Under the pieces are notes generated by a model. The model saw only the letters and a program-made list of their open reading frames with translations. It searched no databases and had not been told where the DNA came from. From Anaerolineae bacterium (GTDB taxonomy: Bacteria > Chloroflexota > Anaerolineae > UBA1429): DNA of 64,000 nt. How positions within the stretch are numbered: the stretch's first letter is position 1; each line of letters starts with the position of its first letter. A program made the translations under genes and the position numbers. The DNA is taken from assembly GCA_963675785.1 (NCBI GenBank), contig OY776562.1, positions 3,040,001-3,104,000 on the forward strand, given 5' to 3'. Below, piece by piece: positions 1 to 64,000 of this stretch.

Positions 1-120
1 GCACTTGGGGAGCACAGCTGCTATGCTATCGTCTATGATGCGGCTGGCAACTCCGTCGAAAGCGAATCGGTGACTTATAAAGTGGTATCCTACAATCCTT
101 ATGATGATGAGGATGAGTAG
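1..120 (+). CDS. 3' end of a CDS running in from the left edge; Ig-like beta-sandwich C-terminus
   Basis: Frame 1 is open to TAG 118-120 (ALGEHSCYAIVYDAAGNSVESESVTYKVV...DEDE*); DxAGN is typical of bacterial Ig-like domains; a terminator follows. Confidence 0.6.
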   Translation, partial: ALGEHSCYAIVYDAAGNSVESESVTYKVVSYNPYDDEDE

Positions 121-177
121 TCAGATACTGGATGAGAGTGTTCATCAAAAGTCTCTGACTTCAAGTAGCTAGAATGC

Positions 178-219
178 AAAGGGGGATTGTTCGGTGAAGA
201 ACAATCCCCCTTTTCTTTT
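178..219 (+). terminator. Intrinsic terminator, probably bidirectional
   Basis: AAAGGGGGATTGTTC-GGTGAA-GAACAATCCCCCTTTT then TCTTTT, between convergent genes. Confidence 0.85.
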
Positions 220-377
220 GAGCTTGATTTTGCAAAGCATTATGACAGAACTCTTTGAGTGAAACAGGCAAGGGGCATGGGAGGTGATGATGGAAAGGAC
301 ACGGATTATCGAACTACCGAAATGAAAAATTATATTTCTATTGTGATCAAATAGAAGCGAGTGATGAATCCCAATAC

Positions 378-2075
378 TTACTCTTTTTCCAGATGATCCT
401 GGGGTTCAACCACGATCGTTTGCTCATGTGTATAGGTGACCATGCCGGGTTTTCCGCCGGGCATGTGTTTAACATAGCGGCGTTCGCAGAAATCGACTTG
501 AACTCGGTTGGAATCCTGAGCGCTAGAATAAAAGGCGGCAAGTTCTGCCGCGAATAGAAGGGCATCATCCGAGAGTGCATTACTGCTGCGCAGGATGACA
601 TGCGAGCCGGGTACACCGTGGGCATGAAGCCAAATATCGCTGGAATTGGCCAGATGAAAGGTAACTTTGTCGTTTTCCTGACTGTTTCTTCCCATCAGAA
701 CTATTGTGCCATCTGGAGCCTCAAGCCGGTGTGGCTCACTGCGCTTGGGGCGCGAGCGTTTCTTATCGGGCTTGAGATAGCCATTCTCAATAAGTGCTTG
801 TTCGACCTGATCGATTTGGTTCCGATCTTTGGCCAAGTTAAGATCGGAGGCCAGTTGGGCAATAAAGGCTAATTCTTCCCGAGTCTGTTCGATGAGTTCG
901 GGAACTTGGAAAGCAGCGTCACGTCGCTTGCGATACTTGGCAAAGAGCTGTTGCGCATTTTCAGATGCGGACAAGGCGGGATCAAGGGGAATATGCCACG
1001 TTTCTTCTGAATCCATATCAAACAAAGAAGCTTTGACCATTAGCTCGGTTTGCCCCGGTACAATCTCATAGGCCATGGCGAATACGGCATTACCATACTG
1101 CTGGATGCGCTCAATTTCCTCTTTTGGTACCAGCGAATCTTGCAAGGATGCGAGTTTGCCTTCCAGTTTACCTTTTTGATCGTCCAGCAATGCACGAACA
1201 CGAGTGCGAGCCTGGCCGTACATATCGGATTTGCCGCGTGCTGTTTCTGCAAGAAGGATGGCCTCGGAAATGCTGCCTACCTGCTCATAGTCCCCAAGAT
1301 GGGTAAGCAAATAGGGCGCGTATTGCTTTTGTGCGGCGATATTGGCACAATCGCTACTAAGGCTTTGTTCCCACAGGCTTGCAGTTGCTTGAGTAATCTG
1401 ATCATAGAGGTTGGATGATGGCGTATAGTCTGTTGTAGAACCACTGGCCCTAAAGGCGATCTCACGGGCGGCAAGAGGACTGAGTCCGCCGATTATATCT
1501 ACAACTTTTTGCCATAATGCATCGCGGTCGCTACTGTCCAGCGCCTCGCCCAGCTCGCCGCTTACAAGTTTTAGCGGATTGAGCTTGTCTTGCGGTGGTG
1601 GAGGCGCATAAGGTTTACGCGGCAGAATGGTGCGTACGCGATTGACTGAGGCAGGCACACGGTGCATCGAATCGAGAATCAGGCCCTCTGAATCGACCAG
1701 AATCACATTCGACAGCCTCCCCATCATCTCGCAGACGAGCAGTGTGGCGCCCTCTGGTCCCTCAAAGTGAAACGTGAGAATGCGCTCTAATTCGGGTTGC
1801 TCTATGCTAACCAGGCGGGCACCCCGAACGTATTTGCGCAGCAGTTGTTCGAGCGGGCTGGGCGCTTTGGTGCCGCGACGGGGCTTTTCCTCTGTTAGGG
1901 CGATGTATGGGTTTTGCGGGTTGGCACTGATCAGCAGGTTTGTGCGTGAACCGGCATAGATCTCTAGGCCAATGCTGTGCGCTGAGGATTGTACGATGCG
2001 CTGCACTCGTCCGGGGATAATTTGTTTTATTAGTTCTAACCTGACGGCTGTCGTTGTGAGTGTATCAAAGGGCAT
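378..2075 (-). CDS. NFACT/FbpA family protein (ribosome quality control RqcH-like)
   Basis: N-terminal MPFD, LERIL and EMMGRLSNVIL motifs, coiled coil, C-terminal NFACT-R (GRNSQEND...DIWLHAHGVPGSHV...KPGMVTY). Confidence 0.9.
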   Translation of the reverse strand: MPFDTLTTTAVRLELIKQIIPGRVQRIVQSSAHSIGLEIYAGSRTNLLISANPQNPYIALTEEKPRRGTKAPSPLEQLLRKYVRGARLVSIEQPELERILTFHFEGPEGATLLVCEMMGRLSNVILVDSEGLILDSMHRVPASVNRVRTILPRKPYAPPPPQDKLNPLKLVSGELGEALDSSDRDALWQKVVDIIGGLSPLAAREIAFRASGSTTDYTPSSNLYDQITQATASLWEQSLSSDCANIAAQKQYAPYLLTHLGDYEQVGSISEAILLAETARGKSDMYGQARTRVRALLDDQKGKLEGKLASLQDSLVPKEEIERIQQYGNAVFAMAYEIVPGQTELMVKASLFDMDSEETWHIPLDPALSASENAQQLFAKYRKRRDAAFQVPELIEQTREELAFIAQLASDLNLAKDRNQIDQVEQALIENGYLKPDKKRSRPKRSEPHRLEAPDGTIVLMGRNSQENDKVTFHLANSSDIWLHAHGVPGSHVILRSSNALSDDALLFAAELAAFYSSAQDSNRVQVDFCERRYVKHMPGGKPGMVTYTHEQTIVVEPQDHLEKE

Positions 2076-3097
2076 CAGTCAGTTCCCTCCATAAAGTCGT
2101 CAATGACGTCCAAGAGGTCTTGCCCGGTGTAGCTGCTGCGAACACGGATTCTAGAGAGCTCAAATAGACCCTCATTCGATTGGATTACATCCTGATTGAC
2201 GGTGGTCGCCCCCCAGTAGTTTGCGGATTTGAGCACGTCGATGACGAGCTCATCATAGGAGCCGCCGGGGTAGCAAAAGAAGCGGACTGGAACGCCCGTG
2301 CGTTCTTCGATGGCTTGCTTGGGACCAAGTATTTGCCAGACGAGATAATCGACATCTTTGCCGCTCAGGTCGGCGTGGTTATAGCTGTGGCTTTCGATAG
2401 ACATGCCCGCCTGGGACATCTCGGCCACCTGCTCCCAGGTGACATAATCTGGCCGGCCTTCATCCAGATAGCCTGTGATGACAAAGAAGGTTGCCACCAT
2501 GTCGTACTCTTGCAGGATGGGGAAGGCATTTTCATAGTTATCTCGATAGCCGTCATCAAAAGTCAGGATGATGGGCTTGTCTGGTAAGGTCTGGCCCGTT
2601 TGTAGAGCGAACACCAGGTCATAGAGCGTAATCGTGGTATAGCCGGCTGCATCTAGGGCAGCTAACTGCTCATGAAAGGTTTCAGGCGAGGTAGAAAGAT
2701 CGATGCGCACATCGTCAGCATCTGTCGGAGGTGTGCAGATATAGTGATACATGAGAATGGGCACATCAAGTTCACGCGCCACGCCATCAGGTGTCGGCAT
2801 AGGCACGGCAGTTGGGGTCATTGTTGGTGTTTGTGTGGCCGTTGCTGTGGCCGTGGTGAGGGAAACCACCTTTGTCATCGTTAAAGTAGCAGTAGCTGTC
2901 GCAGTAGCAGTTGGTGGTACAAGCGTTGCTGTGATCGTCGGCGTTGCTGTTGATTTTTTGATGAGGGGCGTCGGCGAATCAGGCTGTTTGGCCGAGACAG
3001 TAGAACAGGCCCCGAGAACCAAAACGAGGACAGTCAATAGTACGGCTGTCCAGGGCGATGTTTGATGGTCTGAATTGCGTTTTGGCCTCAGTTTCAT
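2075..3097 (-). CDS. Lipoprotein polysaccharide deacetylase (CE4, PgaB/IcaB-like)
   Basis: Lipobox LGAC, Thr/Pro linker, VPILMYH, LTFDDGY, SHSYNH, FCYPGG. Confidence 0.9.
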   Translation of the reverse strand: MKLRPKRNSDHQTSPWTAVLLTVLVLVLGACSTVSAKQPDSPTPLIKKSTATPTITATLVPPTATATATATLTMTKVVSLTTATATATQTPTMTPTAVPMPTPDGVARELDVPILMYHYICTPPTDADDVRIDLSTSPETFHEQLAALDAAGYTTITLYDLVFALQTGQTLPDKPIILTFDDGYRDNYENAFPILQEYDMVATFFVITGYLDEGRPDYVTWEQVAEMSQAGMSIESHSYNHADLSGKDVDYLVWQILGPKQAIEERTGVPVRFFCYPGGSYDELVIDVLKSANYWGATTVNQDVIQSNEGLFELSRIRVRSSYTGQDLLDVIDDFMEGTD

Positions 3098-3209
3098 CGT
3101 TTCTACATGGTAACTTTAGGCTGGCTATGTGTCAAAAGGGGCTTCTAACTCAAATTGACCCGCTCAGACCTCGATGCTACACTTTTATCATCATTGGAAG
3201 GAGTTACAC

Positions 3210-3782
3210 TTGCGCGTTATCTCTGGTTCAGCCAAGGGTCGGCATTTGTCTTCGGTTCCGGGCACAGGCACACGCCCCATTACAGACCGCGTCAAAGAGA
3301 GCCTTTTTAATATTCTTGGTTCGGATGTGGTCGATTCTACCTGGTTGGATCTCTTTGGTGGAACCGGCAGTGTGGGCATCGAAGCGTTGAGTCGTGGGGC
3401 GACCCATGTGTTGTTCATCGACAAGGCCCGCGTTGCTGTGCAGACGATACACAAGAACCTTGAGCTGACGGGGTTGGAGGATAGGGCCCGCGTTTTGCGA
3501 GCGGACGCCTTTACCTATGTGCAAGGGGCAGCTGCTGATGAAGCTTATGATTATGTGTATGTGGCCCCGCCCCAATACAAAGATATGTGGGCCGAAATGC
3601 TGGCCATGCTCGATGAAAAGCCTCTCTTGGCCGAGCAGGGATTGATTATGGTACAGATTTACCCCAAAGAATATCACGATATCCCTCTAAAGCGGCTAGC
3701 GCTGGTGGATGAGCGCCGTTATGGCGATACCGTGCTCTATTTCTATGAGGAAAAGAGTGCTGTAGAACCTGTGGAGGACTAG
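3210..3782 (+). CDS. rsmD: 16S rRNA (guanine966-N2)-methyltransferase
   Basis: TTG start after AAGGAG; (M)RVISGSAKGR..TRPITDRVKESLFNIL..LDLFGGTGSVGIEALSRGA..APPQY. Confidence 0.92.
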   Translation: MRVISGSAKGRHLSSVPGTGTRPITDRVKESLFNILGSDVVDSTWLDLFGGTGSVGIEALSRGATHVLFIDKARVAVQTIHKNLELTGLEDRARVLRADAFTYVQGAAADEAYDYVYVAPPQYKDMWAEMLAMLDEKPLLAEQGLIMVQIYPKEYHDIPLKRLALVDERRYGDTVLYFYEEKSAVEPVED

Positions 3783-4019
3783 TTGGAGTACGAGGTAGCG
3801 GTTGGTGATATTGTCATGCTGCGCAAACCCCACGCCTGTGGAGCGAACGAATGGCGTGTGCGCCGTATTGGTGCTGATATTGGTCTCAACTGCCAGGGTT
3901 GTGGTCGTCGCATCATGATTACGCGTCGGGAGTACTTTCGTCGGGTGAAAAAGGTTTTGTCGGCAGGTCAGCCGGAGGATGCAGCAGAGGCAGCAGATGA
4001 GTTTGAATTATTCCCTTGA
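3783..4019 (+). CDS. DUF951 family protein
   Basis: GDIVMLRKPHACGANEWRVRRIGADIGLNCQGCGRRIM matches the DUF951 pattern. Confidence 0.85.
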   Translation: MEYEVAVGDIVMLRKPHACGANEWRVRRIGADIGLNCQGCGRRIMITRREYFRRVKKVLSAGQPEDAAEAADEFELFP

Positions 4020-5370
4020 TGATACCATCGCCGCTATTTCAACGCCCCAAGGCGCCGGTGGCATCGGCATCGTCCGGCTCTCTGGGCCCGAAGCGCTTGT
4101 TATCACTAACAAGCTATTTATGCCGGCGAACAAAGAGTGGCGTTTCCCCGAGACTCACCGCCTCTATTATGGCCATATCAAGGCTCCTGAAACAGGCCAG
4201 AACGTGGACGAGGCCCTAGTGAGTTATATGATAGCTCCACATTCTTATACCTGCCAGGATGTCGTCGAGATCAACCTTCATGGCGGCCCCTTGGTAGTGA
4301 GGCGCGTGTTGACTCTCGCCTTGTTTGAGGGTGCTCGGCTGGCCGAGCCTGGCGAATTTACGTTGAGAGCCTTTGCCAATGGCAGAATCGATCTGGCTCA
4401 AGCCGAGGCGGTGATGGATGTCATCTCGGCTGGCGGCGAACGGGCGCTTACTCAGGCCGTTCATCAATTGGAGGGCCATCTCTCTAGCCGTGTGACGCAA
4501 ATCCGCAAGCTTTTGCTCGATGTGCTGGTCCATCTCGAAGCGGGCATGGATTTTCCACAGGATGAGATACCGTCTGTTGATGTTATCGATAATCTCGATG
4601 CTGCGAGTGAAGGGCTCTGCGAACTTTTGACTGATGCGGATTCGGGCGTGCTAATTCGGCAAGGGGTGCGAGTGGCTTTGGCGGGCTTGCCCAATGTGGG
4701 CAAGAGCAGTTTGCTCAACCGGCTGCTCGAGTTTGAGCGGGCCATCGTCACCGAGATTCCCGGCACCACGCGCGATACGCTTGAAGAAACACTGGTTATC
4801 CAAGGCGTGACTTTTGTATTGGTAGATACTGCTGGTATTGCTGCCAGCGATGACCCTATCGAACGCATTGGTGTGGCTCGTAGTCGTCAGGCGATGACCG
4901 AGGCCGACCTGGTTTTGTTGGTAGTGGATGGTCATACTCCCCCCTTGGACGAGGAGCAGCTTTTGGCCGATGAACTCGCCGCTGTGGCGGGGATTGTGGT
5001 TTGCAACAAAAGCGATCTAACCCCTTGTTATGATTACGTAGATTTTCTGCCAGCGCTGCCTCATATCTCTATCTCAGCTTTGACGGGTGATGGTCTTGTT
5101 GAATTGCGGCAGGCCATGCTAGAGGTTACGGTGGGAGCTGCATCAGAGGGTGGTGGTGCGCTCGTGACCAACCCTCGTCATGAGGCGTTGTTGCATGTCG
5201 CGCTAACTAGTGTGAGTGACGCATTGGTGGCGGCGAAAGAAGCTCTTCCCGATGAGATGGTGGCCATCGACGTACGCGAGGCCGTTCATTACTTGGGGCT
5301 GATTACCGGCGAAAATGCCGATGAAGAACTCTTGGACACGATTTTCAGCACGTTTTGTATCGGCAAATAG
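3997..5370 (+). CDS. mnmE: tRNA modification GTPase MnmE
   Basis: DTIAAISTP, GEFTLRAFANGRIDL, GLPNVGKSS, IPGTTRD, DTAG, NKSD, C-terminal FCIGK. Confidence 0.97.
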   Translation: MSLNYSLDDTIAAISTPQGAGGIGIVRLSGPEALVITNKLFMPANKEWRFPETHRLYYGHIKAPETGQNVDEALVSYMIAPHSYTCQDVVEINLHGGPLVVRRVLTLALFEGARLAEPGEFTLRAFANGRIDLAQAEAVMDVISAGGERALTQAVHQLEGHLSSRVTQIRKLLLDVLVHLEAGMDFPQDEIPSVDVIDNLDAASEGLCELLTDADSGVLIRQGVRVALAGLPNVGKSSLLNRLLEFERAIVTEIPGTTRDTLEETLVIQGVTFVLVDTAGIAASDDPIERIGVARSRQAMTEADLVLLVVDGHTPPLDEEQLLADELAAVAGIVVCNKSDLTPCYDYVDFLPALPHISISALTGDGLVELRQAMLEVTVGAASEGGGALVTNPRHEALLHVALTSVSDALVAAKEALPDEMVAIDVREAVHYLGLITGENADEELLDTIFSTFCIGK

Positions 5371-5379
5371 GGGGCTGGT

Positions 5380-6453
5380 TTGAAGCTAGCGGTAGTTTGT
5401 TCGTACCTTACACAGTACGGCGGGGCTGAACGCGTGCTTGAAGTGATTCACCAGATGTACCCAGAGGCGCCGGTCTATACTTCGATGTATCTTCCCGATC
5501 GTTTGCCGGATGATTATCGAACCTGGGATATCCGCACCACTTGTATGCAGCGCTTGCCCTTCAAGAACAAGCTCAACAAGGCTTATCTGCCTTTGTATCC
5601 CCGCGCTTTTGAGAAACTGGATTTCTCGGGATATGATACAGTGCTCTCAGTGACCAGTGGGTTCGCGCACGGGATCGTTACACCTGAATCCACACGGCAC
5701 GTTTGCTATTGCCTGACGCCAGCACGCTTTCTCTGGAATTTCGATGGCTATGTGGCTCGCGAGGGCATGGGTTCTTTCACTCGCAGCCTTTTGCCAGGGC
5801 TCATTCGGCGTCTGGCTGGTTGGGATCGTATGGCTGCCGAGCGCGTGGATGATTTCGTGGCCATATCGACTTGCGTTCAACAGCGCATCCAAAATAGTTA
5901 TGGCAGAGAGTCGAGCATCATCTATCCCCCTGTACGTATTCCTGAGCATTATGAACCAGCAGATGTGGGCGATTATTATCTGGTGGTCTCGCGGCTCATC
6001 CCCTACAAGCGTATTGATCTGGCTGTTCGTGCTTTTACCAAGCTGGGGATTCCCCTGCACATCATCGGCGATGGACGAGACAGGGCGGCACTTGAGGCTG
6101 AAGCTGGACCGAATGTGTCCTTCCTTGGGTTCCTTTCGGATGACGAAGTCGCGGAAGAGATGCGCCACTGCCGAGCTTTTGTCTTTCCTGGTGAAGAGGA
6201 TTTTGGCATTACCCCAGTAGAGGTGATGGGGCGCGGTAGGCCCGTTGTGGCCTATAAAGCAGGCGGCGCCTTGGATACCGTCGTCGAAGGGCTTTGCGGT
6301 ACGTTTTTTGATGAGCCCACTCCCGAATCTTTGGCAGAGGCTATTCAGCGAATCGAGGAAATGACGTTTGATAGCGAAAAAATTGTTGCGCACGCCCGAC
6401 GGTTTGAAGAGAGCCATTTTTGTGAGGCGCTTCGTCAGGAGCTAGAGCGGTAG
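5380..6453 (+). CDS. Glycosyltransferase family 4 (GT-B)
   Basis: GGAERV, SRLIPYKRIDL, EDFGITPVE signature. Confidence 0.9.
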   Translation: MKLAVVCSYLTQYGGAERVLEVIHQMYPEAPVYTSMYLPDRLPDDYRTWDIRTTCMQRLPFKNKLNKAYLPLYPRAFEKLDFSGYDTVLSVTSGFAHGIVTPESTRHVCYCLTPARFLWNFDGYVAREGMGSFTRSLLPGLIRRLAGWDRMAAERVDDFVAISTCVQQRIQNSYGRESSIIYPPVRIPEHYEPADVGDYYLVVSRLIPYKRIDLAVRAFTKLGIPLHIIGDGRDRAALEAEAGPNVSFLGFLSDDEVAEEMRHCRAFVFPGEEDFGITPVEVMGRGRPVVAYKAGGALDTVVEGLCGTFFDEPTPESLAEAIQRIEEMTFDSEKIVAHARRFEESHFCEALRQELER

Positions 6454-6477
6454 GTTCACGGGGTATTCCTAATAGAG

Positions 6478-6508
6478 GGTCTGCATCTTACGATGCAGAC
6501 CTTTTTTT
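6478..6508 (+). terminator. Intrinsic terminator
   Basis: GGTCTGCATC-TTAC-GATGCAGACC-T7. Confidence 0.85.
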
Positions 6509-6619
6509 CTTGTCGCAACTGTGCCAAGTTGACGGGGTTATAGGGGGGGATGAACGATGTGGCGGTCCCCTTATTCGATCGCGCATCGCAGACTGCAATT
6601 ATCTAGGGGGAAGTTATTC

Positions 6620-7474
6620 ATGCGTATCATAACGGACAGTGCTGCTGAGCTTTTGCCAGAGGATATTGAGCGATTTGATATCGAGGTAGAGCCGCTTATT
6701 GTGCATATGGATGGCAAGGAGGTTTCCGCTTCATCTATCAACGTAGATGATTTCTATGACATGCTGGAGAGTGTTGGCGAAAACCTGCCGACCACCTCTC
6801 AACCTTCGCCTGGCGCGTTTGTCACCCGTTATCAGAGCCGGCCTGAACAGGAAATTCTGGGCGTCTATATTTCCACCGGGTTGAGTGGCACGGTGCAATC
6901 AGCCACACTGGCAATGCGAGAGTGCCCGGAACGCACCGTAGGGGTGATCGATACCAAGGCCGTAGCTGGCGCTCAACGTTTTCAGGTATTGGCGGCGGCG
7001 ATGGCGGCTGAAAAGGGTTTGTCGATCGAGCAGATACGTGAACGCCTTGTGCAGATTCACGAGCAAACCGAGCTTTTGTTTACAGTAGAAACGCTCAAGT
7101 ATTTGGCTTATGGTGGGCGCATTGGTCGTGTCAAAGCTCTTGCTGGGTCGCTTCTCAATGTTAAACCAGTGATTCGATTGGATGAAGATGGTGTATTGGC
7201 TACTCAGGGACAGGCCCATTCTCGCAAGGGGGCACGGGCAGCTATTGTAAAAGAGCTCGTAAAGACCTTTGGTGCGGATGAGCCTCTTTGGGTAACTGTG
7301 CTTCACGGCCGTTGGCCAGAAGAAGCGCAGTTACTGGCGCAGGAACTTCAAAAGGCATTGAACATCGAACGAGTAGATGCTATTCGGATATCAACCATTC
7401 TCGGCATACACACCGGGCCTGGTGTGGTGGGTTGTGGTGCAGTTCCCATGTCTCTGATCAGAGATCTGCTCTAG
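6620..7474 (+). CDS. DegV family fatty-acid-binding protein
   Basis: MRIITDSAAEL, PTTSQPSPG, ISTGLSGT, YLAYGGRIG, HTGPG. Confidence 0.93.
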   Translation: MRIITDSAAELLPEDIERFDIEVEPLIVHMDGKEVSASSINVDDFYDMLESVGENLPTTSQPSPGAFVTRYQSRPEQEILGVYISTGLSGTVQSATLAMRECPERTVGVIDTKAVAGAQRFQVLAAAMAAEKGLSIEQIRERLVQIHEQTELLFTVETLKYLAYGGRIGRVKALAGSLLNVKPVIRLDEDGVLATQGQAHSRKGARAAIVKELVKTFGADEPLWVTVLHGRWPEEAQLLAQELQKALNIERVDAIRISTILGIHTGPGVVGCGAVPMSLIRDLL

Positions 7475-7477
7475 CAT

Positions 7478-7521
7478 AAAAAAAGAAGGGGATGCGCTTG
7501 GCGCATCCCCTTCTTTTTTTT
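7478..7521. terminator. Bidirectional intrinsic terminator
   Basis: A7GAAGGGGATGCGC-TTG-GCGCATCCCCTTCT7 between convergent genes. Confidence 0.9.
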
Positions 7522-7527
7522 GAAAGA

Positions 7528-9303
7528 CTATTGATAGTTCTGCCAGGTATTGTCGCTGTAAAGGACATAGATACCCTTGACGTTGCTCCAGAACATTAGG
7601 CCGTTGCTGAATTGCTGTATGGAACCCTCAAAGCCGCGTTCCTCGGTGGTAGCCCATCCCAAGCCGCTACGGACAGTATCAGTATCACGCCATAGCTTGC
7701 CAAAACCGCGTTTCGGCTGATAGTAGCCAGAAGGCGCTGTGATCGAGGTATCCCACTCGGTATCACCGTCTTGCCAGGTGTCTGAATAGACAGCCCAAGT
7801 GCCATTGTTATTGAGCACATAGATATTGTCCGAATCAGACAGCCAAATCATCGTGCCGTTCTGGAAGGATTCCTCGCCTGCCCACACGTTGTATTCGGTC
7901 TGGGTGGCGCAGCCGAGCTTGGCACTAACGCTGCTGTAGCCGTTATAGATGCGCCCAAAGCCAAGCACTGGCGTTATACTGCAGCCCGTTGGCGTGGAAG
8001 AAGACGTTCCTCCATAGACAAACTTGACCGCATCAAAGCCCACAAAGCGGGTAGCATAGGTTTCTCCGGTATTATCCCCCAAATAGACGTATTCACCGCT
8101 GCCACCGGAAAAGGTATAGGTACCCAGGCTTACCCACTGGTCATAGTAAAGCGACTGATTGATCGACCGCACGTCTTTGGTACCATTGTGATAGATGGAA
8201 TAGGTTGCGTTCGTGGTGCCAAAGTAGCGAGAGGGGACATAGACGAACACTTCCCAATCACCGGCAACGGATACATACGGATACCATTTGGCCCAGTTGT
8301 AGAGTGTGGTCTTGCTGTTCCAAGTCCAATAAAGATGATCGTTATAACCCAGGTAGCGGTTGTAAAAGCTGCTAGATGATCCACCCCAGGTAAAGTTGGC
8401 ATCCTTTTCATCAACGACGATGGTAGTCGCCGTAGACTGCCCCAATGACCAGGAAACCTGACACTTGGCTGTACCGGTCAATTCATAGTACTCGATCTTG
8501 ATATCATGGTTGCCAGCTGCAATGTATTTGGTTGCAGTGTGTGAAGCCGATTGCGGATACCATTTGTCTATGATCAACGTTCCATCGACATAGACACGAA
8601 GGCCGTCATCTGTAGTCCCAGAGAAGGTGTAGGTGCCGCTTGTGGAAAAGTTGACGGTTCGCGTCCAGCGGGCAGAAAAATTATCCGAGTTGATGCCACT
8701 GGCTGGGGAACCAGTTCCCCAGTTGAACGAGACGCTGCTGTCATTGCGTACCAGAGCTGCATCGCCACCCAGCCAGGTGTTGTTATAGTATTCGCCCCGC
8801 CACTCAGTAATGTTTGATGCAGAGCTCCAAGTAAGCTGGCAGACAGCGTTCCCGGTATTCTCATAATACTCGACACGGAAGCTATGGTATCCCGCACTCA
8901 GATATCGGGTAGCGGTATACGTGGTCTGGCTCTGATCTTTCCACTGGTCAATGACAAGCGCGTCATCTACATAGAGACGGCCGCCGTCATCGAGGATCAA
9001 CGAAAAAGTATAATCGCCAGCAGCCATGTAAGGGAATGCTGTCCAGCGAACAGAAAAGCCATCGGCTGATACGCCGGTGGCAGGTGCAGAAGTTCCCCAG
9101 TTGAACGAAATTGACGAGTCGTCCCGGATGAGAGCGGGGCTACCGCTAATATCCTTGTTGTTGTAATATTCGCCTCGCCAGGTCACCGAATCAGCTGAGA
9201 CTGTAAGGGGTATAAAACTCAATGCTGAAAGCAGCAAAACTGTAGCCAAAGTTATGCGCGACCAAGAATGCCGGATGTTACGTTTCTCTAGATTGATTAC
9301 CAC
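7528..9303 (-). CDS. Secreted protein: 2x PA14 domains, golvesin/Xly-like CBM, LGFP-like C-terminus
   Basis: Signal peptide; two repeats WRGEYYNN...FNWG...FS(V/A)RWT...DDG.R.YVD; C-terminal GFGRIY...LG and GFGKLWR...LGW. Confidence 0.8.
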   Translation of the reverse strand: MVINLEKRNIRHSWSRITLATVLLLSALSFIPLTVSADSVTWRGEYYNNKDISGSPALIRDDSSISFNWGTSAPATGVSADGFSVRWTAFPYMAAGDYTFSLILDDGGRLYVDDALVIDQWKDQSQTTYTATRYLSAGYHSFRVEYYENTGNAVCQLTWSSASNITEWRGEYYNNTWLGGDAALVRNDSSVSFNWGTGSPASGINSDNFSARWTRTVNFSTSGTYTFSGTTDDGLRVYVDGTLIIDKWYPQSASHTATKYIAAGNHDIKIEYYELTGTAKCQVSWSLGQSTATTIVVDEKDANFTWGGSSSSFYNRYLGYNDHLYWTWNSKTTLYNWAKWYPYVSVAGDWEVFVYVPSRYFGTTNATYSIYHNGTKDVRSINQSLYYDQWVSLGTYTFSGGSGEYVYLGDNTGETYATRFVGFDAVKFVYGGTSSSTPTGCSITPVLGFGRIYNGYSSVSAKLGCATQTEYNVWAGEESFQNGTMIWLSDSDNIYVLNNNGTWAVYSDTWQDGDTEWDTSITAPSGYYQPKRGFGKLWRDTDTVRSGLGWATTEERGFEGSIQQFSNGLMFWSNVKGIYVLYSDNTWQNYQ

Positions 9304-9413
9304 AGACCGCCTCCTTTAGACTTCGCAATGCAGCGAAAAAGGCAGAGCAAAGTTGCGAAACATACTCATTATAACATCAGCGAATCATGCTATCAATGCT
9401 TTTACTTGGCCTG

Positions 9414-11498
9414 CTATTGCTTTTCGATTGCCGTTATAATCCCGTTTTCCACCTGGACAGCATAAGTATCGTTTGAATCGGGATCATATACCTGAACGAT
9501 ATCATCTGGTGTTATTTCAGGTATTAGACGTTTTCCTTCATCACCAAGTTCCAGAGCCTCGATTGTTTGCGTTATGCCGGAATTGGCTACTAGCCCCTCA
9601 ATCGACTGCCCCTGAGCAATGCGAGAAAAGACGTTGTAAACCGTCGCATAGGAAGATGGGGCGGTCATTTCCAGCACGGCTTCAGCAAAGCTGGCATCTT
9701 CTGATAGATCAGTATCGCGCTCATAACCATCGGCACTGCGCAACCAGAGACTTGCGAGATCGCGATGTGCGCAAACGTGACATTCATCAAAAATGTCGGG
9801 CTCAATGGTGATGCCAAAGGTGGTCCCTGTAACCTGGATCGTGTCAATTCCTTCGCCAACAAAAGCGATGCTGCCGTCGGTGGTAATCCAATCTCTCTGA
9901 CCCTGAGGTGTCCATTCAGTAATCCATTCGCCAGCATCTTTGTGCAAGAGCACAAAACTAGGTTGCACTGCGCTTGCGCCAATGGTGCCATAAATGAGCC
10001 CGATACGATCGTTTTGCAGTCTGGCATCGATAATGAGATCACTGTTGGCAACACGTGTGGCATTGCCCTCGTCGAGTATGCCAATCCAGCTATTCGGCAG
10101 GTGTGCTGCAGCCACCCCATCATCAAGTAGGATTATAGAAGTTGCAGAAATACCTTGCTCCCAGTTGGCTGCCGTCAAATAATCAGCTAATTGCTCCGAA
10201 AGAACTATGTCATCCGTTTCTCCCGATTCGGCGACGAATCGCGCAACTACCTGGACTGTTTCGTCGATATCCCCCGCAGTTTGCAGGAATTGGCTCTCCC
10301 AATTGTTGGACTGTATCTGAATGGTGATATCGTTGAGACCCGTTGCCCATCCCAACACCGTAGTGTCATCTGGCACAACGATAAATCTGCGATCCGATCC
10401 GTCTGTACGGATGGCGTAATAGTAATAGGTTCCATCCAAACCGACGTGTTCTACAAGGACGTAATCACCCTCGGGATCCCAAGTAACGACCCTGGATTCG
10501 GCGCCATCCTCATCGAGGATCTGTCGGTTTGTCTGGGTTCCCAGATCATAAATCCACAGGCCGAGACCGACCACATCCTGATTGGTGTTCTGGCGGCGTT
10601 CGCGCAGGATATAAGCAAACTGGGACGCATCGGGAGACCAGGCTATGCTGGCGATTTCCAGATCTGGCTCCAGTTCGAGGTCAACAATATCGAGAGGAGA
10701 ACCAGTGAGCATGTCATACGCCGTTACGATGTTGGCATCTGTGGTGAGTTCGCTGGTCAAGAGGTAGGCGAGGTCATTCGAAGCTGCCAGTGCTCCCTCT
10801 GTCTCTACGACGGGGTCTTGCAGGTACATGCCCGCTGCCAGATCGATGGTGATGACGCGTGGCAAAAGGCCCCGACCGGATGCCAGACAGGATATGGTGC
10901 TGCCGTCGTAGCCAATAATCTCCAAGAGATTCTCGGTGGTTGGGAAGGTTGCCGTCGGGCTATTCTCATCCGGTTCTAGCAGGAAAAGTGTGGCAAGTTG
11001 TTCACTTGTTTCACTGCTCTCTGATAAGGATGTAACAGCACATATGGCACTGGAAGCATCCTGCGACCAGGCGATGTTGCTGGCCAAGATGTCCCCCTCA
11101 ATGGGCAGGATGATGGTGGTGATATCGCCACTGGCCAGATCGTATAGCTGCACTGTTTTGTTGTGGACAATTGCTACTCGACTGTTCTGGATATCAGCGG
11201 CATCAAAGCTGAATAGGCTGGCGATGGCCTCTGCGCTCTCACCAAATGCCCCACCCACAACGAGGTTTCCATTGGAGATATAGACTAAACGATTATCAAG
11301 GACACTGGTGTTGACTATTGGTGTGTTAGAGGGCGTTGCAGTGGCTTTAACTGTTGCTGTTGCAATGGGTTCTGCCGGGGTTGCTGTGACCTGGGACGTA
11401 GGCTCTATCGAAGGCGTGGGAGAACCATCTTGTGAGCAACTCGACAACAAGAATGATACAGCGAGAGCCAGTAACAGAGTGGTTCGAATACGCTTCAT
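9414..11498 (-). CDS. Lipoprotein with TolB/PD40-like beta-propeller and unknown C-terminal domain
   Basis: Lipobox LSSC, PT linker, repeats IAWSQD / IAWSPD / TWDPEG. Confidence 0.65.
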   Translation of the reverse strand: MKRIRTTLLLALAVSFLLSSCSQDGSPTPSIEPTSQVTATPAEPIATATVKATATPSNTPIVNTSVLDNRLVYISNGNLVVGGAFGESAEAIASLFSFDAADIQNSRVAIVHNKTVQLYDLASGDITTIILPIEGDILASNIAWSQDASSAICAVTSLSESSETSEQLATLFLLEPDENSPTATFPTTENLLEIIGYDGSTISCLASGRGLLPRVITIDLAAGMYLQDPVVETEGALAASNDLAYLLTSELTTDANIVTAYDMLTGSPLDIVDLELEPDLEIASIAWSPDASQFAYILRERRQNTNQDVVGLGLWIYDLGTQTNRQILDEDGAESRVVTWDPEGDYVLVEHVGLDGTYYYYAIRTDGSDRRFIVVPDDTTVLGWATGLNDITIQIQSNNWESQFLQTAGDIDETVQVVARFVAESGETDDIVLSEQLADYLTAANWEQGISATSIILLDDGVAAAHLPNSWIGILDEGNATRVANSDLIIDARLQNDRIGLIYGTIGASAVQPSFVLLHKDAGEWITEWTPQGQRDWITTDGSIAFVGEGIDTIQVTGTTFGITIEPDIFDECHVCAHRDLASLWLRSADGYERDTDLSEDASFAEAVLEMTAPSSYATVYNVFSRIAQGQSIEGLVANSGITQTIEALELGDEGKRLIPEITPDDIVQVYDPDSNDTYAVQVENGIITAIEKQ

Positions 11499-11560
11499 GT
11501 TTGCCTCCGGTCAACGTGATTCACTGCACTTATAACATGCGCATGCTTCTAAAGCAATCT

Positions 11561-12745
11561 CTAGGAGTGATCTAGCAATTCGGCCAGATCTGTAAGAGAG
11601 GTACTGTAATCAATCCGTAGGCGGTTAAGCATATAGGGTGCTTCATACGATTGATAGTACCAGTTGTTGAGCGTAAATGCTGTTGTATATCCATTCGCTT
11701 GCAGGAATTGAATGATCCTGTTGTTATAGGCGCCATAGGGGTAGCAAAAGGTTCCAATGGATTGGCCACTAATGGCTTGAAGTATGTCTCTGGCATCGAG
11801 AATTTGATGCACGAGTTCGGCATCTGACTCTTCTACCAAGCTGCTATGGTCATAGCCATGCACCCCAATCGTAAAGCCATTGGCCGCCAGTTCAATGATA
11901 TGTTCGCGGGTCAGGTAGGCGCTGCAGCCGATATATTGGGGTGAGATATAAATCACGGGCCGTAGCGAGGTATTTTGCAGAATGGGCCAGGCAACAGTGT
12001 AGACATCCCGATAACCATCGTCGATGGTAATGATGATTGGGTTAGTGGGCAATGGTTCACCGAGGAAGTAGGCGGCTAGCTCATTTGGCGAGATGCTGTG
12101 ATAATCATTCTCTACCAGATAAGCCATCTGCTCGGTAAATGCTTGCGGCGATACCACCCAGTCGCGCACAGATTGAGGTGAGTCATCATCAACGTTCTGT
12201 AGATGATGATACATGAGAACGGGAAGGGGAACTCCTTCATTCGAACAGCTAAACGAGAGTTCTAGTGTGCAAGGGCGCGTAAGTGACGTTCCGCCCAATT
12301 CACTGAGTGTGCATTGAATAGCGCCATCTGGCCACCCTGCTGATGGTGTAAAAACAAGGGTGCAGGCATCTGATTGACTGAGCGTGCCTTCTACTAGAGG
12401 TTGGAATGTCAAGTTTGCAGTGGAGAGGTCAATAGGTTGATCGAATACAAGGCGCAATGGCAAGTCTGAACGAACGCCTCGATCTCCCTGAATAGGATAG
12501 GATGCTACGAGTTCAGGCGCTGAGCCTGGGGTTGGCGTAAAGGTGGGGGTAATCGTTGCGGTTTCTGTCGGGATCAGCGTTGGTTGCAGCGACTCTAATG
12601 GCGTCGAGATAGGAACCGGCGTTGAAAAGGGAGGCTCTGCCTGAACAGTGAACGTAGGTAGTAGTGTACTGCCTGATGTCGTGCAGGCGGACAGGCCCAT
12701 CATGCAAAAAAGGGCAACTAACAATAAGGCATATTCTTTTTTCAT
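11561..12745 (-). CDS. Lipoprotein: Ig-like (Big_5) domain + CE4 polysaccharide deacetylase
   Basis: Lipobox LSAC; LRLVFDQPID Ig-like; PVLMYH, TIDDGY, HGYDH, FCYPYG. Confidence 0.85.
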   Translation of the reverse strand: MKKEYALLLVALFCMMGLSACTTSGSTLLPTFTVQAEPPFSTPVPISTPLESLQPTLIPTETATITPTFTPTPGSAPELVASYPIQGDRGVRSDLPLRLVFDQPIDLSTANLTFQPLVEGTLSQSDACTLVFTPSAGWPDGAIQCTLSELGGTSLTRPCTLELSFSCSNEGVPLPVLMYHHLQNVDDDSPQSVRDWVVSPQAFTEQMAYLVENDYHSISPNELAAYFLGEPLPTNPIIITIDDGYRDVYTVAWPILQNTSLRPVIYISPQYIGCSAYLTREHIIELAANGFTIGVHGYDHSSLVEESDAELVHQILDARDILQAISGQSIGTFCYPYGAYNNRIIQFLQANGYTTAFTLNNWYYQSYEAPYMLNRLRIDYSTSLTDLAELLDHS

Positions 12746-12766
12746 TCGATCTTTCCCTGTGGGGGA

Positions 12767-13522
12767 TCAGTTCTGAATGTTGATTCTCACTTCACATGGA
12801 TCGGGATAGTTGCCGGTTATATCAACGACGGTAAGCCTGATCCATGCCGTGCCATTTGGAAAACCCTGGGTTTGAAGCGTTGCCAGCGTGCCACCAACCA
12901 CTGCCTGGCTGTGTGTATTGCCGATGACATTCCACTGCTGCGGGGTTTCGCCTATGGCGTATTCTACTTTGTAAAAGTTGAATGACGTACCTGAGGCTGT
13001 ACCGATAATGCTTACCGATCCTGATACTTGGGCATCCATACCCGGGCTGGTAATCTGAATGTTCGGATCTGTGCATGAAGCGGGGGCAACCGCAACTGGC
13101 GTCGGAGTATCGATGATAACCGTAGTTTGCTGTGTAGGTGCAGTTGTAGCAGTGGCGACAGCTTCTGGTGTGCTGGTAGGTGTCGGCGAAGGTGTCAGAG
13201 TAGCCTGTTCGAGCGTAGGAATGGGCAGGGTGTGCGTTGGCGTCGGTGAAGCATATTGCTCCAGATCGATATTGGGCAACAGATACTGATTACACCCGGC
13301 GACAACAGCAATAAGAACGAGCACAACCACAATGCGACTGATCGCTCTTCTCTGACGATGAGCCCATACCTCTTTTTCGACAGTGAACATTGTGTTCGAG
13401 CGCTCTTGACCTGCCTTGAGCAATGTTCGAAGCTGCAAAAGAATGATCAGTGCGCAAAAGCCGTAAAACCAGGGCAGGTACTGATTGACATTTTCAGTAA
13501 TACTGGCAAGAACGTCGAGCAC
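12767..13522 (-). CDS. Membrane protein, 2 TM + PT linker + C-terminal Ig-like domain
   Basis: Two hydrophobic helices, TPTP linker, ITSP..VSGSVSIIGTA..FYKVEY..IRLTVVDITGN. Confidence 0.7.
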   Translation of the reverse strand: MLDVLASITENVNQYLPWFYGFCALIILLQLRTLLKAGQERSNTMFTVEKEVWAHRQRRAISRIVVVLVLIAVVAGCNQYLLPNIDLEQYASPTPTHTLPIPTLEQATLTPSPTPTSTPEAVATATTAPTQQTTVIIDTPTPVAVAPASCTDPNIQITSPGMDAQVSGSVSIIGTASGTSFNFYKVEYAIGETPQQWNVIGNTHSQAVVGGTLATLQTQGFPNGTAWIRLTVVDITGNYPDPCEVRINIQN

Positions 13523-13540
13523 GTAGGCAGTCCTTCAGTT

Positions 13541-14386
13541 CTATAGGAGATGAGGTAGAACATCACGAATTAAATTCGCCAGGACGGGCGTAGCTTTCAA
13601 GCCCGCTTCCAGCACTTCTTCATGGTTGGGTTCTTCCTGAGAATCCAGCGAATCAATAGCCACATTTGATATCATCGAGATTCCAAGCACATCAATGCCT
13701 GCATGACGTGCGGCCACAACCTCAGGTGCAGTAGACATGCCTACTGCATTGGCACCGAAGCCGCGTAGCATACGTACTTCAGCAGGCGTTTCAAAACTTG
13801 GACCCGCGACCATGGCATAGACGCCGTGCAGCAAATGAACGTTCCCTTTTGCAGCAACCTCGTCCAACGCTTCAAGCATTTCATGACTGTAGGCATGGGT
13901 CATGCTTGGGAATCGTGGCCCCAAGTCTTCGTCAGCGGGGCCGCGTAGAGGACTGTGCCCAGCCATGCCTGCAAAATAGATATGATCGTCGATAGCCATA
14001 AGATCGCCCGGCTTCATGTTGTTATCAAGTCCGCCAGCCGCGTTGGTCACGATTAGCTTTTTAATACCCAAAAACTGCATAACGCGAATGGGGAACGTAA
14101 TCTGTAAAGCGTCATATCCCTCATAGTAGTGTACACGTCCTTGCATAATGAGCACAGGGATATTGGCCAGGTAACCCACTACCAGACGCCCCATGTGCCC
14201 TTGCACAGTAGAGGTAGGAAAATCAGGGATATCCCCAAAGGGAATGATCCGAGGATCTTGGACGCTATCTGCCAAGCTGCTCAAACCAGATCCCAAGATC
14301 ATGGCGATCTCGGGCTGACAGGTTATGCGCTGACGTACAAAATCAGCTGCTACCTGAGCACTGTATTTAAACATCTTTTGATCCAT
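13541..14386 (-). CDS. punA: Purine-nucleoside phosphorylase (trimeric type)
   Basis: ILGSGL, GRVHYYEG, TNAAGG, GPSFETPAE, VGMST; AGGAG RBS upstream of ATG 14386. Confidence 0.95.
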   Translation of the reverse strand: MDQKMFKYSAQVAADFVRQRITCQPEIAMILGSGLSSLADSVQDPRIIPFGDIPDFPTSTVQGHMGRLVVGYLANIPVLIMQGRVHYYEGYDALQITFPIRVMQFLGIKKLIVTNAAGGLDNNMKPGDLMAIDDHIYFAGMAGHSPLRGPADEDLGPRFPSMTHAYSHEMLEALDEVAAKGNVHLLHGVYAMVAGPSFETPAEVRMLRGFGANAVGMSTAPEVVAARHAGIDVLGISMISNVAIDSLDSQEEPNHEEVLEAGLKATPVLANLIRDVLPHLL

Positions 14387-14426
14387 TTTTTCATCTCCTG
14401 TCTGCACTGACGGGACAACGAAAAGG

Positions 14427-15332
14427 TTAATGCGCCCGAGGATGGGCCTCTTCGTAAAGCTCTCTGATCTGCTCTTGCGTCATTTGCGTATACACCTGCG
14501 TAGTGCTGACATTGGCGTGACCGAGCAAGCCTTGAACTTCATGTACGTCGGCGCCACCGCTCAAAAGGTGTGTAGCAAACGAATGCCTGAGTGTGTGGGG
14601 TGTAACGGGAACCTGAATCCCCGCATCTTCTACGTATTTACGAATGATCAGCCACAACCCTTGTCGGGTAAGCCGTTTGCCGCGGTGATTCAGGAACAAG
14701 GCTGTCTCTTCATCGGCGCGCAACAGCTTGGGGCGGCAATCGCAGAGGTAATGATCCAGCGCTTCGGCTGCACGCGAGTAAATGGGAATCAACCGTGCCT
14801 TGACACGATTGCTGTGGCTCTCGCAGTGTACACAGCTGTCTTGCAGATCAACATCGCAAACATCCAGAGCAACGATCTCGCTAACGCGCATGCCTGTTGC
14901 ATAGAGCATTTCTAGCAGGGCTGCATCACGATAGCTTCGAATGGTATCTTGCCCCTGGGGGGCTTTGAGAAGCCGTTCAACTTCTTCTTCAGTCAGTGCG
15001 ACTGGTGAATACTTGCGTACCTTGGGTGAATCAAGTTCTGACGTGGGATCGGATTGGCAAAATCCCTTTTCGCAAAGAAAGTGGAAAAAGGATTTTGCCG
15101 CAGCCACTTTGCGTGCAACGGTGGCTGAAGCGTATTCCCGCTCATAACGCAAGTCGTTGACAAAGGTCACCATGTTGTCAGGAGAAACACTACTCCAGTT
15201 GTCGACATGGCAGTTTTTTTGCATGAATGTACAAAACTGGGTTAGGTCGTTCTGGTAGGCAACGATTGTGTTGTGAGAGTACCCCTTTTCTTCTTTGAGC
15301 GAGTCTAGAAACGTCATGACAAGGTTCTGCAT
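14427..15332 (-). CDS. xerD: Tyrosine recombinase XerD
   Basis: LYATGMRVSE, LTRQGLW, TPHTLRHSFATH, LGHANVSTTQVYT, C-terminal HPRA; GGAGG before ATG 15332; xerD-punA synteny. Confidence 0.9.
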   Translation of the reverse strand: MQNLVMTFLDSLKEEKGYSHNTIVAYQNDLTQFCTFMQKNCHVDNWSSVSPDNMVTFVNDLRYEREYASATVARKVAAAKSFFHFLCEKGFCQSDPTSELDSPKVRKYSPVALTEEEVERLLKAPQGQDTIRSYRDAALLEMLYATGMRVSEIVALDVCDVDLQDSCVHCESHSNRVKARLIPIYSRAAEALDHYLCDCRPKLLRADEETALFLNHRGKRLTRQGLWLIIRKYVEDAGIQVPVTPHTLRHSFATHLLSGGADVHEVQGLLGHANVSTTQVYTQMTQEQIRELYEEAHPRAH

Positions 15333-15420
15333 CAACACACCCTCCAGCATCCATTGTATCCACGATCCGGGCGTATTCTACCACTACTTGCCATAAGTAC
15401 AAATTTCTTGGCTTCCGGCC

Positions 15421-15449
15421 TTGCCAGGCCCTGATTTGAACGTTAACAT
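15421..15449 (+). promoter_or_regulatory. Putative sigma70 promoter for the larA-GH20 operon
   Basis: TTGCCA-N17-TAACAT. Confidence 0.45.
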
Positions 15450-15478
15450 GTGCGCCAGGATGGAGGATATCGAGACAC

Positions 15479-16768
15479 ATGCATATTAACCTGAAATACG
15501 GCATTGATGGATTGGATGTTAACGTTCCTGATTGTGCGGATGTGATTGTGCCGCACCGTTCTCCTGGCCTTGGTGACGAGGCAGGGTCTCTTCGTTTTGC
15601 TTTACGCGGGCCGAGAGGATGTACAGCACTTGCTGAGCGTGTGAAACCGAACGACAAGGTGGTTGTCGTCTTTAGTGACATCACCCGGCCTATGCCCAGT
15701 GACCGAGTTCTGCCAGTTGTATTGCAAGAGCTTGCACATGTGCCGAGTGAGAATATCGTTCTTTTGAATGCCCTGGGTACGCACCAGCGCAACACGCCAA
15801 AAGAGCTAGAGCGTATGTTGGGTGTGGAGATCGTGCGGAACTATCGCATCGAACAACATGATGCCTGGGATCGAGACGGATTGGTTTATCTGGGCGAATC
15901 GCAGGCGGGGCATCCGTTGTGGGTGAACCGTCTGTACCATGAGGCCACTTTTCGTATTGTTACAGGCTTTATCGAACCGCACATTTTTGCTGGGTTCTCT
16001 GGTGGGCCCAAGGGCGTGCTACCTGGTATAGCCGGCATCGATACTATTATGGCCAATCATAGCCCGGCGATGTTGAACTCGCCGTTGGCTACCTGGGGTG
16101 TTATTGAGGGTAACCCGGTATGGCAAGAGATGCATGAGATGGCCTTGGCCTGTCCCCCTGATTTTCTGGTAAATGTGGCGCTTAATGCCGAACGCGAGAT
16201 CACGGCCGTGTTTGCTGGAGAGATGGACGCAGCCCATTCGGCTGGCAGGTCTTTTGTATCTAGCATGGCCATGACGCCCGTCTCGCACCGGTATGATGTG
16301 GTTCTGGTTACCAATAGCGGTTATCCTTTGGATATTAACCTCTATCAGACTGTTAAAGGCATGTCGTCAGCGGCACGCATTGTGCGCCCGGGCGGAGCCA
16401 TTGTGGTAGCCAGCCAATGTCGTTATGGCATTCCAGATTATGGCAAATATCGCGAGTTAGTGGTACAGGGGGGCTCTGTGCAGGGCATTCAAGAACTCAT
16501 CAGCCGCCCCGGCTTTTGCGAACACGATATGTGGGAGGCGCAGCTTCATGCCGGCGTGTTGGCAAGAGCTGCGGTGCATCTCTATGCAGATGGCTTGAGC
16601 GATACACAAATTCGCGAGATGCTGCTAGAGCCCTGTCATGATATCGAGACGACTGTGAACGACCTGCTATGTGAGTTTGGCCCTGGGGCAAGCCTTTGTG
16701 TGCTCCCTGAAGGGCCCCAGACCATACCTTATCTTGAAGAACCGTGTGCCTCTCAAGGAGGACTGTGA
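15479..16768 (+). CDS. larA: Nickel-pincer-dependent lactate racemase/epimerase family (LarA-like)
   Basis: SDITRP, ALGTH, IEPHIFAGFSGGPK, NLYQTVKG motifs. Confidence 0.9.
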   Translation: MHINLKYGIDGLDVNVPDCADVIVPHRSPGLGDEAGSLRFALRGPRGCTALAERVKPNDKVVVVFSDITRPMPSDRVLPVVLQELAHVPSENIVLLNALGTHQRNTPKELERMLGVEIVRNYRIEQHDAWDRDGLVYLGESQAGHPLWVNRLYHEATFRIVTGFIEPHIFAGFSGGPKGVLPGIAGIDTIMANHSPAMLNSPLATWGVIEGNPVWQEMHEMALACPPDFLVNVALNAEREITAVFAGEMDAAHSAGRSFVSSMAMTPVSHRYDVVLVTNSGYPLDINLYQTVKGMSSAARIVRPGGAIVVASQCRYGIPDYGKYRELVVQGGSVQGIQELISRPGFCEHDMWEAQLHAGVLARAAVHLYADGLSDTQIREMLLEPCHDIETTVNDLLCEFGPGASLCVLPEGPQTIPYLEEPCASQGGL

Positions 16769-18810
16769 TGCGCGAGCTTGTTTTGCTACCGCAACCCAAA
16801 CGTATCGAGATGTTTAAAGGGGCGTTCAGGCTAAATGCCGATACGCTCATACAGTTGCTGCCCTCGTGCGCCGCAGCACTGCACGTGGTGGCCTTGCAGC
16901 TCAAACAAGAGATATTCGCTGATACTGGTATTGAAATCTCTATTGTTTCCTCTGCCAAATCTCCCCGAAAAGAGAATCTCATCGTCGTTGGTACGGTGGA
17001 TGACCCGTCCTGGGAAGACTATGCAGAGTCCCTCGATGAGCTCGTTTCTCAGGCTTATACGCTCAAGATAGACAAAGAGGGTGTGCTGGCTGTGGGCGGT
17101 GATCTTGATGGCGCAGCCTATGCCCTACAGACACTGCGGCAGATCGTTCGTACATCGGGCGTACTTTTGCCTTCGTTGGCCATAGACGACTGGCCTTCAC
17201 TTCCCAATCGTGGGCTTATGCTGGATGTCTGCCGCGGCAAAGTGCCCACGCTAGATACGCTCAAACTGCTAGTCGATGAACTCGCTGCTTTCAAGATCAA
17301 TGTCTTGCAGCTCTATACCGAGCACACGTTTTCTTTTGCCAGCCATCCGCGTATTGGCGAGAACTGTGGTTCATTAACGCCGGAAGACATATTGGAATTG
17401 GACGCCTATGCGCATGATCGTCGATTAACGCTCATGCCCAATCTACAGGCTTTTGGCCATTGTGCCCATATCCTGCGCATCCCTCGCTATGCTGATCTGG
17501 CCGAATCGGGCGCGCTCTGGTCTCTCAGCCCTGTGCTAGAAGGCACCTACACGCTGTTGGGCGACATGTTTGCGGATCTCACGCCTGCTTTTTCCTGCAA
17601 GGTACTGAATGTCGATTGCGACGAAACTTGGGATTTGGGTTACGGCCTTTCGGCAGAACGCTGTGAAGAGGTTGGTCGTGGTAGGGTGTATTTGGAGCAC
17701 ATCAACCGCTTGCGTGAATTAGCGGCCGAGAACGGTTGTCACATCCAGATGTGGGGTGACATTCTGTTGCACTATCCCGAACTGGTTGACGATCTGGCAG
17801 AGGATATTACGTTACTGGATTGGCATTACGAGGCGTCGGATGATTATCCTTCGACGCGCATTTTTGGCGAGAGCGGCCGAGACTTTTGGGTGTGCCCCGG
17901 TACGTCTTCTTGGAACACAATTTTCCCCCGTATTGAGAATGCCAATATCAATATCCGCAACCTGATCCGGCAAGGGTTGGCAGAGGGTGCCATCGGTGTG
18001 TTGAACACTGACTGGGGCGATCATGGGCATTATCAACCCATCGGCCAGAGCTGGTATGGCTATATCTATGGGGCCGAGCAATCTTGGACGGGTGGCGAGA
18101 CGGACGACGATGCCTTTGATTCAGCATTTGGGCACCTGTTCTTTGGCGCAAACGGCACAGTTATCGTGGAGGCGATTCGTGCGGTAGGGGCTTTGAATGC
18201 TGTGGATGATATGGCCAGGGGCAACAGCTCTCGCGGCATTTATGCCTTGCTAGAAGACCCTGTGTTGGCCGAGGTTTCTCTGTCACTCTCCCCAGAGACT
18301 CTGCGAAGGATTACGGAAACTTGTGAACAAGCCGAGATCGGTTTTGGCCAGATTCCGGGGGATTGCCAAGACAGAATGGCCCTGGAAGAGATGGCCTACT
18401 CTTGCCGTCTGTTTAAAATGATGGCTCGCAAAGCTGCTTTTTCCCAAAAGCTAGAAGCTACGCTTGCGAGTATGCCCCCTGCTTCTGAAGCAGCTCTGGA
18501 TGCGTTGACGGTTCTCTTGGACGAACTAGAAACCATTGAGGCTTCCTTGGTGGGGCTAGTCAGTTTGTTCGAGGCGCAATGGATGCGTAGAGCACGCCGT
18601 TCCGAGATCAATATCTCGTTGGGGCATTTTGCAGGTGTGCGACAGCGGATGCGCTGTTTGGCGGATTGGCTCAGAGAACGCGTGGATGAGTTGCAGGCTG
18701 GCATAGCGCCTGATTATGACCTCACTGCATACAAAGCAGAGGCCGAAACATATCTGATTCTAGGTCAGGCGGAACACAAGCGCTGGAACGAACTGGGCAT
18801 TCTCCGATAG
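16768..18810 (+). CDS. GH20 family beta-N-acetylhexosaminidase-like glycoside hydrolase (no signal peptide)
   Basis: GH20b N-domain, DWPSLPNRGLMLDVCR, QAFGH, catalytic DCDE, MWGD, TDWGD; TGATG overlap with larA, AAGGAGG RBS. Confidence 0.85.
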   Translation: MRELVLLPQPKRIEMFKGAFRLNADTLIQLLPSCAAALHVVALQLKQEIFADTGIEISIVSSAKSPRKENLIVVGTVDDPSWEDYAESLDELVSQAYTLKIDKEGVLAVGGDLDGAAYALQTLRQIVRTSGVLLPSLAIDDWPSLPNRGLMLDVCRGKVPTLDTLKLLVDELAAFKINVLQLYTEHTFSFASHPRIGENCGSLTPEDILELDAYAHDRRLTLMPNLQAFGHCAHILRIPRYADLAESGALWSLSPVLEGTYTLLGDMFADLTPAFSCKVLNVDCDETWDLGYGLSAERCEEVGRGRVYLEHINRLRELAAENGCHIQMWGDILLHYPELVDDLAEDITLLDWHYEASDDYPSTRIFGESGRDFWVCPGTSSWNTIFPRIENANINIRNLIRQGLAEGAIGVLNTDWGDHGHYQPIGQSWYGYIYGAEQSWTGGETDDDAFDSAFGHLFFGANGTVIVEAIRAVGALNAVDDMARGNSSRGIYALLEDPVLAEVSLSLSPETLRRITETCEQAEIGFGQIPGDCQDRMALEEMAYSCRLFKMMARKAAFSQKLEATLASMPPASEAALDALTVLLDELETIEASLVGLVSLFEAQWMRRARRSEINISLGHFAGVRQRMRCLADWLRERVDELQAGIAPDYDLTAYKAEAETYLILGQAEHKRWNELGILR

Positions 18811-18819
18811 AGGACTCGT

Positions 18820-18853
18820 AACGGGGTCGCCGTATAATGCGACGACCCCGTTT
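18820..18853. terminator. Hairpin terminator between convergent genes
   Basis: AACGGGGTCGCCG-TATAATG-CGACGACCCCGTTT. Confidence 0.7.
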
Positions 18854-18856
18854 GAA

Positions 18857-19108
18857 TTATTCTTCTACAACGCGCTCGACGGCGATGGTGCAGCTAGTGA
18901 TGAGTGCTGCAAAAGCGCCTACGGCTGCCAGCACTGGGGCAAAAACTGTGCCTACGGCCGCTATGGTCATAGGCAATTCCATAATGGTGCGGCCATCCTG
19001 ACGGATGACAATGCGGCGAATGTTGCCTTGATGAACGAGTTCTTTGACTTTGTCGACAAGCTGGTTGCCCGACACTTCAAACTCTTCTGTACGAGTTTTC
19101 TCTTCCAT
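18857..19108 (-). CDS. DUF4342 domain protein
   Basis: TEEFEVSGNQLVDKVKELVHQGNIRRIVI...hydrophobic tail...CTIAVER. Confidence 0.85.
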   Translation of the reverse strand: MEEKTRTEEFEVSGNQLVDKVKELVHQGNIRRIVIRQDGRTIMELPMTIAAVGTVFAPVLAAVGAFAALITSCTIAVERVVEE

Positions 19109-19237
19109 TTACGCTCACCTCCGGAGCCGTGCTAGTATGTATATTATACGTCGTTCGAAGGATTATGGTTGCTCTTGGCTTCAAAAGGCCTAGAATGATC
19201 TTTGTACTTTTGAATCTGGCAAGAGCAAGGGAGAGGT

Positions 19238-19762
19238 ATGGAGCGCCCAGAATCTGAAGGAAGTTGGTTGCGCGAGTTTGTGAGATCGTTCTTGCCGGCC
19301 ATTTTGATCGTCGCGTTTATTAATCTGTTCATTGCGCAACCAAGAACTGTGGACGGGCGCAGTATGGAGCCTACGCTTTACGACGGCAACCGGCTCATTG
19401 TCGAGTTGTTGAGTTATCGTTTTGCCGAGCCTGAGCGTGGTGACATTGTGATGCTGCGTATTACAGAAGGGCAGACTTCTCGCGCCTTGGTCAAGCGGGT
19501 AATTGGACTCCCGGGTGACACTGTCGAGATCTATGATGGTAGTGTGTACATCAATGGAGAGAAACTGGACGAGCCCTATGTCTCAGCCTCTACTGATGGA
19601 ATCATGACGGCGATGCTCATTCCCGATGGCCAATACTTTGTAATGGGTGATAATCGGCCGGTAAGTAATGATTCCAGATATTTTGGCACGATACCCTATC
19701 AAGATATCATCGGCCATGTTCTCATTCGCTACTGGCCGTTCAGTCTTTTTGGAGCACCATAA
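19238..19762 (+). CDS. lepB: Signal peptidase I
   Basis: SMEPTL, VKRVIGLPGD, MGDNRPVSNDSRYFG. Confidence 0.95.
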   Translation: MERPESEGSWLREFVRSFLPAILIVAFINLFIAQPRTVDGRSMEPTLYDGNRLIVELLSYRFAEPERGDIVMLRITEGQTSRALVKRVIGLPGDTVEIYDGSVYINGEKLDEPYVSASTDGIMTAMLIPDGQYFVMGDNRPVSNDSRYFGTIPYQDIIGHVLIRYWPFSLFGAP

Positions 19763-19766
19763 GTTT

Positions 19767-19795
19767 AAAAGGGGGAGCAGATGCTCCCCCTTTTT
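19767..19795. terminator. Bidirectional intrinsic terminator
   Basis: AAAAGGGGGAGCA-GA-TGCTCCCCCTTTTT. Confidence 0.85.
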
Positions 19796-19797
19796 CT

Positions 19798-20487
19798 TTA
19801 GATGAGATTGACCACGATGTCATTTCCGCTCAAACCCGGATAAGCTTTGGCCTCAGTCAGGGCCTCATCATCTGGATGCGCCAGCAGCCACTTGTTCACG
19901 GCGAATAGCAATTGCGCTTCACCTTGCTTGGCAGGAGAAAAGGATAGTTCTGTATTGGTTCCCTTGGGCAAGTACACCAGGGAAATGAATTCTTCGCTGC
20001 TGGTGATCTGGATAGGCGCATAGTGCAGATTCCATGCAGGAAGTTCGACTACCGTGCCAGCAGGCGCGTAAAAGGCTTTGACCTGCGCCGTGTCGTAAGA
20101 GATGGTTTCTCCCCAAATGATATCTTGAACATGCCCGACTAGCAGTACCATATCGGTGATACAGACGTTGACCTCGTTGCCTTTGTGGTATTCAAGAGCG
20201 CCTAGACGGTTGTTTTTGCCATAACACCAACCCACCTGTATGGGCATACCGCCGTAAATCTGTTCGATCATGGCCTGATTAAAGGCACACGGTGCCTCCA
20301 GTAGAGAGACGGAGGGCTCGTATTCTGTAGCCTGTGAACCAGGACATGTTGCCAGAGACCGCTGGATCATCTCTGCTGGGTCGAACCCATTTAGCAATTG
20401 GCCATAGCGTTCAAACGAAATATCCGTTATCGGCAGAATGTTCAGCTCTGGGTTGGCCTTTTGCAAAAGCGCCAGTCTATCGCTCAT
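19798..20487 (-). CDS. DUF4867 family protein
   Basis: YGGMPIQVGWCYG.N..LGALEYHKGNEVN...LHYAP...LPKGTN...NKWLLAH. Confidence 0.8.
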   Translation of the reverse strand: MSDRLALLQKANPELNILPITDISFERYGQLLNGFDPAEMIQRSLATCPGSQATEYEPSVSLLEAPCAFNQAMIEQIYGGMPIQVGWCYGKNNRLGALEYHKGNEVNVCITDMVLLVGHVQDIIWGETISYDTAQVKAFYAPAGTVVELPAWNLHYAPIQITSSEEFISLVYLPKGTNTELSFSPAKQGEAQLLFAVNKWLLAHPDDEALTEAKAYPGLSGNDIVVNLI

Positions 20488-22741
20488 CTTGTACTCCTAG
20501 TTCTCTCGTGCTCTCTGGCACGAGAAGGATTGTGTTGCCCTTTTCAAAAGCTAGTTTAATGATACCCTCGTCTTCTTCAAGTGTGGTAATTCTGTCTCTG
20601 GCGCTGAGCGCCGCATTTTGCGGAGCAAAGGGATTCTCCAGCATCAGCGTTCCCCCACACTCGGATGTCACTTCTACCCAACGCGTAGTGCCGTTGCTGC
20701 TTTCAGCAGAGACGAGAAATGCGCCAGGGATGCGGATGCCGTCAAAGCGAACGTTATCCCAGCCCTGAGGAATTGCCGGAAAGACGCGCGTTATGCCGCC
20801 CGCGGTGTGCAGCAGCATTTCAAGCACGGCCGTTGCTGCGCCCATAGTGGCGTCCATCTGCATGATATCCGGATTATTGGCAAGAGTGGTAAAGCCCTTG
20901 AAGATGGCATCATGCGTTGTCGCCTTGCCGGGTGTGCGAAATGCACGGGACATTTCTTCCAATAATAATGCGGCCCTATCGCCGTTGTGCATGCGTGCCC
21001 AGAGGATGCTGGCCCACGGTAGGCACCACCCCGACCAGTTACCCATACCCATACGCACCCAGGTGTTGAATGAGTTCTCAATCAGTTCACGATCTGTGTC
21101 GTTCCTCCAGGGATCCACCGTATCAAAAGGATACAATGAGGCGAGATGGGAGTGATGTCGATGGCTCATGGCCAGCGGCTGATCATCCCAGAGTTGCAGC
21201 TCGGGACCGTGCTCACCCGTTAGAATGCTACCAGTGGGTAGACCCTGGTCTATGGCTTTCCATCGTGAGGTGTCCACATCCAGTTTGAGTACTTTGACAG
21301 CCTGAATAAGCGCACGACACAGGCAGTGAATGATAGCCAATTGAAAGCTGGCATTGGCGCCCCAGGCCCACATGGCTGCACCGCCGTATTCGGGAGAGAC
21401 ACTGATAGGCAGGTAATATCGACCCTCTTTCTCTTTCAGCATGACCTCGTAAACGCGCATAGCGCCATACATAAAGGGATAGGCCAGGCGTTTGAGAAAA
21501 GAGGTATCGCCCGTGTACTGATAGTACATCCACATCATCTGGGCCATCCAGCTTGTTGAACCATGATCGATGCTGCCGGTCCAAAAGCCGCCCATGCAAG
21601 TACAACGATCATCGACAGCATGGGGCAGCATGAGGCCATCCTCGATGTCATACACGCGACGGGCGTTTTCATGCAGACGCGGCATCCATGTCTCCAGCAT
21701 CTCCCAAAGAGGTTGCAGTGTCTCTAGATGGTTTCCACCAAAGGCTGGCCAATAACATTCTTGCACGTTGATGTTAAAGTGATAATCGGCGCTCCAGGGC
21801 GGCATGCGGTATTCTTCGATCCAAGGACCTTGCAGGCAAGCTGGGGGTGTACCTGGTAACGACATACCGGCCAGCTTGTAGAGCCCAAGATCATATAGTT
21901 CCTGCAAGGTATTGTCGGGTATGCTAACCTTCGCGGCCTGTTGCCAGTAGTTACGCCACCAAGTGGCTTCGCCGTCAGCTAGTGCCGCATAGCCGAGGCG
22001 TTTAGCATTGGTCAGGGTTTCTTTGGCCAGGGTCCATGCTTGCTCTCTCGTCTCACCACGCTCTGCGACGAGATAGATTTCAATGCCATTGTTGTGATGA
22101 CCACAATACCAGCGGACGGCTAGTGCTGGATCGGCTGGCAGGGGTTGAACCCATCCACCCGAATCACCCTCGTCGAGCGACTTTGGTATCTCTAAACCGT
22201 AGGCTTGCCAGTGATCGAGAACTTCAGGGGTATTAGGCGGTGCCGAAGTGAGCACAAGGTTTTCGATTGACAATCCTTCGATACGCAAGGCCAGCAGCGC
22301 CTGCCCACGAGGCATAATAGCTCTGACGACGATAGGACGGGCACTATTGAGGCGAATTACTGCCTCTCCAGTGGAAAGGGATAGACAGCCATCCTCGATC
22401 TCGCCGAGCTGGAACGAAAAATCGAGACGCCCCATAGGCAAATGAGTTGGCCTATTCGGCTGACCTAGTGGAGGTGTTATACCCTCAAATGCCCCACGTA
22501 ATGAAGCTTCGTCTTCGGCGCGGAGCCATTGGCAGAGGTTCTCGTAGGTTGTTTCTTTGCCAAATTCGATGCCGCCGCGGTGGTCCCAGTAATCCTGGCG
22601 GTTTATGGTAATATGTAGGGCATGATTTTGTCCCCATAAAAGTGCACCGAAAAGACCGTTTCCTAAAGGAATGCCATCATGTGTTGAATTTGCCGGAAAG
22701 TGCCACCCGATGGATTTTGGGAACGTATTACATGAAAGCAT
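20477..22741 (-). CDS. GH95-like glycoside hydrolase (alpha-L-fucosidase family), cytoplasmic
   Basis: PLGNG.FGA, DYHFNINVQECYW, SPE, HRHHSHL, QMDA, RVFPAIP.W motifs. Confidence 0.8.
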   Translation of the reverse strand: MLSCNTFPKSIGWHFPANSTHDGIPLGNGLFGALLWGQNHALHITINRQDYWDHRGGIEFGKETTYENLCQWLRAEDEASLRGAFEGITPPLGQPNRPTHLPMGRLDFSFQLGEIEDGCLSLSTGEAVIRLNSARPIVVRAIMPRGQALLALRIEGLSIENLVLTSAPPNTPEVLDHWQAYGLEIPKSLDEGDSGGWVQPLPADPALAVRWYCGHHNNGIEIYLVAERGETREQAWTLAKETLTNAKRLGYAALADGEATWWRNYWQQAAKVSIPDNTLQELYDLGLYKLAGMSLPGTPPACLQGPWIEEYRMPPWSADYHFNINVQECYWPAFGGNHLETLQPLWEMLETWMPRLHENARRVYDIEDGLMLPHAVDDRCTCMGGFWTGSIDHGSTSWMAQMMWMYYQYTGDTSFLKRLAYPFMYGAMRVYEVMLKEKEGRYYLPISVSPEYGGAAMWAWGANASFQLAIIHCLCRALIQAVKVLKLDVDTSRWKAIDQGLPTGSILTGEHGPELQLWDDQPLAMSHRHHSHLASLYPFDTVDPWRNDTDRELIENSFNTWVRMGMGNWSGWCLPWASILWARMHNGDRAALLLEEMSRAFRTPGKATTHDAIFKGFTTLANNPDIMQMDATMGAATAVLEMLLHTAGGITRVFPAIPQGWDNVRFDGIRIPGAFLVSAESSNGTTRWVEVTSECGGTLMLENPFAPQNAALSARDRITTLEEDEGIIKLAFEKGNTILLVPESTRELGVQDER

Positions 22742-22881
22742 TCATTAACTCCTACTGAATGGATACTTGTCGCATTCTAGTCAACCGAATCTAATCTGAC
22801 AATCAGTACCTGGTTCGACAGTCTACAGGCTCTGTCTATAATTAGTACTTGTAGGCACGAACTAGACTGTAAAGGAGATCC

Positions 22882-25800
22882 GTGTCTGATCATTCTGTGT
22901 ATGACGATGTTCTGATTCGCCCTCTCGATATCGAGCGTGATGCTGAGGGGCTTGCTGAGATGTGGATGGCCAGTGAACTTGCCTGGCCGGATGGCGCAAA
23001 CCGAGGTATTCCTGTAACGCCCGAATTGGCTGCTGAATGGGAAGCTGAGAGGCGTCTTCTCATTGCCTATGTCGCCGAGATTGATGGCAAAGTGGTGGGC
23101 TATTGCAGCTTTCAAAAGGGAGAAGATGAGAAAGAGGGCGAACCCTATCTTGGCCTTTTGAACGTTCATCCCGGATATCACGGACATAGCATTGGTCGCA
23201 AGTTGGTACAAACAACCATTGAGCGTTCTGTGGCCGAAGGCTGGAAGTATCAAACACTGCATACTTGGTCGGCAAATTTCAAGGCAGTGCCGGCTTATAA
23301 AAAGACCGGGCATTTTTGGGCACCCGATTCCTCGGTTCTCATGGAGAACTTTGTTCCCGGCGCGCTCCAACTCTCACTGGCAGAACCTTTTTTCGACCGA
23401 CATGATTGGTATCGCTGCTATGCGCGTGAAATCAAGCAGGGTTGGGATGATGAGAGCTGGCAGGGCCTTGCCGTCTATACCTACCGCTGGGAGGCAGAGG
23501 GTGAGACGTTGACTCTTCGCTATGACCGCGAGTCGCGAGGCCTGGTCTCTGTGGAGACCGATGATCTGGGGCTTTCAGCGGTAGTGGATACACGCGAACC
23601 GCTGACCGGTTCGAGCTGCAAGATGATCTGGCAGGCCATCAATAAGGGGCAGTCTTCTGTGAGCATCTCGCTGCGCGCAACTGCCGATAAGGGATTGACT
23701 CTCGATTATGCGATGATGTTTGTACTAGCAGCAGGTGAATCTCGTACGCTAGAGACCAAGGTCAAAGTGGCTGATGATGCCTCTGCCGAGACTGATCGTG
23801 GAACGGCACCCTCTGTGCTGACGGATTGGCTCGTAGACGGGAATCGCGTCGAGATGAAGACTGGCTGCAAGCCCAAAAAGCCGGTGGTGTTGAGCATCTA
23901 TCCCGATACGCTGAGTCTGGTTCCTGGCAGAGCGCTGGATGCCAATATCGAATTGCACAGTGAGCTCCATGAGGCGGCTCAGGTGACGGTTCGACTTTTT
24001 TGCCAGGAGGGTCTGACGGCCGATTGGTGTGAGCGCGTTGTCATACTGCCGCTCGAAGGTCATATCGCCCTGCCCATCAGACTGTGTGCCTGTAAGGAGG
24101 GCGTTTTTAATCTTGATGTCCGTCTGGAAGGGGCGCCACAGCCTATCAATGAAACGTTTCAGGTGTTCAGTGTGGCAGCGGGCGGACTGGTTTTTGATCA
24201 GAGCGCCAAAGAAGCTCGCATCGAGACGGACCGTATTCGCATCAAGGTGGCTTCTAAACGAGGTGATATCAGCGTATTGGACAAGGCCAGTGGTGTAAGG
24301 CTGTCCAAGCTCTCGCTCACCGCTGCGCCGCCCTTTTCCCCATTAGAGTTCAAGACAGTCTCGCTGGAAAGCGCTTTATCAGGTTCCCGCGTTCGGGTTT
24401 CGATGAGGGGTGAGGCAGCTCATTATGAGGGACTCGTGCTCAACGCCCTGGTCGAGGTTGCAGCGACCGGATTGGGCACCATACATGCCCATATAGAGAA
24501 TCAGGGCGCAATAGTTTACGATACGGGTCTGGCGCTGATAGTGGAACCGGGTAATCGTGATAGATTGCGTATGGCTCATCCGGGGAACTCTATGAGCGTT
24601 TTGGAATCGGCCAGTCACTATCCCTCCGGTTCAACCGATGAATTGCGCGATCCAGCCGACTATCGTGAACCCTGGCTCTCTTGGGATCGCGGCGATACAA
24701 AGGGTGGGCGTTTGGCTGCTGGCGTGGCCTGGGATGATTCACTAGAGCGTCTCACCAACGAGTGGCGAATTGTGTTCAAAAACAAGGGCGGGAAACTAAA
24801 CCCGGGTGAAAAAAGCGATACGGTGGCGTATGCTTTTTGTGGTACTTGCGGATCCTGGCAGGTCGCTGCGGATTTGCTGCGAGGCTGGACAGGCTCAGTC
24901 GCAGAAAAGCCTTTTGGTCCGTCTATAGCGGTTTTGCCCGAATCCAAAGTTATTTTGACATTGGCTAACCGGATAAAAACCGCGCTGACAGTTTCTTCGG
25001 TGCGGCGGCTACCTTTGGAGGGACGGCTTGCCTTGACCGCGGATAAAGGACTTGCGGTTTCACCCGACGCATTTTCGCTCACAAATGTGGTTCGGGGTAA
25101 TGATGTTCGTTGCGAGACAGAAATCGAACTGGGCGCCGCCAAGCAAAGCGTGTACGGTTTGAATGCGCGGCTCGAACTTCCAACGGAGGAACATGACTAC
25201 CCGTTCTCGGTCGTGCGTGCGGGCTCTCATCATGTGGTTGAAGTGACTCGAACCGAATGTGAGGGTCAATCGGTTTGGCATATCGACAATGGTGCAGACC
25301 GCTTTGCCATTGCACCCAGTTTTGGGCCTTCGCTAACGAGCTGGATTCATGCCGATGGGGAGATGCTGGCTAGTCCATTCCCGCAGCCTGAAGGCTTTGC
25401 CTGGTTATATCCTTCTTTTGGCGGCCTTCATCCACTGTTGTTACCGGATTCTACCAATTGCTGGGAAGGTTATCTACATTCAGAAAAGATATCTACACAA
25501 GAGCTGGAAACAAACTGGGCTGGCTTGGATTGGCGTGGTGTGCGGTTGACCAGCATGCCCGAACATAAGGATCTCAAAGGCGTGTGTGTAGAGCTTGACT
25601 ATACTACGGTGGGCGAGAGCTCGATACTGCGAGTCGTCTATAGATTGATCAATCAACGGAACACAACAAGCAAGAAGATGGTTGTTGGTCACACTGCCAA
25701 GTTTACGCTTGGTGATGATTGTCGAGCTTTGGTAGGGCGCACCCCGGATACTACTCGGCACCCGACAAATGGTGCGAGCTTTATCATGGGTCAGCCCTGG

Positions 25801-26028
25801 GCCATGGTTGCGCATCCCCGCACAGGGACATCGGCTATGCTGGTTTCTTTGAACGATGATGCTGTTCTTGCTGATTATGGTCAAAATGGGCGGCTGTTGA
25901 GCACAGAATCTGAGGTTCGGCTTGCGGGTGGGCAGACAATTGAGTTTACTAGTTTTTACATCCTTGCGCCCAGCTCGGAGGATGTTTTAAAGTATCGTAT
26001 CCTGAGAGACATTGGCGCGGTCTCTTGA
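22882..26028 (+). CDS. Large (1048 aa) protein: N-terminal GNAT acetyltransferase + unknown beta-rich domains
   Basis: LLNVHPGYHGHSIGRKL (AcCoA motif A), NFKAVPAYKKTG; GTG start after AAAGGAG. Confidence 0.8.
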   Translation: MSDHSVYDDVLIRPLDIERDAEGLAEMWMASELAWPDGANRGIPVTPELAAEWEAERRLLIAYVAEIDGKVVGYCSFQKGEDEKEGEPYLGLLNVHPGYHGHSIGRKLVQTTIERSVAEGWKYQTLHTWSANFKAVPAYKKTGHFWAPDSSVLMENFVPGALQLSLAEPFFDRHDWYRCYAREIKQGWDDESWQGLAVYTYRWEAEGETLTLRYDRESRGLVSVETDDLGLSAVVDTREPLTGSSCKMIWQAINKGQSSVSISLRATADKGLTLDYAMMFVLAAGESRTLETKVKVADDASAETDRGTAPSVLTDWLVDGNRVEMKTGCKPKKPVVLSIYPDTLSLVPGRALDANIELHSELHEAAQVTVRLFCQEGLTADWCERVVILPLEGHIALPIRLCACKEGVFNLDVRLEGAPQPINETFQVFSVAAGGLVFDQSAKEARIETDRIRIKVASKRGDISVLDKASGVRLSKLSLTAAPPFSPLEFKTVSLESALSGSRVRVSMRGEAAHYEGLVLNALVEVAATGLGTIHAHIENQGAIVYDTGLALIVEPGNRDRLRMAHPGNSMSVLESASHYPSGSTDELRDPADYREPWLSWDRGDTKGGRLAAGVAWDDSLERLTNEWRIVFKNKGGKLNPGEKSDTVAYAFCGTCGSWQVAADLLRGWTGSVAEKPFGPSIAVLPESKVILTLANRIKTALTVSSVRRLPLEGRLALTADKGLAVSPDAFSLTNVVRGNDVRCETEIELGAAKQSVYGLNARLELPTEEHDYPFSVVRAGSHHVVEVTRTECEGQSVWHIDNGADRFAIAPSFGPSLTSWIHADGEMLASPFPQPEGFAWLYPSFGGLHPLLLPDSTNCWEGYLHSEKISTQELETNWAGLDWRGVRLTSMPEHKDLKGVCVELDYTTVGESSILRVVYRLINQRNTTSKKMVVGHTAKFTLGDDCRALVGRTPDTTRHPTNGASFIMGQPWAMVAHPRTGTSAMLVSLNDDAVLADYGQNGRLLSTESEVRLAGGQTIEFTSFYILAPSSEDVLKYRILRDIGAVS

Positions 26029-26077
26029 CGCAATGAAGCGGCGGAGTAATTCGGTTTGATGTATTGGGGAGAATAAC

Positions 26078-27151
26078 ATGAATCTGCGTATTCCAGGTCC
26101 CACGCCGTTGCCGCCTGACACACTGGAGGCTGTTGGCCGCCAGATGATCAACCATCGGGGTGTCGCTTTCTCTGATATGTTCAAGGAGATCACGGCTGGT
26201 CTCAAAACGATCTATGAGACCGAGAACGATCTCTTTGTGCTCACTTCATCGGGCACAGGAGGTATGGAAGCGGCTATCGCCAATACTCTTTCCCCTGGCG
26301 ATCGCGTTTTGGCAGTGCCTATGGGTGTATTTGGCGAGCGCTTTGCCAAAATCGCGCAAGCCTACTATGCCGACGTGGTCAGGCTCAAGGTGCCCATGGG
26401 GCAAGTCGCTGATCCCGACGAGGTTGCCAAGGTCATCCGCGAACAGGGGCCCTTTAAGGCCGTGTTGCTCACTCAGAACGAGACATCGTCGGCTGTTACT
26501 AACGATGTCGAGGCTTTGGCTAGGGCGATCTATGCGGCTGCCGATCCAGCGCCCCTGATCTTGGTGGATGGCATCAGTGGTATGGGGGCTATTCGCCTTC
26601 AAACCGATGCTTGGGGCATTGATGTGGCCATTAGCGGTTCGCAAAAGGCTTGGATGGCGCCTCCAGGATTGGCCTTTGTGAGTTTTTCTGAGCGCGCCTG
26701 GAAGGCTTATGAGACAGCCAAGAATCCCCGTTTCTACTTTGATCTGGGCGATGCCAAAAAGTATGCAGCAAGTGGGCAGACTCCATCAACCCCTAATGTT
26801 GCGGCGCTGTTCGGTCTACAGGTTAGCCTGAGATATATGGTTGGAGAGGGCGTTGAAAAATTGGCTGCATATCACCAGCAGATAGGTGATTATTGCAGGC
26901 AGAGCATGCTTGATTTAGGCTTAAAACTCTATGGCGATCCTGCGCATCGTTCCAATACGGTGACGGCCGTTGTGATTGAGGATCGGCCTGCGAAAGAAGT
27001 GCTCAAAAAACTCGTTTCAGAGTATGATATTCATTGTGGCGGTTCCAAGGACCCATCAGTCGAGATGGTTCGCATTGGCCACATGGGTTATGTATCTGAG
27101 GCCGATCTTGACGAGGTCTCAAAGGCTTTGGCCGAGATACTCGGCATCTAG
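26078..27151 (+). CDS. Class V PLP aminotransferase (alanine-glyoxylate/serine-pyruvate family)
   Basis: IPGPTP, SSGTGGME, NETS, VDGIS, SGSQKAW.APPG, RIGHMG. Confidence 0.92.
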   Translation: MNLRIPGPTPLPPDTLEAVGRQMINHRGVAFSDMFKEITAGLKTIYETENDLFVLTSSGTGGMEAAIANTLSPGDRVLAVPMGVFGERFAKIAQAYYADVVRLKVPMGQVADPDEVAKVIREQGPFKAVLLTQNETSSAVTNDVEALARAIYAAADPAPLILVDGISGMGAIRLQTDAWGIDVAISGSQKAWMAPPGLAFVSFSERAWKAYETAKNPRFYFDLGDAKKYAASGQTPSTPNVAALFGLQVSLRYMVGEGVEKLAAYHQQIGDYCRQSMLDLGLKLYGDPAHRSNTVTAVVIEDRPAKEVLKKLVSEYDIHCGGSKDPSVEMVRIGHMGYVSEADLDEVSKALAEILGI

Positions 27152-27160
27152 TATTCTACC

Positions 27161-27203
27161 AGAGACTCGGGGACCGGCGGTGCCCAGTCCTCGAGTTTCT
27201 TTT
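27161..27203 (+). terminator. Putative intrinsic terminator
   Basis: GAGACTCGGGGAC...GTCCTCGAGTTTC followed by T-run. Confidence 0.55.
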
Positions 27204-27217
27204 ATTCGGAGATCCCC

Positions 27218-28846
27218 TTGGATAAAGATCCGCTTCTTCAGGACTTGCCAGAGAGCACAGCGCCCCAGACAGAAGCTGACAACACTGCCGGGCAAGTGCA
27301 GAATGTTTCTCTGGTGCGTTCGGCTGGCATCAACTCAATCGGTAATGTCCTCAGTCGGATCATCGGCATGCTCCGCGAGTCGCTCATCACCTACCGATTT
27401 GGGGCCAGTGGCTATACCAGCGCCTATGTGGCTGTCAGCCGTGTACCCAAAATGGTGTATGAGCTGCTCATTGGCGGTATGCTCAGTGCGGCTCTTGTAC
27501 CGGTGCTTTCTGAATATGCGGGTGATGATCGCAAAGAAGAGATGGATGAGATTCTCTCGACCGTTCTCACTTTGGCCGGGATCGTACTTTTCATCGTGGT
27601 GGTTTTGCTCGAACTCTCTTCACGTTTAGTTGCTTCTCTTCTTTTGGAATTCGATACTGAACTGCTGAATGTCGCTGTCACTCTGACACGCATCATCGTC
27701 CCCTCTATTTTCATTTACGGCATCTCGGGTATTTTGCAAGCCTTTCACTATGCCCGCCAGAAATTTGTCTATCCCTCCCTGGGCGCCCCCGCTCATAATC
27801 TGGGCATGGTGTTGAGCATTGTGCTTTTTGCTGGGCAATTCGGTATCAATACATTGGCAGTAGGCACGGTAGTTGCGGCACTATCTCAATTGGTGGTGCA
27901 ACTGCCTGGGCTCAAGGGGTTCCACTATCGCTTTTCACTAAACTGGCGACATCCGGCGATTTTGCGCATCCTACACCTTTATGGGCCGGTGATCGTTAGC
28001 ACTCTGGTTTCCAACATTGGCACAATTATTGACGCCAACTTGGCCTCCCGAACTGGCGAAGAAGCCATCACCTGGATGGCTAACGCTACTTTTTTGACAC
28101 AGCTTTGCGTGGGTCTGGTATCTATGGCTATTTCACTAGCCGTGCTACCGCGCCTTTCGCAAATTGATTTTGCGGTAGAGTTGGATCGCTTCAAGAGGAC
28201 ATTGGCCAGTGGATTGCGGTTGGTGCTGGCACTGATCATTCCCGCTGGCGTGGGGTTGTTGGTACTGGGTAAGCCGATTATTGAGTTGCTATTCGAACAT
28301 GGCGCTTTTGAGCCCAGCGATACGCAGCAGGCTTGGATGGCCTTGCTTTGTTATCTGCCGGGGCTGCCTTTTAGTGCCATTGACCTTCCTCTGGTCTTTT
28401 CGTTTTATTCGCAAAAAGACACCGTCACACCCGTCATCGTGGGCATTATTACGGTCGTTCTCTATGTCATTGTGGCGCCGCTTTTAGCTTTTGTAGCGGA
28501 CATTGGCTTTCTTGGCCTGGTGCTGGCCAACTCGTTACAACTCATCGCCCATGCTGTGCTGATGCTGATTTTGTTCAATCGTAGATTTGGAACGCTCAAA
28601 GGGTATGGTGTGGTGAGTACGGCTTTTCGCTCGCTAGGAGCTTCTGTACTGGTAGGGGCTTCAGCTTGGGCTGGTGTCATCATCATCGACCGACTGATGC
28701 CCACCACCAGCACATTGAGAGAGATAATATTGGTTGCAATCCCCATGGGCTTGGGTACGCTGGCCTACATGGTGGGGGCAAGGCTCTTCCGCATCCGCGA
28801 CATCAACAACTTGATGGATATGTTGCGAGCCCGTTTCTCTCGTTAG
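27218..28846 (+). CDS. murJ: Lipid II flippase MurJ (MviN)
   Basis: SRIIGMLRE, GGMLSAALVPV, LFEHGAF, FYSQKDTVTP; many TM helices. Confidence 0.92.
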   Translation: MDKDPLLQDLPESTAPQTEADNTAGQVQNVSLVRSAGINSIGNVLSRIIGMLRESLITYRFGASGYTSAYVAVSRVPKMVYELLIGGMLSAALVPVLSEYAGDDRKEEMDEILSTVLTLAGIVLFIVVVLLELSSRLVASLLLEFDTELLNVAVTLTRIIVPSIFIYGISGILQAFHYARQKFVYPSLGAPAHNLGMVLSIVLFAGQFGINTLAVGTVVAALSQLVVQLPGLKGFHYRFSLNWRHPAILRILHLYGPVIVSTLVSNIGTIIDANLASRTGEEAITWMANATFLTQLCVGLVSMAISLAVLPRLSQIDFAVELDRFKRTLASGLRLVLALIIPAGVGLLVLGKPIIELLFEHGAFEPSDTQQAWMALLCYLPGLPFSAIDLPLVFSFYSQKDTVTPVIVGIITVVLYVIVAPLLAFVADIGFLGLVLANSLQLIAHAVLMLILFNRRFGTLKGYGVVSTAFRSLGASVLVGASAWAGVIIIDRLMPTTSTLREIILVAIPMGLGTLAYMVGARLFRIRDINNLMDMLRARFSR

Positions 28847-28863
28847 ACTTGGGGCAATAGCAA

Positions 28864-29439
28864 CTAACGAGAGCCTTCCCACTTGGCCGGAATCTCTGGG
28901 GGTGTATAGGTCTCGATATAGTCGATCGCTTCAAGAGGCGTATCCTGGGTTACATAAAGCTGACGATAAACAGGGTAGGCAAAGCCTGTGTCAAAGAGGT
29001 GATCGAACATGTTAAGCAGAGGGTGGTAAAATCCGTTTGTGTTAAGCAGAACGATGGCCGAATCGATGTAGCGGAGCTGTTTGAGCGTTAAAACTTCAAA
29101 GAGTTCTTCAAGGGTGCCAAATCCGCCTGGCATGACGACAAAAGCATCCGCCCGCTCTTCCATGATGGCTTTTCTTTCAGCCATCGTTTCGGTAAGAATG
29201 AACTCATCTGCATCATCATAGGTGACATAATTCTCGGCAATGCGTCTGGGTACAACGCCAATAATGGCGCCGCCGGATTGGCGTACTGCTCTGGCCACAG
29301 TGCCCATAAGCCCGCTATCCGAGCCGCCATAGACGAGGTTGTGGCCTCTCTTGCCTATTTCCTGGCCCAGGGCCTTGGCAACCTCAAAGTATTCTTGGGC
29401 GATGTCATCGCTGGATGCACAGAAAACGCAGATATCCAA
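28864..29439 (-). CDS. LOG family nucleoside-monophosphate phosphoribohydrolase (TIGR00730)
   Basis: ICVFCASS, LVYGG, MAERK, PGGFGTLEE; TTG start after GGAGG. Confidence 0.92.
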   Translation of the reverse strand: MDICVFCASSDDIAQEYFEVAKALGQEIGKRGHNLVYGGSDSGLMGTVARAVRQSGGAIIGVVPRRIAENYVTYDDADEFILTETMAERKAIMEERADAFVVMPGGFGTLEELFEVLTLKQLRYIDSAIVLLNTNGFYHPLLNMFDHLFDTGFAYPVYRQLYVTQDTPLEAIDYIETYTPPEIPAKWEGSR

Positions 29440-29468
29440 TTTACCACCTCCACGACATGCGCTAGTGC

Positions 29469-29497
29469 TTGGCACGCTTGTGTCTGGCTAGTATAAT
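29469..29497 (+). promoter_or_regulatory. Putative sigma70 promoter
   Basis: TTGGCA-N17-TATAAT. Confidence 0.55.
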
Positions 29498-29547
29498 CCA
29501 TTTACTCGTGGGGATACAGTCCTAACACGCGTCACAGGGGGTGACAG

Positions 29548-30447
29548 ATGGATCTCCTGCAAGCAGTAATTTATGTCTTGCGCCGCTCGGGTGTGCCCAT
29601 GTCCGTAAAGGATGTGGCTCAGAGCGTGGTCAAGGCGAACCTGGCGGATATCGATCCCCAGCTATCTCTGGATGAGGTTACTGAGGCGCTATATTCTGCC
29701 TGCATCCAGATACCTGGTCCTGTGTGCGAGATTGATGATCGCATCCTCTCTCTTGTCGAGTGGGCGCTTCAGGATCCTCCGGATAACGTTCGCTTGATGG
29801 CAGAGGCGGAACTACAGCCTCAGCCTGAAATGGATGCCGAGACAATTGGGGTGGTGCGCGGTGCGCCCGAAGCCATACCCATGCCTGAATCAGAACCCGA
29901 CGAAGTCGAGCTTCCTGAACCTCCAGAATCCAAACAGCCCCTTGGCTCTCGCATATCCATCACTAATGTGACAGCTCTGGTACAAAATGAACCCGGATAT
30001 CCCTTTTTTGCGCATACACAAGAGTGCCTCAAGACGATATTGGTATGGGGTCTGTTGTGTGTGATCGCAGGCATCGTCAGCCTAATCGTTGGTGGCGCTT
30101 TTTGGCGATCTGCGGGCATTATCTGGTTGGCGGCTGGTTTTGTTCTGGCCGGTTTGGGCCTTTATGAGTTGCGCAAAAACTATATGACCGACCAGGCTGT
30201 TACAGCCGGTGTGCTTAACAAAAAGATGATTAAAAAACAGATTGCCGGATATCGCTTGGGCACGCTCATTGTTCTTGTTGTGGGGGGCGTATTGTTGATT
30301 TTGGGTTTTGTGCTCGGTTGGATTGCCGAATCCGGATCAAATATGCAGGGCTTTGGTTTGGGGATCTTTTCACAGGGCTTTATGGCATTGGTTCTTGTAG
30401 CCTTGGACTGGTGGTATGGTCAGGGAAAAGTCGCTTCTCGCGCATAG
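29548..30447 (+). CDS. Hypothetical protein: HARE-HTH-like N-terminus, acidic Pro-rich linker, ~4 TM helices
   Basis: MDLLQAVIYVLRRSGVPMSVKDVAQSVVKANL resembles HARE-HTH; EPDEVELPEPPE linker; hydrophobic C-terminal half. Confidence 0.6.
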   Translation: MDLLQAVIYVLRRSGVPMSVKDVAQSVVKANLADIDPQLSLDEVTEALYSACIQIPGPVCEIDDRILSLVEWALQDPPDNVRLMAEAELQPQPEMDAETIGVVRGAPEAIPMPESEPDEVELPEPPESKQPLGSRISITNVTALVQNEPGYPFFAHTQECLKTILVWGLLCVIAGIVSLIVGGAFWRSAGIIWLAAGFVLAGLGLYELRKNYMTDQAVTAGVLNKKMIKKQIAGYRLGTLIVLVVGGVLLILGFVLGWIAESGSNMQGFGLGIFSQGFMALVLVALDWWYGQGKVASRA

Positions 30448-30527
30448 CTCGTTCTGCGAATGATTGTTGATTTCGGCACCCTCTGCTTGCGGGCACAGGG
30501 TGCCGTTCTTGCTTTTAGGATGGTTGT

Positions 30528-32846
30528 ATGGGCAAAAAGGTAGTCATTGTTGAATCCCCGGCCAAGGCCAAGACTATTGGCCACTACCTGGGCGATGAAT
30601 TCAGGGTGGTCGCTTCGGTCGGACATGTTCGTGATTTGCCGGCCCGTCGGTTAGGCATTGATATTAAAAAAGAGTTTGCGCCCGACTATGTGGTCGTGCC
30701 TCGCAAAGAAAAGGTCCTGGCCGAGATCCGCAAACAAGTTCAAGACTGTGAGCAGATATACCTGGCGACGGACCCCGACCGTGAAGGAGAGGCTATTGCT
30801 TGGCATGTCGTACAGGCTGTGGGCATTCCCCCAGAAAAGGCAGTGCGTATCTCTTTTGACCAGGTGACCAAGACGGCCGTGCAGGATGCTATGGCCCATC
30901 CGCGACAGATCGACATGCAGCTTGTGGATGCCCAGCAAGCCCGTCGCACGCTCGATCGTCTCGTCGGCTACAAGATCAGTCCGCTTTTAGGAAGGAATCT
31001 CAGCGCTGGACGAGTGCAATCTGTTGCGTTGCGCCTGGTAGTAGAACGTGAGTGCGAAATCGAGAGCTTTGTCCCTCAAGAGTATTGGTCGTTGGATGCG
31101 CTTTTCCGGCGCCGCGAGGGAGATTGCGAGACGTTTACCGCGCATCTGTTCAAAGTGCAAGGAGAGAACCCCGAGTTATCTTCTCGACAAGCTGTCGATG
31201 AGGTCCTGGCTGCATTGGAAGGCGTTGTACATCAGGTCAGCTCGGTCAAGCACGGCCACATCAAAAAGAAGCCCTCTCCTCCTTTTGTTACCAGCACGCT
31301 GCAATCTGAAGCCAGTTCTCGGCTTTATTTCACACCGCGCAAGACCATGCGCGTTGCCCAGCAGCTGTACGAAGGTATTGAATTAGACGGCGAGCGTATC
31401 GGGCTGATCACCTATATGCGTACAGATTCAACGCATGTAGCCCCAGAGGCACAGACAGAGGCGCGGCAGTTGGTGGAGCAAGTCTGGGGCAAAAACTATT
31501 TACCGGCCCAACCACCCAACTATGTTACCAAAGCCAAGTCTGCCCAAGAGGCTCACGAAGCGATTCGACCGAGCTCTATACTTCGTACTCCTAAAGCAAT
31601 GAGCAAGCATTTGGATGCTGACCAGAAAAAACTCTACGAACTCATTTGGAAGCGCTTTGTGGCCAGCCAGATGGCGCCGGCTGAATATGATACGACCACA
31701 GTTGATATTCAGTCCGGGCCGAACTATGTGTTTCGCGCGAATGCGCGCAAGTTAGTCTTCCCCGGATATCTAGCGGTCTATCAGACCGAAGAAGATCAAG
31801 AGGACAAGGAAGATCATCTCCCTCCTTTACACCAGGGTGAGGCACTCGATCTTTTGGAACTGTTGCCTGAACAGCACTTTACAGAGCCACCTCCGCGCTA
31901 TTCTGAGGCGACGCTCATCAAAGAGCTTGAGGCGCGCGGAATCGGGCGGCCATCAACTTATGCCTCTATTGTTATGGTCATTCAGGATCGCGAGTATGTG
32001 AACAAGGAAAAAGGCCGTCTGTATCCCACGGATATAGGTAAGGTTGTGTGTGATGCGCTGGTTGAATCCTTTCCTCGCGAGATGGATTACGGCTATACCG
32101 CCGCAATGGAAAATGAGTTGGACCAAGTGGCTGAGGGCAAGCAGAGTTATATCGAGATGCTCAATGCCTTCTGGGGACCATTTTCTGAGACATTAGCTTC
32201 TGTTGGTAAGGGACTCAAAGAGGCGATCAGTTCGGCCCTATGGGAGGCCGAAACTGGCCGGGTGTATACAGAACAAATGTGTCCGCGCTGCGGCAAGCCG
32301 CTTCAACCCAAGCGCAGCGCCCACGGACTCTTTTTGGGATGCAGCGGCTACCCGGAGTGTGACTATATGGTGGATATGTCTGACCCAAAACATCCCCATG
32401 AAGTTCAGGATGAATATGCTACGGGTGAGGTTTGTGAGCTTTGCGGTGGACGAATGAAAATCATTCGTCGGGGGCAACAAGAATTTCTCGGTTGCGAGCA
32501 TTACCCCAAATGCAAGAACACAAGACCTGTTGGGGGCTTTAGTCCAGAGATTCGGCTTCTAGCTGCGCAAACGCCTTGCCCAGAATGCGGCCATCAGCCT
32601 TTGGAACCCAAGAGCGGACGCTATGGGGAGTATCTATTTTGCCCCTCTTGTAAAAAGAACATCTCGCCCCAAAAGCTGGGACAGGGGAAACAGGCAAAGC
32701 AAGAGGTCGATTTGGCCTGTCCGCACTGTTCTGTCAGGCCCCTGGAATTTCACGAGGGTAGGTATGGGCCATACTATCACTGCCCGGCCTGCGGCAAGAA
32801 TATCTCACAAAAAGCTATGCCACCTGCCGGACAGTCAGAAGTCTAG
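30528..32846 (+). CDS. topA: DNA topoisomerase I (type IA) with C-terminal zinc ribbons
   Basis: VIVESPAKAK, LATDPDREGEAI, SAGRVQS, ITYMRTDS, AQEAHEAIRP, GIGRPSTY. Confidence 0.97.
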   Translation: MGKKVVIVESPAKAKTIGHYLGDEFRVVASVGHVRDLPARRLGIDIKKEFAPDYVVVPRKEKVLAEIRKQVQDCEQIYLATDPDREGEAIAWHVVQAVGIPPEKAVRISFDQVTKTAVQDAMAHPRQIDMQLVDAQQARRTLDRLVGYKISPLLGRNLSAGRVQSVALRLVVERECEIESFVPQEYWSLDALFRRREGDCETFTAHLFKVQGENPELSSRQAVDEVLAALEGVVHQVSSVKHGHIKKKPSPPFVTSTLQSEASSRLYFTPRKTMRVAQQLYEGIELDGERIGLITYMRTDSTHVAPEAQTEARQLVEQVWGKNYLPAQPPNYVTKAKSAQEAHEAIRPSSILRTPKAMSKHLDADQKKLYELIWKRFVASQMAPAEYDTTTVDIQSGPNYVFRANARKLVFPGYLAVYQTEEDQEDKEDHLPPLHQGEALDLLELLPEQHFTEPPPRYSEATLIKELEARGIGRPSTYASIVMVIQDREYVNKEKGRLYPTDIGKVVCDALVESFPREMDYGYTAAMENELDQVAEGKQSYIEMLNAFWGPFSETLASVGKGLKEAISSALWEAETGRVYTEQMCPRCGKPLQPKRSAHGLFLGCSGYPECDYMVDMSDPKHPHEVQDEYATGEVCELCGGRMKIIRRGQQEFLGCEHYPKCKNTRPVGGFSPEIRLLAAQTPCPECGHQPLEPKSGRYGEYLFCPSCKKNISPQKLGQGKQAKQEVDLACPHCSVRPLEFHEGRYGPYYHCPACGKNISQKAMPPAGQSEV

Positions 32847-34228
32847 AGACCGAGTTGCTGATGTATATAGGGCACGGCTTGTACCACGCGATCTTCGGGA
32901 ATAACAAAAGAAACGCTATAGGCAGATGAGGCTTGCCCTAAAGAGATGACGGGTATCTCTAGCGCTGCAAGTGCTGCAAATGCTTTGGGGCCTACATGGC
33001 TATAGACACTATCGGGCATCCCTACAACCGAGACTGTGGCCACTTTTTGTTGAGAGGCGATGCTAGTAACGTGCCCCAGAGCAATTTCCTGCTCGAATTC
33101 GCGTTCTAGCGAATGAACGCTATGAACCTGATCTGATGAGCGAACGACGAGGTTCAGGCTTTGTTCTGAAAAGGATTGGGAGAACATCAACACATCGATG
33201 CTCCGATCGGCAAGGCAGCGTAGCGCCCTTGAGGCCATGTTGAGCGTCCAACCGCGACCATTGCCGTTGATGCCCAGCAGGACGAGGTCCTCGGTAGAGA
33301 TGATGGCCGGATACGCCTGACGGTTGGCATCTGGCGTTTTGCTGATGAGCGTCCCAGGGTCATGGGGTTCAAAGCTGCTCAGGATGCGAAATGGAATATC
33401 TGCCTTGGCCAACGGAGCGACAGTTTTGGGGTGCAATACACTGGCCCCAAAATAGGCCAGCTCTTCCGCTTCTTGATAGGAGAGACAACGTAGGATGTGG
33501 GCATCGGGTACCAGCCGCGGATCAGCTGTCAGAATGCCTTTGACATCCGTCCAAATCAACACCTCGTCGGCATCGAGGCTGGCACCAAGAATGGCCGCAG
33601 AATAGTCACTACCACCTCTGCCAAGAGTGGTGGTGATACCAGCTTCAGTTGCGCCAATAAAGCCAGTGACGACAGCTACATTCCCGCCGGCCACGATGGG
33701 CAGCAGCGTATCGCGTGCGAGCTGTCGGGTAATCTCCATATCAGGGATTGCCTCACCGAATTCATTATCTGTGCGAATGCATTGGGTAGCGCTAACGGCC
33801 TGTGCAGAGATGTTTCGCGAAGCAAGCACGGCTGCCAGAATGCAGGCTGACATGCGCTCTCCCAATGAAGCGACGGCATCACTTCCCCGTCGGGTCAACT
33901 CTCCGAGTGTTTCAATGCTCTCGCAAAGGCGACCGTATTCTACCAGGCGATCCTGAACGGCTTGAGTTACCTCAGCGGCATGTTGCTCTGAGATCAGGGT
34001 ATCGATGACCGCCATGTGCTTTTCTAGTAGCTCGTACTGGATTCGTTCCCACACTTTGTTGCCTTGTGCCGCATCACGGGCCCCTTTTAGCAGGGCATTC
34101 GTGGTGCCGCTCATGGCGGAGACCACCACAACGCGCTCTGGGTCCGGGTTGTTCTCTATGATATCGGCGGTTGCTGCAAAGCGCTCTGCAGAACCAACCG
34201 ACGTCCCCCCGAATTTATGTACAATCAT
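32843..34228 (-). CDS. Aspartate kinase with ACT domains
   Basis: KFGGTSV, VVSAM, GERMS, TTLGRGGSDYSA, WTDV.G..TADP, FGASVLHP. Confidence 0.95.
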   Translation of the reverse strand: MIVHKFGGTSVGSAERFAATADIIENNPDPERVVVVSAMSGTTNALLKGARDAAQGNKVWERIQYELLEKHMAVIDTLISEQHAAEVTQAVQDRLVEYGRLCESIETLGELTRRGSDAVASLGERMSACILAAVLASRNISAQAVSATQCIRTDNEFGEAIPDMEITRQLARDTLLPIVAGGNVAVVTGFIGATEAGITTTLGRGGSDYSAAILGASLDADEVLIWTDVKGILTADPRLVPDAHILRCLSYQEAEELAYFGASVLHPKTVAPLAKADIPFRILSSFEPHDPGTLISKTPDANRQAYPAIISTEDLVLLGINGNGRGWTLNMASRALRCLADRSIDVLMFSQSFSEQSLNLVVRSSDQVHSVHSLEREFEQEIALGHVTSIASQQKVATVSVVGMPDSVYSHVGPKAFAALAALEIPVISLGQASSAYSVSFVIPEDRVVQAVPYIHQQLGL

Positions 34229-34237
34229 AATCTACTC

Positions 34238-35422
34238 CTAGATAGCCGTCAGGGCCTGCGCGATGTCGGCAATGAGATCTTTTGTCGCTTCGATACCGGC
34301 TGCGTAGCGAACGAGCTCGTCGGTGATACCCAAACACTGCCTTTCGTCTGCAGAAAGGCCAAAATGAGACATGAGTGCTGGCTGTTCGACGATGCTTTCT
34401 ACGCCGCCCAGGCTTGGTCCAATATAGGGGATTTGCAGCGCGTCGATAAAGCGTCTGGCACCAGCGGCATCTGTATCCAGTTCAAAGCTTACGACACCAC
34501 CAAAACCCGTCATGATTCTGGATGCCGTTTCATAATCGGGATGGGAAGTGAGACCTGGGTACCATACTTGCTTGATGTGATCATGCCCCTCAAGGAATTC
34601 GGCCAGAGCCTGCCCACTTTTGTTCTGGCGTTCGATCCTGAGCGCCAATGTTTTGAGACCACGCAGTAACAGAAAAGTGTTATGTGGATCAGGTATGGCC
34701 CCCATCATGGCTTGCAGTTCCCGTATCTGGTCGATGGTTTCTTTTTGGCCAATGACCACACCGGAGAGCAGGTCGTTGTGTCCGCCCAGATATTTGGTGG
34801 CGCTGTGAATAACCAAATCAATACCTAGGCTGATGGGCTGAATATTAAAGGGTGTGCCAAAGGTGGTATCAACGATGCTCAAAAGATTATGGGCATGCGC
34901 GATAGCAGTCAGCGCCTGGAGGTCAACCACACGCAAGAAAGGATTAGTAGGTGATTCCGTGAAAATGAGCTTGGTATTGGGGCGGATAGCTGCTTCCAGT
35001 GTTTGCGGCTCATCGATAGGGACGATGGTACATTCTATGCCCATGCGAGCAGCAAAAGTCTGGGAAAACTGACGTGTTCTCCGGTAGCAATCATCAGTAA
35101 CGATATAGTGATCACCGGCAGATAAAAAGGTGAGCAGCGTGCCGGTGATGGCGGCCATACCTGAAGCCAGTAAAAGGGCATCTTCAGCGCCTTCGAGTAT
35201 GGCCAGACGCTGTTCAGCCACACTTTGCGCAGGATTACCGTATCTACCATATTCGCCATGGGCCGGTTTGCGGCCTGCCTGTTTGTCTTCCATAAAGGCA
35301 ATCAAGTCGGCTGTATCAGTAAAGGCATAGGTTGAAGTTTGTACGATAGGCATTGACAGAGCGCCGTATGGCTTCTTTTTTTCCTCACCTGCATGAACGG
35401 TGAGCGTGTCCAGGTTATGCAT
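34238..35422 (-). CDS. metB: Cystathionine gamma-synthase / Cys-Met PLP enzyme
   Basis: YGRYGNP, ASGMAAI, ESPTNP, HSATKYLGGHND, SLGGVES; GGGAGG RBS; downstream of a SAM riboswitch. Confidence 0.85.
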   Translation of the reverse strand: MHNLDTLTVHAGEEKKKPYGALSMPIVQTSTYAFTDTADLIAFMEDKQAGRKPAHGEYGRYGNPAQSVAEQRLAILEGAEDALLLASGMAAITGTLLTFLSAGDHYIVTDDCYRRTRQFSQTFAARMGIECTIVPIDEPQTLEAAIRPNTKLIFTESPTNPFLRVVDLQALTAIAHAHNLLSIVDTTFGTPFNIQPISLGIDLVIHSATKYLGGHNDLLSGVVIGQKETIDQIRELQAMMGAIPDPHNTFLLLRGLKTLALRIERQNKSGQALAEFLEGHDHIKQVWYPGLTSHPDYETASRIMTGFGGVVSFELDTDAAGARRFIDALQIPYIGPSLGGVESIVEQPALMSHFGLSADERQCLGITDELVRYAAGIEATKDLIADIAQALTAI

Positions 35423-35435
35423 AGTGCCTCCCAAT

Positions 35436-35482
35436 AACAAAAAGGGCATCACAGCGCTTATCCAGTGCTGAGATGCCCTTTT
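35436..35482 (-). terminator. Riboswitch expression-platform terminator (second hairpin)
   Basis: Minus strand AAAAGGGCATCTCAGCA-CTGGATAAG-CGCTGTGATGCCCTTTTTGTT. Confidence 0.75.
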
Positions 35483-35520
35483 AAACAAACAAACGGGCTC
35501 GCTCATAGAGGGGCCCGTTA
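35483..35520 (-). terminator. Riboswitch expression-platform hairpin (first hairpin)
   Basis: Minus strand AACGGGC..CTC-TAT-GAG..GCCCGTTTGTTTGTTT. Confidence 0.6.
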
Positions 35521-35530
35521 TGGGTATGTC

Positions 35531-35641
35531 CTCTCATCTTCCAGTCGTAAAAACGACTGCCGGAATTGGCACCTTGGGTAACGGAACGTACAGGTTGCCG
35601 AGGCTTCACAGGGCCGGTCCCTCTGCCTCTCTGGATAAGAG
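35531..35641 (-). ncRNA. SAM-I (S-box) riboswitch
   Basis: Minus strand CTCTTATCCAGAGAGGCAGAGGGACCGGCCCTGTGAAGCCTCGGCAACC...AAGGTGCCAATTCC...GGAAGATGAGAG, canonical S-box consensus, upstream of met genes. Confidence 0.97.
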
Positions 35642-35665
35642 CAAGTAGCCTATTCAATTGAGTCG

Positions 35666-35694
35666 AGTCTATCATTAGGAGAATGTTCTGTCAA
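35666..35694 (-). promoter_or_regulatory. sigma70 promoter of the SAM-riboswitch operon
   Basis: Minus strand TTGACA-N17-TAGACT with TG extension. Confidence 0.7.
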
Positions 35695-35736
35695 GCACAG
35701 TGAAATCACAAGGACAATAGCTGCCCATGCCATAAT

Positions 35737-35807
35737 TTGACCTGTCAAATGTCTGTGGTATACTTGCTTCCTGCCTGACTTGACCATGTTGGGCGTCCGG
35801 TTATAAT
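35737..35807 (+). promoter_or_regulatory. Tandem sigma70 promoters for the tRNA-tuf operon
   Basis: TTGACC-N16-TATACT (35737-35764) and TTGACC-N16-TATAAT (35780-35807). Confidence 0.65.
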
Positions 35808-35822
35808 GAGTGTTGGTAGCAT

Positions 35823-35895
35823 GCCGACGTAGCTCAATCGGCAGAGCAGCGGTTTTGTAAACCGCAGGTTGTGGGTTCAATTCCCCCCGTCGGCT
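35823..35895 (+). tRNA. tRNA-Thr(UGU)
   Basis: Cloverleaf, acceptor GCCGACG/CGTCGGC, anticodon loop TT-TGT-AA, T-loop TTCAATT. Confidence 0.95.
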
Positions 35896-35956
35896 CTGGA
35901 ACCCATAGCGGTTCTACCAACTGCTGTCGGGCGTCTGGTTCAGGCGGCTAAAATGT

Positions 35957-36038
35957 GGGCAGGTACCCTAGCGGCCAAAGGGGACTGACTGTAAATCAGT
36001 TGGCTACGCCTTCGGAGGTTCGAATCCTTCCCTGCCCA
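35957..36038 (+). tRNA. tRNA-Tyr(GUA)
   Basis: GGGCAGG/CCTGCCC acceptor, CT-GTA-AA loop, long variable arm, TTCGAAT. Confidence 0.95.
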
Positions 36039-36078
36039 CCTTTGTCTGTAGGCCATGTTTTGCAGTGGCCTGGCAGGT

Positions 36079-36154
36079 GCCCACGTAGCTCAGTCGGTAG
36101 AGCACGTTCTTGGTAAGAACGGGGTCACAGGTTCAAATCCCGTCGTGGGCTCCA
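36079..36154 (+). tRNA. tRNA-Thr(GGU)
   Basis: GCCCACG/CGTGGGC acceptor, TT-GGT-AA loop, encoded CCA. Confidence 0.95.
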
Positions 36155-36216
36155 TTTTTTTGGGTTGAGGCGAATTAGATCCTCAAAGTGCTGGTTTTTA
36201 AGGAGGGTTCTCTAGG

Positions 36217-37419
36217 ATGGCGAAGCAGGTATTCGAGCGTACCAAGCCACACGTAAACATTGGTACGATTGGGCACGTAGACCATGGGAAGACATCACTG
36301 ACAGCGGCGATCACCAAAGTATTGGCGATGAAGGGTGATGCCAAGTTTCAAGCGTATGATCAAATCGACAACGCGCCGGAAGAAAAAGCGCGAGGACTGA
36401 CGATAGCGATTTCGCACGTTGAGTACGAGACAGACAATCGTCATTATGCGCACGTAGACTGCCCGGGTCACGCGGACTATATCAAGAACATGATTACGGG
36501 TGCGGCGCAGATGGACGGAGCGATTCTGGTAGTAAGTGCGCCAGACGGGCCGATGCCACAGACGCGGGAGCACATCTTGCTGGCGAGGCAGGTAGAAGTG
36601 CCGGCGATGGTGGTGTTCTTGAACAAGTGCGACATGATGGATGACGAAGAGTTGTTGGAACTGGTAGAGCTGGAGCTGCGCGAGCTGCTGACGGACTATG
36701 AGTTTCCTGGCGACGACATTCCTATCATTCGCGGGTCAGCGCTGGATGTATTGGAGTGCGAGTCGACAGATATCAACGATCCGATCTATGCGCCGATCTT
36801 GGAGCTGATGGATGCAGTAGACAGCTACATACCGACGCCGGTGCGAGAAGTCGATCGTCCGTTCCTGATGCCGATTGAGGACGTATTTGGGATCAAGGGA
36901 CGCGGCACGGTAGTGACGGGTCGAATTGATCGCGGCATGGTAAAGACTGGTGACACAGTCGAGATCGTGGGTTTGCGAGAAGACATACGTCAGACAGTAG
37001 TGACGGGTGTAGAGATGTTCCGCAAGACACTGCAGCAGGGGCAGGCAGGAGACAACGTAGGTTGTTTGCTGCGCGGCATAGATCGAGAGCAGGTAGAGCG
37101 CGGGCAGGTACTGGCAGCGCCCAAGTCGATCACACCGCATACGACGTTTCGTGGTGAAGTATACGTATTGAAGAAGGAAGAAGGCGGGCGTCACACGCCG
37201 TTCTTTGATGGATATCGTCCGCAGTTCTTTATTCGGACGATGGACGTAACGGGTGAAGTGCGGTTGGACGAAGGCGTAGAGATGGTAATGCCGGGGGACA
37301 ATGCGAACCTGACAGTAGAGTTGATCACGCCGGTGGCGCTGGAGATAGGCTCGCACTTTGCGATTCGAGAGGGCGGCCGCACAGTGGGTTCGGGCGTTCT
37401 CACCAAGATCATCGAGTAA
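36217..37419 (+). CDS. tuf: Elongation factor Tu
   Basis: [27 protein letters not shown]. Confidence 0.99.
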
Positions 37420-37427
37420 GGTGAATC

Positions 37428-37592
37428 ATGGCCAAAAAGGCGAACCGTCTCGTGGTAACATTGGCCTGCACAGAGTGCAAGTCTAGGAACTATACGACTG
37501 AGAAGAACCGCAAGAACGATGCGGGTCGTATGGAATTGTTGAAATACTGCCCCAAGTGCCGTAAGCACACAGAGCACCGAGAGCAGCGTTAA
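37428..37592 (+). CDS. rpmG: 50S ribosomal protein L33 (zinc-binding form; absent from the ORF track)
   Basis: [54 protein letters not shown]. Confidence 0.97.
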
Positions 37593-37622
37593 GTCGAGAT
37601 TCTGAGTATCGAGTCTCTTTGC

Positions 37623-37695
37623 AGGCGAGTAGCTCAATTGGCAGAGCAACGGTCTCCAAAACCGTAGGTTGCGGGTTCGATTCCTGCCTCGCCTG
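37623..37695 (+). tRNA. tRNA-Trp(CCA)
   Basis: AGGCGAG/CTCGCCT acceptor, CT-CCA-AA loop; canonical position before secE. Confidence 0.95.
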
Positions 37696-37809
37696 CCTCT
37701 TAATCTATCGGCACCGTTCCTGCTTACGCTAATAGTAGGGTACGGTGTCTTGGTTTGCAGCAAGCTTCCCAGTCTTGCTGATTCGCGTTTAGGACCTGGG
37801 AGTAAGCCG

Positions 37810-38028
37810 ATGGCCAAGCAAGAAGCACAAAAAGTAAAAAAGCAGAATGCGATTGTGCGCTATTTCCGTGAAGTACGCGCCGAAGTTCGCAAGGTGGTCT
37901 GGCCAAGCTGGCAGACGGCTCGTAACCTTAGCTTGATTGTTTTTGGTGTTACTGCGGTGATGAGTGGTCTGTTGGGTGTTGCTGACTGGATCTTTACCAA
38001 AGTGTTTGCCTTGTTTATCCAGGGCTAA
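37810..38028 (+). CDS. secE: Preprotein translocase SecE
   Basis: YFREVRAEVRKVVWP + single TM. Confidence 0.95.
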   Translation: MAKQEAQKVKKQNAIVRYFREVRAEVRKVVWPSWQTARNLSLIVFGVTAVMSGLLGVADWIFTKVFALFIQG

Positions 38029-38059
38029 TTACTGGCTGTCTCTCAAGAGAGGATTCGTC

Positions 38060-38686
38060 ATGGCTGAAGAAGACCGTGACCTTAACGAGGCCCTCCAAGA
38101 GGAGGACTCGACAATCGAAGAGACTGAGGGTCAGGTCGACAAAGAGCCGTCGGTAGATACCTCTGGTTCAGAGTGGTATGTGATTCACAGCTACTCTGGA
38201 TATGAGAATAAGGTCCAGCGCAATCTTCAACAGCGCATTGAGACCATGGGTATGCAGGGCAAGATCTTTCGTGTTGTCGTACCCACAGAGGATCAAGTAG
38301 AGATGCGCGATGGCCAGCGCCGTACAATCAAGCGGCGCGTGTTTCCTGGCTATGTGCTGGTGCAGATGCTTCTTGATGAGGAATCGTGGTACGTTGTGCG
38401 CAATACCCCTGGTGTTACGGGCTTTGTTGGAAATGGCACAACACCACTCCCTCTTTCTGCAGAAGAGGCTGAGGCTATTCTTGGGCGAATGGATGCTGAA
38501 AAGCCTCGTATCAAGATTAGCTTCCGAGTTGGCGAGACGGTTCGTATCACTGAAGGGCCCTTTGCTGATTTTATGGCCGTGGTAGATGAGTTGTATCCGG
38601 ATCGCGGCAAGGTGCGTGTGTTGGTTTCGTTCTTTGGGCGCGAAACACCTGTGGAAATGGACTTTTTGCAGGTGGAGCGAATATAG
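38060..38686 (+). CDS. nusG: Transcription termination/antitermination factor NusG
   Basis: WYVIHSYSGYENKV, FPGYVLV, VRNTPGVTGFVG, FFGRETPVE; acidic N-terminal extension. Confidence 0.98.
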   Translation: MAEEDRDLNEALQEEDSTIEETEGQVDKEPSVDTSGSEWYVIHSYSGYENKVQRNLQQRIETMGMQGKIFRVVVPTEDQVEMRDGQRRTIKRRVFPGYVLVQMLLDEESWYVVRNTPGVTGFVGNGTTPLPLSAEEAEAILGRMDAEKPRIKISFRVGETVRITEGPFADFMAVVDELYPDRGKVRVLVSFFGRETPVEMDFLQVERI

Positions 38687-38737
38687 TGGGCCGCTCTCCG
38701 GCTGAGCTGTCGGTCCAAAGGGAAGAGGTATCATAAG

Positions 38738-39163
38738 ATGGCGAAAAAAGTAGCTGCGATCATCAAGCTGCAAATTCCGGCCGGTAAGGCAAGCCCTGCA
38801 CCTCCTGTGGGCCCTGCTCTTGGCCAGCATGGCGTTAATATCATGCAGTTTGTCAAAGAGTATAATGCTCGCACAGCGAACGATGTGGGAACTATTATCC
38901 CTGTCGAAATCACGGTGTATGCTGATCGCTCTTTCAGTTTTGTCACCAAGACCCCCCCGGCGAAGGATCTGCTGCTCAAAGCAGCTGGTCTGCCCAAGGG
39001 TTCTGGTCGACCCAACACTGAAAAGGTGGGTAAGATCACGCGGGCCCAGGTTCGCGAGATTGCTCAGCTCAAAATGAAGGACCTCAACGCAGTCGATATC
39101 GAAGGCGCAATGCTGCAGATTGAAGGTAGCGCTCGTAGCGCCGGCATTATCGTCGAGGACTAG
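38738..39163 (+). CDS. rplK: 50S ribosomal protein L11
   Basis: [18 protein letters not shown]. Confidence 0.99.
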
Positions 39164-39172
39164 TTGTTAGCA

Positions 39173-39204
39173 TGTGGGAGGGCCCAGGGCCCGCGAATAC
39201 CACA
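39173..39204 (+). promoter_or_regulatory. L1 autoregulatory RNA site (L1 leader)
   Basis: TGTGG-GAG-GGCCC..GGGCC-CGCGAATA-CCACA asymmetric-loop hairpin just before the rplA RBS. Confidence 0.7.
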
Positions 39205-39215
39205 AGGAGAAAATA

Positions 39216-39920
39216 ATGGCCAAGCACGGTAAAAAGTACAATGCGGTCGCTCCTAAAGTCGACCGGCTCAAGAACTATGAACCTGCCGAGGCGGTTGCTT
39301 TGGTGAAAGAGTGCGCGTTTGCTCAATTCAACGAGTCTATTGATGTGCACATGAACACCAACATCGATCCTCGTCAGGCTGACCAGTTGATTCGCGGTAC
39401 GGTATCCCTTCCTGCTGGAACGGGCAAAGTAGTGCGCATCCTGGCCTTTTGTGAAGGTGATGCGGCTCGTATTGCTGAGGAAGCTGGTGCAGATTATGTC
39501 GGCATCGACGAGTATCTGCAAAAGATCCAGGACGGCTGGTTCGAGTTCGATGTCGTTATCGCTGTTCCGCAGGCGATGGGCAAGATCGGGCGCCTTGGTC
39601 GGGTTTTGGGCCCTCGTGGCTTGATGCCGACTCCCAAGGCTGGCACGGTTGTTCAAGAGGACAACATTGCGGATACGATTCAGCAGTTGCGTCAGGGTCG
39701 TGTAGAGTACCGTGTCGACCGCACTGGCAACCTGCATATCCCTGTAGGACGTTCTGCCTTTACTGAAGAGCAATTGATGGATAACCTCACTGCTGTGATG
39801 CGGGCAGTCGTTGCTGCTCGTCCTGCAAGTGTGAAGGGTAACTATATTAAGCGGCTCACGATCACCTCGACGATGGGCCCTGGTATTCGTATAGATATTG
39901 CCGCAGCTTCTGCTCTCTAA
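39216..39920 (+). CDS. rplA: 50S ribosomal protein L1
   Basis: MAKHGKKY, LGRVLGPRGLMPTPK, TSTMGPG. Confidence 0.99.
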   Translation: MAKHGKKYNAVAPKVDRLKNYEPAEAVALVKECAFAQFNESIDVHMNTNIDPRQADQLIRGTVSLPAGTGKVVRILAFCEGDAARIAEEAGADYVGIDEYLQKIQDGWFEFDVVIAVPQAMGKIGRLGRVLGPRGLMPTPKAGTVVQEDNIADTIQQLRQGRVEYRVDRTGNLHIPVGRSAFTEEQLMDNLTAVMRAVVAARPASVKGNYIKRLTITSTMGPGIRIDIAAASAL

Positions 39921-39954
39921 TAATCGATATTCTGAATTGGCCTTTTGGCCAAGA

Positions 39955-40030
39955 GTCTGTCGCTCTAGACAGCAGGTGCGCGTAATTCGCGCTTAAACGG
40001 TTCGCCGGCCCGCCGAAGCGTAAGACTAGA
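39955..40030 (+). ncRNA. L10 leader cis-regulatory RNA
   Basis: AGACAGCAGGTGCGCG..CGCGCTTAAA-CGG-TTCG-CCG-GCCCGCCGAAG upstream of rplJ. Confidence 0.8.
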
Positions 40031-40048
40031 TACAGTTGAACTGTTTCT

Positions 40049-40088
40049 AGGTCTTTGCATCGGTGAGGTGCAAAGACCTTTTTCTTTT
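40049..40088 (+). terminator. Attenuator/terminator hairpin before rplJ
   Basis: AGGTCTTTGCA-TCGGTGAGG-TGCAAAGACCT-TTTTCTTTT. Confidence 0.75.
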
Positions 40089-40102
40089 GGGAGGTGACGG
40101 AT

Positions 40103-40633
40103 TTGGCTATAACTCGTAGCAAGAAGCAAGAGTTGCTCGATTCTTATTCCGAGCGACTCGGGCGCGCAAGCGTGATGATCTGGACAGAGAACAAAGGTAT
40201 CTCTGTTCCCAGGATTCAGGCGTTGCGCAGCGAGCTTCGGCAGACGAGTGCGGAAGCAGTTGTCGTCAAGAATACCTTGATGAGGCTTGCCTTGGAAAAG
40301 GCAGGACTTCCGTACGATGAAGAGATGATGTCGGGTGCGTCCATTGTGACGTTTATTTATGATGACATCGCTCCGGCTGCCAAAGCAGTGTCCACTTTTG
40401 CTTCCAAAGCCGACAAGTTGGCTATCAAAGGTGGATTGGTGGATGGCAAACTCATCGGAGTGGACCAGGTTGATGAGTTGACCCGGCTGCCGTCTCGCGA
40501 GGAGCTTTTGTCTCGTGTGGTGGGTGGCATGCAGGCCCCGATCAGTGGTCTGGTTGGCACACTAGCCGCAGTTGTGCGCGGTGTGGTGAACGTGCTCGAT
40601 GCACGTCGCAAGCAGCTTGAAGAAGCTGCCTAA
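40103..40633 (+). CDS. rplJ: 50S ribosomal protein L10
   Basis: TTG start after GGAGGTG; VVKNTLMRLA, LPSREELL. Confidence 0.97.
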   Translation: MAITRSKKQELLDSYSERLGRASVMIWTENKGISVPRIQALRSELRQTSAEAVVVKNTLMRLALEKAGLPYDEEMMSGASIVTFIYDDIAPAAKAVSTFASKADKLAIKGGLVDGKLIGVDQVDELTRLPSREELLSRVVGGMQAPISGLVGTLAAVVRGVVNVLDARRKQLEEAA

Positions 40634-40684
40634 TTAATTTCAGCAGAAATTCCCAATTCAAGGGTAACAACACGGAGGATCACA

Positions 40685-41059
40685 GTGTCTAGAGAAGAGA
40701 TTATTGAAACCATCAGCAGCATGACCGTCCTTGAGCTCTCTGAGCTTGTCAAGGCTCTTGAGGAAAAGTTCGGCGTTAGCGCTGCTGCTCCGGTGGCTGT
40801 CGCTGCCGCTGCTGGCCCCGCTGCAGCTGTTGAAGAGGAAGAAGAGCAGACCGAGTTCACTGTCATGCTCACCGAAGTCGGCGATCAAAAGGTTCAGGTC
40901 ATCAAGGTTGTGCGTGAGCTGACTAGCCTGGGTCTTCGCGAAGCCAAGGCTGCTGTTGACGAGGCCCCTTCTGCAGTTCTTGAGAACGTGAACAAGGACG
41001 ACGCCGCTGCCGCCAAGGAAAAGCTCGAGGCCGTGGGCGCCAAGGTTACCATCAAGTAA
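40685..41059 (+). CDS. rplL: 50S ribosomal protein L7/L12
   Basis: [43 protein letters not shown]. Confidence 0.99.
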
Positions 41060-41067
41060 CTTGGTCG

Positions 41068-41104
41068 AAAAGGGGAACCGCTTAGCGGTTCCCCTTTTTT
41101 GTTT
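41068..41104 (+). terminator. Intrinsic terminator after rplL
   Basis: AAAAGGGGAACCGC-TTA-GCGGTTCCCCTTTTTT. Confidence 0.9.
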
Positions 41105-41116
41105 AGCATATAGATA

Positions 41117-41145
41117 ACAAAAAACTCGCCGCATGCGGCGAGTTT
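41117..41145 (-). terminator. Terminator for tRNA-Val
   Basis: AAACTCGCCGCATGCGGCGAGTTT palindrome with a U-tract on the minus strand. Confidence 0.75.
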
Positions 41146-41151
41146 ATGCTG

Positions 41152-41225
41152 TGGGCAGGATAGGACTCGAACCTACGGCCTCCACGATGTCAACGTGGCG
41201 CTCTAACCAGCTGGGCTACCTGCCC
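41152..41225 (-). tRNA. tRNA-Val(GAC)
   Basis: Minus strand GGGCAGG..CCACG-TTGACAT-CGTGG..GTAGGTTCGAGTCCTAT-CCTGCCC-A; TTGCAA-N16-TATAAT promoter upstream. Confidence 0.93.
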
Positions 41226-41339
41226 CCACTGAGGCTATTATACGGGATTCCGGCTTCCTTGCAAGTTATGCACTGACGGGTTGCTTTTCGCTGAGACGGT
41301 GATATGCTCTGCCCAGTATTGGGCTCAAGGAGATTGATA

Positions 41340-43349
41340 ATGTCTGAGAAATGCGAACGCGAACCGCTTCAGCTTCCTGAATCGTGGGACCCTGAAGCCA
41401 AACTATGTGCCAACTATACCGAATACGGCACGTTTCACGAATCGCGGCAAGGGGCTTCTCTAGCCGAGGCTTTGGTGGCCAATGGCACTGCGCAGGATAT
41501 CGCTCTGGCCCACGAGGTGCTCGAAGCGACCCTGATTTGCCAAGAGATGGATCCACGCGATCCTCACTATGGCAATTTCTACTGGATGGCTGAGGATACG
41601 GTAGTATTTGACCTCAATGCCGTCGAGTTTTGCCTTGAACACCTGATCCCAATGATGATTGAACATCGCGCTAGGCTGCAGCCATCTATGCAGGCACGTG
41701 TGCTGGAAGCGATACGTTTGGGATTGGATGAGATTCGTCGTCTTGATGTTCTGGTCGCCTATACCAATATTACTGCTTTGGACATTCTGAACACGTGTTT
41801 GGGCGGAGAACTACTGGGCGATGTAGAGATTGCCCAACGTGGCTATGCCAAACTGCAAGAGTTTATTGCTTTCAATGACCAAGGTGGCATACCGGCCGAA
41901 TACAATAGCCCCACGTATACGCGCGTAGCTCTAAAGTCCATGATGGGGCTGATATCTCTGGCGAAAGACAGTGCCACGCGTACTCGGGCCCATGCCCAGT
42001 TGTTGCGCTTGGCCGTAAGCGCCGGACTGCATTTGCATGAGGGTACTGGCCGCTGGGCTGCGCCGCACAGCCGTGCCTATCAGCCCTCGGTGGAATGCCG
42101 CGAGGCGCCAGAAGTTGAGCTGTTCGATGCCTGGATTGAAAAGGGCGATTTGCCGGTATGGTGTCGCGCTCTGTGGCAGGGCAATTCAGTGCCTCACGAA
42201 ATCTGGGAGAGCGTGGATTCTCGTGTAGGTGTAGGCCTGTCGACTTGTATGGATAAGACCTTTGCCCTGGGTGTAGGTTCTTTGGGCGAGGGCGGCCAGG
42301 CGGATTCTTGCATGGTTCACTATAGGCGAGAAAAACCTTGTGATGGAGTCTTGTACACGCGCTATCTGATCAATGATAAATGGCTTGGTGACACCTACCA
42401 TCCCACAGACCGCACCAAGTCGAGAAACCTTGCCGACGAGGGGATGTTCTACGGTGTGCAGAGCACGAACAAAGCTTTGGGTTTGTATCGGCCCCAGCAT
42501 GTTTCTGAGTGTAGTAGTGCCAAGGTCGCGCTCATTTGGACGCGTATTGAGGGTATTGACGAGATACGGGTGAATGGTGAGCTGGTGACGGCGCTTCCTT
42601 ATAACGTTCCCGAAAATAGCGTGGTTGGAATCGCTGCTGGAGAGACATATATGGCAGTTCGCCCTCTGTCTTGCACGGCTATGGGTCGCGAGACACCCGT
42701 GCGCTTGGTCGATATCAAGGGCGATCTGGTGCTCGAGATGTACAACTACAAGGGAGAAAGCAAGCGCTTTTGGGAATTGGGTTGGCCCGGGGCATTTTTC
42801 AAAGGACACCCAACCTGCGGCTTTTATCTTGAGGTCGGCAATTCTTCAGATTGTGCTGATCTGGCGGCTTTCTGCGAAATTGTGGCCAGTGGGCACGTGA
42901 CAGACACTATCGATGAACCCTTCACCTATGCAGGCGATCGACCGCGTGTGCGCACACTCGCTTACGAGCGAGAGGGCAAATCTTTTGGCATGAAGGTGGA
43001 CGTGATGGCCTGGCAGCAACTTTCACGTTGGATTGGTGACACCGAGTTGGGTATGCCCATGTTGGAATCACCCTATGCCCGACAGAATCGAGAGGGCTAT
43101 GTAGCCGTAGCAGATGCATCGTTGACATGCGCTGCTGCGCCAGCTTGGCTAGCAGCATTCCCTGAAAAGGGCATCTGGGCGGCAGGTGTCCACAATCAAA
43201 CCCCTTGTGAATTGACGCTGGAAACATCAGTCGGCCGTGTTCATGTTGCCCAATTTGCCATGGGCACCATCGAATGGGTTGATGGACAGGTATCCATCAA
43301 CGCGCTCGTGGCTGAGGGTATCAAAGTCACAGGGGCCAATCTGGCTTAA
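41340..43349 (+). CDS. Uncharacterised ~670 aa cytoplasmic protein (helical N-half, beta-rich C-half)
   Basis: Long ORF with AAGGAG RBS; motifs DLNAVEF, YTNI..LGGE, EYNSPTY, APHSRAY; family not identified with certainty. Confidence 0.7.
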   Translation: MSEKCEREPLQLPESWDPEAKLCANYTEYGTFHESRQGASLAEALVANGTAQDIALAHEVLEATLICQEMDPRDPHYGNFYWMAEDTVVFDLNAVEFCLEHLIPMMIEHRARLQPSMQARVLEAIRLGLDEIRRLDVLVAYTNITALDILNTCLGGELLGDVEIAQRGYAKLQEFIAFNDQGGIPAEYNSPTYTRVALKSMMGLISLAKDSATRTRAHAQLLRLAVSAGLHLHEGTGRWAAPHSRAYQPSVECREAPEVELFDAWIEKGDLPVWCRALWQGNSVPHEIWESVDSRVGVGLSTCMDKTFALGVGSLGEGGQADSCMVHYRREKPCDGVLYTRYLINDKWLGDTYHPTDRTKSRNLADEGMFYGVQSTNKALGLYRPQHVSECSSAKVALIWTRIEGIDEIRVNGELVTALPYNVPENSVVGIAAGETYMAVRPLSCTAMGRETPVRLVDIKGDLVLEMYNYKGESKRFWELGWPGAFFKGHPTCGFYLEVGNSSDCADLAAFCEIVASGHVTDTIDEPFTYAGDRPRVRTLAYEREGKSFGMKVDVMAWQQLSRWIGDTELGMPMLESPYARQNREGYVAVADASLTCAAAPAWLAAFPEKGIWAAGVHNQTPCELTLETSVGRVHVAQFAMGTIEWVDGQVSINALVAEGIKVTGANLA

Positions 43350-43400
43350 CAGGTAGGTACTTTGGGATATGCTTCACATACCCCTGGGGTGTTCCTCTTT

Positions 43401-43429
43401 TTGCAGTGCACTTGTGCGGGATGTATAAT
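43401..43429 (+). promoter_or_regulatory. Putative sigma70 promoter of the AOR-Hdr-Flx operon
   Basis: TTGCAG-N17-TATAAT. Confidence 0.6.
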
Positions 43430-43467
43430 CTCTGCTTAGAGGGGTTGAACCGTTAAAATACAAGAGT

Positions 43468-43710
43468 GGAGACCCAATCTCCGATATGGAACAAGTTTGT
43501 ACAGCTGGCTCTGGAGGGCTTCTGGCAAAGGCGCAGACCCTCAAAGTGTCGCATAGCTGTTCATCGCATATTGCGGCATCCGATTTTCTTGTGAGCTGTA
43601 CAGATACTTTGTTCCAAAAAGCACATTTGGCATTCATTCAAAATGGAATAGTACTATTCGAACGGACCATTGCGGACTGTACCAGGGAAAGCATGGTCCG
43701 TTCTGCATTT
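43468..43710 (+). other. Highly structured 5' leader (candidate cis-regulatory RNA)
   Basis: Long imperfect inverted repeat 43487-43506/43594-43616 enclosing two hairpins; 14-bp palindrome 43646-43659; 11-bp stem 43660-43670/43693-43703. Confidence 0.45.
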
Positions 43711-43729
43711 TTCAAGGGGGAAGATGCTC

Positions 43730-45607
43730 ATGTATTCCTATAGCGGCAGAGTTCTACATGTCGATGTTGGCACGCGTACTTCATGGGTGGAGCAGCTCGA
43801 TGAATCGCTCCTTAAAAAGCTGCTGGGAGGCGTGGGTTTGGCCACCTGGTTGGTTTACAAAAACACGCCCGCTGGTTGTGACCCGCTTGGCCCGGATAAC
43901 GCGCTCTGTTTTGCCTGTAGTGTGTTTGCTGGCACTACTATGCCGGTAGGCACCAAACATGCGGTGGCCAGCAAGTCACCCTTGACGGGTGTCATTGGCG
44001 ATTCGCTCTCTGGCAGCCACTTTTCTGAGGAGCTGCGCCGCGCCGGGTGGGATGGTATTGTCATCAAGGGGCAGGCGCCCGACTGGACCCTTTTGTTCAT
44101 TGATGATGACGATGTTCGCTTTCTCGAAGCTGGTGATTTGGTTGGCATGGGCTGTATGGGCACACAGCAGCGCGTGCGCGACTTGTTCGGCGATGAGAAC
44201 GTACGGGTGAGTTCCATCGGGCCGGCCGGCGAGAATTTGGTGCGTTTTGCTTCGATTGACAATGACGGCCGCCAAGTGGGTCGCACGGGCAATGGCACGG
44301 TGATGGGTAGCAAAAAGATCAAAGCCATTGCTTTGCGAGGCTCCAAGCCTGTCAGCGTGGCTGATCCCAAAGGTTTGCTGGCAGAGACCAAACGGCTCAT
44401 CCAAGTGGCACAAGGCCCGGGCACGTTCAAGTATCGTACGTTAGGTACCCCCGCCAACGTGCTGAATATGAACAAGATCGGCGTACTGCCCACACGAAAC
44501 TTTTCCGAGACGATTTTTGAACACGCCAACGAGATCAGTGGTGAATTCCTCCGCGACCATCTGTTGGTCAAAGAAGTGGCCTGTTCGGGCTGCCCTATCG
44601 CCTGTGAGCATTGGGCCGAGATCAAAGAGGGCCCCTACAAAGGCTCGATGATCGGTGTGGATTACGAACCCCTCTTCTCGCTGGGTTCCAACTGCGGCAT
44701 TGGCGATTTTGGCCCCATTGTGCACCTCATCGAAATGTGCGATGACCTGGGCATGGACGCCATGAGCGCCGGTGTGGTCATTAGTTGGGCTATGGAAGCT
44801 TTTGAACGGGGTGTATTTACTACCGAGGACACTGGCGGCTTGGAACTAAACTTTGGCAACGATGTGGCCGCCGTGGAAATTCTCAGACAAATTGCTTACC
44901 GTGAGGGATTGGGCGATCTATTGGCTGAGGGCGTCAAGCGCGCTTCAGAGCATACGGGCAAGGGCAGTGAGCACTATGCCATGCACATCAAGGGGCTAGA
45001 GATGCCTGGTTACGATGTGCGCAGCCTAAAGACCTTTGCCATGGGCCTGGCTGTGGGCACCCGCGGTGGCTGCCACAATCGCTCTCTGGCTTACGAGGCG
45101 GACATCAAGGGAGAGGTCGACCGTTTTACGGCGGATTCGAGCCGTGGCGCTATTGCCCGCGATAAAGAGAACTTTGCAGCCATCCTCGATTCGCTGGTTT
45201 TGTGCAAGTTCATCCGTAATGCCTTTGATGACTTTTACGAGGATGTGGCCCGCCTCTACAACATGGTCACAGGCCTTGATCTAACGGCGGCAGAGCTCAA
45301 GGCAGTAGGGGAGCGGGTTTGGAATCTGAAAAAGGCCTTTAACATTCGTGAGGGTTGGACGCGCGCTGACGACTGGCTGCCCGATCGTGTGCTCATGGAT
45401 CCGGTTCCTGATGGGCCATCCAAGGGCTCTTTTGTGACGGCGGACGAGCTCAATATGATGATCGATTCGTACTATGTGGCTCGTGGATGGACACCGGAAG
45501 GCTTGATCCCCCGCGAGAAACTGATTGAGTTGGGCCTTGGGGACATAGCCGACGACATTTGCCCAAGTTTGGTGGTAGCACCGGAACCTGCGGTCAAGGA
45601 GGCCTAG
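43730..45607 (+). CDS. Tungsten-dependent aldehyde:ferredoxin oxidoreductase (WOR/AOR family)
   Basis: KSPLTG, SIGPAGEN, VMGSKKIKA, CSGCPIAC + LVLCKF cluster ligands, DYE, DDLGMD, RGGCH. Confidence 0.95.
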   Translation: MYSYSGRVLHVDVGTRTSWVEQLDESLLKKLLGGVGLATWLVYKNTPAGCDPLGPDNALCFACSVFAGTTMPVGTKHAVASKSPLTGVIGDSLSGSHFSEELRRAGWDGIVIKGQAPDWTLLFIDDDDVRFLEAGDLVGMGCMGTQQRVRDLFGDENVRVSSIGPAGENLVRFASIDNDGRQVGRTGNGTVMGSKKIKAIALRGSKPVSVADPKGLLAETKRLIQVAQGPGTFKYRTLGTPANVLNMNKIGVLPTRNFSETIFEHANEISGEFLRDHLLVKEVACSGCPIACEHWAEIKEGPYKGSMIGVDYEPLFSLGSNCGIGDFGPIVHLIEMCDDLGMDAMSAGVVISWAMEAFERGVFTTEDTGGLELNFGNDVAAVEILRQIAYREGLGDLLAEGVKRASEHTGKGSEHYAMHIKGLEMPGYDVRSLKTFAMGLAVGTRGGCHNRSLAYEADIKGEVDRFTADSSRGAIARDKENFAAILDSLVLCKFIRNAFDDFYEDVARLYNMVTGLDLTAAELKAVGERVWNLKKAFNIREGWTRADDWLPDRVLMDPVPDGPSKGSFVTADELNMMIDSYYVARGWTPEGLIPREKLIELGLGDIADDICPSLVVAPEPAVKEA

Positions 45608-45609
45608 CC

Positions 45610-46125
45610 GTGGCAGTAACCCAGTATCAGCATATTATTTGTGACCCCGACAAGTGTATCGGCTGCAGGTTGTGTGAGTATGCTTGTTCAGCTACCAAGA
45701 CCAACGCTTTTGATGCGCCCATGTCACGCATTCGGGTGGTGCGCATTGAGCCCATTACCATGATTGCCATAAGCTGCCGGCTCTGTGCGGATGCTCCCTG
45801 CATTATCGCCTGCCCGCGGAACGCCTTGACGCGTTCTTCTGAGAACGGCACTATCATTGTGGATGTTGACAAGTGCGATGGTTGCGGGTGGTGCATTGAG
45901 GCCTGCGATTTCGGCGCCATGCTCCTCGACCCGGCTACAAAGACGGCGGCTGTGTGCGATTTGTGTGCCGATCAACCCGATGGCCCGCAGTGCGTGGCCT
46001 TTTGCCCCAAAGAAGCGCTGGTATTAGGCACGCCGGAGACGCTTCGCCAGCAGGCTCGGCGTGATGTGGTAAAGAAACTGTTTGATGAACTATCGACTGA
46101 TGGCCCACAGCAGGAGAAGCGATAG
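45610..46125 (+). CDS. 4Fe-4S dicluster electron-transfer subunit (AorA/CooF/HydN-like)
   Basis: CIGCRLCEYAC, CRLCADAPCIIACP, CDGCGWCIEAC, CDLC..PQCVAFCP; GTG start after AAGGAGG. Confidence 0.9.
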   Translation: MAVTQYQHIICDPDKCIGCRLCEYACSATKTNAFDAPMSRIRVVRIEPITMIAISCRLCADAPCIIACPRNALTRSSENGTIIVDVDKCDGCGWCIEACDFGAMLLDPATKTAAVCDLCADQPDGPQCVAFCPKEALVLGTPETLRQQARRDVVKKLFDELSTDGPQQEKR

Positions 46126-46128
46126 CGA

Positions 46129-48588
46129 ATGGAAGAACAGATCCGAGTTGGGGTGTATGTTTGCAGTTGTGGTTCAAACATCGGAAGTGTGGTCGACCCC
46201 AAGGTGTTGGCCGAATACGCCAGCGCGTTGCCCGATGTGGTGCTCACCCGTGATAACCTGTACATGTGCGGTGAGCCGGGTCAGAAAATGGTGCAAAAGG
46301 ACATTGTCGAGCACAACCTGAATCGCGTGGTGATTGCGGCCTGCAGTGTGCGCATGCACGAGCCTACTTTTAGGGCTTGCGTGGCCAAGGCGGGGCTCAA
46401 CCCCTTCCTTATGGAGATGGCCAACATCCGCGAGCAGGACACCTGGGTGCACGGCCACGATCATGAGGGAGCCCTGGCCAAGGCCAAGGACCTGATTGCG
46501 GCGGCAGTGGCCAAGGTACGCTATGCCCACCCGCTGCAAACCATCACCGTGCCAGTAACCAAGGCCGCGCTCGTGGTGGGCGGCGGTGTTGCAGGTATTA
46601 GTTCGGCGCTAGACCTCGCCGATATGGGGATCAAGACCTATCTGTTGGAAAGGGAGCTGAGCATTGGCGGCAAGATGGCTCAGCTGAACAAGACCTTTCC
46701 AACGATGGATTGCTCCATTTGAATACTTGCACCAAAGATGGTTGACGCGGCGCGTCACCCCAACATTGAAATACTGAGCTATTCGGAACTACTACGACTT
46801 GACGGCTATATCGGCAATTTCCGCGCCGAGATCGTCCGCAAGCCGCGCTATGTCATTGCGTCCAACTGCACCGGCTGTGGCGAGTGTGCTGAGGCCTGCC
46901 CCATTGAGGTGCCCAACGCCTTTGATGTGGATATTGCCCCGCGCAAAGCCATAGATGTGCCCCATGCCCAGGCGGTGCCGCTCATCTATGCCATTGATAT
47001 GGATAACTGTATCCAGTGCTATCAATGTGTAACGGCCTGTGGCGAGCGTGATGCCATTGATTTCTCTCAGGAACCCGAAATCATCAATCTCGATGTCGGT
47101 GCCATTGTCACTGCTACGGGGTTTGACGTCTTTGATCCACAAGTGATTCCCGAATACGGCTATAGCCACTATCCCAACGTCATCACGGCGATGGAATTGG
47201 AACGACTAGCCAACTCGGCGGGGCCCACGATTGGTCGCCTGGTGCGCCCTTCGGACGGCAAACCACCCGAGAGCCTGGCGTTGGTTCTCTGCGTTGGCTC
47301 GCGTGACAAGCGCTATAACGAATATTGCTCGGGCTTTTGCTGCATGTATTCCATCAAGAACGCCATTCTGCTCAAACAAGCCAACCCCGAGATGGACATC
47401 ACCATCTTTTACATGGATATCCGTACGCCTTCTAAAGGATATGAAGAGTTTTACAATCGCGCCCGAGCTGCTGGCATTCGCTTTGTGCGCGGTCGGCCGG
47501 CTCAGATCACCGAAGATCCCACCACACATAACCTGTTTATTGAGGCCGAGGATCAGGAATTGGGCGAGGTCATTGAACTGGAGACCGAAATGGCCGTTTT
47601 AGCTTCGGCAGCCATTCCATCCGAAGGCACTGATGAGCTAGCTTCTCAACTGACCCTTTCGCGCAGCCCCAGTGGCTTTTTCATGGAGTATCACCCCAAG
47701 CTGCGTCCGGTCGATTCGCCCACGGATGGCATCTTTTTGGCGGGCGCGGCCCAAGGGCCCAAGGACATTCCCGCCAGTGTGGCTCAGGCCAGCGCTGCAG
47801 CCTCACGTGCAGCACGGGTACTTTCTTCAGCTACCTGGGAGATCGAGCCCATCATTGCCGAGGTTGACCCCAAGGTGTGCATCAGCGCCCAGGGCAAAAA
47901 GTGTGGCATTTGCGCTACGGCCTGTCCTTACGGTGCTATCATCGTTGAGCCTGGCCAACCTGCGGTAGTTACCCAAGCCAAATGTCATGGCTGTGGTGGC
48001 TGTGTGGCTGAATGCCCGCACAATGCCATCACCCAGCATCACTTTACCGATCCGCAATTGGCGGCAGAGTTGGAAGCACTGCTCGATGACAAACCAGAAG
48101 AGAAAATTCTGGTGTTCATGTGCAACTGGTGTAGCTATGGCGGTGCTGATAACGCCGGCAGCAGCCACTTTGAATACACTTCGGCTTCACGAGGCCTGCG
48201 GGTGATGTGTTCGGCGCGTATGGATCAGGACTTTATTCTGGAGGCTTTCCGCCGAGGCGCTGGCATGGTACTGGTTTCGGGTTGCCACCCGCAAGACTGC
48301 CACTATATCACTGGCCAGCAAGTAGCGGCCCAGCGTTTTGATCGTATTCCGCGTACACTGGAGCGCGCTGGCATCAACCCCGAGCGTTTCAGAGTGGAGT
48401 GGATTTCGGCGGCCGAGGGCGAAAAGTATGCCCGTGTGCTCAATGAGATGCAGGTCAAACTGGATTCGCTTGACCCCGAGGTGCTGCGGGAAGAGAATCG
48501 TACGGCTGAGCCTTCGTTAACCTCGCGGCTCAAGCGCTGGAAGTTGGTGCCCGAGATGGCCGCTATTCTAGAGGCGACCAAATCATGA
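46129..48588 (+). CDS. hdrA: HdrA-MvhD fusion, selenoprotein (UGA at codon 198, 46720-46722); 819 aa
   Basis: ORFs 46129-46722 and 46738-48588 are in frame across a single TGA in KTFPTMDCSI-U-ILAPKM; GGGVAG FAD motif, CVGSRD..YCSGFCCMYSIK, two ferredoxin domains, C-terminal MvhD (CNWCSY, CSAR, GCHPQDCHY). Confidence 0.9.
46739..46760 (+). promoter_or_regulatory. Bacterial SECIS-like hairpin
   Basis: GG-(T bulge)-TGACGC-GGC-GCGTCA-CC; apical loop starts with G about 27 nt after the UGA. Confidence 0.65.
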
Positions 48589-49568
48589 TCAAATCGACCG
48601 CCTTTGATAAATCGTTTCCCAAAGAGGTGATGGCTGAGCCGGGCGGCGAGCAGTTGGTGGTTTGCTCGTCGTGCGGCACTTGCGCGGCGGCCTGTGTGGT
48701 GCGTCAGCAAAACCCTGAATACAACCCGCGGCGCATACTGCGTATGGCGGCGCTGGGGTTACGGGAGAAGGTACTTTCCTCCGAAGAGATTTGGCAATGC
48801 TCGGCTTGCGATGATTGTTATCCTCGCTGCCCCAAGGGTATCCATATCTCGGAAGTGATGGGTGCCATCCGGCAGATTGCCATTCGCGAGGGCTATACAC
48901 GGCCCGGCGCGACGGCCCAGGTGAACGTGAACCGCTGCGTGGCCTGTGGCATGTGTGCGGCGGCCTGCCCCTATGAAGCTATCAAACTGGAAGAAATCAT
49001 GATTCGCCGGTCACCCAAGCGAGTAGCCCAAGTAGACCCGAACCTTTGCGCGGGGTGTGGTATTTGCAACGCCGTGTGTCCCTCTGGCTCGATCTCGCTG
49101 GAGGGTTATACAGACCGTGAAGTACACGACGTGCTGTTGGAGGCCATGCCGCCCGATTGGTCGGGTCGGTTGCTGGTCATCATTTGCAATTGGAGCCTCC
49201 ACGCCGGTTCTGATATCACCTTTGCCGAAAACCCTCCCGAGGGTGTGCAGGTCATTCGTGTATCCTGTTCGGGACGAGTGACGCCCACCTTTGTGACTAC
49301 TGCTTTCGACCGTGGCGCTGAGGGCGTGTTAGTGGTGGGTTGCGACGAGGAAGAATGCCATTATCGTGAGGGCAGCCGCATCGCCAGCGGTCGGCTTCAG
49401 GTGTTGGGCTCACTGTTGGACATGATGGGCGTGGATGCCGCGCGCGTGCGCTTTACACGGCTTACCTCGCTGGACCGTGGCAAGTTGCCGACCATGGCGC
49501 AAGAGCAGCAAGCGCAACTGTCCGAATTAGGGCCGTTGGATTGGAAGGGTACCGGGGGGCGCTCATGA
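48585..49568 (+). CDS. HdrC-like + 2x[4Fe-4S] ferredoxin + MvhD/FlxD-like fusion
   Basis: CSSCGTCAAAC..IWQCSACDDCYPRCPKGI (HdrC); CVACGMCAAACP, CAGCGICNAVCP; ICNWS..SCSGRV..GCDEEECHY (MvhD). Confidence 0.85.
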   Translation: MIKSTAFDKSFPKEVMAEPGGEQLVVCSSCGTCAAACVVRQQNPEYNPRRILRMAALGLREKVLSSEEIWQCSACDDCYPRCPKGIHISEVMGAIRQIAIREGYTRPGATAQVNVNRCVACGMCAAACPYEAIKLEEIMIRRSPKRVAQVDPNLCAGCGICNAVCPSGSISLEGYTDREVHDVLLEAMPPDWSGRLLVIICNWSLHAGSDITFAENPPEGVQVIRVSCSGRVTPTFVTTAFDRGAEGVLVVGCDEEECHYREGSRIASGRLQVLGSLLDMMGVDAARVRFTRLTSLDRGKLPTMAQEQQAQLSELGPLDWKGTGGRS

Positions 49569-50440
49569 GCGATCGTGGAAATCATCAGGATGCCATGCGC
49601 GCTGCCCAGACATTGGCTGAGATGCAACCCCTGCTGCGCGAAACGGCCCATCACTTGTTGAGCGAGGGACAGGTTCATGGTGTGTTGGGCTTTTGTGAGA
49701 CGGTCACGCCCGGTGTGGTGACGCCTTGTCTCCTTCGCCAACCCAGCGAATGCCAAAAGCTGGTGCTGAATACGGCTTGCTATCACAATCTGGCAGGCTA
49801 TTTGGTGGGCCCCGATGGTCTGCTCAAGGGCGCCCGTGCCGAGCGTAACGCGCCACTAGCTATCGTGGCTAGGCCAGGGGTATTGCGCACGCTGGTGGTG
49901 TTGCTGCAAGAGCAACAGATTGTGCGTGAGGACATTGTCGTGTTGGGCATTACCGACAACACGCCCATTGGCTTAAAGCCAGACGTGCTCTTGGGCGAAC
50001 TCGATCGCGATTTTGTGGGCGGCTCGCAACACGAGGAATTGATTGCTCGCCTGCAGGCCATGAGTACAGCGGAGCGAGCGGCTTGGTGGAACGCTCGCTT
50101 TGCCCAGTGTGTGCGCTGCTATGCCTGCCGACAGGTTTGCCCGCTCTGCTATTGCGAACAGTGTGTGGTGGATGAAAACCTGCCCCAGTGGATCGACAAG
50201 AGCGACTCGGTGGCCTCTAATCGCACCTTTTTGCTGGTGCGGGCCATGCACCTCATGGGGCGCTGCGTGAACTGTGGCGCTTGTGAGGCGGCCTGTCCCA
50301 TGCATTTGCCTTTGGGAGTGTTGACCACGTTGTTGGGCAAAGAGGTACAAACAACTCTGGCCTTTGTGCCGGGTTCGGATGGGACGCAGGCGCCGGCTGC
50401 TCTGGGCTGCCGCATTGTTGCTGGTCGCGGAGAGGAATAG
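49565..50440 (+). CDS. FlxC-like iron-sulfur protein
   Basis: FrhB/FdhB-like N-terminus (LLSEGQVHGVLGF..CYHNLAGYL); CVRCYACRQVCPLCYCEQC; RAMHLMGRCVNCGACEAACP. Confidence 0.8.
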   Translation: MSDRGNHQDAMRAAQTLAEMQPLLRETAHHLLSEGQVHGVLGFCETVTPGVVTPCLLRQPSECQKLVLNTACYHNLAGYLVGPDGLLKGARAERNAPLAIVARPGVLRTLVVLLQEQQIVREDIVVLGITDNTPIGLKPDVLLGELDRDFVGGSQHEELIARLQAMSTAERAAWWNARFAQCVRCYACRQVCPLCYCEQCVVDENLPQWIDKSDSVASNRTFLLVRAMHLMGRCVNCGACEAACPMHLPLGVLTTLLGKEVQTTLAFVPGSDGTQAPAALGCRIVAGRGEE

Positions 50441-50442
50441 CC

Positions 50443-51492
50443 ATGGCGAACAAAATGCTGCGTCTTGCCGATGTCCCTGCCTTGGTAGAGGCAATGTTGG
50501 CCGAGGCCATCGTCGTTGGGCCTTCGTTGAGCGAGCAGCTTTCTGATGAGGCGCCGGCGGCGCTCTATAACGAAATCCATGCGCCACACGACCTGTGGTT
50601 GGATTCTGGTCGCCCGGCCAAGAGCCTCAAAGAGTTCTTTTTCCCGCCACGAGAGGTATTGTTCACCTATCGCCTTAGCGAGACAGGCGTTGAGGTGACT
50701 GAGCCCGAGCTAGAGACCAGGCCGCGCATTGTCTTTGGCGCCCGTCCCTGCGATGCCGCCGCTTTGCCGGTGATGGATCAGGTGTTCGGTTGGGGTGAAC
50801 AAGATAACACCTATTTTTATCGGCGGGAGCATACTACCATTGTTACCGTGGCCTGTGATGCCCCTGAGAACACCTGCTTTTGCACCTCCTTGGGTGGCTC
50901 GCCCACGGGTACGGCTGGCGCTGATGTGCTGCTGACGCGCCTTGGCGATGTGTACCATGTGAGTGTCCTTTCGGACAAGGGTGCCCAACTGGTTGCTGCC
51001 TACCCTGATTATTTCAGGGAGGCGAGCCCAGCACTGGATCTGGCCCAAGAAGACACTGCGCGAGCGCTAGAAGAGCAAATCGTGCGCAAGATTGATCCTG
51101 CGCCCATTCGCGATATCGCCTTTGACGACCCGCTCTGGCAGGAGCTGACTCAGCAGTGTGTGGATTGCGGGGTGTGCACCTTCCTTTGCCCCACTTGCCA
51201 TTGTTTCGATATACAGGATGAGGGCAACGAGGCCGAGGGCCAACGTGTGCGCCTGTGGGATTCCTGCGCTTTTCGTGATTTCACGCGTATGACAGTAGCT
51301 CAGCCACGCCCAGAGCATTACCGGCGCTATCGACAGCGTATTATGCACAAGTTCCAATACTATCCCACCAATTTCGATGCCGCCTTGTGCGTGGGCTGTG
51401 GCCGTTGCGTGGCCTCTTGCCCGGCTGGGGTAGATATTACCGAGATCATCTCGCGGTTGGGCGCAAGCCTGGCAGCGCGTGAAGGAGAATAG
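50443..51492 (+). CDS. FlxB-like (AsrA/HydB family) iron-sulfur protein
   Basis: SLKEFFFP, FGARPCD, CFCTSLG, CVDCGVCTFLCPTCHCF, RLWDSC, HKF, CVGCGRCVASCP. Confidence 0.88.
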   Translation: MANKMLRLADVPALVEAMLAEAIVVGPSLSEQLSDEAPAALYNEIHAPHDLWLDSGRPAKSLKEFFFPPREVLFTYRLSETGVEVTEPELETRPRIVFGARPCDAAALPVMDQVFGWGEQDNTYFYRREHTTIVTVACDAPENTCFCTSLGGSPTGTAGADVLLTRLGDVYHVSVLSDKGAQLVAAYPDYFREASPALDLAQEDTARALEEQIVRKIDPAPIRDIAFDDPLWQELTQQCVDCGVCTFLCPTCHCFDIQDEGNEAEGQRVRLWDSCAFRDFTRMTVAQPRPEHYRRYRQRIMHKFQYYPTNFDAALCVGCGRCVASCPAGVDITEIISRLGASLAAREGE

Positions 51493-51501
51493 GCGCTCAT
51501 C

Positions 51502-52344
51502 ATGCACGATCATGGCACACTCACACCTACAGTGATGACGGTTCAGCGCATTGTCGAAGAGACGCCCGATGTCAAAACCTTTCGACTGGCTCCGGTGGAT
51601 GTTGCGGATGGTAGCTGGCGCCACGCTTTTGATTCGGGCCAGTTTGGCCTGTTCTCGGTGTTTGGCCAGGGTGAGGCGCCCTTTGGGCTGGCCAGCTCGC
51701 CAACCCAAGTAGGCTATATCGAATGCTCTATCAAACGCCAGGGCAAGGTCACCGATGCCTTTCATGCGCTGGCTGAGGGTGACCAGGTGGGTTATCGCGG
51801 TCCCTATGGTCGGGGGTTTCCCTATGATGAACTGGTGCGCAAGAATGTGGTCTTTGTGGGGGGTGGCATTGGCTTGGCGCCCTTGCGTTCTCTCATCTGG
51901 AATTGCCTCGACAATCGCGCCGATTTCGGTGATTTGATCGTGGTTTACGGCGCACGTAGCACTGGCGATCTGGTGTACAAGCGCGAACTTGATCAGTGGT
52001 TGGCTCGTTCCGATATGCAAACGGTGTTAACGGTTGACCCCGGTGGACAGGATGAAGCCTGGCGTGGGAATGTTGGCTTTGTGCCTGCCGTTCTTGAAGA
52101 GGTTGCGCCTACGGTCGAGAATACCTTGGTGGTGACTTGCGGGCCGCCCATTATGATCAAATTTGTGGTGCAATCGCTGCTCAAGCTGGGCTTTGCGCCC
52201 GAGCAGATTATCACCAGCCTGGAAATGAAAATGAAATGCGGCATCGGCAAGTGCGGCCGCTGCAACATTGGGCATTTGTACGTCTGCAAGGATGGTCCCG
52301 TGTTTAGCTATGCTGAACTCAAGGATCTGCCGGACGAGTATTAG
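51502..52344 (+). CDS. FlxA-like (AsrB/HydG family) FAD/NAD-binding [2Fe-2S] oxidoreductase
   Basis: GQF...GEAP, RGPYGRGF, GGGIGLAP, YGARS, CGPPIM, MKCGIGKCGRC..CKDGPVF. Confidence 0.92.
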   Translation: MHDHGTLTPTVMTVQRIVEETPDVKTFRLAPVDVADGSWRHAFDSGQFGLFSVFGQGEAPFGLASSPTQVGYIECSIKRQGKVTDAFHALAEGDQVGYRGPYGRGFPYDELVRKNVVFVGGGIGLAPLRSLIWNCLDNRADFGDLIVVYGARSTGDLVYKRELDQWLARSDMQTVLTVDPGGQDEAWRGNVGFVPAVLEEVAPTVENTLVVTCGPPIMIKFVVQSLLKLGFAPEQIITSLEMKMKCGIGKCGRCNIGHLYVCKDGPVFSYAELKDLPDEY

Positions 52345-52365
52345 GCTGCTTGGAGAGGGATATCA

Positions 52366-53265
52366 ATGAGTCGAGGAACGACACTCAAAACGAGTAATGC
52401 GGCCTATACTGAATTGCTTCGTCCTATGATCACTCGCCGCTACAGTCTGATCATCGATCATGAGCTCTGTTGCGGCTGCGATACCTGCGAGATCGTCTGT
52501 CCGCGCAAAGCCATCTCGCTTTCAGCGGCGGTGGTCGAGAATGGGCATGTGGTCGTCAAGGCCCGGGTCGAGCTGGATGAAACCAAATGCAGTTTTTGTG
52601 GTGAGTGCGCTGCGATTTGCCCAACCTGCGCCTTTCGCCTTACAGTAAATGGCGAGCCAGAGAATCCAGTGCTCAAGGCCAGCGTGTGGCCGCTCTTTCG
52701 CAAGCGCGTCAGCATAGATCAGGGCATTCTCTCTGAACATCTCGATGTGGACTATATCGAGCTTTGCCCGTCGGGAGCTATCTCGGCGGATGTGGAATGT
52801 GATGCCTCGGGTACTGTGACGGCGGTCAGCGATGTGCAGATCGACCGGCAGAGCTGCTTCAACTGCACGCGCTGCATGTTCAAGGGGCCAGAGGGTGGTT
52901 TCACCATCGAAAAGCCTTATGAGGGGCGCATCTTTTTGAAGGCAACCTTATGCCCTGAAGGCTGCCAGGCTTGTTCAGAGGTTTGCCCCAGCCATGCGCT
53001 CTATCTCCGTGATGGCGTGGTGGCGTTGGAAGCGCAATTCTGTATTTACTGCAAGGCCTGCACGCGTGTTTGCCCGGCTGAGGGTGCGCTGGAGGTTCGC
53101 CGCACCGGCTATCGCCATATGCCCATCGAATCGGGGGCTTGGCGTGTGGCGCTGGAAAAGCTGGTAGATATTCAGGCTGTCAAGCGCGAGTTGGGCCAAA
53201 AGACGCAGCAAAAAAGGCGCCAGGCTGTGGCCCAGCGCTTGCTTGGTGAAATGAAAGAAGAATAG
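52366..53265 (+). CDS. FwdF-like polyferredoxin
   Basis: Motifs CCGCDTCEIVCP, CSFCGECAAICP..LTVNGE, ELCP, CFNCTRC, EKPYEGRI, CPEGCQACSEVCP, CIYCKACTRVCP. Confidence 0.75.
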   Translation: MSRGTTLKTSNAAYTELLRPMITRRYSLIIDHELCCGCDTCEIVCPRKAISLSAAVVENGHVVVKARVELDETKCSFCGECAAICPTCAFRLTVNGEPENPVLKASVWPLFRKRVSIDQGILSEHLDVDYIELCPSGAISADVECDASGTVTAVSDVQIDRQSCFNCTRCMFKGPEGGFTIEKPYEGRIFLKATLCPEGCQACSEVCPSHALYLRDGVVALEAQFCIYCKACTRVCPAEGALEVRRTGYRHMPIESGAWRVALEKLVDIQAVKRELGQKTQQKRRQAVAQRLLGEMKEE

Positions 53266-53277
53266 AGGGCTGCTGAT

Positions 53278-54765
53278 TTGCCCAAGGCAAATGAACTCGT
53301 AAAAGCACTAGATTGCCAATTGCTGGATTGGCACGATCAGGATATTACGGGAGTGGTTTGCGATTCGCGCCAAGCGGCGCCAGGCGCTTTGTATGTAGCC
53401 TATGGCGGCGTGAGCGTGGATGGGCATACCTATGCTGCTGCTGCGCATCATGCCGGGGCAGTCGCTTTTGTGCTCGAGCACGACATGCCCGAACTGGTCG
53501 GCCAACCGCGAGCCATTGTGCGTAGCGGTCGTGAGGCCTTTGCCCTGCTACAGGCAGCCCTACATGGCTACCCGGGGCGCCACCTCAAAGTCATTGGTGT
53601 AACCGGCACGGACGGTAAGACGACGACCTCGCGCCTCATTGCCAGCATTTTGTCTGCTGCTGGCAAGCAGGTTGGCACAGTAGACACCGTGGGCGCAACT
53701 ATCGCCGGTAAGGAAACCCCCACTGGCTTTCACACCACAACTCCTGATGCCCCCGAACTGCAAGAGTATTTGGCGCAAATGGTGGTTGCTGGCGTCGAGT
53801 ATGCGGTCATCGAAACCACTTCGCACGGCCTGGCCCAGCACCGCGTTACCGGGTCGGAATACGATGTCGCCGTGATGACCAACATCACTCACGAGCATTT
53901 GGATTTTCACGGCACCTTTGAGAACTATCGCGACGCCAAGGCCATGCTCTTTCGCTCGCTTTCGACCTCGGCGCACAAAGAGGGTATTGCCAAAACGGCG
54001 GTGCTTAACCGCGACGATCCCTCGTACACCTATTTGGCGGCTTTTTCTGCAGAGCGGCAGTTTGCTTATGGCCTGGAACTGGGCGATGTGACTGCCTCGG
54101 ATATTCGTTGCGCAGTGGACGGGCTGGACTTTATCCTCAATCTGCCCGATGAGCAGATAGCCATTCATTCGCCGCTGGTGGGACGCTATAACATCAGCAA
54201 CATTCTGGCGGCAGCAACGGCTGCTTGGTCGTTGGAAATTCCTGGGGATGTTATTGCCAAGGGCGTGGCGGCGGTGGGGCATATCGAGGGGCGCTGGAAT
54301 GTGATCAATTGCGGCCAACCGTTTTCGGTAGTAGTGGATTTTGCCCACACGCCCAATGCGCTGCTTCAGGTCTTAACTACCGCCCGTGATCTCACCTCAG
54401 GGCGAGTTGCTGTGGTGTTTGGCTGCGCCGGTCTACGTGATAGGACCAAGCGCCCTGCCATGGGCAAGATAGCCAGCGATCTGGCCGATTTGGTGGTGCT
54501 GACAGCCGAGGACCCACGAACGGAATCCCTCGATGAGATCATCGAGCAGATTGCAGCCGGGTTTTCGAATCCTAACACCCTCTGCTGGCGCGAGCCCGAC
54601 AGGGCAAAAGCAATCGCCCGGGCCCTGGGATGGGCTAGACCGGGCGATCTTGTGATTGTGACAGGCAAAGGCCACGAACAATCGATGTGCTTTGGCACTG
54701 AGGAAACACCTTGGAGTGACAAAGAAACGGTCCTCAGCGCGCTTGCTTCATTGGGTTATTGCTAA
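53278..54765 (+). CDS. murE: UDP-MurNAc-L-Ala-D-Glu:diamino acid ligase
   Basis: DSR, GVTGTDGKTT, HTTTP, ETTSHG, TNITHEHLDFH, VDFAHTP, EDPR, GKGHE. Confidence 0.93.
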   Translation: MPKANELVKALDCQLLDWHDQDITGVVCDSRQAAPGALYVAYGGVSVDGHTYAAAAHHAGAVAFVLEHDMPELVGQPRAIVRSGREAFALLQAALHGYPGRHLKVIGVTGTDGKTTTSRLIASILSAAGKQVGTVDTVGATIAGKETPTGFHTTTPDAPELQEYLAQMVVAGVEYAVIETTSHGLAQHRVTGSEYDVAVMTNITHEHLDFHGTFENYRDAKAMLFRSLSTSAHKEGIAKTAVLNRDDPSYTYLAAFSAERQFAYGLELGDVTASDIRCAVDGLDFILNLPDEQIAIHSPLVGRYNISNILAAATAAWSLEIPGDVIAKGVAAVGHIEGRWNVINCGQPFSVVVDFAHTPNALLQVLTTARDLTSGRVAVVFGCAGLRDRTKRPAMGKIASDLADLVVLTAEDPRTESLDEIIEQIAAGFSNPNTLCWREPDRAKAIARALGWARPGDLVIVTGKGHEQSMCFGTEETPWSDKETVLSALASLGYC

Positions 54766-55376
54766 CGCACCTTGCAGGTCAGCAGAATTTCCCCTTCATT
54801 GACGCGAACATCGGTCAACTCGAAAGCCGCCAGTTCGTCAGCCTCTTCCAGTGGAAGGTGGATGCCGTCTTCTGTAGAGATATCCTCTAGCGCCTCTTCG
54901 ATGGTCTTTTCTAGCAGCACATCTGTCAAGCTTCTGCTGCCCCCCTCTCCCACCTGAAGATCCTGGATCTGAAAATAAACCATACCATCCACAATCTGTG
55001 GCATTCCTTCAAGGGTCACTTGAATGGTAGCATCAACATCTTCAATGGCCACCTGGGCTATGAGGCGTATGAGATCAGGTTCCAGTTCGATTTGGCTTCC
55101 GGCTAGGGTGATGCCTTCGTAACTCTTGGCCAGATCCTGGGCATTTTGGATCACATAATCCTCGGTGACGCGTATGGTAAACACATCTCCCGATTCAAAG
55201 TTCTTATCATCCAGTTCCTCCAACTCCAATATTTGCTCTGGAGGAATCGTTGGACGTGGCGTTGGTGATGGCGTAGGCGTGGGTTCTGTTGGCTTGGAAA
55301 TACCCAGCAAACTACAACCGCTGATGACAATAACAAGACAGGCAAGAAGCAAAAATGTCGTCAAACGTCTAATCAT
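54762..55376 (-). CDS. Hypothetical acidic lipoprotein
   Basis: Lipobox ISGC, PTPT linker, beta-rich acidic body (possibly LmeA/DUF2140-like). Confidence 0.65.
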   Translation of the reverse strand: MIRRLTTFLLLACLVIVISGCSLLGISKPTEPTPTPSPTPRPTIPPEQILELEELDDKNFESGDVFTIRVTEDYVIQNAQDLAKSYEGITLAGSQIELEPDLIRLIAQVAIEDVDATIQVTLEGMPQIVDGMVYFQIQDLQVGEGGSRSLTDVLLEKTIEEALEDISTEDGIHLPLEEADELAAFELTDVRVNEGEILLTCKVR

Positions 55377-55384
55377 GGGTTCCT

Positions 55385-56497
55385 CTACAAGAGTTGTTCG
55401 ATCTCTTTGATTTCAAGGCCAAAAGCATGGCCTACTGCAGGGTGGACGAGTTCTCCACCGATGACATTGATCCCTTTACGCAGGGCTGTATCGGTCTGTA
55501 TCGCCACTTTGTATCCTTTGTTGGCGATCGCTCGGGCGTATGGAAGTGTAGCATTTGCCAGAGCCATAGTAGCCGTGCGAGGCACAGCACCGGGGATATT
55601 GGGCACGGCATAGTGCAATACACCATCTACAGTATAGGTTGGATCTGAGTGTGAGGTCGGATGGATGGTCTCGATACATCCGCCCTGATCCACAGCAACG
55701 TCGATAACCACAGAACCAGGAGTCATCTGCGAGATCATATCCTGATCTACCAGAATCGGAGCCCGATCACCCGGAACCAGCACCGCTCCGATGAGTATCT
55801 CGGCTCGGCGTGTGGCCTCCATGATGTTGCGTCGGTTGGAGGCAATGGTCATGCGGCTGCCCGCAAGCACATGATCCAGATAACGCAATCGATCGATGTT
55901 GATATCGATAATGGTAACGCGTGCTCCCATGCCTAACGCGATTTGGGCAGCGTTGGTTCCCACCACGCCGCCGCCTACAATCACCACGCTGGCAGGGCGC
56001 ACACCGGGCACACCAGAGAGCAGAATGCCGCGACCGCCATTGTTCTTTTGCAGGTAATGAGCACCAATTTGGACGGCCATGCGGCCGGCAATTTCACTCA
56101 TGGGCGTGAGCAAAGGTAAACTGCCGTTGGCAAGCTGCACTGTCTCATAACCAATGCCGATCACTTTGCGGTCGAGCAAGGCATAAGTGAGTTCCTCGCA
56201 GGCGGCCAGATGCAAATAGGTAAAGAGGATTTGTCCCTCTTTGAGCAGCGCATACTCTGAAGGGAGGGGCTCTTTGACTTTGATGATCATCTCGGCTTGA
56301 TCAAATAGTTCCTTTGCCTTCTCGATGATCAAAGCGCCCGCCTCGACGTATTCGGCATCCACAAAGCCACTGCCCATGCCTGCGTTTCTTTCTAACAAGA
56401 CCTTGTGTCCGTCATGGACTAGTGTCTCGACGCCGCCCGGTGTCATGGCTACACGATACTCTTGATCCTTGATCTCGCGCGGAATGCCAATGATCAT
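55385..56497 (-). CDS. ald: Alanine dehydrogenase
   Basis: IGIPREIK.QEYRVA, KVKEP, FTYLHLA, PMSEIAGR, GGGVVG, DVAVDQGG, NIPGAVP. Confidence 0.97.
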   Translation of the reverse strand: MIIGIPREIKDQEYRVAMTPGGVETLVHDGHKVLLERNAGMGSGFVDAEYVEAGALIIEKAKELFDQAEMIIKVKEPLPSEYALLKEGQILFTYLHLAACEELTYALLDRKVIGIGYETVQLANGSLPLLTPMSEIAGRMAVQIGAHYLQKNNGGRGILLSGVPGVRPASVVIVGGGVVGTNAAQIALGMGARVTIIDINIDRLRYLDHVLAGSRMTIASNRRNIMEATRRAEILIGAVLVPGDRAPILVDQDMISQMTPGSVVIDVAVDQGGCIETIHPTSHSDPTYTVDGVLHYAVPNIPGAVPRTATMALANATLPYARAIANKGYKVAIQTDTALRKGINVIGGELVHPAVGHAFGLEIKEIEQLL

Positions 56498-56558
56498 TTT
56501 TTTTGCCTCTTGCTATCAATTGGACGGCGAGCAAAACGATGTCCGTCAGTCTAGGGTA

Positions 56559-58013
56559 TTAGAGCGCTGGCTGCTTCTTGTGCCAGTCAGTTGCCTTTTC
56601 GTAGGCGTCGGCCACACGCAGAATGGTCTCTTCTTGGAAGGCACCGCCCATGATTTGCAGGCCAATAGGTAGGCCGTTGTCAAAGCCGCAGGGAATCGAG
56701 ATGCCGCACACGCCGGCTAGGTTCAAGGATAGCGTAAAGATGTCCGAGAGGTACATCTCCAGTGGATCATCCATCTTTTCGCCGATGCGGAAGGCGACGT
56801 TAGGCGCAGTAGGCACCAGAATAGCATCGCACTGTTCTAGTGCTTGGTCGTAATCCTGCTTGATGAGCGTGCGTACCTTTTGTGCTTTGAGATAGTAAGC
56901 ATCGTAGTAACCGGTCGAGAGGGCATAGGTGCCTAACATGATACGCCGTTTGACCTCAGGCCCCAGGCCCTGTTCGCGCGTCTTGCGGAAGGTGTCCCAC
57001 ATTTCATTGATATCGGGAGCCGAAAAGCCGTAACGAATGCCATCATAACGGGCTAGGTTAGCCGAAGCCTCGGCAGGGGCCAGTAGATAGTATACGGGCA
57101 GCGCGTACTCGGTGTGCGGCATGGAGATATCGACGATTTCTGCACCTAGGTCTTTAAGGACACCCAGGGCATCACGCACAGCTGTTTCCACGACGGGGTT
57201 CATTCCCTCGACAAAATACTCGCGAGGCACGCCAAAGCGCATCCCCTCAACCTTGCCGCTCAAAGCTTGCTCGTAATTGGGCACGGGCCTGTCGATGGAG
57301 GTCGAGTCTTTGGGGTCATAACCGGCCATGGTGCCCAGCAGCAGGGCGGCGTCGCGCACATCTTTGGTGATAGCGCCGATTTGATCGAGCGAAGAGGCAA
57401 ATGCCACCAGCCCATAGCGCGAGATGCGCCCGTAGGTGGGTTTGATGCCCACCACGCCGCAATAAGAAGCGGGCTGACGGACGCTTCCGCCTGTATCGGT
57501 GCCCAATGCCCCCAGGCACTCGTTTGCGGCTACGGCAGCAGCGCTTCCGCCGCTGGAACCACCCGGCACATAGTCGGTATTCCAGGGGTTGTGGGTAACA
57601 AAATAGCCCGAGTTCTCTGTTGAAGAACCCATGGCAAACTCATCGGTGTTCGTCTTGCCCAGCATGACCATGCCGGCTTCTTCGAGTTTCTTTACGGCCG
57701 TACCCGTATAGGGCGGGATGAACCCCTCTAGAATGCGTGAACCACAGGTCGTTTGTACGCCCTCGGTGCAGAGCACATCCTTGATGGCCATAGGGATGCC
57801 CAAAAGAGGTGTTGATTCACCAGCAGCCAGGCGCTTGTCTGCCTCAGAGGCTTGTTCAAGTGCGCCTTCTTTGGTCAGGGTGATATAAGCCCTGATACGT
57901 GGATCGACCAAGTCGATACGATTTAGAACAGACTCGGTTAATTCAGTCGAAGTAATCTCACCAGCAGCGAGTAGCTCTCGCGCTTCATGGATGGTCAGTT
58001 CATAGAGTTCCAA
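56559..58013 (-). CDS. gatA: Asp/Glu-tRNA amidotransferase subunit A
   Basis: [46 protein letters not shown]. Confidence 0.98.
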
Positions 58014-58052
58014 CGTTCTTGCCTCCGTGCTATCAGCTTTTATGCTCGCAGC

Positions 58053-58352
58053 CTAATCATCCTGGTTATCAAAAATCGCCTTGACGCGCACATAATCCCC
58101 ATTGCGGTCAGGGGCATTAGCCAGGGCTTGATCCACGGAAAGGGATTCAGTAACCGTATCGGAGCGAGTGACATTGGATACTTTTATAACCTGAGCCGTT
58201 GGGGCAATGGCTGATGTATCGAGTTTGTTCAACCTCTCGGCGTACTCTAGAATGTCCGAAAGTTGCTCGGCAAATATCTCTGTCTCTTGTTCGTTAATAC
58301 CCAGTTTGGCCAGTTCAGCAATGTGAAGCACTTGCTCTCGACTCAGTTTCAC
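58053..58352 (-). CDS. gatC: Asp/Glu-tRNA amidotransferase subunit C
   Basis: (M)KLSREQVLHIAELAKL...QLSDILEY...ALANAP...VKAIF; GGAGG before GTG 58352. Confidence 0.95.
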   Translation of the reverse strand: MKLSREQVLHIAELAKLGINEQETEIFAEQLSDILEYAERLNKLDTSAIAPTAQVIKVSNVTRSDTVTESLSVDQALANAPDRNGDYVRVKAIFDNQDD

Positions 58353-58483
58353 AAAGGGCCTCCAATCCAACTTTTTAACGTAGGAATTATAGCATCCGAC
58401 TTGTAGTGAGCCAAGTATTCTTGGTTGCTGGGTGGTGGTCAGCGTGTATAATGTTTCGAGCGTTCTGATTGGGAGAATTGAAC

Positions 58484-59662
58484 ATGTCAAATAAACGTAC
58501 ATTGATAGGCTTGGCCATTGGTCATGGCGCTCATGACACTTGGTACGGCGTAGCACCCATTTTACTGGCGAGTCTTAGCGGCGAAATGGCTCTTTCCAAT
58601 GCTGCCATTGCCCAAATACTGTTACTCTATCAACTGCTTTCTTCCTTTACTCAGCCTTTCTTTGGGCGTTTGAGCGAAAAAATTGGCGGCCGCCCCCTGG
58701 CTGTCATCTCTATCATTTGGACGACTTGCATGTTTAGTATCGCCCTATTTGTAAATACCACTTGGGCACTGAGTCTCTGTATCTTTTTGGCTGGATTGGG
58801 TAGTGGAGCATTTCACCCGCAGGCTGCGGCCAACGCCACGGCGGCTGGGGGCCAACGCTACGGCGCTACGGCCATGTCACTTTTCTTCTTGGGAGGTACG
58901 GGCGGCTCGGCATTATTGGGTGCTGCCCTCGGTGGTTACCTCATTGAGAATTTTGGCCGCACCTCACTTCTGGTGATTTCTGCAACAACTATCTTGATTG
59001 CCCTCACGGTTGTGCGCTCGTCGACACCTCGCACTATGCCGGTATTGGCGGATGCCACCAAAGAGAACAAAATAGCATCTAAGGGCAAAGTTTTATGGAT
59101 TCCTGTAGCCCTACTGTTGTTGGTGATGGCCGTGCGCGGCTTGTCTCAAAACGCCATTACTACCTTTGTGCCCAAGTTCCAGGAGGATATGGGTGTTGCC
59201 GCTAGCGTCTATGGCTTGCTGATGTCCATGTACATGATTGCTAATGCATTGGGCGGCGTCCTAGGATCTTTCCTGGCGGATCGTCTCGATTTTCGGACCA
59301 TCCTAACGGGAGCCATTATAGGCAGCGGCCTGTTATTGTGGGGGTCTAATGTAACTACGGGCTTTGCCAGCCAGGCGTTGTTCGTCCTCTCAGGCTTTAT
59401 CATGGGGCCAGCGCATACGCTGTTGATTCGCACGGGTCAGCGCCGATTCCCCAGCAGCCTGGCTACTGCCTCCGGGTTTTTCATGGGCTTTACTTTTGTT
59501 ACCAGTGCGGGTGGAGCCTGGCTACTGGGCTTGTTGGCCGATCAGCGTTCGCTAAGTTTGGTCATGCAGATGTTGCCCTGGCTGATGCTCATCTCGGGCG
59601 TACTAGTCATTCCTGCCATCTGGGATATCAAGCCGAAATCTGCTCAAGCTGTTACCGAATGA
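58484..59662 (+). CDS. MFS transporter (Fsr-like)
   Basis: About 12 TM; QPFFGRLSEKIG, GLGSGAFHP, GSFLADRL. Confidence 0.88.
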   Translation: MSNKRTLIGLAIGHGAHDTWYGVAPILLASLSGEMALSNAAIAQILLLYQLLSSFTQPFFGRLSEKIGGRPLAVISIIWTTCMFSIALFVNTTWALSLCIFLAGLGSGAFHPQAAANATAAGGQRYGATAMSLFFLGGTGGSALLGAALGGYLIENFGRTSLLVISATTILIALTVVRSSTPRTMPVLADATKENKIASKGKVLWIPVALLLLVMAVRGLSQNAITTFVPKFQEDMGVAASVYGLLMSMYMIANALGGVLGSFLADRLDFRTILTGAIIGSGLLLWGSNVTTGFASQALFVLSGFIMGPAHTLLIRTGQRRFPSSLATASGFFMGFTFVTSAGGAWLLGLLADQRSLSLVMQMLPWLMLISGVLVIPAIWDIKPKSAQAVTE

Positions 59663-59684
59663 GCGCATAATCGGGAGTGAAGAC

Positions 59685-60401
59685 ATGTTTATCAACCTGA
59701 CCGAACGCGTTGGCTATCTGACGCACAGCGAGGATACGGATCGTCCGACTCTTGGATACGTGCGAGGAGATCGGCACGTGCTTATGATTGATGCGGGCAA
59801 TTCTGCCGCTCATGTGCAGCTGTTCAACTCTGAATTGCAGAGCCGAGGATTGCCGCTTCCCGATATGGTAGCCTTGACTCACTGGCACTGGGACCACACG
59901 TTCGGCCTCGCTTTTGTTGATGCGGTTTCCTTCTCTTCACGCCTTACCAATGAGCAGCTTTCTAGCATGTTGAGCTGGACTTGGGATGACCCGTCCATGG
60001 ACGCACGTGTAGTCAGCGGCTGGGATTCAGCCTTCTGCAACGAAATGATTCGTGCCGAGTATCCGAATAGGGACGAGATCGTGATATCGACTGCCGACGT
60101 GGTGTTTGATGATCGTCTCACTCTCGATCTCGGCGGTGTTACTTGTGAGATGGCTCGCAAGCGCTGCCCGCACTCTGAGGACTCTGTATTGGTGCACGTC
60201 TGCAAAGAGGACGTGCTGTTTCTCGGCGATGCTCTCTGTGGCGATGGGCATGGTTGGATCAAGGATGGCCCGCAGAGAGAGCGTGAGCTTTTGGATGCGC
60301 TCAAGGCTCTCGAGTTCTCTCTGGCTGTCGTTGGCCATGCTGAGCATGCAACTAAAGCGGAACTGATTGCTGAGCTGGAGGAAGAGCTGGGTGAGCTTTG
60401 A
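59685..60401 (+). CDS. Metallo-beta-lactamase-fold hydrolase
   Basis: IDAGNS, THWHWDHTFG, HSEDS, FLGD, GH. Confidence 0.9.
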   Translation: MFINLTERVGYLTHSEDTDRPTLGYVRGDRHVLMIDAGNSAAHVQLFNSELQSRGLPLPDMVALTHWHWDHTFGLAFVDAVSFSSRLTNEQLSSMLSWTWDDPSMDARVVSGWDSAFCNEMIRAEYPNRDEIVISTADVVFDDRLTLDLGGVTCEMARKRCPHSEDSVLVHVCKEDVLFLGDALCGDGHGWIKDGPQRERELLDALKALEFSLAVVGHAEHATKAELIAELEEELGEL

Positions 60402-60783
60402 CGAGCTGTTCCGGATCGCGGTTTCGACGCTGCATCCGCGCATTCTGTCTGATTCCGCAGACGCAGGTGGTGTAGCAGCCGCCCTCGAAACGGATTCTGG
60501 GCGGGTCTACACTGGCGTCTGCATCGATACGGCGTGTTCGCTAGGTTTCTGTGCCGAACATGCGGCGATCGCTGCTATGGTGACTGCTGGCGAGAACCGC
60601 ATCATCAAGATCGTTGCAGTGGGTAGTAACGGTGAGGTTATGCCGCCCTGTGGCCGCTGTCGTGAATTCATTGCCCAGGTGCACAAAGACAACATGAGTA
60701 CGCAGGTGATGGTTGCCCAAGGCGTAGTGGTTACCTTGCGTGAACTTTTACCCTTTTACTGGCGCGACACAGAGTTTTGCTAA
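60391..60783 (+). CDS. Cytidine deaminase family protein (tetrameric type)
   Basis: FCAEHAAI, PPCGRCRE zinc motifs; GTG start overlapping the upstream gene. Confidence 0.88.
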   Translation: MSFDELFRIAVSTLHPRILSDSADAGGVAAALETDSGRVYTGVCIDTACSLGFCAEHAAIAAMVTAGENRIIKIVAVGSNGEVMPPCGRCREFIAQVHKDNMSTQVMVAQGVVVTLRELLPFYWRDTEFC

Positions 60784-60794
60784 TAACTCTAAAC

Positions 60795-60828
60795 AAAAGG
60801 CTCGCCACATATGTGGCGAGCCTTTTTT
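60795..60828. terminator. Bidirectional intrinsic terminator
   Basis: Perfect palindrome AAAAGGCTCGCCACATATGTGGCGAGCCTTTT. Confidence 0.88.
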
Positions 60829-60840
60829 CTTGTCAGGTTC

Positions 60841-61860
60841 CTAGAGGTTGGCGATGATGGCATTAGCCATCTCAAAAGTGCCGACAGCAGTGGGATCATC
60901 GCGGTTAGATTTGAGGTCATAGGTGACGCTTTCGCCCTTGGCAATGACGGTTTCCACGGCACGTTCAATACGTTCAGCCGCATCCTTTTCCCCCAGCCAG
61001 TTCAGCATCAGTGCACCCGATCGGATGGTGGCTGTGGGGTTAACCTTGTTCATGCCGGTGTACTTGGGGGCTGAGCCGTGAACGGGCTCAAATACGGCAA
61101 TGCCATCGCCGATGTTGGCGCCAGGTGTCACACCCAGCCCGCCGACGAGGCCTGAGCAAAGGTCACTGATGATATCGCCAAACAGGTTGGGCAGCACTAA
61201 CACGTCGTATTCATGAGGCCGCTGCACCAGTTGCATACAAGCGTTATCCACAATACGGTCGTTAAAGGCAATATCGGGATATTCCGCGGCAACCTTTTGG
61301 GCTGTGCCCAGGAACAGGCCGTCGGTGAGTTTGAGAATGTTGGCCTTGTGGATAGCCGTCACTTGCTTGCGGCCGTTGTTACGTGCGTATTCAAAAGCAA
61401 AACGCACGATGCGCTCGCTAGCTTTGCGGGTGATGATGCGGATGGCCTCGGCGGCTTCGCCCGCAATAACCTCGTGCTCAATGCCGACATAGAGCCCTTC
61501 GGTGTTCTCGCGCACAATGACGAGATCAATGTCGTCATAGCGTGAGGCGACGCCGGGAATCGTCTTGGCAGGGCGCAGGTTGGCATAGAGGTCCAGCGCT
61601 TTACGCAAGGCTACGTTGACACTGCGAAAGCCCTTGCCCACTGGCGTGGTGACGGGGCCCTTGATGCCGACGCCGTTTTTGCGCACGGATTCGAGTACGT
61701 GATCGGGCAGGGGCGTGCCGTACTTGTCTATGACGGCCTCACCGGCTTCTTGGACATCCCAATCGATTTTGACTCCGGTGGCGTCGACGACGCGGCGCAT
61801 GGCATCGGATACTTCGGGCCCGATGCCGTCACCGGGGATAAGTGTTACTGTGTAACCCAT
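60841..61860 (-). CDS. Isocitrate dehydrogenase (NAD-type; isocitrate/isopropylmalate dehydrogenase family)
   Basis: [46 protein letters not shown]; next to aconitase. Confidence 0.9.
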
Positions 61861-61879
61861 AGCAATATCTCCTCTTGTT

Positions 61880-63811
61880 CTATTCAGCAGCTTGTTGGCG
61901 GATATAGTTCAACAAACCGCCAGCCAGCATTGCTTCGACTTGACGCTCAGAGAGATCAAAAGTCACCGGAATGCGGATGCCCTTGGTCTCGTCGACCAGC
62001 ACCATATCCTCGCCCGCCATTAAACTCTCGCGGACATTGGTCAAACTCAAGGTGTCGCCCTGGTCAATCGTGTCATAATCGGTGGAATTGGCGAATACCA
62101 ACGGCAGAATCCCTGCGTTCACCAGGTTGGCTTTGTGAATGCGCGCGAAACTTTTGACGATGACGGCCTTGATGCCCAGATAGAGCGGCACCAGCGCAGC
62201 ATGTTCACGGCTAGAGCCCTGGCCATAGTTCTCGCCGCCCACAATGAATCCGCCGCCTGCTTGGCGAGCCCTTTCGGGAAAGGTGGGATCGATGCCTACA
62301 AAGACGAAATCGCTCATGGCCGGAATATTGGAGCGGAAAGGCAGCACCTTGGCACCAGCGGGCATGATGTGATCGGTAGTGATATTGTCGCCCGTCTTGA
62401 GCAACAGTTCGCCGCTGATCTCATCGGCTGGGCTTTCAGCTATCGGCAAGGGCTTGATGTTGGGGCCGCGCACGATCTCAACCTTGCTGCCATCTTTGAG
62501 TGGGGCGATGATCATGTTGTCATCGATCACAAAGGATTCTGGCATGTTGACGACGGGTGCTTTCCCCAGAGTGCGAGGATCGGTAATGTATCCTGTCAAG
62601 GCAGAGGCGGCGCAAACTTCAGCGCTGGCCAGGAAAAGCATGGCATCGGCTGTACCGCTACGTCCCTTGAAATTACGATTGAACGAACGCAGGCTGTTGC
62701 TGCCTGAAGCCGGGGCCAAGCCCATGCCAATGCAAGGGCCGCAACCAGGATCCATTACACGAGCGCCGGCTGCTACGAGATCGGCCAACGCGCCGCTTTG
62801 TGCAATCATGGTGAGGGCCTGCTTGCTGCCCGGGTTAATCGTCAGTGAAACGCTGGGAATAATAGTTTTACCCTTGAGAATAGCAGCGACCGTTTCTAGA
62901 TCAACGACCGAAGAGTTGGTGCAGCTACCAATACAAACCTGGGCGAGTTCAACGTCACCAAGTGTACTGGCTTCTGCCACATTATCGGGGCTGTGCGGGC
63001 AGGCCACCAACGGCACCAGACTGGAGAGGTCCAACTCGACGACTTGATCGTACTTGGCATCAGCATCTGCCGTGAGCTCGACCCAATCTTGTTCACGGCC
63101 TTGCGCCTTGAGGAAGGCTAGGGTGTTCTCATCACTGGGGAACACTGAGGAGGTAGCTCCCAGCTCGGCGCCCATGTTGGTAATAGAAGCGCGTTGAGGC
63201 ACGCTCAGCGTGGCCACGCCCGGTCCGCCGTACTCGACGACAAAGCCTACGCCGCCCTTGACGGAAAGGCGTTTGAGCAACTCCAGAATGACATCTTTAG
63301 CGGCCACCCAGGGGCTCAATTTACCGGTCAAGCGAACTAAAATGACTTTGGGCATGGGCACATAAAAGGGAGCGCCTGCCATAGCGATGGCCACATCCAA
63401 CCCGCCCGAACCTATGGCCAGGGCGCCTACGCCGCCGGCAGTGGGGGTGTGGCTATCAGAGCCGAGTTGGGTTTTGCCCGGTGCGGCAAAGCGCTCTAGA
63501 TGAACTTGATGGCAGATGCCGTTACCAGGGCGGGAAAAATAGATACCATAGCGGGCGGCCACGCTCTGCAAATAGCGATGGTCATCCATATTACGAAAAT
63601 CGGCTTGCAGCATGTTGTGATCGACATAACTTACTGATAGCTCAGTACGCACCTTGTCGAGTTGCATAGCCTCAAATTGCAGATAAGCCATGGTGCCAGT
63701 GGCGTCCTGGGTCAGCGTCTGGTCAATGCGGATGCCGATCTCTTGTCCGGGGATCATCTCTCCTGCGACAAGATGATTCTTGATAATCTTTTGGCAGATG
63801 TTGAGTCCCAT
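61880..63811 (-). CDS. Aconitate hydratase (short, Aquifex-type)
   Basis: [55 protein letters not shown]. Confidence 0.93.
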
Positions 63812-64000
63812 TATATTCCCTTTCCCGGTTCAAACTCTAGAGGGCGATCTAGCAGGTCTAGTGCCTGACAACCGTCTTCTTTCAAGCATAACGTCCATAT
63901 TTCGTGCGGACGTACAGGATGTGTCCATCTTTGGTTCATGTGTTCGGAGATGAGCACCAGCTCGGTTTCTAGGCCGGCAGTTTCTACACCACGCACAATA
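63811..64000 (-). CDS. 3' end of an unidentified CDS entering from the right edge
   Basis: Frame is open from the window end to TAA at 63811-63813, which overlaps the aconitase ATG. Confidence 0.45.
   Translation of the reverse strand, partial: IVRGVETAGLETELVLISEHMNQRWTHPVRPHEIWTLCLKEDGCQALDLLDRPLEFEPGKGI

Follow-up and report, generated by a model that had tools for sequence, protein, structure and literature searches.

An Anaerolineae operon conserved among relatives joins genes for a tungsten-type aldehyde oxidoreductase, a selenocysteine-containing HdrA and an exchangeable redox module

The main finding of this study is that a tungsten-type aldehyde oxidoreductase (AOR), HdrA and an NAD(P)H unit are encoded in one operon of an Anaerolineae bacterium, an arrangement that is kept in many relatives and for which we have found no description. 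The preliminary description of this window, a stretch of 64,000 nucleotides, had allowed that the complex might already be in the literature, but our searches returned no paper describing an AOR-HdrA complex, and the 2026 tungsten-oxidoreductase classification holds no class of this type. We consider it likely that the encoded proteins form one HdrA-centred complex. The best overall explanation in our view, to which we give slightly less than an even chance, is a single soluble complex, built around a methanogen-type HdrA flavoprotein, that has three ports but no arm for disulfide reduction. Such a machine would probably let a fermenting bacterium of the Anaerolineae type trade electrons among aldehydes, NAD(P)H and ferredoxin without energy loss.

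Each of the eight genes proposed earlier was confirmed by the open reading frame list, Pfam and NCBIfam, all co-oriented on the + strand between 43730 and 53265. They are spaced, in order, by +2, +3, -4, -4 (or -28), +2, +9 and +21 nt, in agreement with the tight packing claimed for them (gaps of about 21 nt at most). The features are as follows.

43400..43429, + strand: promoter-like site TTTGCA-18-TATAAT, about 300 nt 5' of the AOR start (10/12 matches; weak evidence)
43730..45607, + strand: AOR / WorL, tungsten-type pyranopterin aldehyde:ferredoxin oxidoreductase catalytic subunit, 625 aa (Pfam AFOR_N and AFOR_C)
45610..46125, + strand: WorS, a 171-aa small subunit carrying four [4Fe-4S] clusters (solved relatives, Cys conservation)
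46129..48588, + strand: HdrA::MvhD fusion (MvhD#1), a selenoprotein of 819 aa (read-through translation, NCBIfam HdrA2)
46720..46722, + strand: in-frame TGA, selenocysteine U198 in the motif D-C-S-I-U (DCSIU) (orthologue conservation, Sec machinery)
48585..49568, + strand: HdrC (N-terminal, two-cluster) with a two-cluster ferredoxin domain and MvhD (MvhD#2), 327 aa (Pfam, NCBIfam)
49565 (ATG) or 49541 (TTG)..50440, + strand: FlxC-like iron-sulfur subunit (Pfam Fer4 families, motifs)
50443..51492, + strand: FlxB-like subunit, sulfhydrogenase beta / AsrA type (Pfam Fer4_22, NCBIfam)
51502..52344, + strand: FlxA-like subunit that binds FAD and NAD(P), taken as the NAD(P)H port (Pfam NAD_binding_1, DHODB_Fe-S_bind)
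52366..53265, + strand: polyferredoxin of the FmdF/FwdF kind, 299 aa, with some six [4Fe-4S] sites (NCBIfam, orthologue profile)

Promoter-like sites are not above chance (7 seen, 6.7 expected from shuffles), and the leader from 43300 to 43800 matches no Rfam family. Neither Pfam nor NCBIfam detects a CCG domain, a hydrogenase or a formate dehydrogenase within the eight-gene cluster, just as had been reported for it.

The AOR shows strong matches to AFOR_N (E 2e-68) and AFOR_C (E 2e-128), and among solved structures it comes closest to P. furiosus AOR 1aor (3.6e-121) and WorL 9mqx_D (8.5e-105), whereas BamB 4z3w matches more weakly (7e-53) and along residues 2-419 alone. Alignment with 1aor reveals that CxxCxxxC and the later Cys are kept, as are the counterparts of E313 and H448. 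A search for a tungstate transporter identified none, so the metal of this enzyme may be W or Mo. WorS starts at GTG 45610, 8 nt after AAGGAGG; this start replaces the longer reading frame from 45559. Its best solved relatives are WorS 9mqx_E (3.7e-25), WOR5-S 6x6u_B and AorA 8c0z_C, with BamC 4z3w_E clearly weaker (4e-8), and 16 Cys are invariant across 56 orthologues.

HdrA::MvhD scores 1056.5 bits against NCBIfam HdrA2 (cut-off 1100); its residues 3-654 correspond to HdrA 5odc_A (4e-250) and its residues 657-789 to MvhD chains (1e-34), and the protein is presumed to carry the bifurcating FAD. The TGA at the U198 codon is kept in 86/86 HdrA orthologues examined, and the genome encodes tRNA-Sec as well as SelA and SelB, two of the selABCD products that the preliminary description had proposed to look for; we therefore read this codon as selenocysteine. 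A hairpin 3' of the TGA is not significant (z -0.96; 32/200 shuffles fold as well). There is a single full HdrA in the 3.22-Mb genome, which contains neither a soluble HdrB nor DsrC. The sole CCG-domain protein, of 618 aa and about 40 kb downstream, looks membrane-bound in its N-terminal half. A search for hdrB and dsrC elsewhere, advised earlier, thus yields no cognate partner, and of the two options given for the disulfide-reductase arm, absence or supply in trans, absence fits better.

The next gene shares its first 4 nt with the end of the HdrA gene and encodes a protein with four CxxCxxCxxxC motifs, in which residues 3-110 match HdrC 8rvv_C (2.5e-18), residues 107-181 the C-terminal ferredoxin (Fd) domain of HdrA, and residues 188-319 MvhD 7bkb_F (3.6e-24). 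The FlxC-like subunit carries two CxxCxxCxxxCP motifs, its ATG start at 49565 overlaps the stop of the HdrC gene, and its position in the gene order is kept among Flx-type relatives. In NCBIfam the FlxB-like subunit matches HydB (8e-45), ShyB (1e-43) and AsrA (2e-43), all below equivalog cut-offs, and the FlxA-like subunit, with a C-terminal [2Fe-2S] site, matches NF006220 (2e-65), HydG (1e-57) and AsrB (2e-57), again below cut-offs. The polyferredoxin reaches 121.5 bits against NCBIfam FwdF (cut-off 375). A profile of 50 orthologues best matches FmdF 7bkb_K (9e-58), 9sfi_T, FwdF 5t5i_F and 9sw6_H, in keeping with the FwdF-like identity first assigned to it, and matches MvhB 9sw6_G with 2e-32 only. 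This gene is found in 61/80 related loci; the remaining 19 end before that point.

Conservation of linkage was analysed in several sets of loci. Among the best 80 HdrA matches from a species collection, nearly all labelled Anaerolineae or Chloroflexota, AOR and WorS immediately precede HdrA in 77, the other three being cut by contig ends with less than 710 nt upstream. In a sample of 401 genomes of the phylum, the gene order is repeated in all six of the closest HdrA relatives (two cut by contig ends). In a further set of 16 loci, AOR and WorS precede HdrA in 15, the last one being cut by a contig end. Such recurrence in the six relatives and in the 77 loci reveals an arrangement that is more than chance, so the predicted synteny does hold. 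In an 81-sequence tree, the HdrA-linked AORs (n=68) form one clade (support 0.875), which is sister to nine unlinked AORs (support 0.96). The AORs nearest outside this clade (45-55% identity) stand alone or with WorS only, indicating that this AOR type works without HdrA elsewhere.

These relatives differ in the module encoded between HdrC-Fd-MvhD and polyferredoxin. In the 80 loci, with the inserted genes confirmed by Pfam, it is an Mvh [NiFe] hydrogenase in 44, FlxCBA as here in 15 and a Sec formate-dehydrogenase-like enzyme, with a TGA within ...HCARL_HAPT..., in four; one locus has Mvh then Flx, four are partial, 11 give no information, and one (L107) keeps the core without any third module. 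At least 16 swaps of this module are placed on the AOR tree. Flx is present here as the NAD(H) module originally proposed, but relatives exchange it for a hydrogenase or an Fdh-like module, which makes three interchangeable types. We compared same-module and different-module locus pairs matched for core divergence (WorS identity 85-100%), taking the means as descriptive only since such pairs are phylogenetically non-independent. MvhD#2 identity is 84% in same-module against 37% in different-module pairs, and HdrC-Fd identity 82% against 62%, whereas the polyferredoxin (78.9% against 78.9%), MvhD#1 (87.8% against 88.7%), every other HdrA domain and WorS do not change with the module. These results divide the locus into a cassette, (HdrC-Fd)-MvhD#2-module, and a core of AOR-WorS-HdrA::MvhD#1 and the polyferredoxin; by this co-variation, Flx belongs to the HdrC-Fd-MvhD arm and not to the MvhD fused to HdrA. 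HdrC-Fd and MvhD#2 form one polypeptide in 44/44 Mvh-type, 4/4 Fdh-type and 3/18 Flx-type loci (the locus studied here included) and are separate genes in the other 15 Flx-type loci. Because the two are fused in most loci, HdrC-Fd may vary with the module through hitch-hiking.

From these patterns we infer a single complex, together with its wires, its third partner and its direction. At the first port, AOR and WorS would be wired through the FmdF-like polyferredoxin to the low-potential exit of HdrA, its inserted ferredoxin domain, as in methanogen Fmd/Fwd. The second would be the exchangeable module on the HdrC-ferredoxin-MvhD#2 arm, FlxCBA with NAD(P)H here and [NiFe] hydrogenase or the Sec formate-dehydrogenase-like enzyme in relatives. 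The third would be a ferredoxin-level carrier exchanging electrons with the core, for example through MvhD#1, although no sequence feature marks any site as a ferredoxin port. Standard potentials are about -580 mV for acid/aldehyde, about -450 mV for ferredoxin and -320 to -430 mV for NAD(P)H, H2 and formate. With acid/aldehyde assigned to the low arm, ferredoxin to the middle position and NAD(P)H, H2 or formate to the 'high' arm, the couples would be ordered thermodynamically along the branches of HdrA, and the reversible reaction may be: aldehyde + NAD(P)H + oxidised ferredoxin <-> acid + NAD(P)+ + reduced ferredoxin. This exact wiring and reaction we regard as doubtful. Counting against the model are the nearest unlinked AORs, which lack HdrA, the possible hitch-hiking of HdrC-Fd, the separate HdrC-Fd and MvhD#2 genes in most Flx-type loci, and the place of the module, which to our knowledge is, in every characterised HdrA complex, bound to MvhD as the mid-potential donor to FAD and not a partner of the HdrC arm. 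The kept synteny, the lack of a cognate HdrB and the lack of a published description in our searches support the earlier reading of an HdrA-centred machine linking acid/aldehyde, NAD(H) and a low-potential wire.

Two rivals of equal standing, each rather unlikely, keep bifurcation at HdrA. One is an HdrA-based functional analogue of WorABCSL, for which this type of reaction is reported as measured (PMC13328260, Class IV; PMC12318220). Aldehyde would be the only donor, its electron pair being split at the HdrA flavin, with AOR-WorS feeding the flavin through MvhD#1, one electron passing by HdrC-Fd-MvhD#2 to NAD(P)+ (H+ or CO2 in relatives) and the other by the inserted Fd domain and polyferredoxin to ferredoxin. 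It uses the same three partners and every part, and fits MvhD#1 as a constant part of the core, the WorS gene adjoining hdrA and the co-variation of the module with the HdrC-Fd-MvhD#2 arm. However, the aldehyde couple lies below both acceptors at standard potentials, so that no coupling is needed, the inserted domain of HdrA can reduce ferredoxin with no polyferredoxin, and the polyferredoxin is like FmdF, which according to PMC13580544 joins HdrA to a pterin enzyme, not to free ferredoxin. The other copies the logic of Bam and Mvh-Hdr-Fmd: NAD(P)H (H2 or formate in relatives) would be the mid-potential donor via MvhD, low-potential electrons would pass through polyferredoxin and WorS to AOR, reducing carboxylic acid to aldehyde, and high-potential electrons would leave by way of HdrC-Fd for an acceptor whose gene lies outside the cluster, either ETF, a thiol protein or the membrane-located CCG protein. 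The set of parts is that of the methanogen supercomplexes (PMC13580544), and ETF likewise stays outside class II benzoyl-CoA reductase (preprint 10.64898/2026.04.10.717634). Yet none of the best 80 loci holds a high-potential acceptor module and neither soluble HdrB nor DsrC is encoded in this genome; an acceptor paired with NAD(P)H as donor would have to lie at about -60 mV or higher, and a strict fermenter would offer few of these; and a fused HdrC-Fd-MvhD#2 chain would short-circuit donor input and high-potential exit.

It is less probable still that the locus encodes a linear, non-bifurcating aldehyde:NAD(P)+ oxidoreductase in which HdrA, HdrC and polyferredoxin are only a wire and flavin relay, like WorN, from AOR-WorS to FlxCBA. 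Class III WORs (AorABC, with WorN) are described as coupling the same kind of WorLS to NAD+ (PMC13328260), and the step is strongly exergonic, but a methanogen-grade HdrA with Cys-x-x-Sec in all orthologues examined, two MvhD domains and a six-cluster polyferredoxin exceed the needs of a wire, and L107 has the core without a third module. Most improbable are two independent enzymes in a shared operon, a ferredoxin-dependent WorLS and a Flx-HdrA(C) NAD(P)H:ferredoxin-type oxidoreductase, for although sister AORs function without HdrA and Adh, Aor and a separate bifurcating enzyme are reported to cooperate through free NADH and ferredoxin in Solidesulfovibrio (PMC10084766), the adjacency persists despite the module swaps, the HdrA-linked AORs are one clade, the divergence of WorS tracks that of the polyferredoxin (r 0.93 over 1128 non-independent pairs), and the leftover Flx-HdrA-HdrC would still lack a third port.

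The favoured three-port complex has precedents for its parts. WorABCSL had been named as the bifurcating tungstoenzyme for comparison, and an HdrA-type one, class II benzoyl-CoA reductase with BamE, had been overlooked. According to the preprint (10.64898/2026.04.10.717634), BamE is a fused HdrA dimer, its inserted Fd domain feeds BamC-BamB, and the high-potential acceptor ETF is outside the complex. In methanogens, FmdF and MvhB are reported to dock on the inserted ferredoxin domain of HdrA and to carry low-potential electrons to the pterin enzyme (PMC13580544, PMC12350162), and ferredoxin is reported to supply electrons to an HdrA::MvhD fusion in which a donor module is absent (PMC5296606). 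The related loci share with the methanogen supercomplexes, as described in PMC13580544, the same set of Mvh, Fdh or Flx donors, MvhD adaptor, HdrA, HdrC and FmdF-like polyferredoxin. In contrast to canonical Hdr enzymes, in which HdrB sits on the HdrC arm, we propose that the exchangeable module may take that place here.

The eight genes at 43730-53265 on the forward strand, which the preliminary description had named an AOR-HdrA(Sec)-HdrC-Flx-FwdF operon, are borne out as such by the ORF list and by Pfam, NCBIfam and Protein Data Bank (PDB) sequence searches, and its reading of them as a candidate HdrA-based electron-bifurcating aldehyde oxidoreductase (AOR) complex without HdrB is supported. 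Successive genes are spaced by +2, +3, -4, -4, +2, +9 and +21 nt (ORF list), and murE starts 12 nt past the polyferredoxin gene. The gene products, all encoded on the + strand within 43730-53265, are as follows.

Gene 1, +: AOR/WorL, aldehyde-type (1aor 3.6e-121, WorL 9mqx_D 8.5e-105; PDB sequence search)
Gene 2, +: WorS, with four [4Fe-4S] sites (9mqx_E 3.7e-25)
Gene 3, +: HdrA, full methanogen-type, fused to MvhD (residues 3-654 of HdrA against 2-652 of 5odc_A, E 4e-250)
Gene 4, +: N-terminal two-cluster part of HdrC, a two-cluster ferredoxin domain and a second MvhD, called MvhD#2 (PDB sequence search by region)
Genes 5-7, +: FlxC-, FlxB- and FlxA-like proteins (Pfam/NCBIfam domain content; FlxA with a FAD/NAD(P) domain)
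Gene 8, +: polyferredoxin, FmdF/FwdF-like (orthologue profile, FmdF 7bkb_K 9e-58 against MvhB 2e-32)

The AOR matches both Pfam domains of its family far beyond their cut-offs (AFOR_N 230.3 bits, cut-off 29.8; AFOR_C 429.3 bits, cut-off 27). Its alignment with 1aor shows that the CxxCxxxC motif and the later cluster cysteine are kept and that Glu and His occupy the positions of E313 and H448 (1aor numbering), a pair which we take to be the active-site residues of the aldehyde type. WorS has 16 cysteines that are invariant across 56 orthologues. Together with this adjoining four-[4Fe-4S] small subunit the AOR corresponds to tungsten oxidoreductase Class II (WorL+WorS), and the six further subunits exceed that class definition. 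The HdrA match is full-length and covers the N-terminal, TrxR-like, inserted ferredoxin and C-terminal ferredoxin domains; the best NCBIfam model of the HdrA::MvhD fusion is HdrA2, and the scores lie below the equivalog cut-offs (1056.5 against 1100 for HdrA2, 660.9 against 1400 and 657.8 against 1300 for the others). The FlxB- and FlxA-like proteins belong to the sulfhydrogenase beta/gamma (AsrA/AsrB) type, and the set of FlxA, FlxB, FlxC and FlxD (MvhD) beside hdrA is complete by domain content alone, the libraries searched holding no Flx-specific model. For the polyferredoxin, the E-values of the orthologue profile against FmdF/FwdF chains run from 9e-58 to 6e-52, and the NCBIfam FwdF model gives 121.5 bits against a cut-off of 375 over model positions 93-335 only. 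Pfam and NCBIfam detect no NuoE-, NuoF- or HydB-type domain in the eight genes and no CCG domain or Bfu-type gene in the cluster. Selenocysteine is indicated by an in-frame TGA at 46720-46722 in the HdrA gene (motif DCSIU), which occurs at the same codon in 86 of the 86 HdrA orthologues examined, and tRNA-Sec, SelB and SelA are all present in the source genome; a SECIS-like hairpin after the TGA was statistically not significant. Neither did a promoter and terminator scan around the operon rise above shuffles, and no riboswitch was found in the 380-nt leader upstream of it.

The cluster has a G+C content of 56-58% against 51-54% in its flanks (window 44001-54000). A recent horizontal insertion was nevertheless rejected, because murE, ald and gatA flank the operon here and, in the same way, in 23, 16 and 13 related loci, respectively. 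Of the 86 related loci examined, 41 have a MoaD/ThiS-like ORF of about 97 aa immediately 5' of AOR and in the same orientation; it ends in Gly-Gly (for example 7104-7397 of locus L113), and tblastn finds no homologue of it in the window. Other features of the window are listed here.

15479-16765, +: homologue of the nickel-dependent lactate racemase LarA (459.5 bits against a cut-off of 460)
35531-35641, -: SAM riboswitch (95.5 bits), upstream of a cystathionine gamma-synthase/methionine gamma-lyase-family gene and an aspartate kinase gene
35823-36151: four tRNA genes
37623-37695, +: tRNA gene
41152-41225, -: tRNA gene
41304-43349, +: directly upstream of the operon, a 681-aa protein without Pfam or NCBIfam match; the genome encodes two remote paralogues, 34% and 21% identical across some 220-270 residues

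Conservation of the aor-hdrA synteny in relatives, on which the preliminary description depended, was found in three samples, which come from one species collection and overlap, so that their counts are not additive. Of 401 genomes sampled evenly across the phylum, 101 gave a match to HdrA at E <= 1e-50. The six closest HdrA proteins (61-65% identity, one TGA each) all lie in the order AOR-WorS-HdrA-HdrC/Fd-MvhD-FlxC-FlxB-FlxA-polyferredoxin, two of these loci ending at contig ends, and no AOR is found near HdrA in the next 14 loci of this sample (HdrA 51% or less). A scan of the species collection with an alignment of seven HdrA proteins gave 243 relatives, of which the best 80 were kept (62-80% identity); the same type of scan with a single AOR protein as query gave no relative. 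Among these best 80 of 243, whose records are labelled Anaerolineae, Anaerolineales, Chloroflexota or 'uncultured bacterium' except for one Desulfobacteraceae MAG, AOR and WorS lie directly upstream of HdrA in 77, the remaining three having less than 710 nt upstream, and the polyferredoxin is present in 61, the other 19 loci stopping short of that position. Among 401 genomes sampled evenly from the class, the HdrC-Fd-MvhD protein is matched in all 15 genomes of the source genome's own family (13 full-length, one cut by the contig, one weak and partial) and its type occurs, by eye, in roughly 54 genomes. Of the 16 class-sample loci checked, 15 have AOR adjacent, and in the remaining one the contig breaks off. 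A variant with the order AOR-HdrA-HdrC-HdrB occurs in none of the best 80 loci. Ten loci in which the HdrC gene is short proved to be other Hdr clusters, with no AOR next to them. Two records deserve a remark of their own. The Desulfobacteraceae MAG (locus L090) has an HdrA that is 62% identical and the same order up to FlxC, and this outlier could be a lateral transfer or a binning error. In locus L085 (10001-12443) HdrA is matched in two overlapping pieces, 10001-11299 and 11283-12443, and this points to a frameshift or a misassembly in the record.

What differs among these loci is the module, by which we mean the genes between HdrC-Fd-MvhD and the polyferredoxin. Among the best 80 of the 243 loci it consists of the small and large subunits of a [NiFe] hydrogenase in 44, of FlxCBA in 15, of a molybdopterin enzyme with an Fdh-like Sec motif in 4, and of a hydrogenase followed by FlxC and FlxB in 1; it is absent in 1 and partial at a contig end in 4, and 11 loci give no information. 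The inserted genes were confirmed by Pfam, and the Fdh-like gene has an in-frame TGA. The locus with no module (L107, 3025-10232) passes from AOR-WorS-HdrA-HdrC-Fd-MvhD to the polyferredoxin at once, without hydrogenase, Flx or Fdh. In L071 (7520-17828; also in L147) hydrogenase subunits are followed by FlxC and FlxB in one operon, the contig stopping within FlxB, and the hydrogenase and Flx genes resemble a complete sulfhydrogenase-type (alpha-delta-beta-gamma) set. Small genes are inserted in two further loci, a nucleotidyltransferase between the hydrogenase subunit genes of L116 (7540-7839) and a nucleotidyltransferase with a HEPN gene between hdrA and hdrC of L122 (12495-13227), and these inserts look like a toxin-antitoxin pair.

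An AOR tree was built from 81 sequences. Left out of it were one unlinked AOR, because of an internal stop, and those linked AORs that either had internal stops or were covered to less than 93%. In this tree the 68 HdrA-linked AORs form one clade (support 0.875), and its sister group consists of nine AORs from the same phylum that are not linked to HdrA (0.96; 0.996 for the two groups combined). By parsimony the module type changes at least 16 times on this tree. To hold core divergence equal, locus pairs were grouped into bins of WorS identity. In the closest bin (85-100%) the values for pairs with the same and with different modules, which are descriptive because locus pairs are non-independent, are 78.9% and 78.9% for the polyferredoxin, 87.8% and 88.7% for HdrA's own MvhD (MvhD#1; the other HdrA domains alike), 84% and 37% for MvhD#2, and 82% and 62% for the HdrC-Fd part. 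All 44 hydrogenase-type and all 4 Fdh-type loci encode HdrC-Fd and MvhD#2 as a single polypeptide, as do 3 of the 18 Flx-type loci. The pattern is clear: AOR-WorS-HdrA::MvhD and the polyferredoxin are a core, and (HdrC-Fd)-MvhD-module is an exchangeable cassette.

The source genome is a single contig of 3.22 Mb with a completeness of 94.8%. By tblastn with the window's proteins it holds one copy only of HdrA, no paralogue of FlxB, FlxC or the polyferredoxin, and two distant AOR paralogues (31-34% identity). One of these, at 3210628-3212675 of the contig and outside the window, is 34% identical and is preceded by a WorS-like FeS gene of its own; the other is at 677309-679147. A genome search found no WtpA tungstate transporter, and among its three PBP_like_2 matches none is recognisable as TupA. 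The preliminary description had also considered an ordinary Flx-HdrABC built with a cognate HdrB and independent of AOR. This was looked for and not found: CCG matches in the genome are confined to one open frame of HdrB/HdrD type at 3129113-3129754 of the contig, about 40 kb downstream of the operon, whose protein of 618 aa has an N-terminal half that reads as hydrophobic, the genome-wide search gave no HdrB with two CCG domains as a partner for HdrC, and the genome has no DsrC. With neither cognate HdrB nor DsrC, an ordinary Flx-HdrABC whose HdrB is encoded elsewhere is unavailable here. Elsewhere in the genome there are three [NiFe]-hydrogenase-like loci and three iron alcohol dehydrogenases, and no [FeFe] hydrogenase was found in it.

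We consider it probable that the eight proteins form one HdrA-centred complex. According to the available text on solved HdrA complexes, these have three electrical exits, namely flavin entry mediated by MvhD, a high-potential exit via HdrC and a low-potential exit via the inserted ferredoxin domain, the docking site from which FmdF or MvhB feeds a pterin enzyme (PMC13580544, PMC12350162). In benzoyl-CoA reductase, as far as the available part of the preprint goes, the inserted ferredoxin domain feeds BamC-BamB (10.64898/2026.04.10.717634), and an HdrA::MvhD fusion is described in the accessible text of PMC5296606 as taking ferredoxin electrons without a donor module. Mapped onto these exits, the low-potential arm would consist of the polyferredoxin together with WorS-AOR, an assignment made because the polyferredoxin is FmdF-like and a member of the constant core. 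The HdrC arm would carry the Flx, hydrogenase or Fdh module in the usual place of HdrB, since MvhD#2 is the module's adaptor and is usually fused behind HdrC-Fd, which gives an unbroken chain of iron-sulfur clusters. The middle port, left over once the other two arms are assigned, would serve a ferredoxin-level partner of the core. Standard potentials are about -580 mV for acid/aldehyde, about -450 mV for ferredoxin and -320 to -430 mV for NAD(P)H, H2 and formate. The proposed arrangement of ports would agree with this order, and the enzyme may run a reaction near equilibrium, aldehyde + NAD(P)H + oxidised ferredoxin <-> acid + NAD(P)+ + reduced ferredoxin. That the wiring is exactly this one is, in our estimate, possible and rather doubtful. 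A parallel with separate enzymes is given in the available text on Solidesulfovibrio, in which Adh and Aor yield NADH and reduced ferredoxin and a confurcating hydrogenase turns these into H2 (PMC10084766).

Several rivals compete with this three-arm wiring. Aldehyde electrons might be split to ferredoxin and NAD(P)+ as in WorABCSL. The complex might work like Bam or Fmd, with NAD(P)H driving the reduction of an acid and with a high-potential acceptor encoded elsewhere. It might also be a plain aldehyde:NAD(P)+ wire. Weakest is the proposal of two unrelated enzymes sharing one operon. In its favour, the closest AORs without linkage to HdrA (45-55% identity) occur singly or with WorS only, so that this AOR type is not inherently HdrA-dependent; against it stands the conserved gene order of the linked loci.

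Methanogens, sulfate reducers and a benzene-ring reductase are, to our knowledge, the main settings in which HdrA-type bifurcation has been described. Anaerolineae and other Chloroflexota are common fermenters of digesters and sediments, and the operon recurs in at least 80 species-level genomes of these groups, in which the swappable H2, formate and NAD(P)H modules amount to a natural experiment. If the operon encodes one enzyme, it would illustrate HdrA working without HdrB, would add to anaerobic carbon flow a new route that connects H2, formate or NAD(P)H with aldehydes or organic acids, and could serve as a modular scaffold in low-potential biocatalysis, for example in the reduction of acids. 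If the reversible reading with ferredoxin in the middle is true, abundant fermenting Anaerolineae could interconvert aldehydes, pyridine nucleotides, H2 or formate, and ferredoxin near equilibrium. Only tentatively, and with the odds against it, do we suggest that the operon adds one more class of architecture to the tungsten oxidoreductases and is the first HdrA system to operate without any thiol/disulfide site, reversible, with ferredoxin in mid-bifurcation, carboxylate/aldehyde on the low arm and a plug-in NAD(P)H, H2 or formate module on the HdrC arm.

The 2026 classification of tungsten oxidoreductases, in its available text, recognizes five classes, of which the bifurcating Class IV needs WorABC (Bfu-type), and names benzoyl-CoA reductase as its sole HdrA-related member; two of its supplementary files have no mention of HdrA, heterodisulfide, Anaerolinea or Chloroflex (PMC13328260). 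The benzene-ring reductase apart, none of the five classes as there described contains HdrA. The operon brings HdrA and an aldehyde oxidoreductase of the tungsten type together. The preliminary description had left open whether such a complex was already characterised, and in the full-text literature, as far as its available parts go and including genome papers on Chloroflexi, Asgard archaea and Actinobacteria (PMC5736913, PMC7117926, PMC3971608, PMC11291895, PMC7325909, PMC11650866), no description of an AOR-HdrA enzyme was found.

Among known systems, the class II benzoyl-CoA reductase of Geobacter metallireducens, Bam[(BC)2DEFGHI]2, is similar in having, according to the available part of the preprint, an AOR-family tungsten subunit and a WorS-like FeS subunit (BamB, BamC) fed by an HdrA-type inserted ferredoxin domain, an MvhD-like adaptor and selenocysteine (10.64898/2026.04.10.717634). 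However, the catalytic subunit here is aldehyde-type: it matches 1aor over its full length (3.6e-121) but BamB 4z3w_A only over residues 2-419, two thirds of the protein (7e-53), and the PDB sequence search does not place it as a BamB-type subunit. The operon has a single canonical HdrA::MvhD where Bam, as described there, has a fused HdrA dimer, lacks BamD (HdrBC/HdrD-like, CCG) and the BamGHI (Bfu) module, and adds HdrC-Fd-MvhD and the FmdF-like polyferredoxin, with Flx, Mvh or Fdh as the input module. WorABCSL (Class IV; Acetomicrobium mobile, Eubacterium limosum) has closely related WorL and WorS (9mqx_D 8.5e-105; 9mqx_E 3.7e-25) and, in the available texts, couples aldehyde, NAD(P) and ferredoxin by flavin-based bifurcation (PMC12318220, PMC13328260). 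Its bifurcating module as described there is of the BfuABC type (WorABC, FMN), whereas here its place would be taken by HdrA (FAD) with HdrC, MvhD and polyferredoxin, WorABC being absent from the operon by Pfam and NCBIfam. AorABC of Aromatoleum aromaticum (Class III) likewise has related WorL and WorS (8c0z_A 3.4e-98; 8c0z_C 6.8e-17) and is pyridine-nucleotide-coupled, but it has a single FAD subunit (WorN) where six further subunits stand here, and it works without bifurcation.

On the HdrA side, the methanogen Mvh/Fdh-HdrABC-Fmd(Fwd) supercomplexes with FmdF and MvhB share HdrA (4e-250 to 5odc_A), MvhD, the N-terminal part of HdrC and an FmdF-like polyferredoxin (7bkb_K 9e-58) with the operon, and the donor modules of its relatives are ordered MvhD-MvhG-MvhA-polyferredoxin, that is, as mvhDGAB in the available text of PMC13580544. 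Unlike them, the operon has no HdrB and no heterodisulfide, its pterin enzyme is AOR rather than formylmethanofuran dehydrogenase, its HdrC is extended by a further ferredoxin domain and by MvhD#2, and its host belongs to a bacterial fermenter lineage. HdrA2B2C2 of Methanosarcina acetivorans also has HdrA fused to MvhD and, in the available text, draws electrons from ferredoxin or F420H2 without hydrogenase, but that system has HdrB2C2, reduces CoM-S-S-CoB and has no AOR, Flx or polyferredoxin (PMC5296606). FlxABCD-HdrABC of Desulfovibrio vulgaris shares the FlxA/B/C-like NAD(P)H module and an MvhD-like FlxD beside hdrA and hdrC; in contrast to it, HdrB and the DsrC acceptor are absent from the source genome, AOR, WorS and polyferredoxin lie in the operon, and the gene order is reversed (D-C-B-A). 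In work of Ramos et al. from 2015 the Desulfovibrio system is reportedly tied to ethanol and aldehyde metabolism. The operon thus falls outside Class IV, Bam, HdrABC and Flx-HdrABC, because each of these requires a subunit absent here, and it shares modules with all four; it is akin to the HdrA-based bifurcating complexes and to the multi-subunit tungsten oxidoreductases, and it is widespread in Anaerolineae.

Follow-up and report, generated by a model that had tools for sequence, protein, structure and literature searches.

A conserved HdrC-ferredoxin-MvhD fusion that probably replaces HdrBC on HdrA in a tungsten aldehyde oxidoreductase operon of Anaerolineae

Among the cores of flavin-based electron bifurcation, HdrA has been studied most thoroughly. 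The methanogen complexes MvhAGD-HdrABC and FdhAB-MvhD-HdrABC(-Fmd/Fwd) (5odc, 7bkb, 8rvu, and 9sw6) resemble the operon described here in several respects: HdrA is full length and has Sec or Cys in the equivalent position, MvhD has the same fold, and both the HdrC core and a polyferredoxin of the FmdF/FwdF type are present. Their Mvh-type hydrogenase, or their formate dehydrogenase (FDH) with an FdhB-like protein, recurs in relatives of the operon. In the FlxABCD-HdrABC system of Desulfovibrio, too, a single operon encodes HdrA, an adaptor of the MvhD type, and an NAD(P)H flavoprotein that has HydB/HydG-like subunits. Ramos et al. are said to have proposed for it in 2015 that the MvhD protein FlxD feeds HdrA and that HdrBC forms the high-potential branch. 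In Methanosarcina acetivorans, HdrA2 reportedly works with HdrB2C2 and F420H2. As in our operon, MvhD stands on the C terminus of HdrA in HdrA2B2C2 of this species and in type Ia HdrA, according to passages of PMC12054007. Class IV tungsten oxidoreductases (WORs; WorLS plus WorABC, with AmWOR1 and ElWOR1 as representatives; 9mqx) have in common with it the AOR-type WorL and the four-cluster WorS, and section 11 of PMC13328260 describes them as tying aldehyde oxidation to ferredoxin and NAD+ simultaneously. Class II benzoyl-CoA reductase (BCRII), Bam[(BC)2DEFGHI]2, also couples a tungsten subunit of the AOR family, along with the Fe-S partner of this subunit, to an HdrA-type flavoprotein and an MvhD-type adaptor, as outlined in parts of the preprint 10.64898/2026.04.10.717634.

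Domain architecture of the fusion and the operon genes

The features of the operon are listed in Table 1; positions refer to the window, i.e., the whole stretch of 64,000 nucleotides that was analyzed.

Table 1. Positions of the operon genes and of the domains of the fusion in the window
Feature	Position	Strand	Remarks
Tungsten-type aldehyde:ferredoxin oxidoreductase (WorL/AOR)	43670..45607	+	AFOR_N 2.3e-68, AFOR_C 1.9e-128 (Pfam)
WorS-like small subunit, four [4Fe-4S] clusters	45559..46125	+	Best PDB match 9mqx_E, 4.7e-25
HdrA-MvhD fusion (HdrA2 type), Sec at codon 198	46129..48588	+	TGA at 46720-46722
HdrC-ferredoxin-MvhD fusion	48585..49568	+	ORF of 327 aa
Fusion domain 1: HdrC-like core, 2x[4Fe-4S]	48585..48914	+	Residues 1-110
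Fusion domain 2: 2x[4Fe-4S] ferredoxin domain	48915..49109	+	Homologous to HdrA C-terminal ferredoxin domain
Fusion domain 3: MvhD/FlpD [2Fe-2S] domain	49140..49568	+	CNWS: Ser at fifth-cysteine position
P299 Fe-S protein	49541..50440	+	C-terminal part resembles FdhB C terminus
HydB/AsrA-like Fe-S subunit (sulfhydrogenase beta type)	50443..51492	+	Fer4_22; NF040833 8.4e-45; PDB 9nez_B 2.1e-39
HydG/AsrB-like FAD/NAD(P)H-binding [2Fe-2S] subunit	51502..52344	+	NAD_binding_1, DHODB_Fe-S_bind; PDB 9nez_C 2.3e-56
FmdF/FwdF-like polyferredoxin	52366..53265	+	NF042909 4e-35; PDB 7bkb_K 5.9e-39, 5t5i_F 6.3e-30

The initial annotation had read one ORF of the operon as a tri-domain fusion of HdrC, ferredoxin, and MvhD, and Pfam, NCBIfam, BLASTP, PDB, and AF2/Foldseek results agree that this fusion is real. 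Pfam delimited two distinct 4Fe-4S dicluster regions (residues 26 to 87 and 112 to 172) and an FlpD/MvhD domain (PF02662; residues 197 to 316) with a score of 99.5 bits (cut-off, 22.3). Among the NCBIfam profiles, TIGR03290 (HdrC) covered residues 26 to 107 with positions 3 to 83 of its 144 and a score of 88 bits, below the cut-off of 160, and NF040770 (HdrA2) covered residues 107 to 318 with positions 568 to 774 of its 777 (E value, 4.7e-43). The HdrC match is confined to the ferredoxin-like core, and QmoC scored close to HdrC (1.6e-19). BLASTP aligned residues 111 to 317 with residues 577 to 783 of the neighboring HdrA-MvhD protein (32% identity; E value, 1e-30). PDB sequence searches retrieved MvhD (7bkb_F; 3.6e-24) and HdrC (8rvu_c; 2.5e-18), the latter with query residues 3 to 110 on residues 12 to 117 of a chain of 185. 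The AF2 model (pLDDT 90.1; pTM 0.85) was matched in Foldseek by MvhD 5odh_D (TM 0.82) and by the C terminus of HdrA, and the alignment of HdrC to it was limited to ~107 to 112 of 184 residues. The profile, PDB, and Foldseek matches all leave the last third of HdrC without an equivalent in the fusion.

The HdrC core contains two CX2CX2CX3C motifs (C27/C30/C33/C37 and C72/C75/C78/C82), and each of these eight cysteines is either invariant or conserved to 90% or more across an alignment of 36 sequences. In the same alignment, all eight cysteines of domain 2 are invariant, as are C201, C228, C253, and C258 of the MvhD domain; by elimination, we infer that these last four are the [2Fe-2S] ligands. 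Judged from its sequence, the fusion is a putative five-cluster electron wire composed of an HdrC core, a copy of the HdrA-type ferredoxin domain, and MvhD. The motifs named in the initial annotation were found as described, namely, CNWS, CSGR, and GC..CHY in the fusion and CNWC and CSAR in HdrA. The difference between CNWS and CNWC that it pointed out does not set this protein apart, since the fifth-cysteine position is variable across the best 80 relatives of the fusion (S in 40, C in 32, N in 3, T in 1, and motif unmatched in 4).

The stop codon of hdrA overlaps the start of the fusion as ATGA. ORF callers break hdrA at the Sec codon into 46129-46722 and 46738-48588, which were rejoined by read-through; TGA occupies this position in 66 of 67 related loci and TGC in the other, and a tRNA-Sec is present in the genome. 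For both halves, scored separately owing to the Sec codon, NF040770 was the best NCBIfam match (288.3 and 731.9 bits; cut-off, 1100). This HdrA looks able to bifurcate electrons, judging by its full-length match to 5odc_A (4.3e-250 over residues 3 to 654, followed by MvhD over residues 657 to 789) and by the equivalents of E356 and K409, which are invariant in 41 sequences and belong to the flavin site according to passages of PMC12054007. The two MvhD modules previously noted in the operon, one in HdrA and one in the fusion, are the only FlpD domains of the 3.2-Mb genome. As regards annotation, hdrA is split at its Sec codon, and the present name of the fusion is "hydrogenase iron-sulfur subunit."

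The AOR, whose true start probably lies ~20 codons inside the ORF, has its best PDB match in the Pyrococcus furiosus AOR (1aor; 3.8e-121, full length) and is also matched by 9mqx_D (9e-105). An assignment to the BamB type was rejected, as 4z3w reached only 5.3e-53, over residues 21 to 439. The WorS-like subunit, with 16 invariant cysteines in 41 sequences, additionally matches WOR5-S (6x6u_B) and AorA (8c0z_C). Residues ~182 to 289 of P299 match 9t1s_M (3.7e-20) and 7bkb_E (4.1e-17); the FdhB that its C terminus resembles is that of the solved Fdh-MvhD-Hdr complexes, and relatives of P299 sit before FdhA in FDH-type loci. The 681-aa ORF upstream showed no conservation beside the operon among related loci. 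In agreement with the earlier statement that HdrB is missing, Pfam and NCBIfam scans detected no CCG domain in the operon; the sole CCG protein of the genome (640 aa; Fer4 plus 2xCCG) is encoded ~39 kb downstream, beside cobalt-transport genes.

Distribution of the fusion and exchange of its partner unit

The fusion is present in 40 of the 42 genomes of the window's family and in all of the best 80 loci of a species-genome scan, every one of which is from Chloroflexota; these loci come from related genomes of one phylum, and counts made on them are not independent events. The fusion had been called unusual, which holds in comparison with textbook Hdr only; in this lineage it is the rule. HdrA precedes the fusion on the same strand in 76 of the 80 loci and directly adjoins it in 68; three of the four loci without a preceding HdrA are truncated by a contig start, and at L030 no HdrA adjoins the fusion. 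Routine co-occurrence with HdrB, which the initial annotation had named as refuting its reading, was not observed, an adjacent HdrB being found in only 1 of these 80 loci. At locus L037, the fusion is accompanied by HdrC, HdrB, and an MvhD of its own gene, so that coexistence with a normal HdrBC is possible. At the genome level, 9 of the 42 members of the family gave a CCG hit, and the domain remained undetected in 33.

The unit located 3' of the fusion in these 80 loci is an Mvh-type [NiFe] hydrogenase (62 loci), a Sec formate dehydrogenase (7 loci), or the NAD(P)H unit composed of P299 and the HydB-like and HydG-like subunits (5 loci), with a contig end (4 loci) or nothing (2 loci) following the fusion in the rest. 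HdrA and the fusion are thus the constant core, and the downstream redox unit is interchangeable. In hydrogenase-type loci, the fusion is followed by the small subunit, the large subunit, and the polyferredoxin, which we take to match the mvhDGAB order. A Pfam check of the partner units covered four hydrogenase-type and two FDH-type loci, and the sole locus hydrogenase compared with the PDB, that of L045, is of the Mvh type (9sw2_F; 2.7e-116). In two genomes of another family, a split form was found in which MvhD is a separate gene between an HdrC-ferredoxin gene and P299, in an operon with the order AOR, WorS, HdrA, HdrC-ferredoxin, MvhD, P299, HydB, HydG, polyferredoxin. The polyferredoxin gene tracks the AOR gene: among 45 loci with long flanks, both are present in 39 (40 if L054 is included, where an insertion places AOR further upstream), neither in 4, polyferredoxin alone in 1 (L032, with no AOR within 7 kb), and AOR alone in 0. 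Three of the four loci without AOR and polyferredoxin still contain the hydrogenase.

Possible wirings of the complex

The best overall explanation, to which we assign a probability of roughly 60%, is that the fusion would serve as an HdrBC-replacing electron wire in a complex of HdrA and AOR. Slightly more probable is its local part, in which the fusion would replace HdrBC on HdrA, with its HdrC end on the HdrA port normally taken by HdrC. Its MvhD end would dock the interchangeable unit, which is the P299, HydB-like, and HydG-like NAD(P)H unit in the window, an Mvh-type [NiFe] hydrogenase in most relatives, and a Sec formate dehydrogenase in some, so that NAD(P)+/NAD(P)H, H+/H2, or CO2/formate would substitute for the heterodisulfide. 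The branch concerned would be the high-potential one of methanogens; we infer both that the parts dock physically and which way the electrons flow. The initial annotation had likewise suggested that HdrC is rewired through a second MvhD to FlxCBA, and for the NAD(P)H unit, which is Flx/sulfhydrogenase-like, this suggestion gains comparative support, since the swapping unit, the rarity of HdrB, and the split form make it most likely that the fusion wires the HdrC port of HdrA to the unit.

The wiring of the whole complex is more tentative, at somewhat less than even odds. AOR/WorS would act via the polyferredoxin on the low-potential branch of HdrA, and free ferredoxin would react at the C-terminal ferredoxin/MvhD end of HdrA. 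Three pairs would be coupled, with aldehyde/acid at the lowest potential, ferredoxin in the middle, and NAD(P)H at the highest; in one direction, aldehyde and NAD(P)H would yield reduced ferredoxin, and in the opposite one, acid reduction would be driven by ferredoxin and pulled by NAD(P)+ reduction. AOR is placed on the low-potential branch because the FmdF/FwdF-like polyferredoxin tracks it and because a tungsten enzyme holds that position in the structures solved for BCRII and for the Hdr-Fwd complex. [quoted passage not shown] Synteny cannot tell which MvhD touches which partner. In the favored wiring, the HdrA-fused MvhD is without an encoded partner, and the ferredoxin partner is an assumption. 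It is less likely than not that aldehyde electrons arriving through the FwdF-like polyferredoxin and NAD(P)H, H2, or formate electrons arriving through the fusion come together at the flavin to reduce ferredoxin, which would define an undescribed class of HdrA-built tungsten AOR without heterodisulfide or thiol chemistry; if so, the ferredoxin yield per aldehyde would be doubled, and the second donor would be a module that differs from lineage to lineage.

The full wiring of the initial annotation, which we consider unlikely, would take aldehyde as the electron donor and have AOR/WorS feed the HdrA-fused MvhD, the canonical flavin entry. [quoted passage not shown] It agrees with the gene order AOR, WorS, HdrA-MvhD and with the AOR-less loci, where a separate MvhD adjoins an FdhB-like gene and FdhA, i.e., a donor at that port, and the fusion adjoins the hydrogenase. 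The fifth cysteine, described in passages of the preprint 10.64898/2026.04.10.717634 as having a role in two-electron delivery to the flavin, also fits, being kept in the HdrA-fused MvhD in 41 of 41 sequences and variable in that of the fusion, and AmWOR1 and ElWOR1 are known to carry out this very reaction (PMC13328260, section 11). However, both acceptors would lie at or above the potential of the donor, so that no uphill step would be driven, the tracking of AOR by polyferredoxin is left unexplained, and the tungsten enzyme is on the low-potential branch in both solved tungsten Hdr-type complexes as far as the cited passages describe them. The placement of AOR at the HdrA-fused MvhD was drawn from gene order only, and the route through the AOR-tracking polyferredoxin is at least equally good. 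The NAD(P)H unit on the HdrC-derived arm and the missing HdrB agree with the inverted Flx-Hdr topology of the initial annotation, and the position it gives to AOR is not favored over the polyferredoxin route.

A fusion acting as an ordinary MvhD would bridge the hydrogenase, FDH, or NAD(P)H unit, as mid-potential donor, to the flavin entry of HdrA; its HdrC-like and ferredoxin domains would then lead to a high-potential acceptor or to the polyferredoxin, and AOR would take low-potential electrons and reduce acids as in BCRII/Fwd. The MvhD-hydrogenase pairing and the gene order of the hydrogenase-type loci, as in methanogens, point in this direction, and acid reduction needs electrons below the ferredoxin potential, which is how the solved tungsten-Hdr complexes run according to the same passages. 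We nevertheless regard this role as improbable, given that a high-potential acceptor is neither encoded in the operon nor conserved beside it, that in 65 of the best 80 loci the entry position is already occupied by the MvhD of HdrA itself, and that NAD(P)H as donor would demand a very oxidizing second acceptor. Even less probable is a linear wire without bifurcation, in which HdrA and the fusion would do no more than pass the electrons of aldehyde oxidation on for the formation of H2, formate, or NAD(P)H. Standard potentials make aldehyde oxidation exergonic with the formation of each of these, and HdrB is missing, both in line with such a wire; the full-length HdrA with its conserved inserted ferredoxin domain, E356/K409, and Sec in a CxxC-like motif, and the equally conserved polyferredoxin, exceed its needs.

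Under the preferred reading, with the fusion in place of HdrBC, this widely conserved iron-sulfur wire of Anaerolineae probably links the HdrA beside a tungsten AOR to an NAD(P)H, hydrogenase, or FDH unit. Our literature search retrieved no published description of an HdrB-less HdrC-ferredoxin-MvhD wire, and the complex is a variant of Hdr-type bifurcating complexes without earlier description. For the role of HdrA in the many bacteria without heterodisulfide, it offers a testable answer in one lineage, i.e., that HdrBC would give way to a wire ending in an MvhD adaptor and the "high-potential" partner would become a plug-in unit, be it a hydrogenase, a formate dehydrogenase, or an NAD(P)H module. 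Anaerolineae are abundant fermenters of digesters and sediments, and the reaction would bear on their balance of H2, formate, NAD(P)H, and ferredoxin.

Comparison with known systems

Compared with the methanogen Hdr complexes, the operon of this bacterial host has neither HdrB nor a heterodisulfide site, its HdrC is cut to the core and fused to a second ferredoxin domain and MvhD, giving two MvhD modules, and its tungsten enzyme is an aldehyde oxidoreductase instead of a formylmethanofuran dehydrogenase. It differs from HdrA2B2C2 in the lack of HdrB and in the second MvhD, carried by the HdrC-derived protein. In contrast to FlxABCD-HdrABC, the NAD(P)H unit would be tied to the HdrC-derived arm, HdrB is missing, and HdrC exists only as the core of the fusion. 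The class IV WORs use the Bfu/NuoEF-like WorABC as coupling module, the place of which would be taken here by HdrA-MvhD and the fusion; no Complex1_51K/NuoF-like protein was found among the operon genes with Pfam and NCBIfam. The main text of the 2026 five-class WOR scheme refers neither to Chloroflexota nor to an Hdr-linked aldehyde WOR. In comparison with class II benzoyl-CoA reductase, the tungsten subunit is of the AOR instead of the BamB type, HdrA is single and not doubled as is BamE, BamD (CCG) and BamGHI are absent, and the adaptor is fused to the HdrC core; as proposed for our operon, its high-potential branch ends in something other than a heterodisulfide, according to the cited parts of the preprint.

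Domain architecture of the fusion and composition of the operon

The open reading frame of the fusion gene was confirmed, and its product comprises 327 residues. The initial annotation had read this protein as an HdrC part followed by a 2x[4Fe-4S] ferredoxin and an MvhD domain, and the three-part architecture was borne out. (i) Pfam assigned residues 197-316 to MvhD/FlpD (99.5 bits; cut-off, 22.3) and identified two distinct dicluster ferredoxin regions at residues 26-87 and 112-172. (ii) The NCBIfam HdrC profile TIGR03290 matched residues 26-107 with 88 bits, below its cut-off of 160, and only profile positions 3-83 of 144 were covered. (iii) The last 200 positions of the NCBIfam HdrA2 profile NF040770 aligned to residues 107-318 (E = 4.7e-43). 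In BLASTP, residues 111-317 matched residues 577-783 of the adjoining HdrA-MvhD (32% identity, E = 1e-30), which indicates that domains 2 and 3 are a copy of HdrA's own C-terminal ferredoxin-MvhD unit. (iv) The top solved relatives by sequence were the MvhD 7bkb_F (3.6e-24) and the HdrC 8rvu_c (2.5e-18), the latter aligning at its residues 12-117 of 185 with residues 3-110 of the fusion. (v) An AF2 model built with 36 relatives was confident (pLDDT, 90.1; pTM, 0.85), and Foldseek related it to MvhD (TM, 0.82), to HdrC over about 107-112 of 184 residues, and to the HdrA C terminus. The motifs quoted earlier (CNWS, CSGR, and GC..CHY in the fusion; CNWC and CSAR in HdrA) were all found.

In a 36-sequence alignment of the fusion, the 16 cysteines for four [4Fe-4S] clusters were invariant or at least 90% conserved, as were C201, C228, C253, and C258 of the MvhD domain. 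The serine position of CNWS varied among the 80 loci that represent the best relatives from a species scan (S in 40, C in 32, N in 3, T in 1; motif unmatched in 4), and the equivalent position of the HdrA-fused MvhD was cysteine in 41 of 41 sequences. According to the BCRII preprint, a non-ligand cysteine near the MvhD cluster, replaced by selenocysteine in BamF, may aid two-electron delivery; by elimination, the variable position of the fusion probably corresponds to this residue.

The hdrA gene is broken into two open reading frames by an in-frame TGA at window positions 46720-46722 (codon 198, motif DCSIU). The equivalent codon was TGA in 66 of 67 related loci and TGC in the other one, and the genome carries a tRNA-Sec at 231154-231251. 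The HdrA of the window is therefore a selenoprotein. Its residues 3-654 align with HdrA of M. thermolithotrophicus (4.3e-250), the selenocysteine falling on Cys197 (motif C-S-I-U). Equivalents of E356 and K409, described as key to bifurcation in HdrA (PMC12054007), are present and were invariant in 41 sequences.

The genes of the operon and its downstream neighbor are compiled in the table. An identity of the AOR, the tungsten aldehyde oxidoreductase, as BamB/benzoyl-CoA reductase was rejected, since the BamB match was partial and reached only 5.3e-53, against 3.8e-121 for 1aor. For P299, the Fe-S protein encoded directly after the fusion, an Atlas search returned only generic Fe-S clusters. 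The 681-residue open reading frame directly upstream of the operon (41304-43349, + strand) had no Pfam or NCBIfam match, tblastn retrieved no equivalent from the 80 related loci, and it was therefore excluded from the system. The murE-like gene starts 13 bases after the polyferredoxin gene. That 31 of the 80 loci share this neighbor suggests that the operon is inherited vertically and keeps a stable place on the chromosome.

Genes of the operon and its downstream neighbor (window coordinates)
Feature	Position	Strand	Evidence
AOR-type tungsten enzyme	43670-45607	+	Top PDB match P. furiosus AOR 1aor, 3.8e-121
WorS-like subunit	45559-46125	+	16 invariant cysteines (four clusters); top match 9mqx_E
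HdrA-MvhD	46129-48588	+	Matches M. thermolithotrophicus HdrA; in-frame TGA
HdrC-ferredoxin-MvhD fusion	48585-49568	+	Pfam, NCBIfam, BLASTP, PDB, AF2
P299	49541-50440	+	C-terminal part similar to FdhB C terminus
Sulfhydrogenase beta-like subunit (HydB-like)	50443-51492	+	9nez_B
Sulfhydrogenase gamma-like FAD/NAD(P)H subunit (HydG-like)	51502-52344	+	9nez_C
FmdF/FwdF-like polyferredoxin	52366-53265	+	7bkb_K, 5.9e-39
murE-like Mur ligase gene	53278-54765		13 bases after polyferredoxin gene

Distribution and gene neighborhoods of the fusion

A protein search with the fusion returned 179 clusters at E <= 1e-10. Among the matches listed (120 of the 179 clusters), lengths ranged from 308 to 381 residues and identities from 42 to 63%, the organisms, where named, were Anaerolineae or Chloroflexi, and the existing annotation was "hydrogenase iron-sulfur subunit." The species scan (one genome per species) retrieved 229 stretches encoding a relative, a number that may include split forms because the search patterns targeted the HdrC part. 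The best 80 of these 229 all extend into the MvhD domain; 78 are labeled Chloroflexota or a lineage of it, and 2 only "uncultured bacterium." One locus (L071) bears the label Pelolinea. The order to which the window belongs consists of one family with 42 genomes in 24 genera, 40 of which contained a match spanning residue 7 or lower to residue 304 or higher of the fusion; one of the remaining two had a match cut at a contig end, and the other had only an HdrA-like match. No other full-length fusion was found in 400 further genomes of the phylum, a weak sample in which five candidates per genome were scored and which is not taken as evidence of absence.

The context of the 80 loci was determined by tblastn with proteins of the window and representatives from the loci. 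In 76 of them, HdrA is encoded upstream of the fusion in the same orientation, and in 68 HdrA is its immediate neighbor; three of the four loci outside the 76 are cut at the contig start, and one (L030) has no adjoining HdrA. A fused HdrA-MvhD is encoded in 65 loci and a separate MvhD in 7, with no call for 8. Of the 57 loci that extend more than 5.6 kb upstream, 49 carry an AOR. The unit directly after the fusion varies: (i) the small and then the large subunit of a [NiFe] hydrogenase in 62 loci; (ii) a P299-like protein followed by a formate dehydrogenase (FDH) with an in-frame TGA in 7; (iii) P299 and the HydB/HydG-like pair, that is, the NAD(P)H unit, in 5, including L068, where the fusion gene is in two pieces; and (iv) a contig end in 4 or no gene on that strand in 2. 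Pfam confirmed the hydrogenase type in L013, L045, L063, and L054 and the FDH type in L003 and L031. Among the hydrogenases, that of L045 was compared with the PDB, and its large subunit is of the Mvh type (9sw2_F, 2.7e-116; 5odc_F, 3e-113). One in-frame TGA splits the FDH catalytic subunit in 13 of the 14 loci with both halves (e.g., L003:10128-12266), and the enzyme is probably a selenocysteine FDH. Two further arrangements were observed: in L028, the fusion is followed by hydrogenase genes and these by P299 and a HydB-like gene (L028:10001-15354), where the contig ends, and in L054 an insertion comprising a PD-(D/E)XK nuclease-family gene (L054:9454-9894) and further DNA separates the AOR/WorS genes from hdrA.

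Six loci without AOR show the order HdrA, separate MvhD, and FdhB-like protein. In five of these, Sec-FdhA follows the FdhB-like gene and precedes the fusion; in L051, the fusion comes directly after the FdhB-like gene, and Sec-FdhA is downstream of the hydrogenase genes. Four of the six have hydrogenase genes after the fusion. Two genomes from a different family within the class (L082 in G076 and L083 in G148) have two adjacent genes in place of the fusion, within the otherwise identical operon AOR, WorS, Sec-HdrA-MvhD, HdrC-Fd, separate MvhD, P299, HydB, HydG, and polyferredoxin. The HdrC-Fd gene encodes about 186 residues (residues 1-184), and a two-domain match was found in six of nine sampled genomes of that family. 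This split form identifies the MvhD part as a module joined to HdrC-Fd and located toward the NAD(P)H unit.

Absence of HdrB

An operon with two MvhD modules and no HdrB had been proposed, and genome-wide domain counts agree with this. The genome of the window contains two FlpD domains in total, both inside this operon, and its sole protein with a CCG domain (PF02754, the HdrB marker) is encoded about 39 kb downstream (G000:C1:3127922-3129844, corresponding to L001:5923-7845), beside cobalt/ECF-type transporter genes. It has 640 residues, with an N-terminal segment of about 260 residues without a Pfam match, one dicluster Fer4 domain, and two CCG domains.

HdrB does not routinely accompany the fusion but adjoins it in a single locus of the 80 (L037), according to tblastn and phmmer searches in which two CCG proteins served as queries. 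A CCG-motif regular expression retrieved six open reading frames from these loci, namely, the HdrB of L037, three inside polyferredoxin genes, one without a Pfam match (L042), and one of 99 residues (L080). PF02754 matched in 9 of the 42 family genomes, in 3 of the 26 with a completeness of 90% or more and a contamination of 5% or less, and near the fusion only in G426, the genome of L037. These data indicate that, as a rule, the fusion works without HdrB. The exceptional locus (L037, also L084; G426:C129) has the order HdrC, HdrB, HdrA, MvhD, fusion, P299, HydB, and HydG; its HdrA has 1,136 residues with a GltD/NfnB-like insert, and its MvhD is a separate gene. G426 also carries a second copy of the fusion.

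Proposed electron paths and comparison with known systems

In the canonical wiring described in PMC13518236, electrons reach the flavin via the [2Fe-2S] cluster of MvhD/VhuD; from HdrA, the high-potential branch leads via HdrC to HdrB, and the low-potential branch starts at the inserted ferredoxin domain and reaches the Fwd tungstopterin via polyferredoxins (VhuB, FwdF). We propose, with a probability of about 0.65, that the fusion acts as a wire: it would occupy the HdrC port of HdrA and carry electrons between this port and the hydrogenase, FDH, or NAD(P)H unit, along four [4Fe-4S] clusters and one [2Fe-2S] cluster. The constant HdrA-fusion core, the cut-down HdrC, the absence of HdrB, the swapping of the downstream unit, and the split form all fit this reading. 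This is the central idea of the initial annotation, whose interpretation is partly supported.

The position of the AOR is less certain. We tentatively favor, at somewhat under even odds, an arrangement in which AOR/WorS would sit on the low-potential branch of HdrA via the FmdF/FwdF-like polyferredoxin, NAD(P)H would take the former heterodisulfide branch via the fusion, and ferredoxin would dock at the C-terminal end of HdrA. The initial annotation had instead placed the AOR on the HdrA-fused MvhD, which we regard as only slightly less likely. Gene order, the fifth cysteine retained in that MvhD, and the AOR-less loci, in which FDH lies beside a separate MvhD and would suggest a donor at the HdrA MvhD, speak for such a placement, and the reduction of ferredoxin and NAD+ by aldehyde is a known class IV WOR reaction (PMC13328260). 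Against it stand the type of the polyferredoxin and the two solved Hdr-type complexes that include a tungsten enzyme, both of which carry this enzyme on the low-potential branch (PMC13518236; BCRII preprint). Furthermore, the distribution of the polyferredoxin gene follows that of the AOR gene, not that of the hydrogenase genes. In the 45 loci with long flanks, both are present in 39 (40 counting L054, where the insertion separates the AOR from HdrA), neither in 4, only the polyferredoxin in 1, and only the AOR in none; three of the four loci lacking both still carry a hydrogenase. Since the loci are related, this tally is suggestive rather than a test.

The order of potentials also argues for the low-potential placement of the AOR. 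The standard potential of the aldehyde/acid couple is about -580 mV. In the cell it is given as about -500 mV (PMC13328260), and values of about -500 mV for ferredoxin, -414 mV for H2, and about -280 mV for NADH have been reported (PMC9304861). With aldehyde/acid lowest, the potentials fall in the canonical order.

In the literature consulted, neither an HdrC-ferredoxin-MvhD fusion nor an AOR-HdrA-Mvh/Flx operon of Anaerolineae was described; the supplements of PMC13328260 and of bioRxiv preprints could hold such clusters. In its main text, the 2026 scheme for tungsten oxidoreductases (PMC13328260) distinguishes five classes, in which benzoyl-CoA reductase is the only Hdr-linked member, and does not mention Chloroflexota. 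Closest is a 2021 preprint that noted, without dissecting them, Hdr genes and a "hydrogenase Fe-S subunit" preceding group 3c hydrogenases of Anaerolinea. By gene context, the operon of the window encodes an Hdr/Mvh/Flx-type complex that lacks HdrB, has an HdrC arm terminated by MvhD, and is tied to a tungsten AOR.
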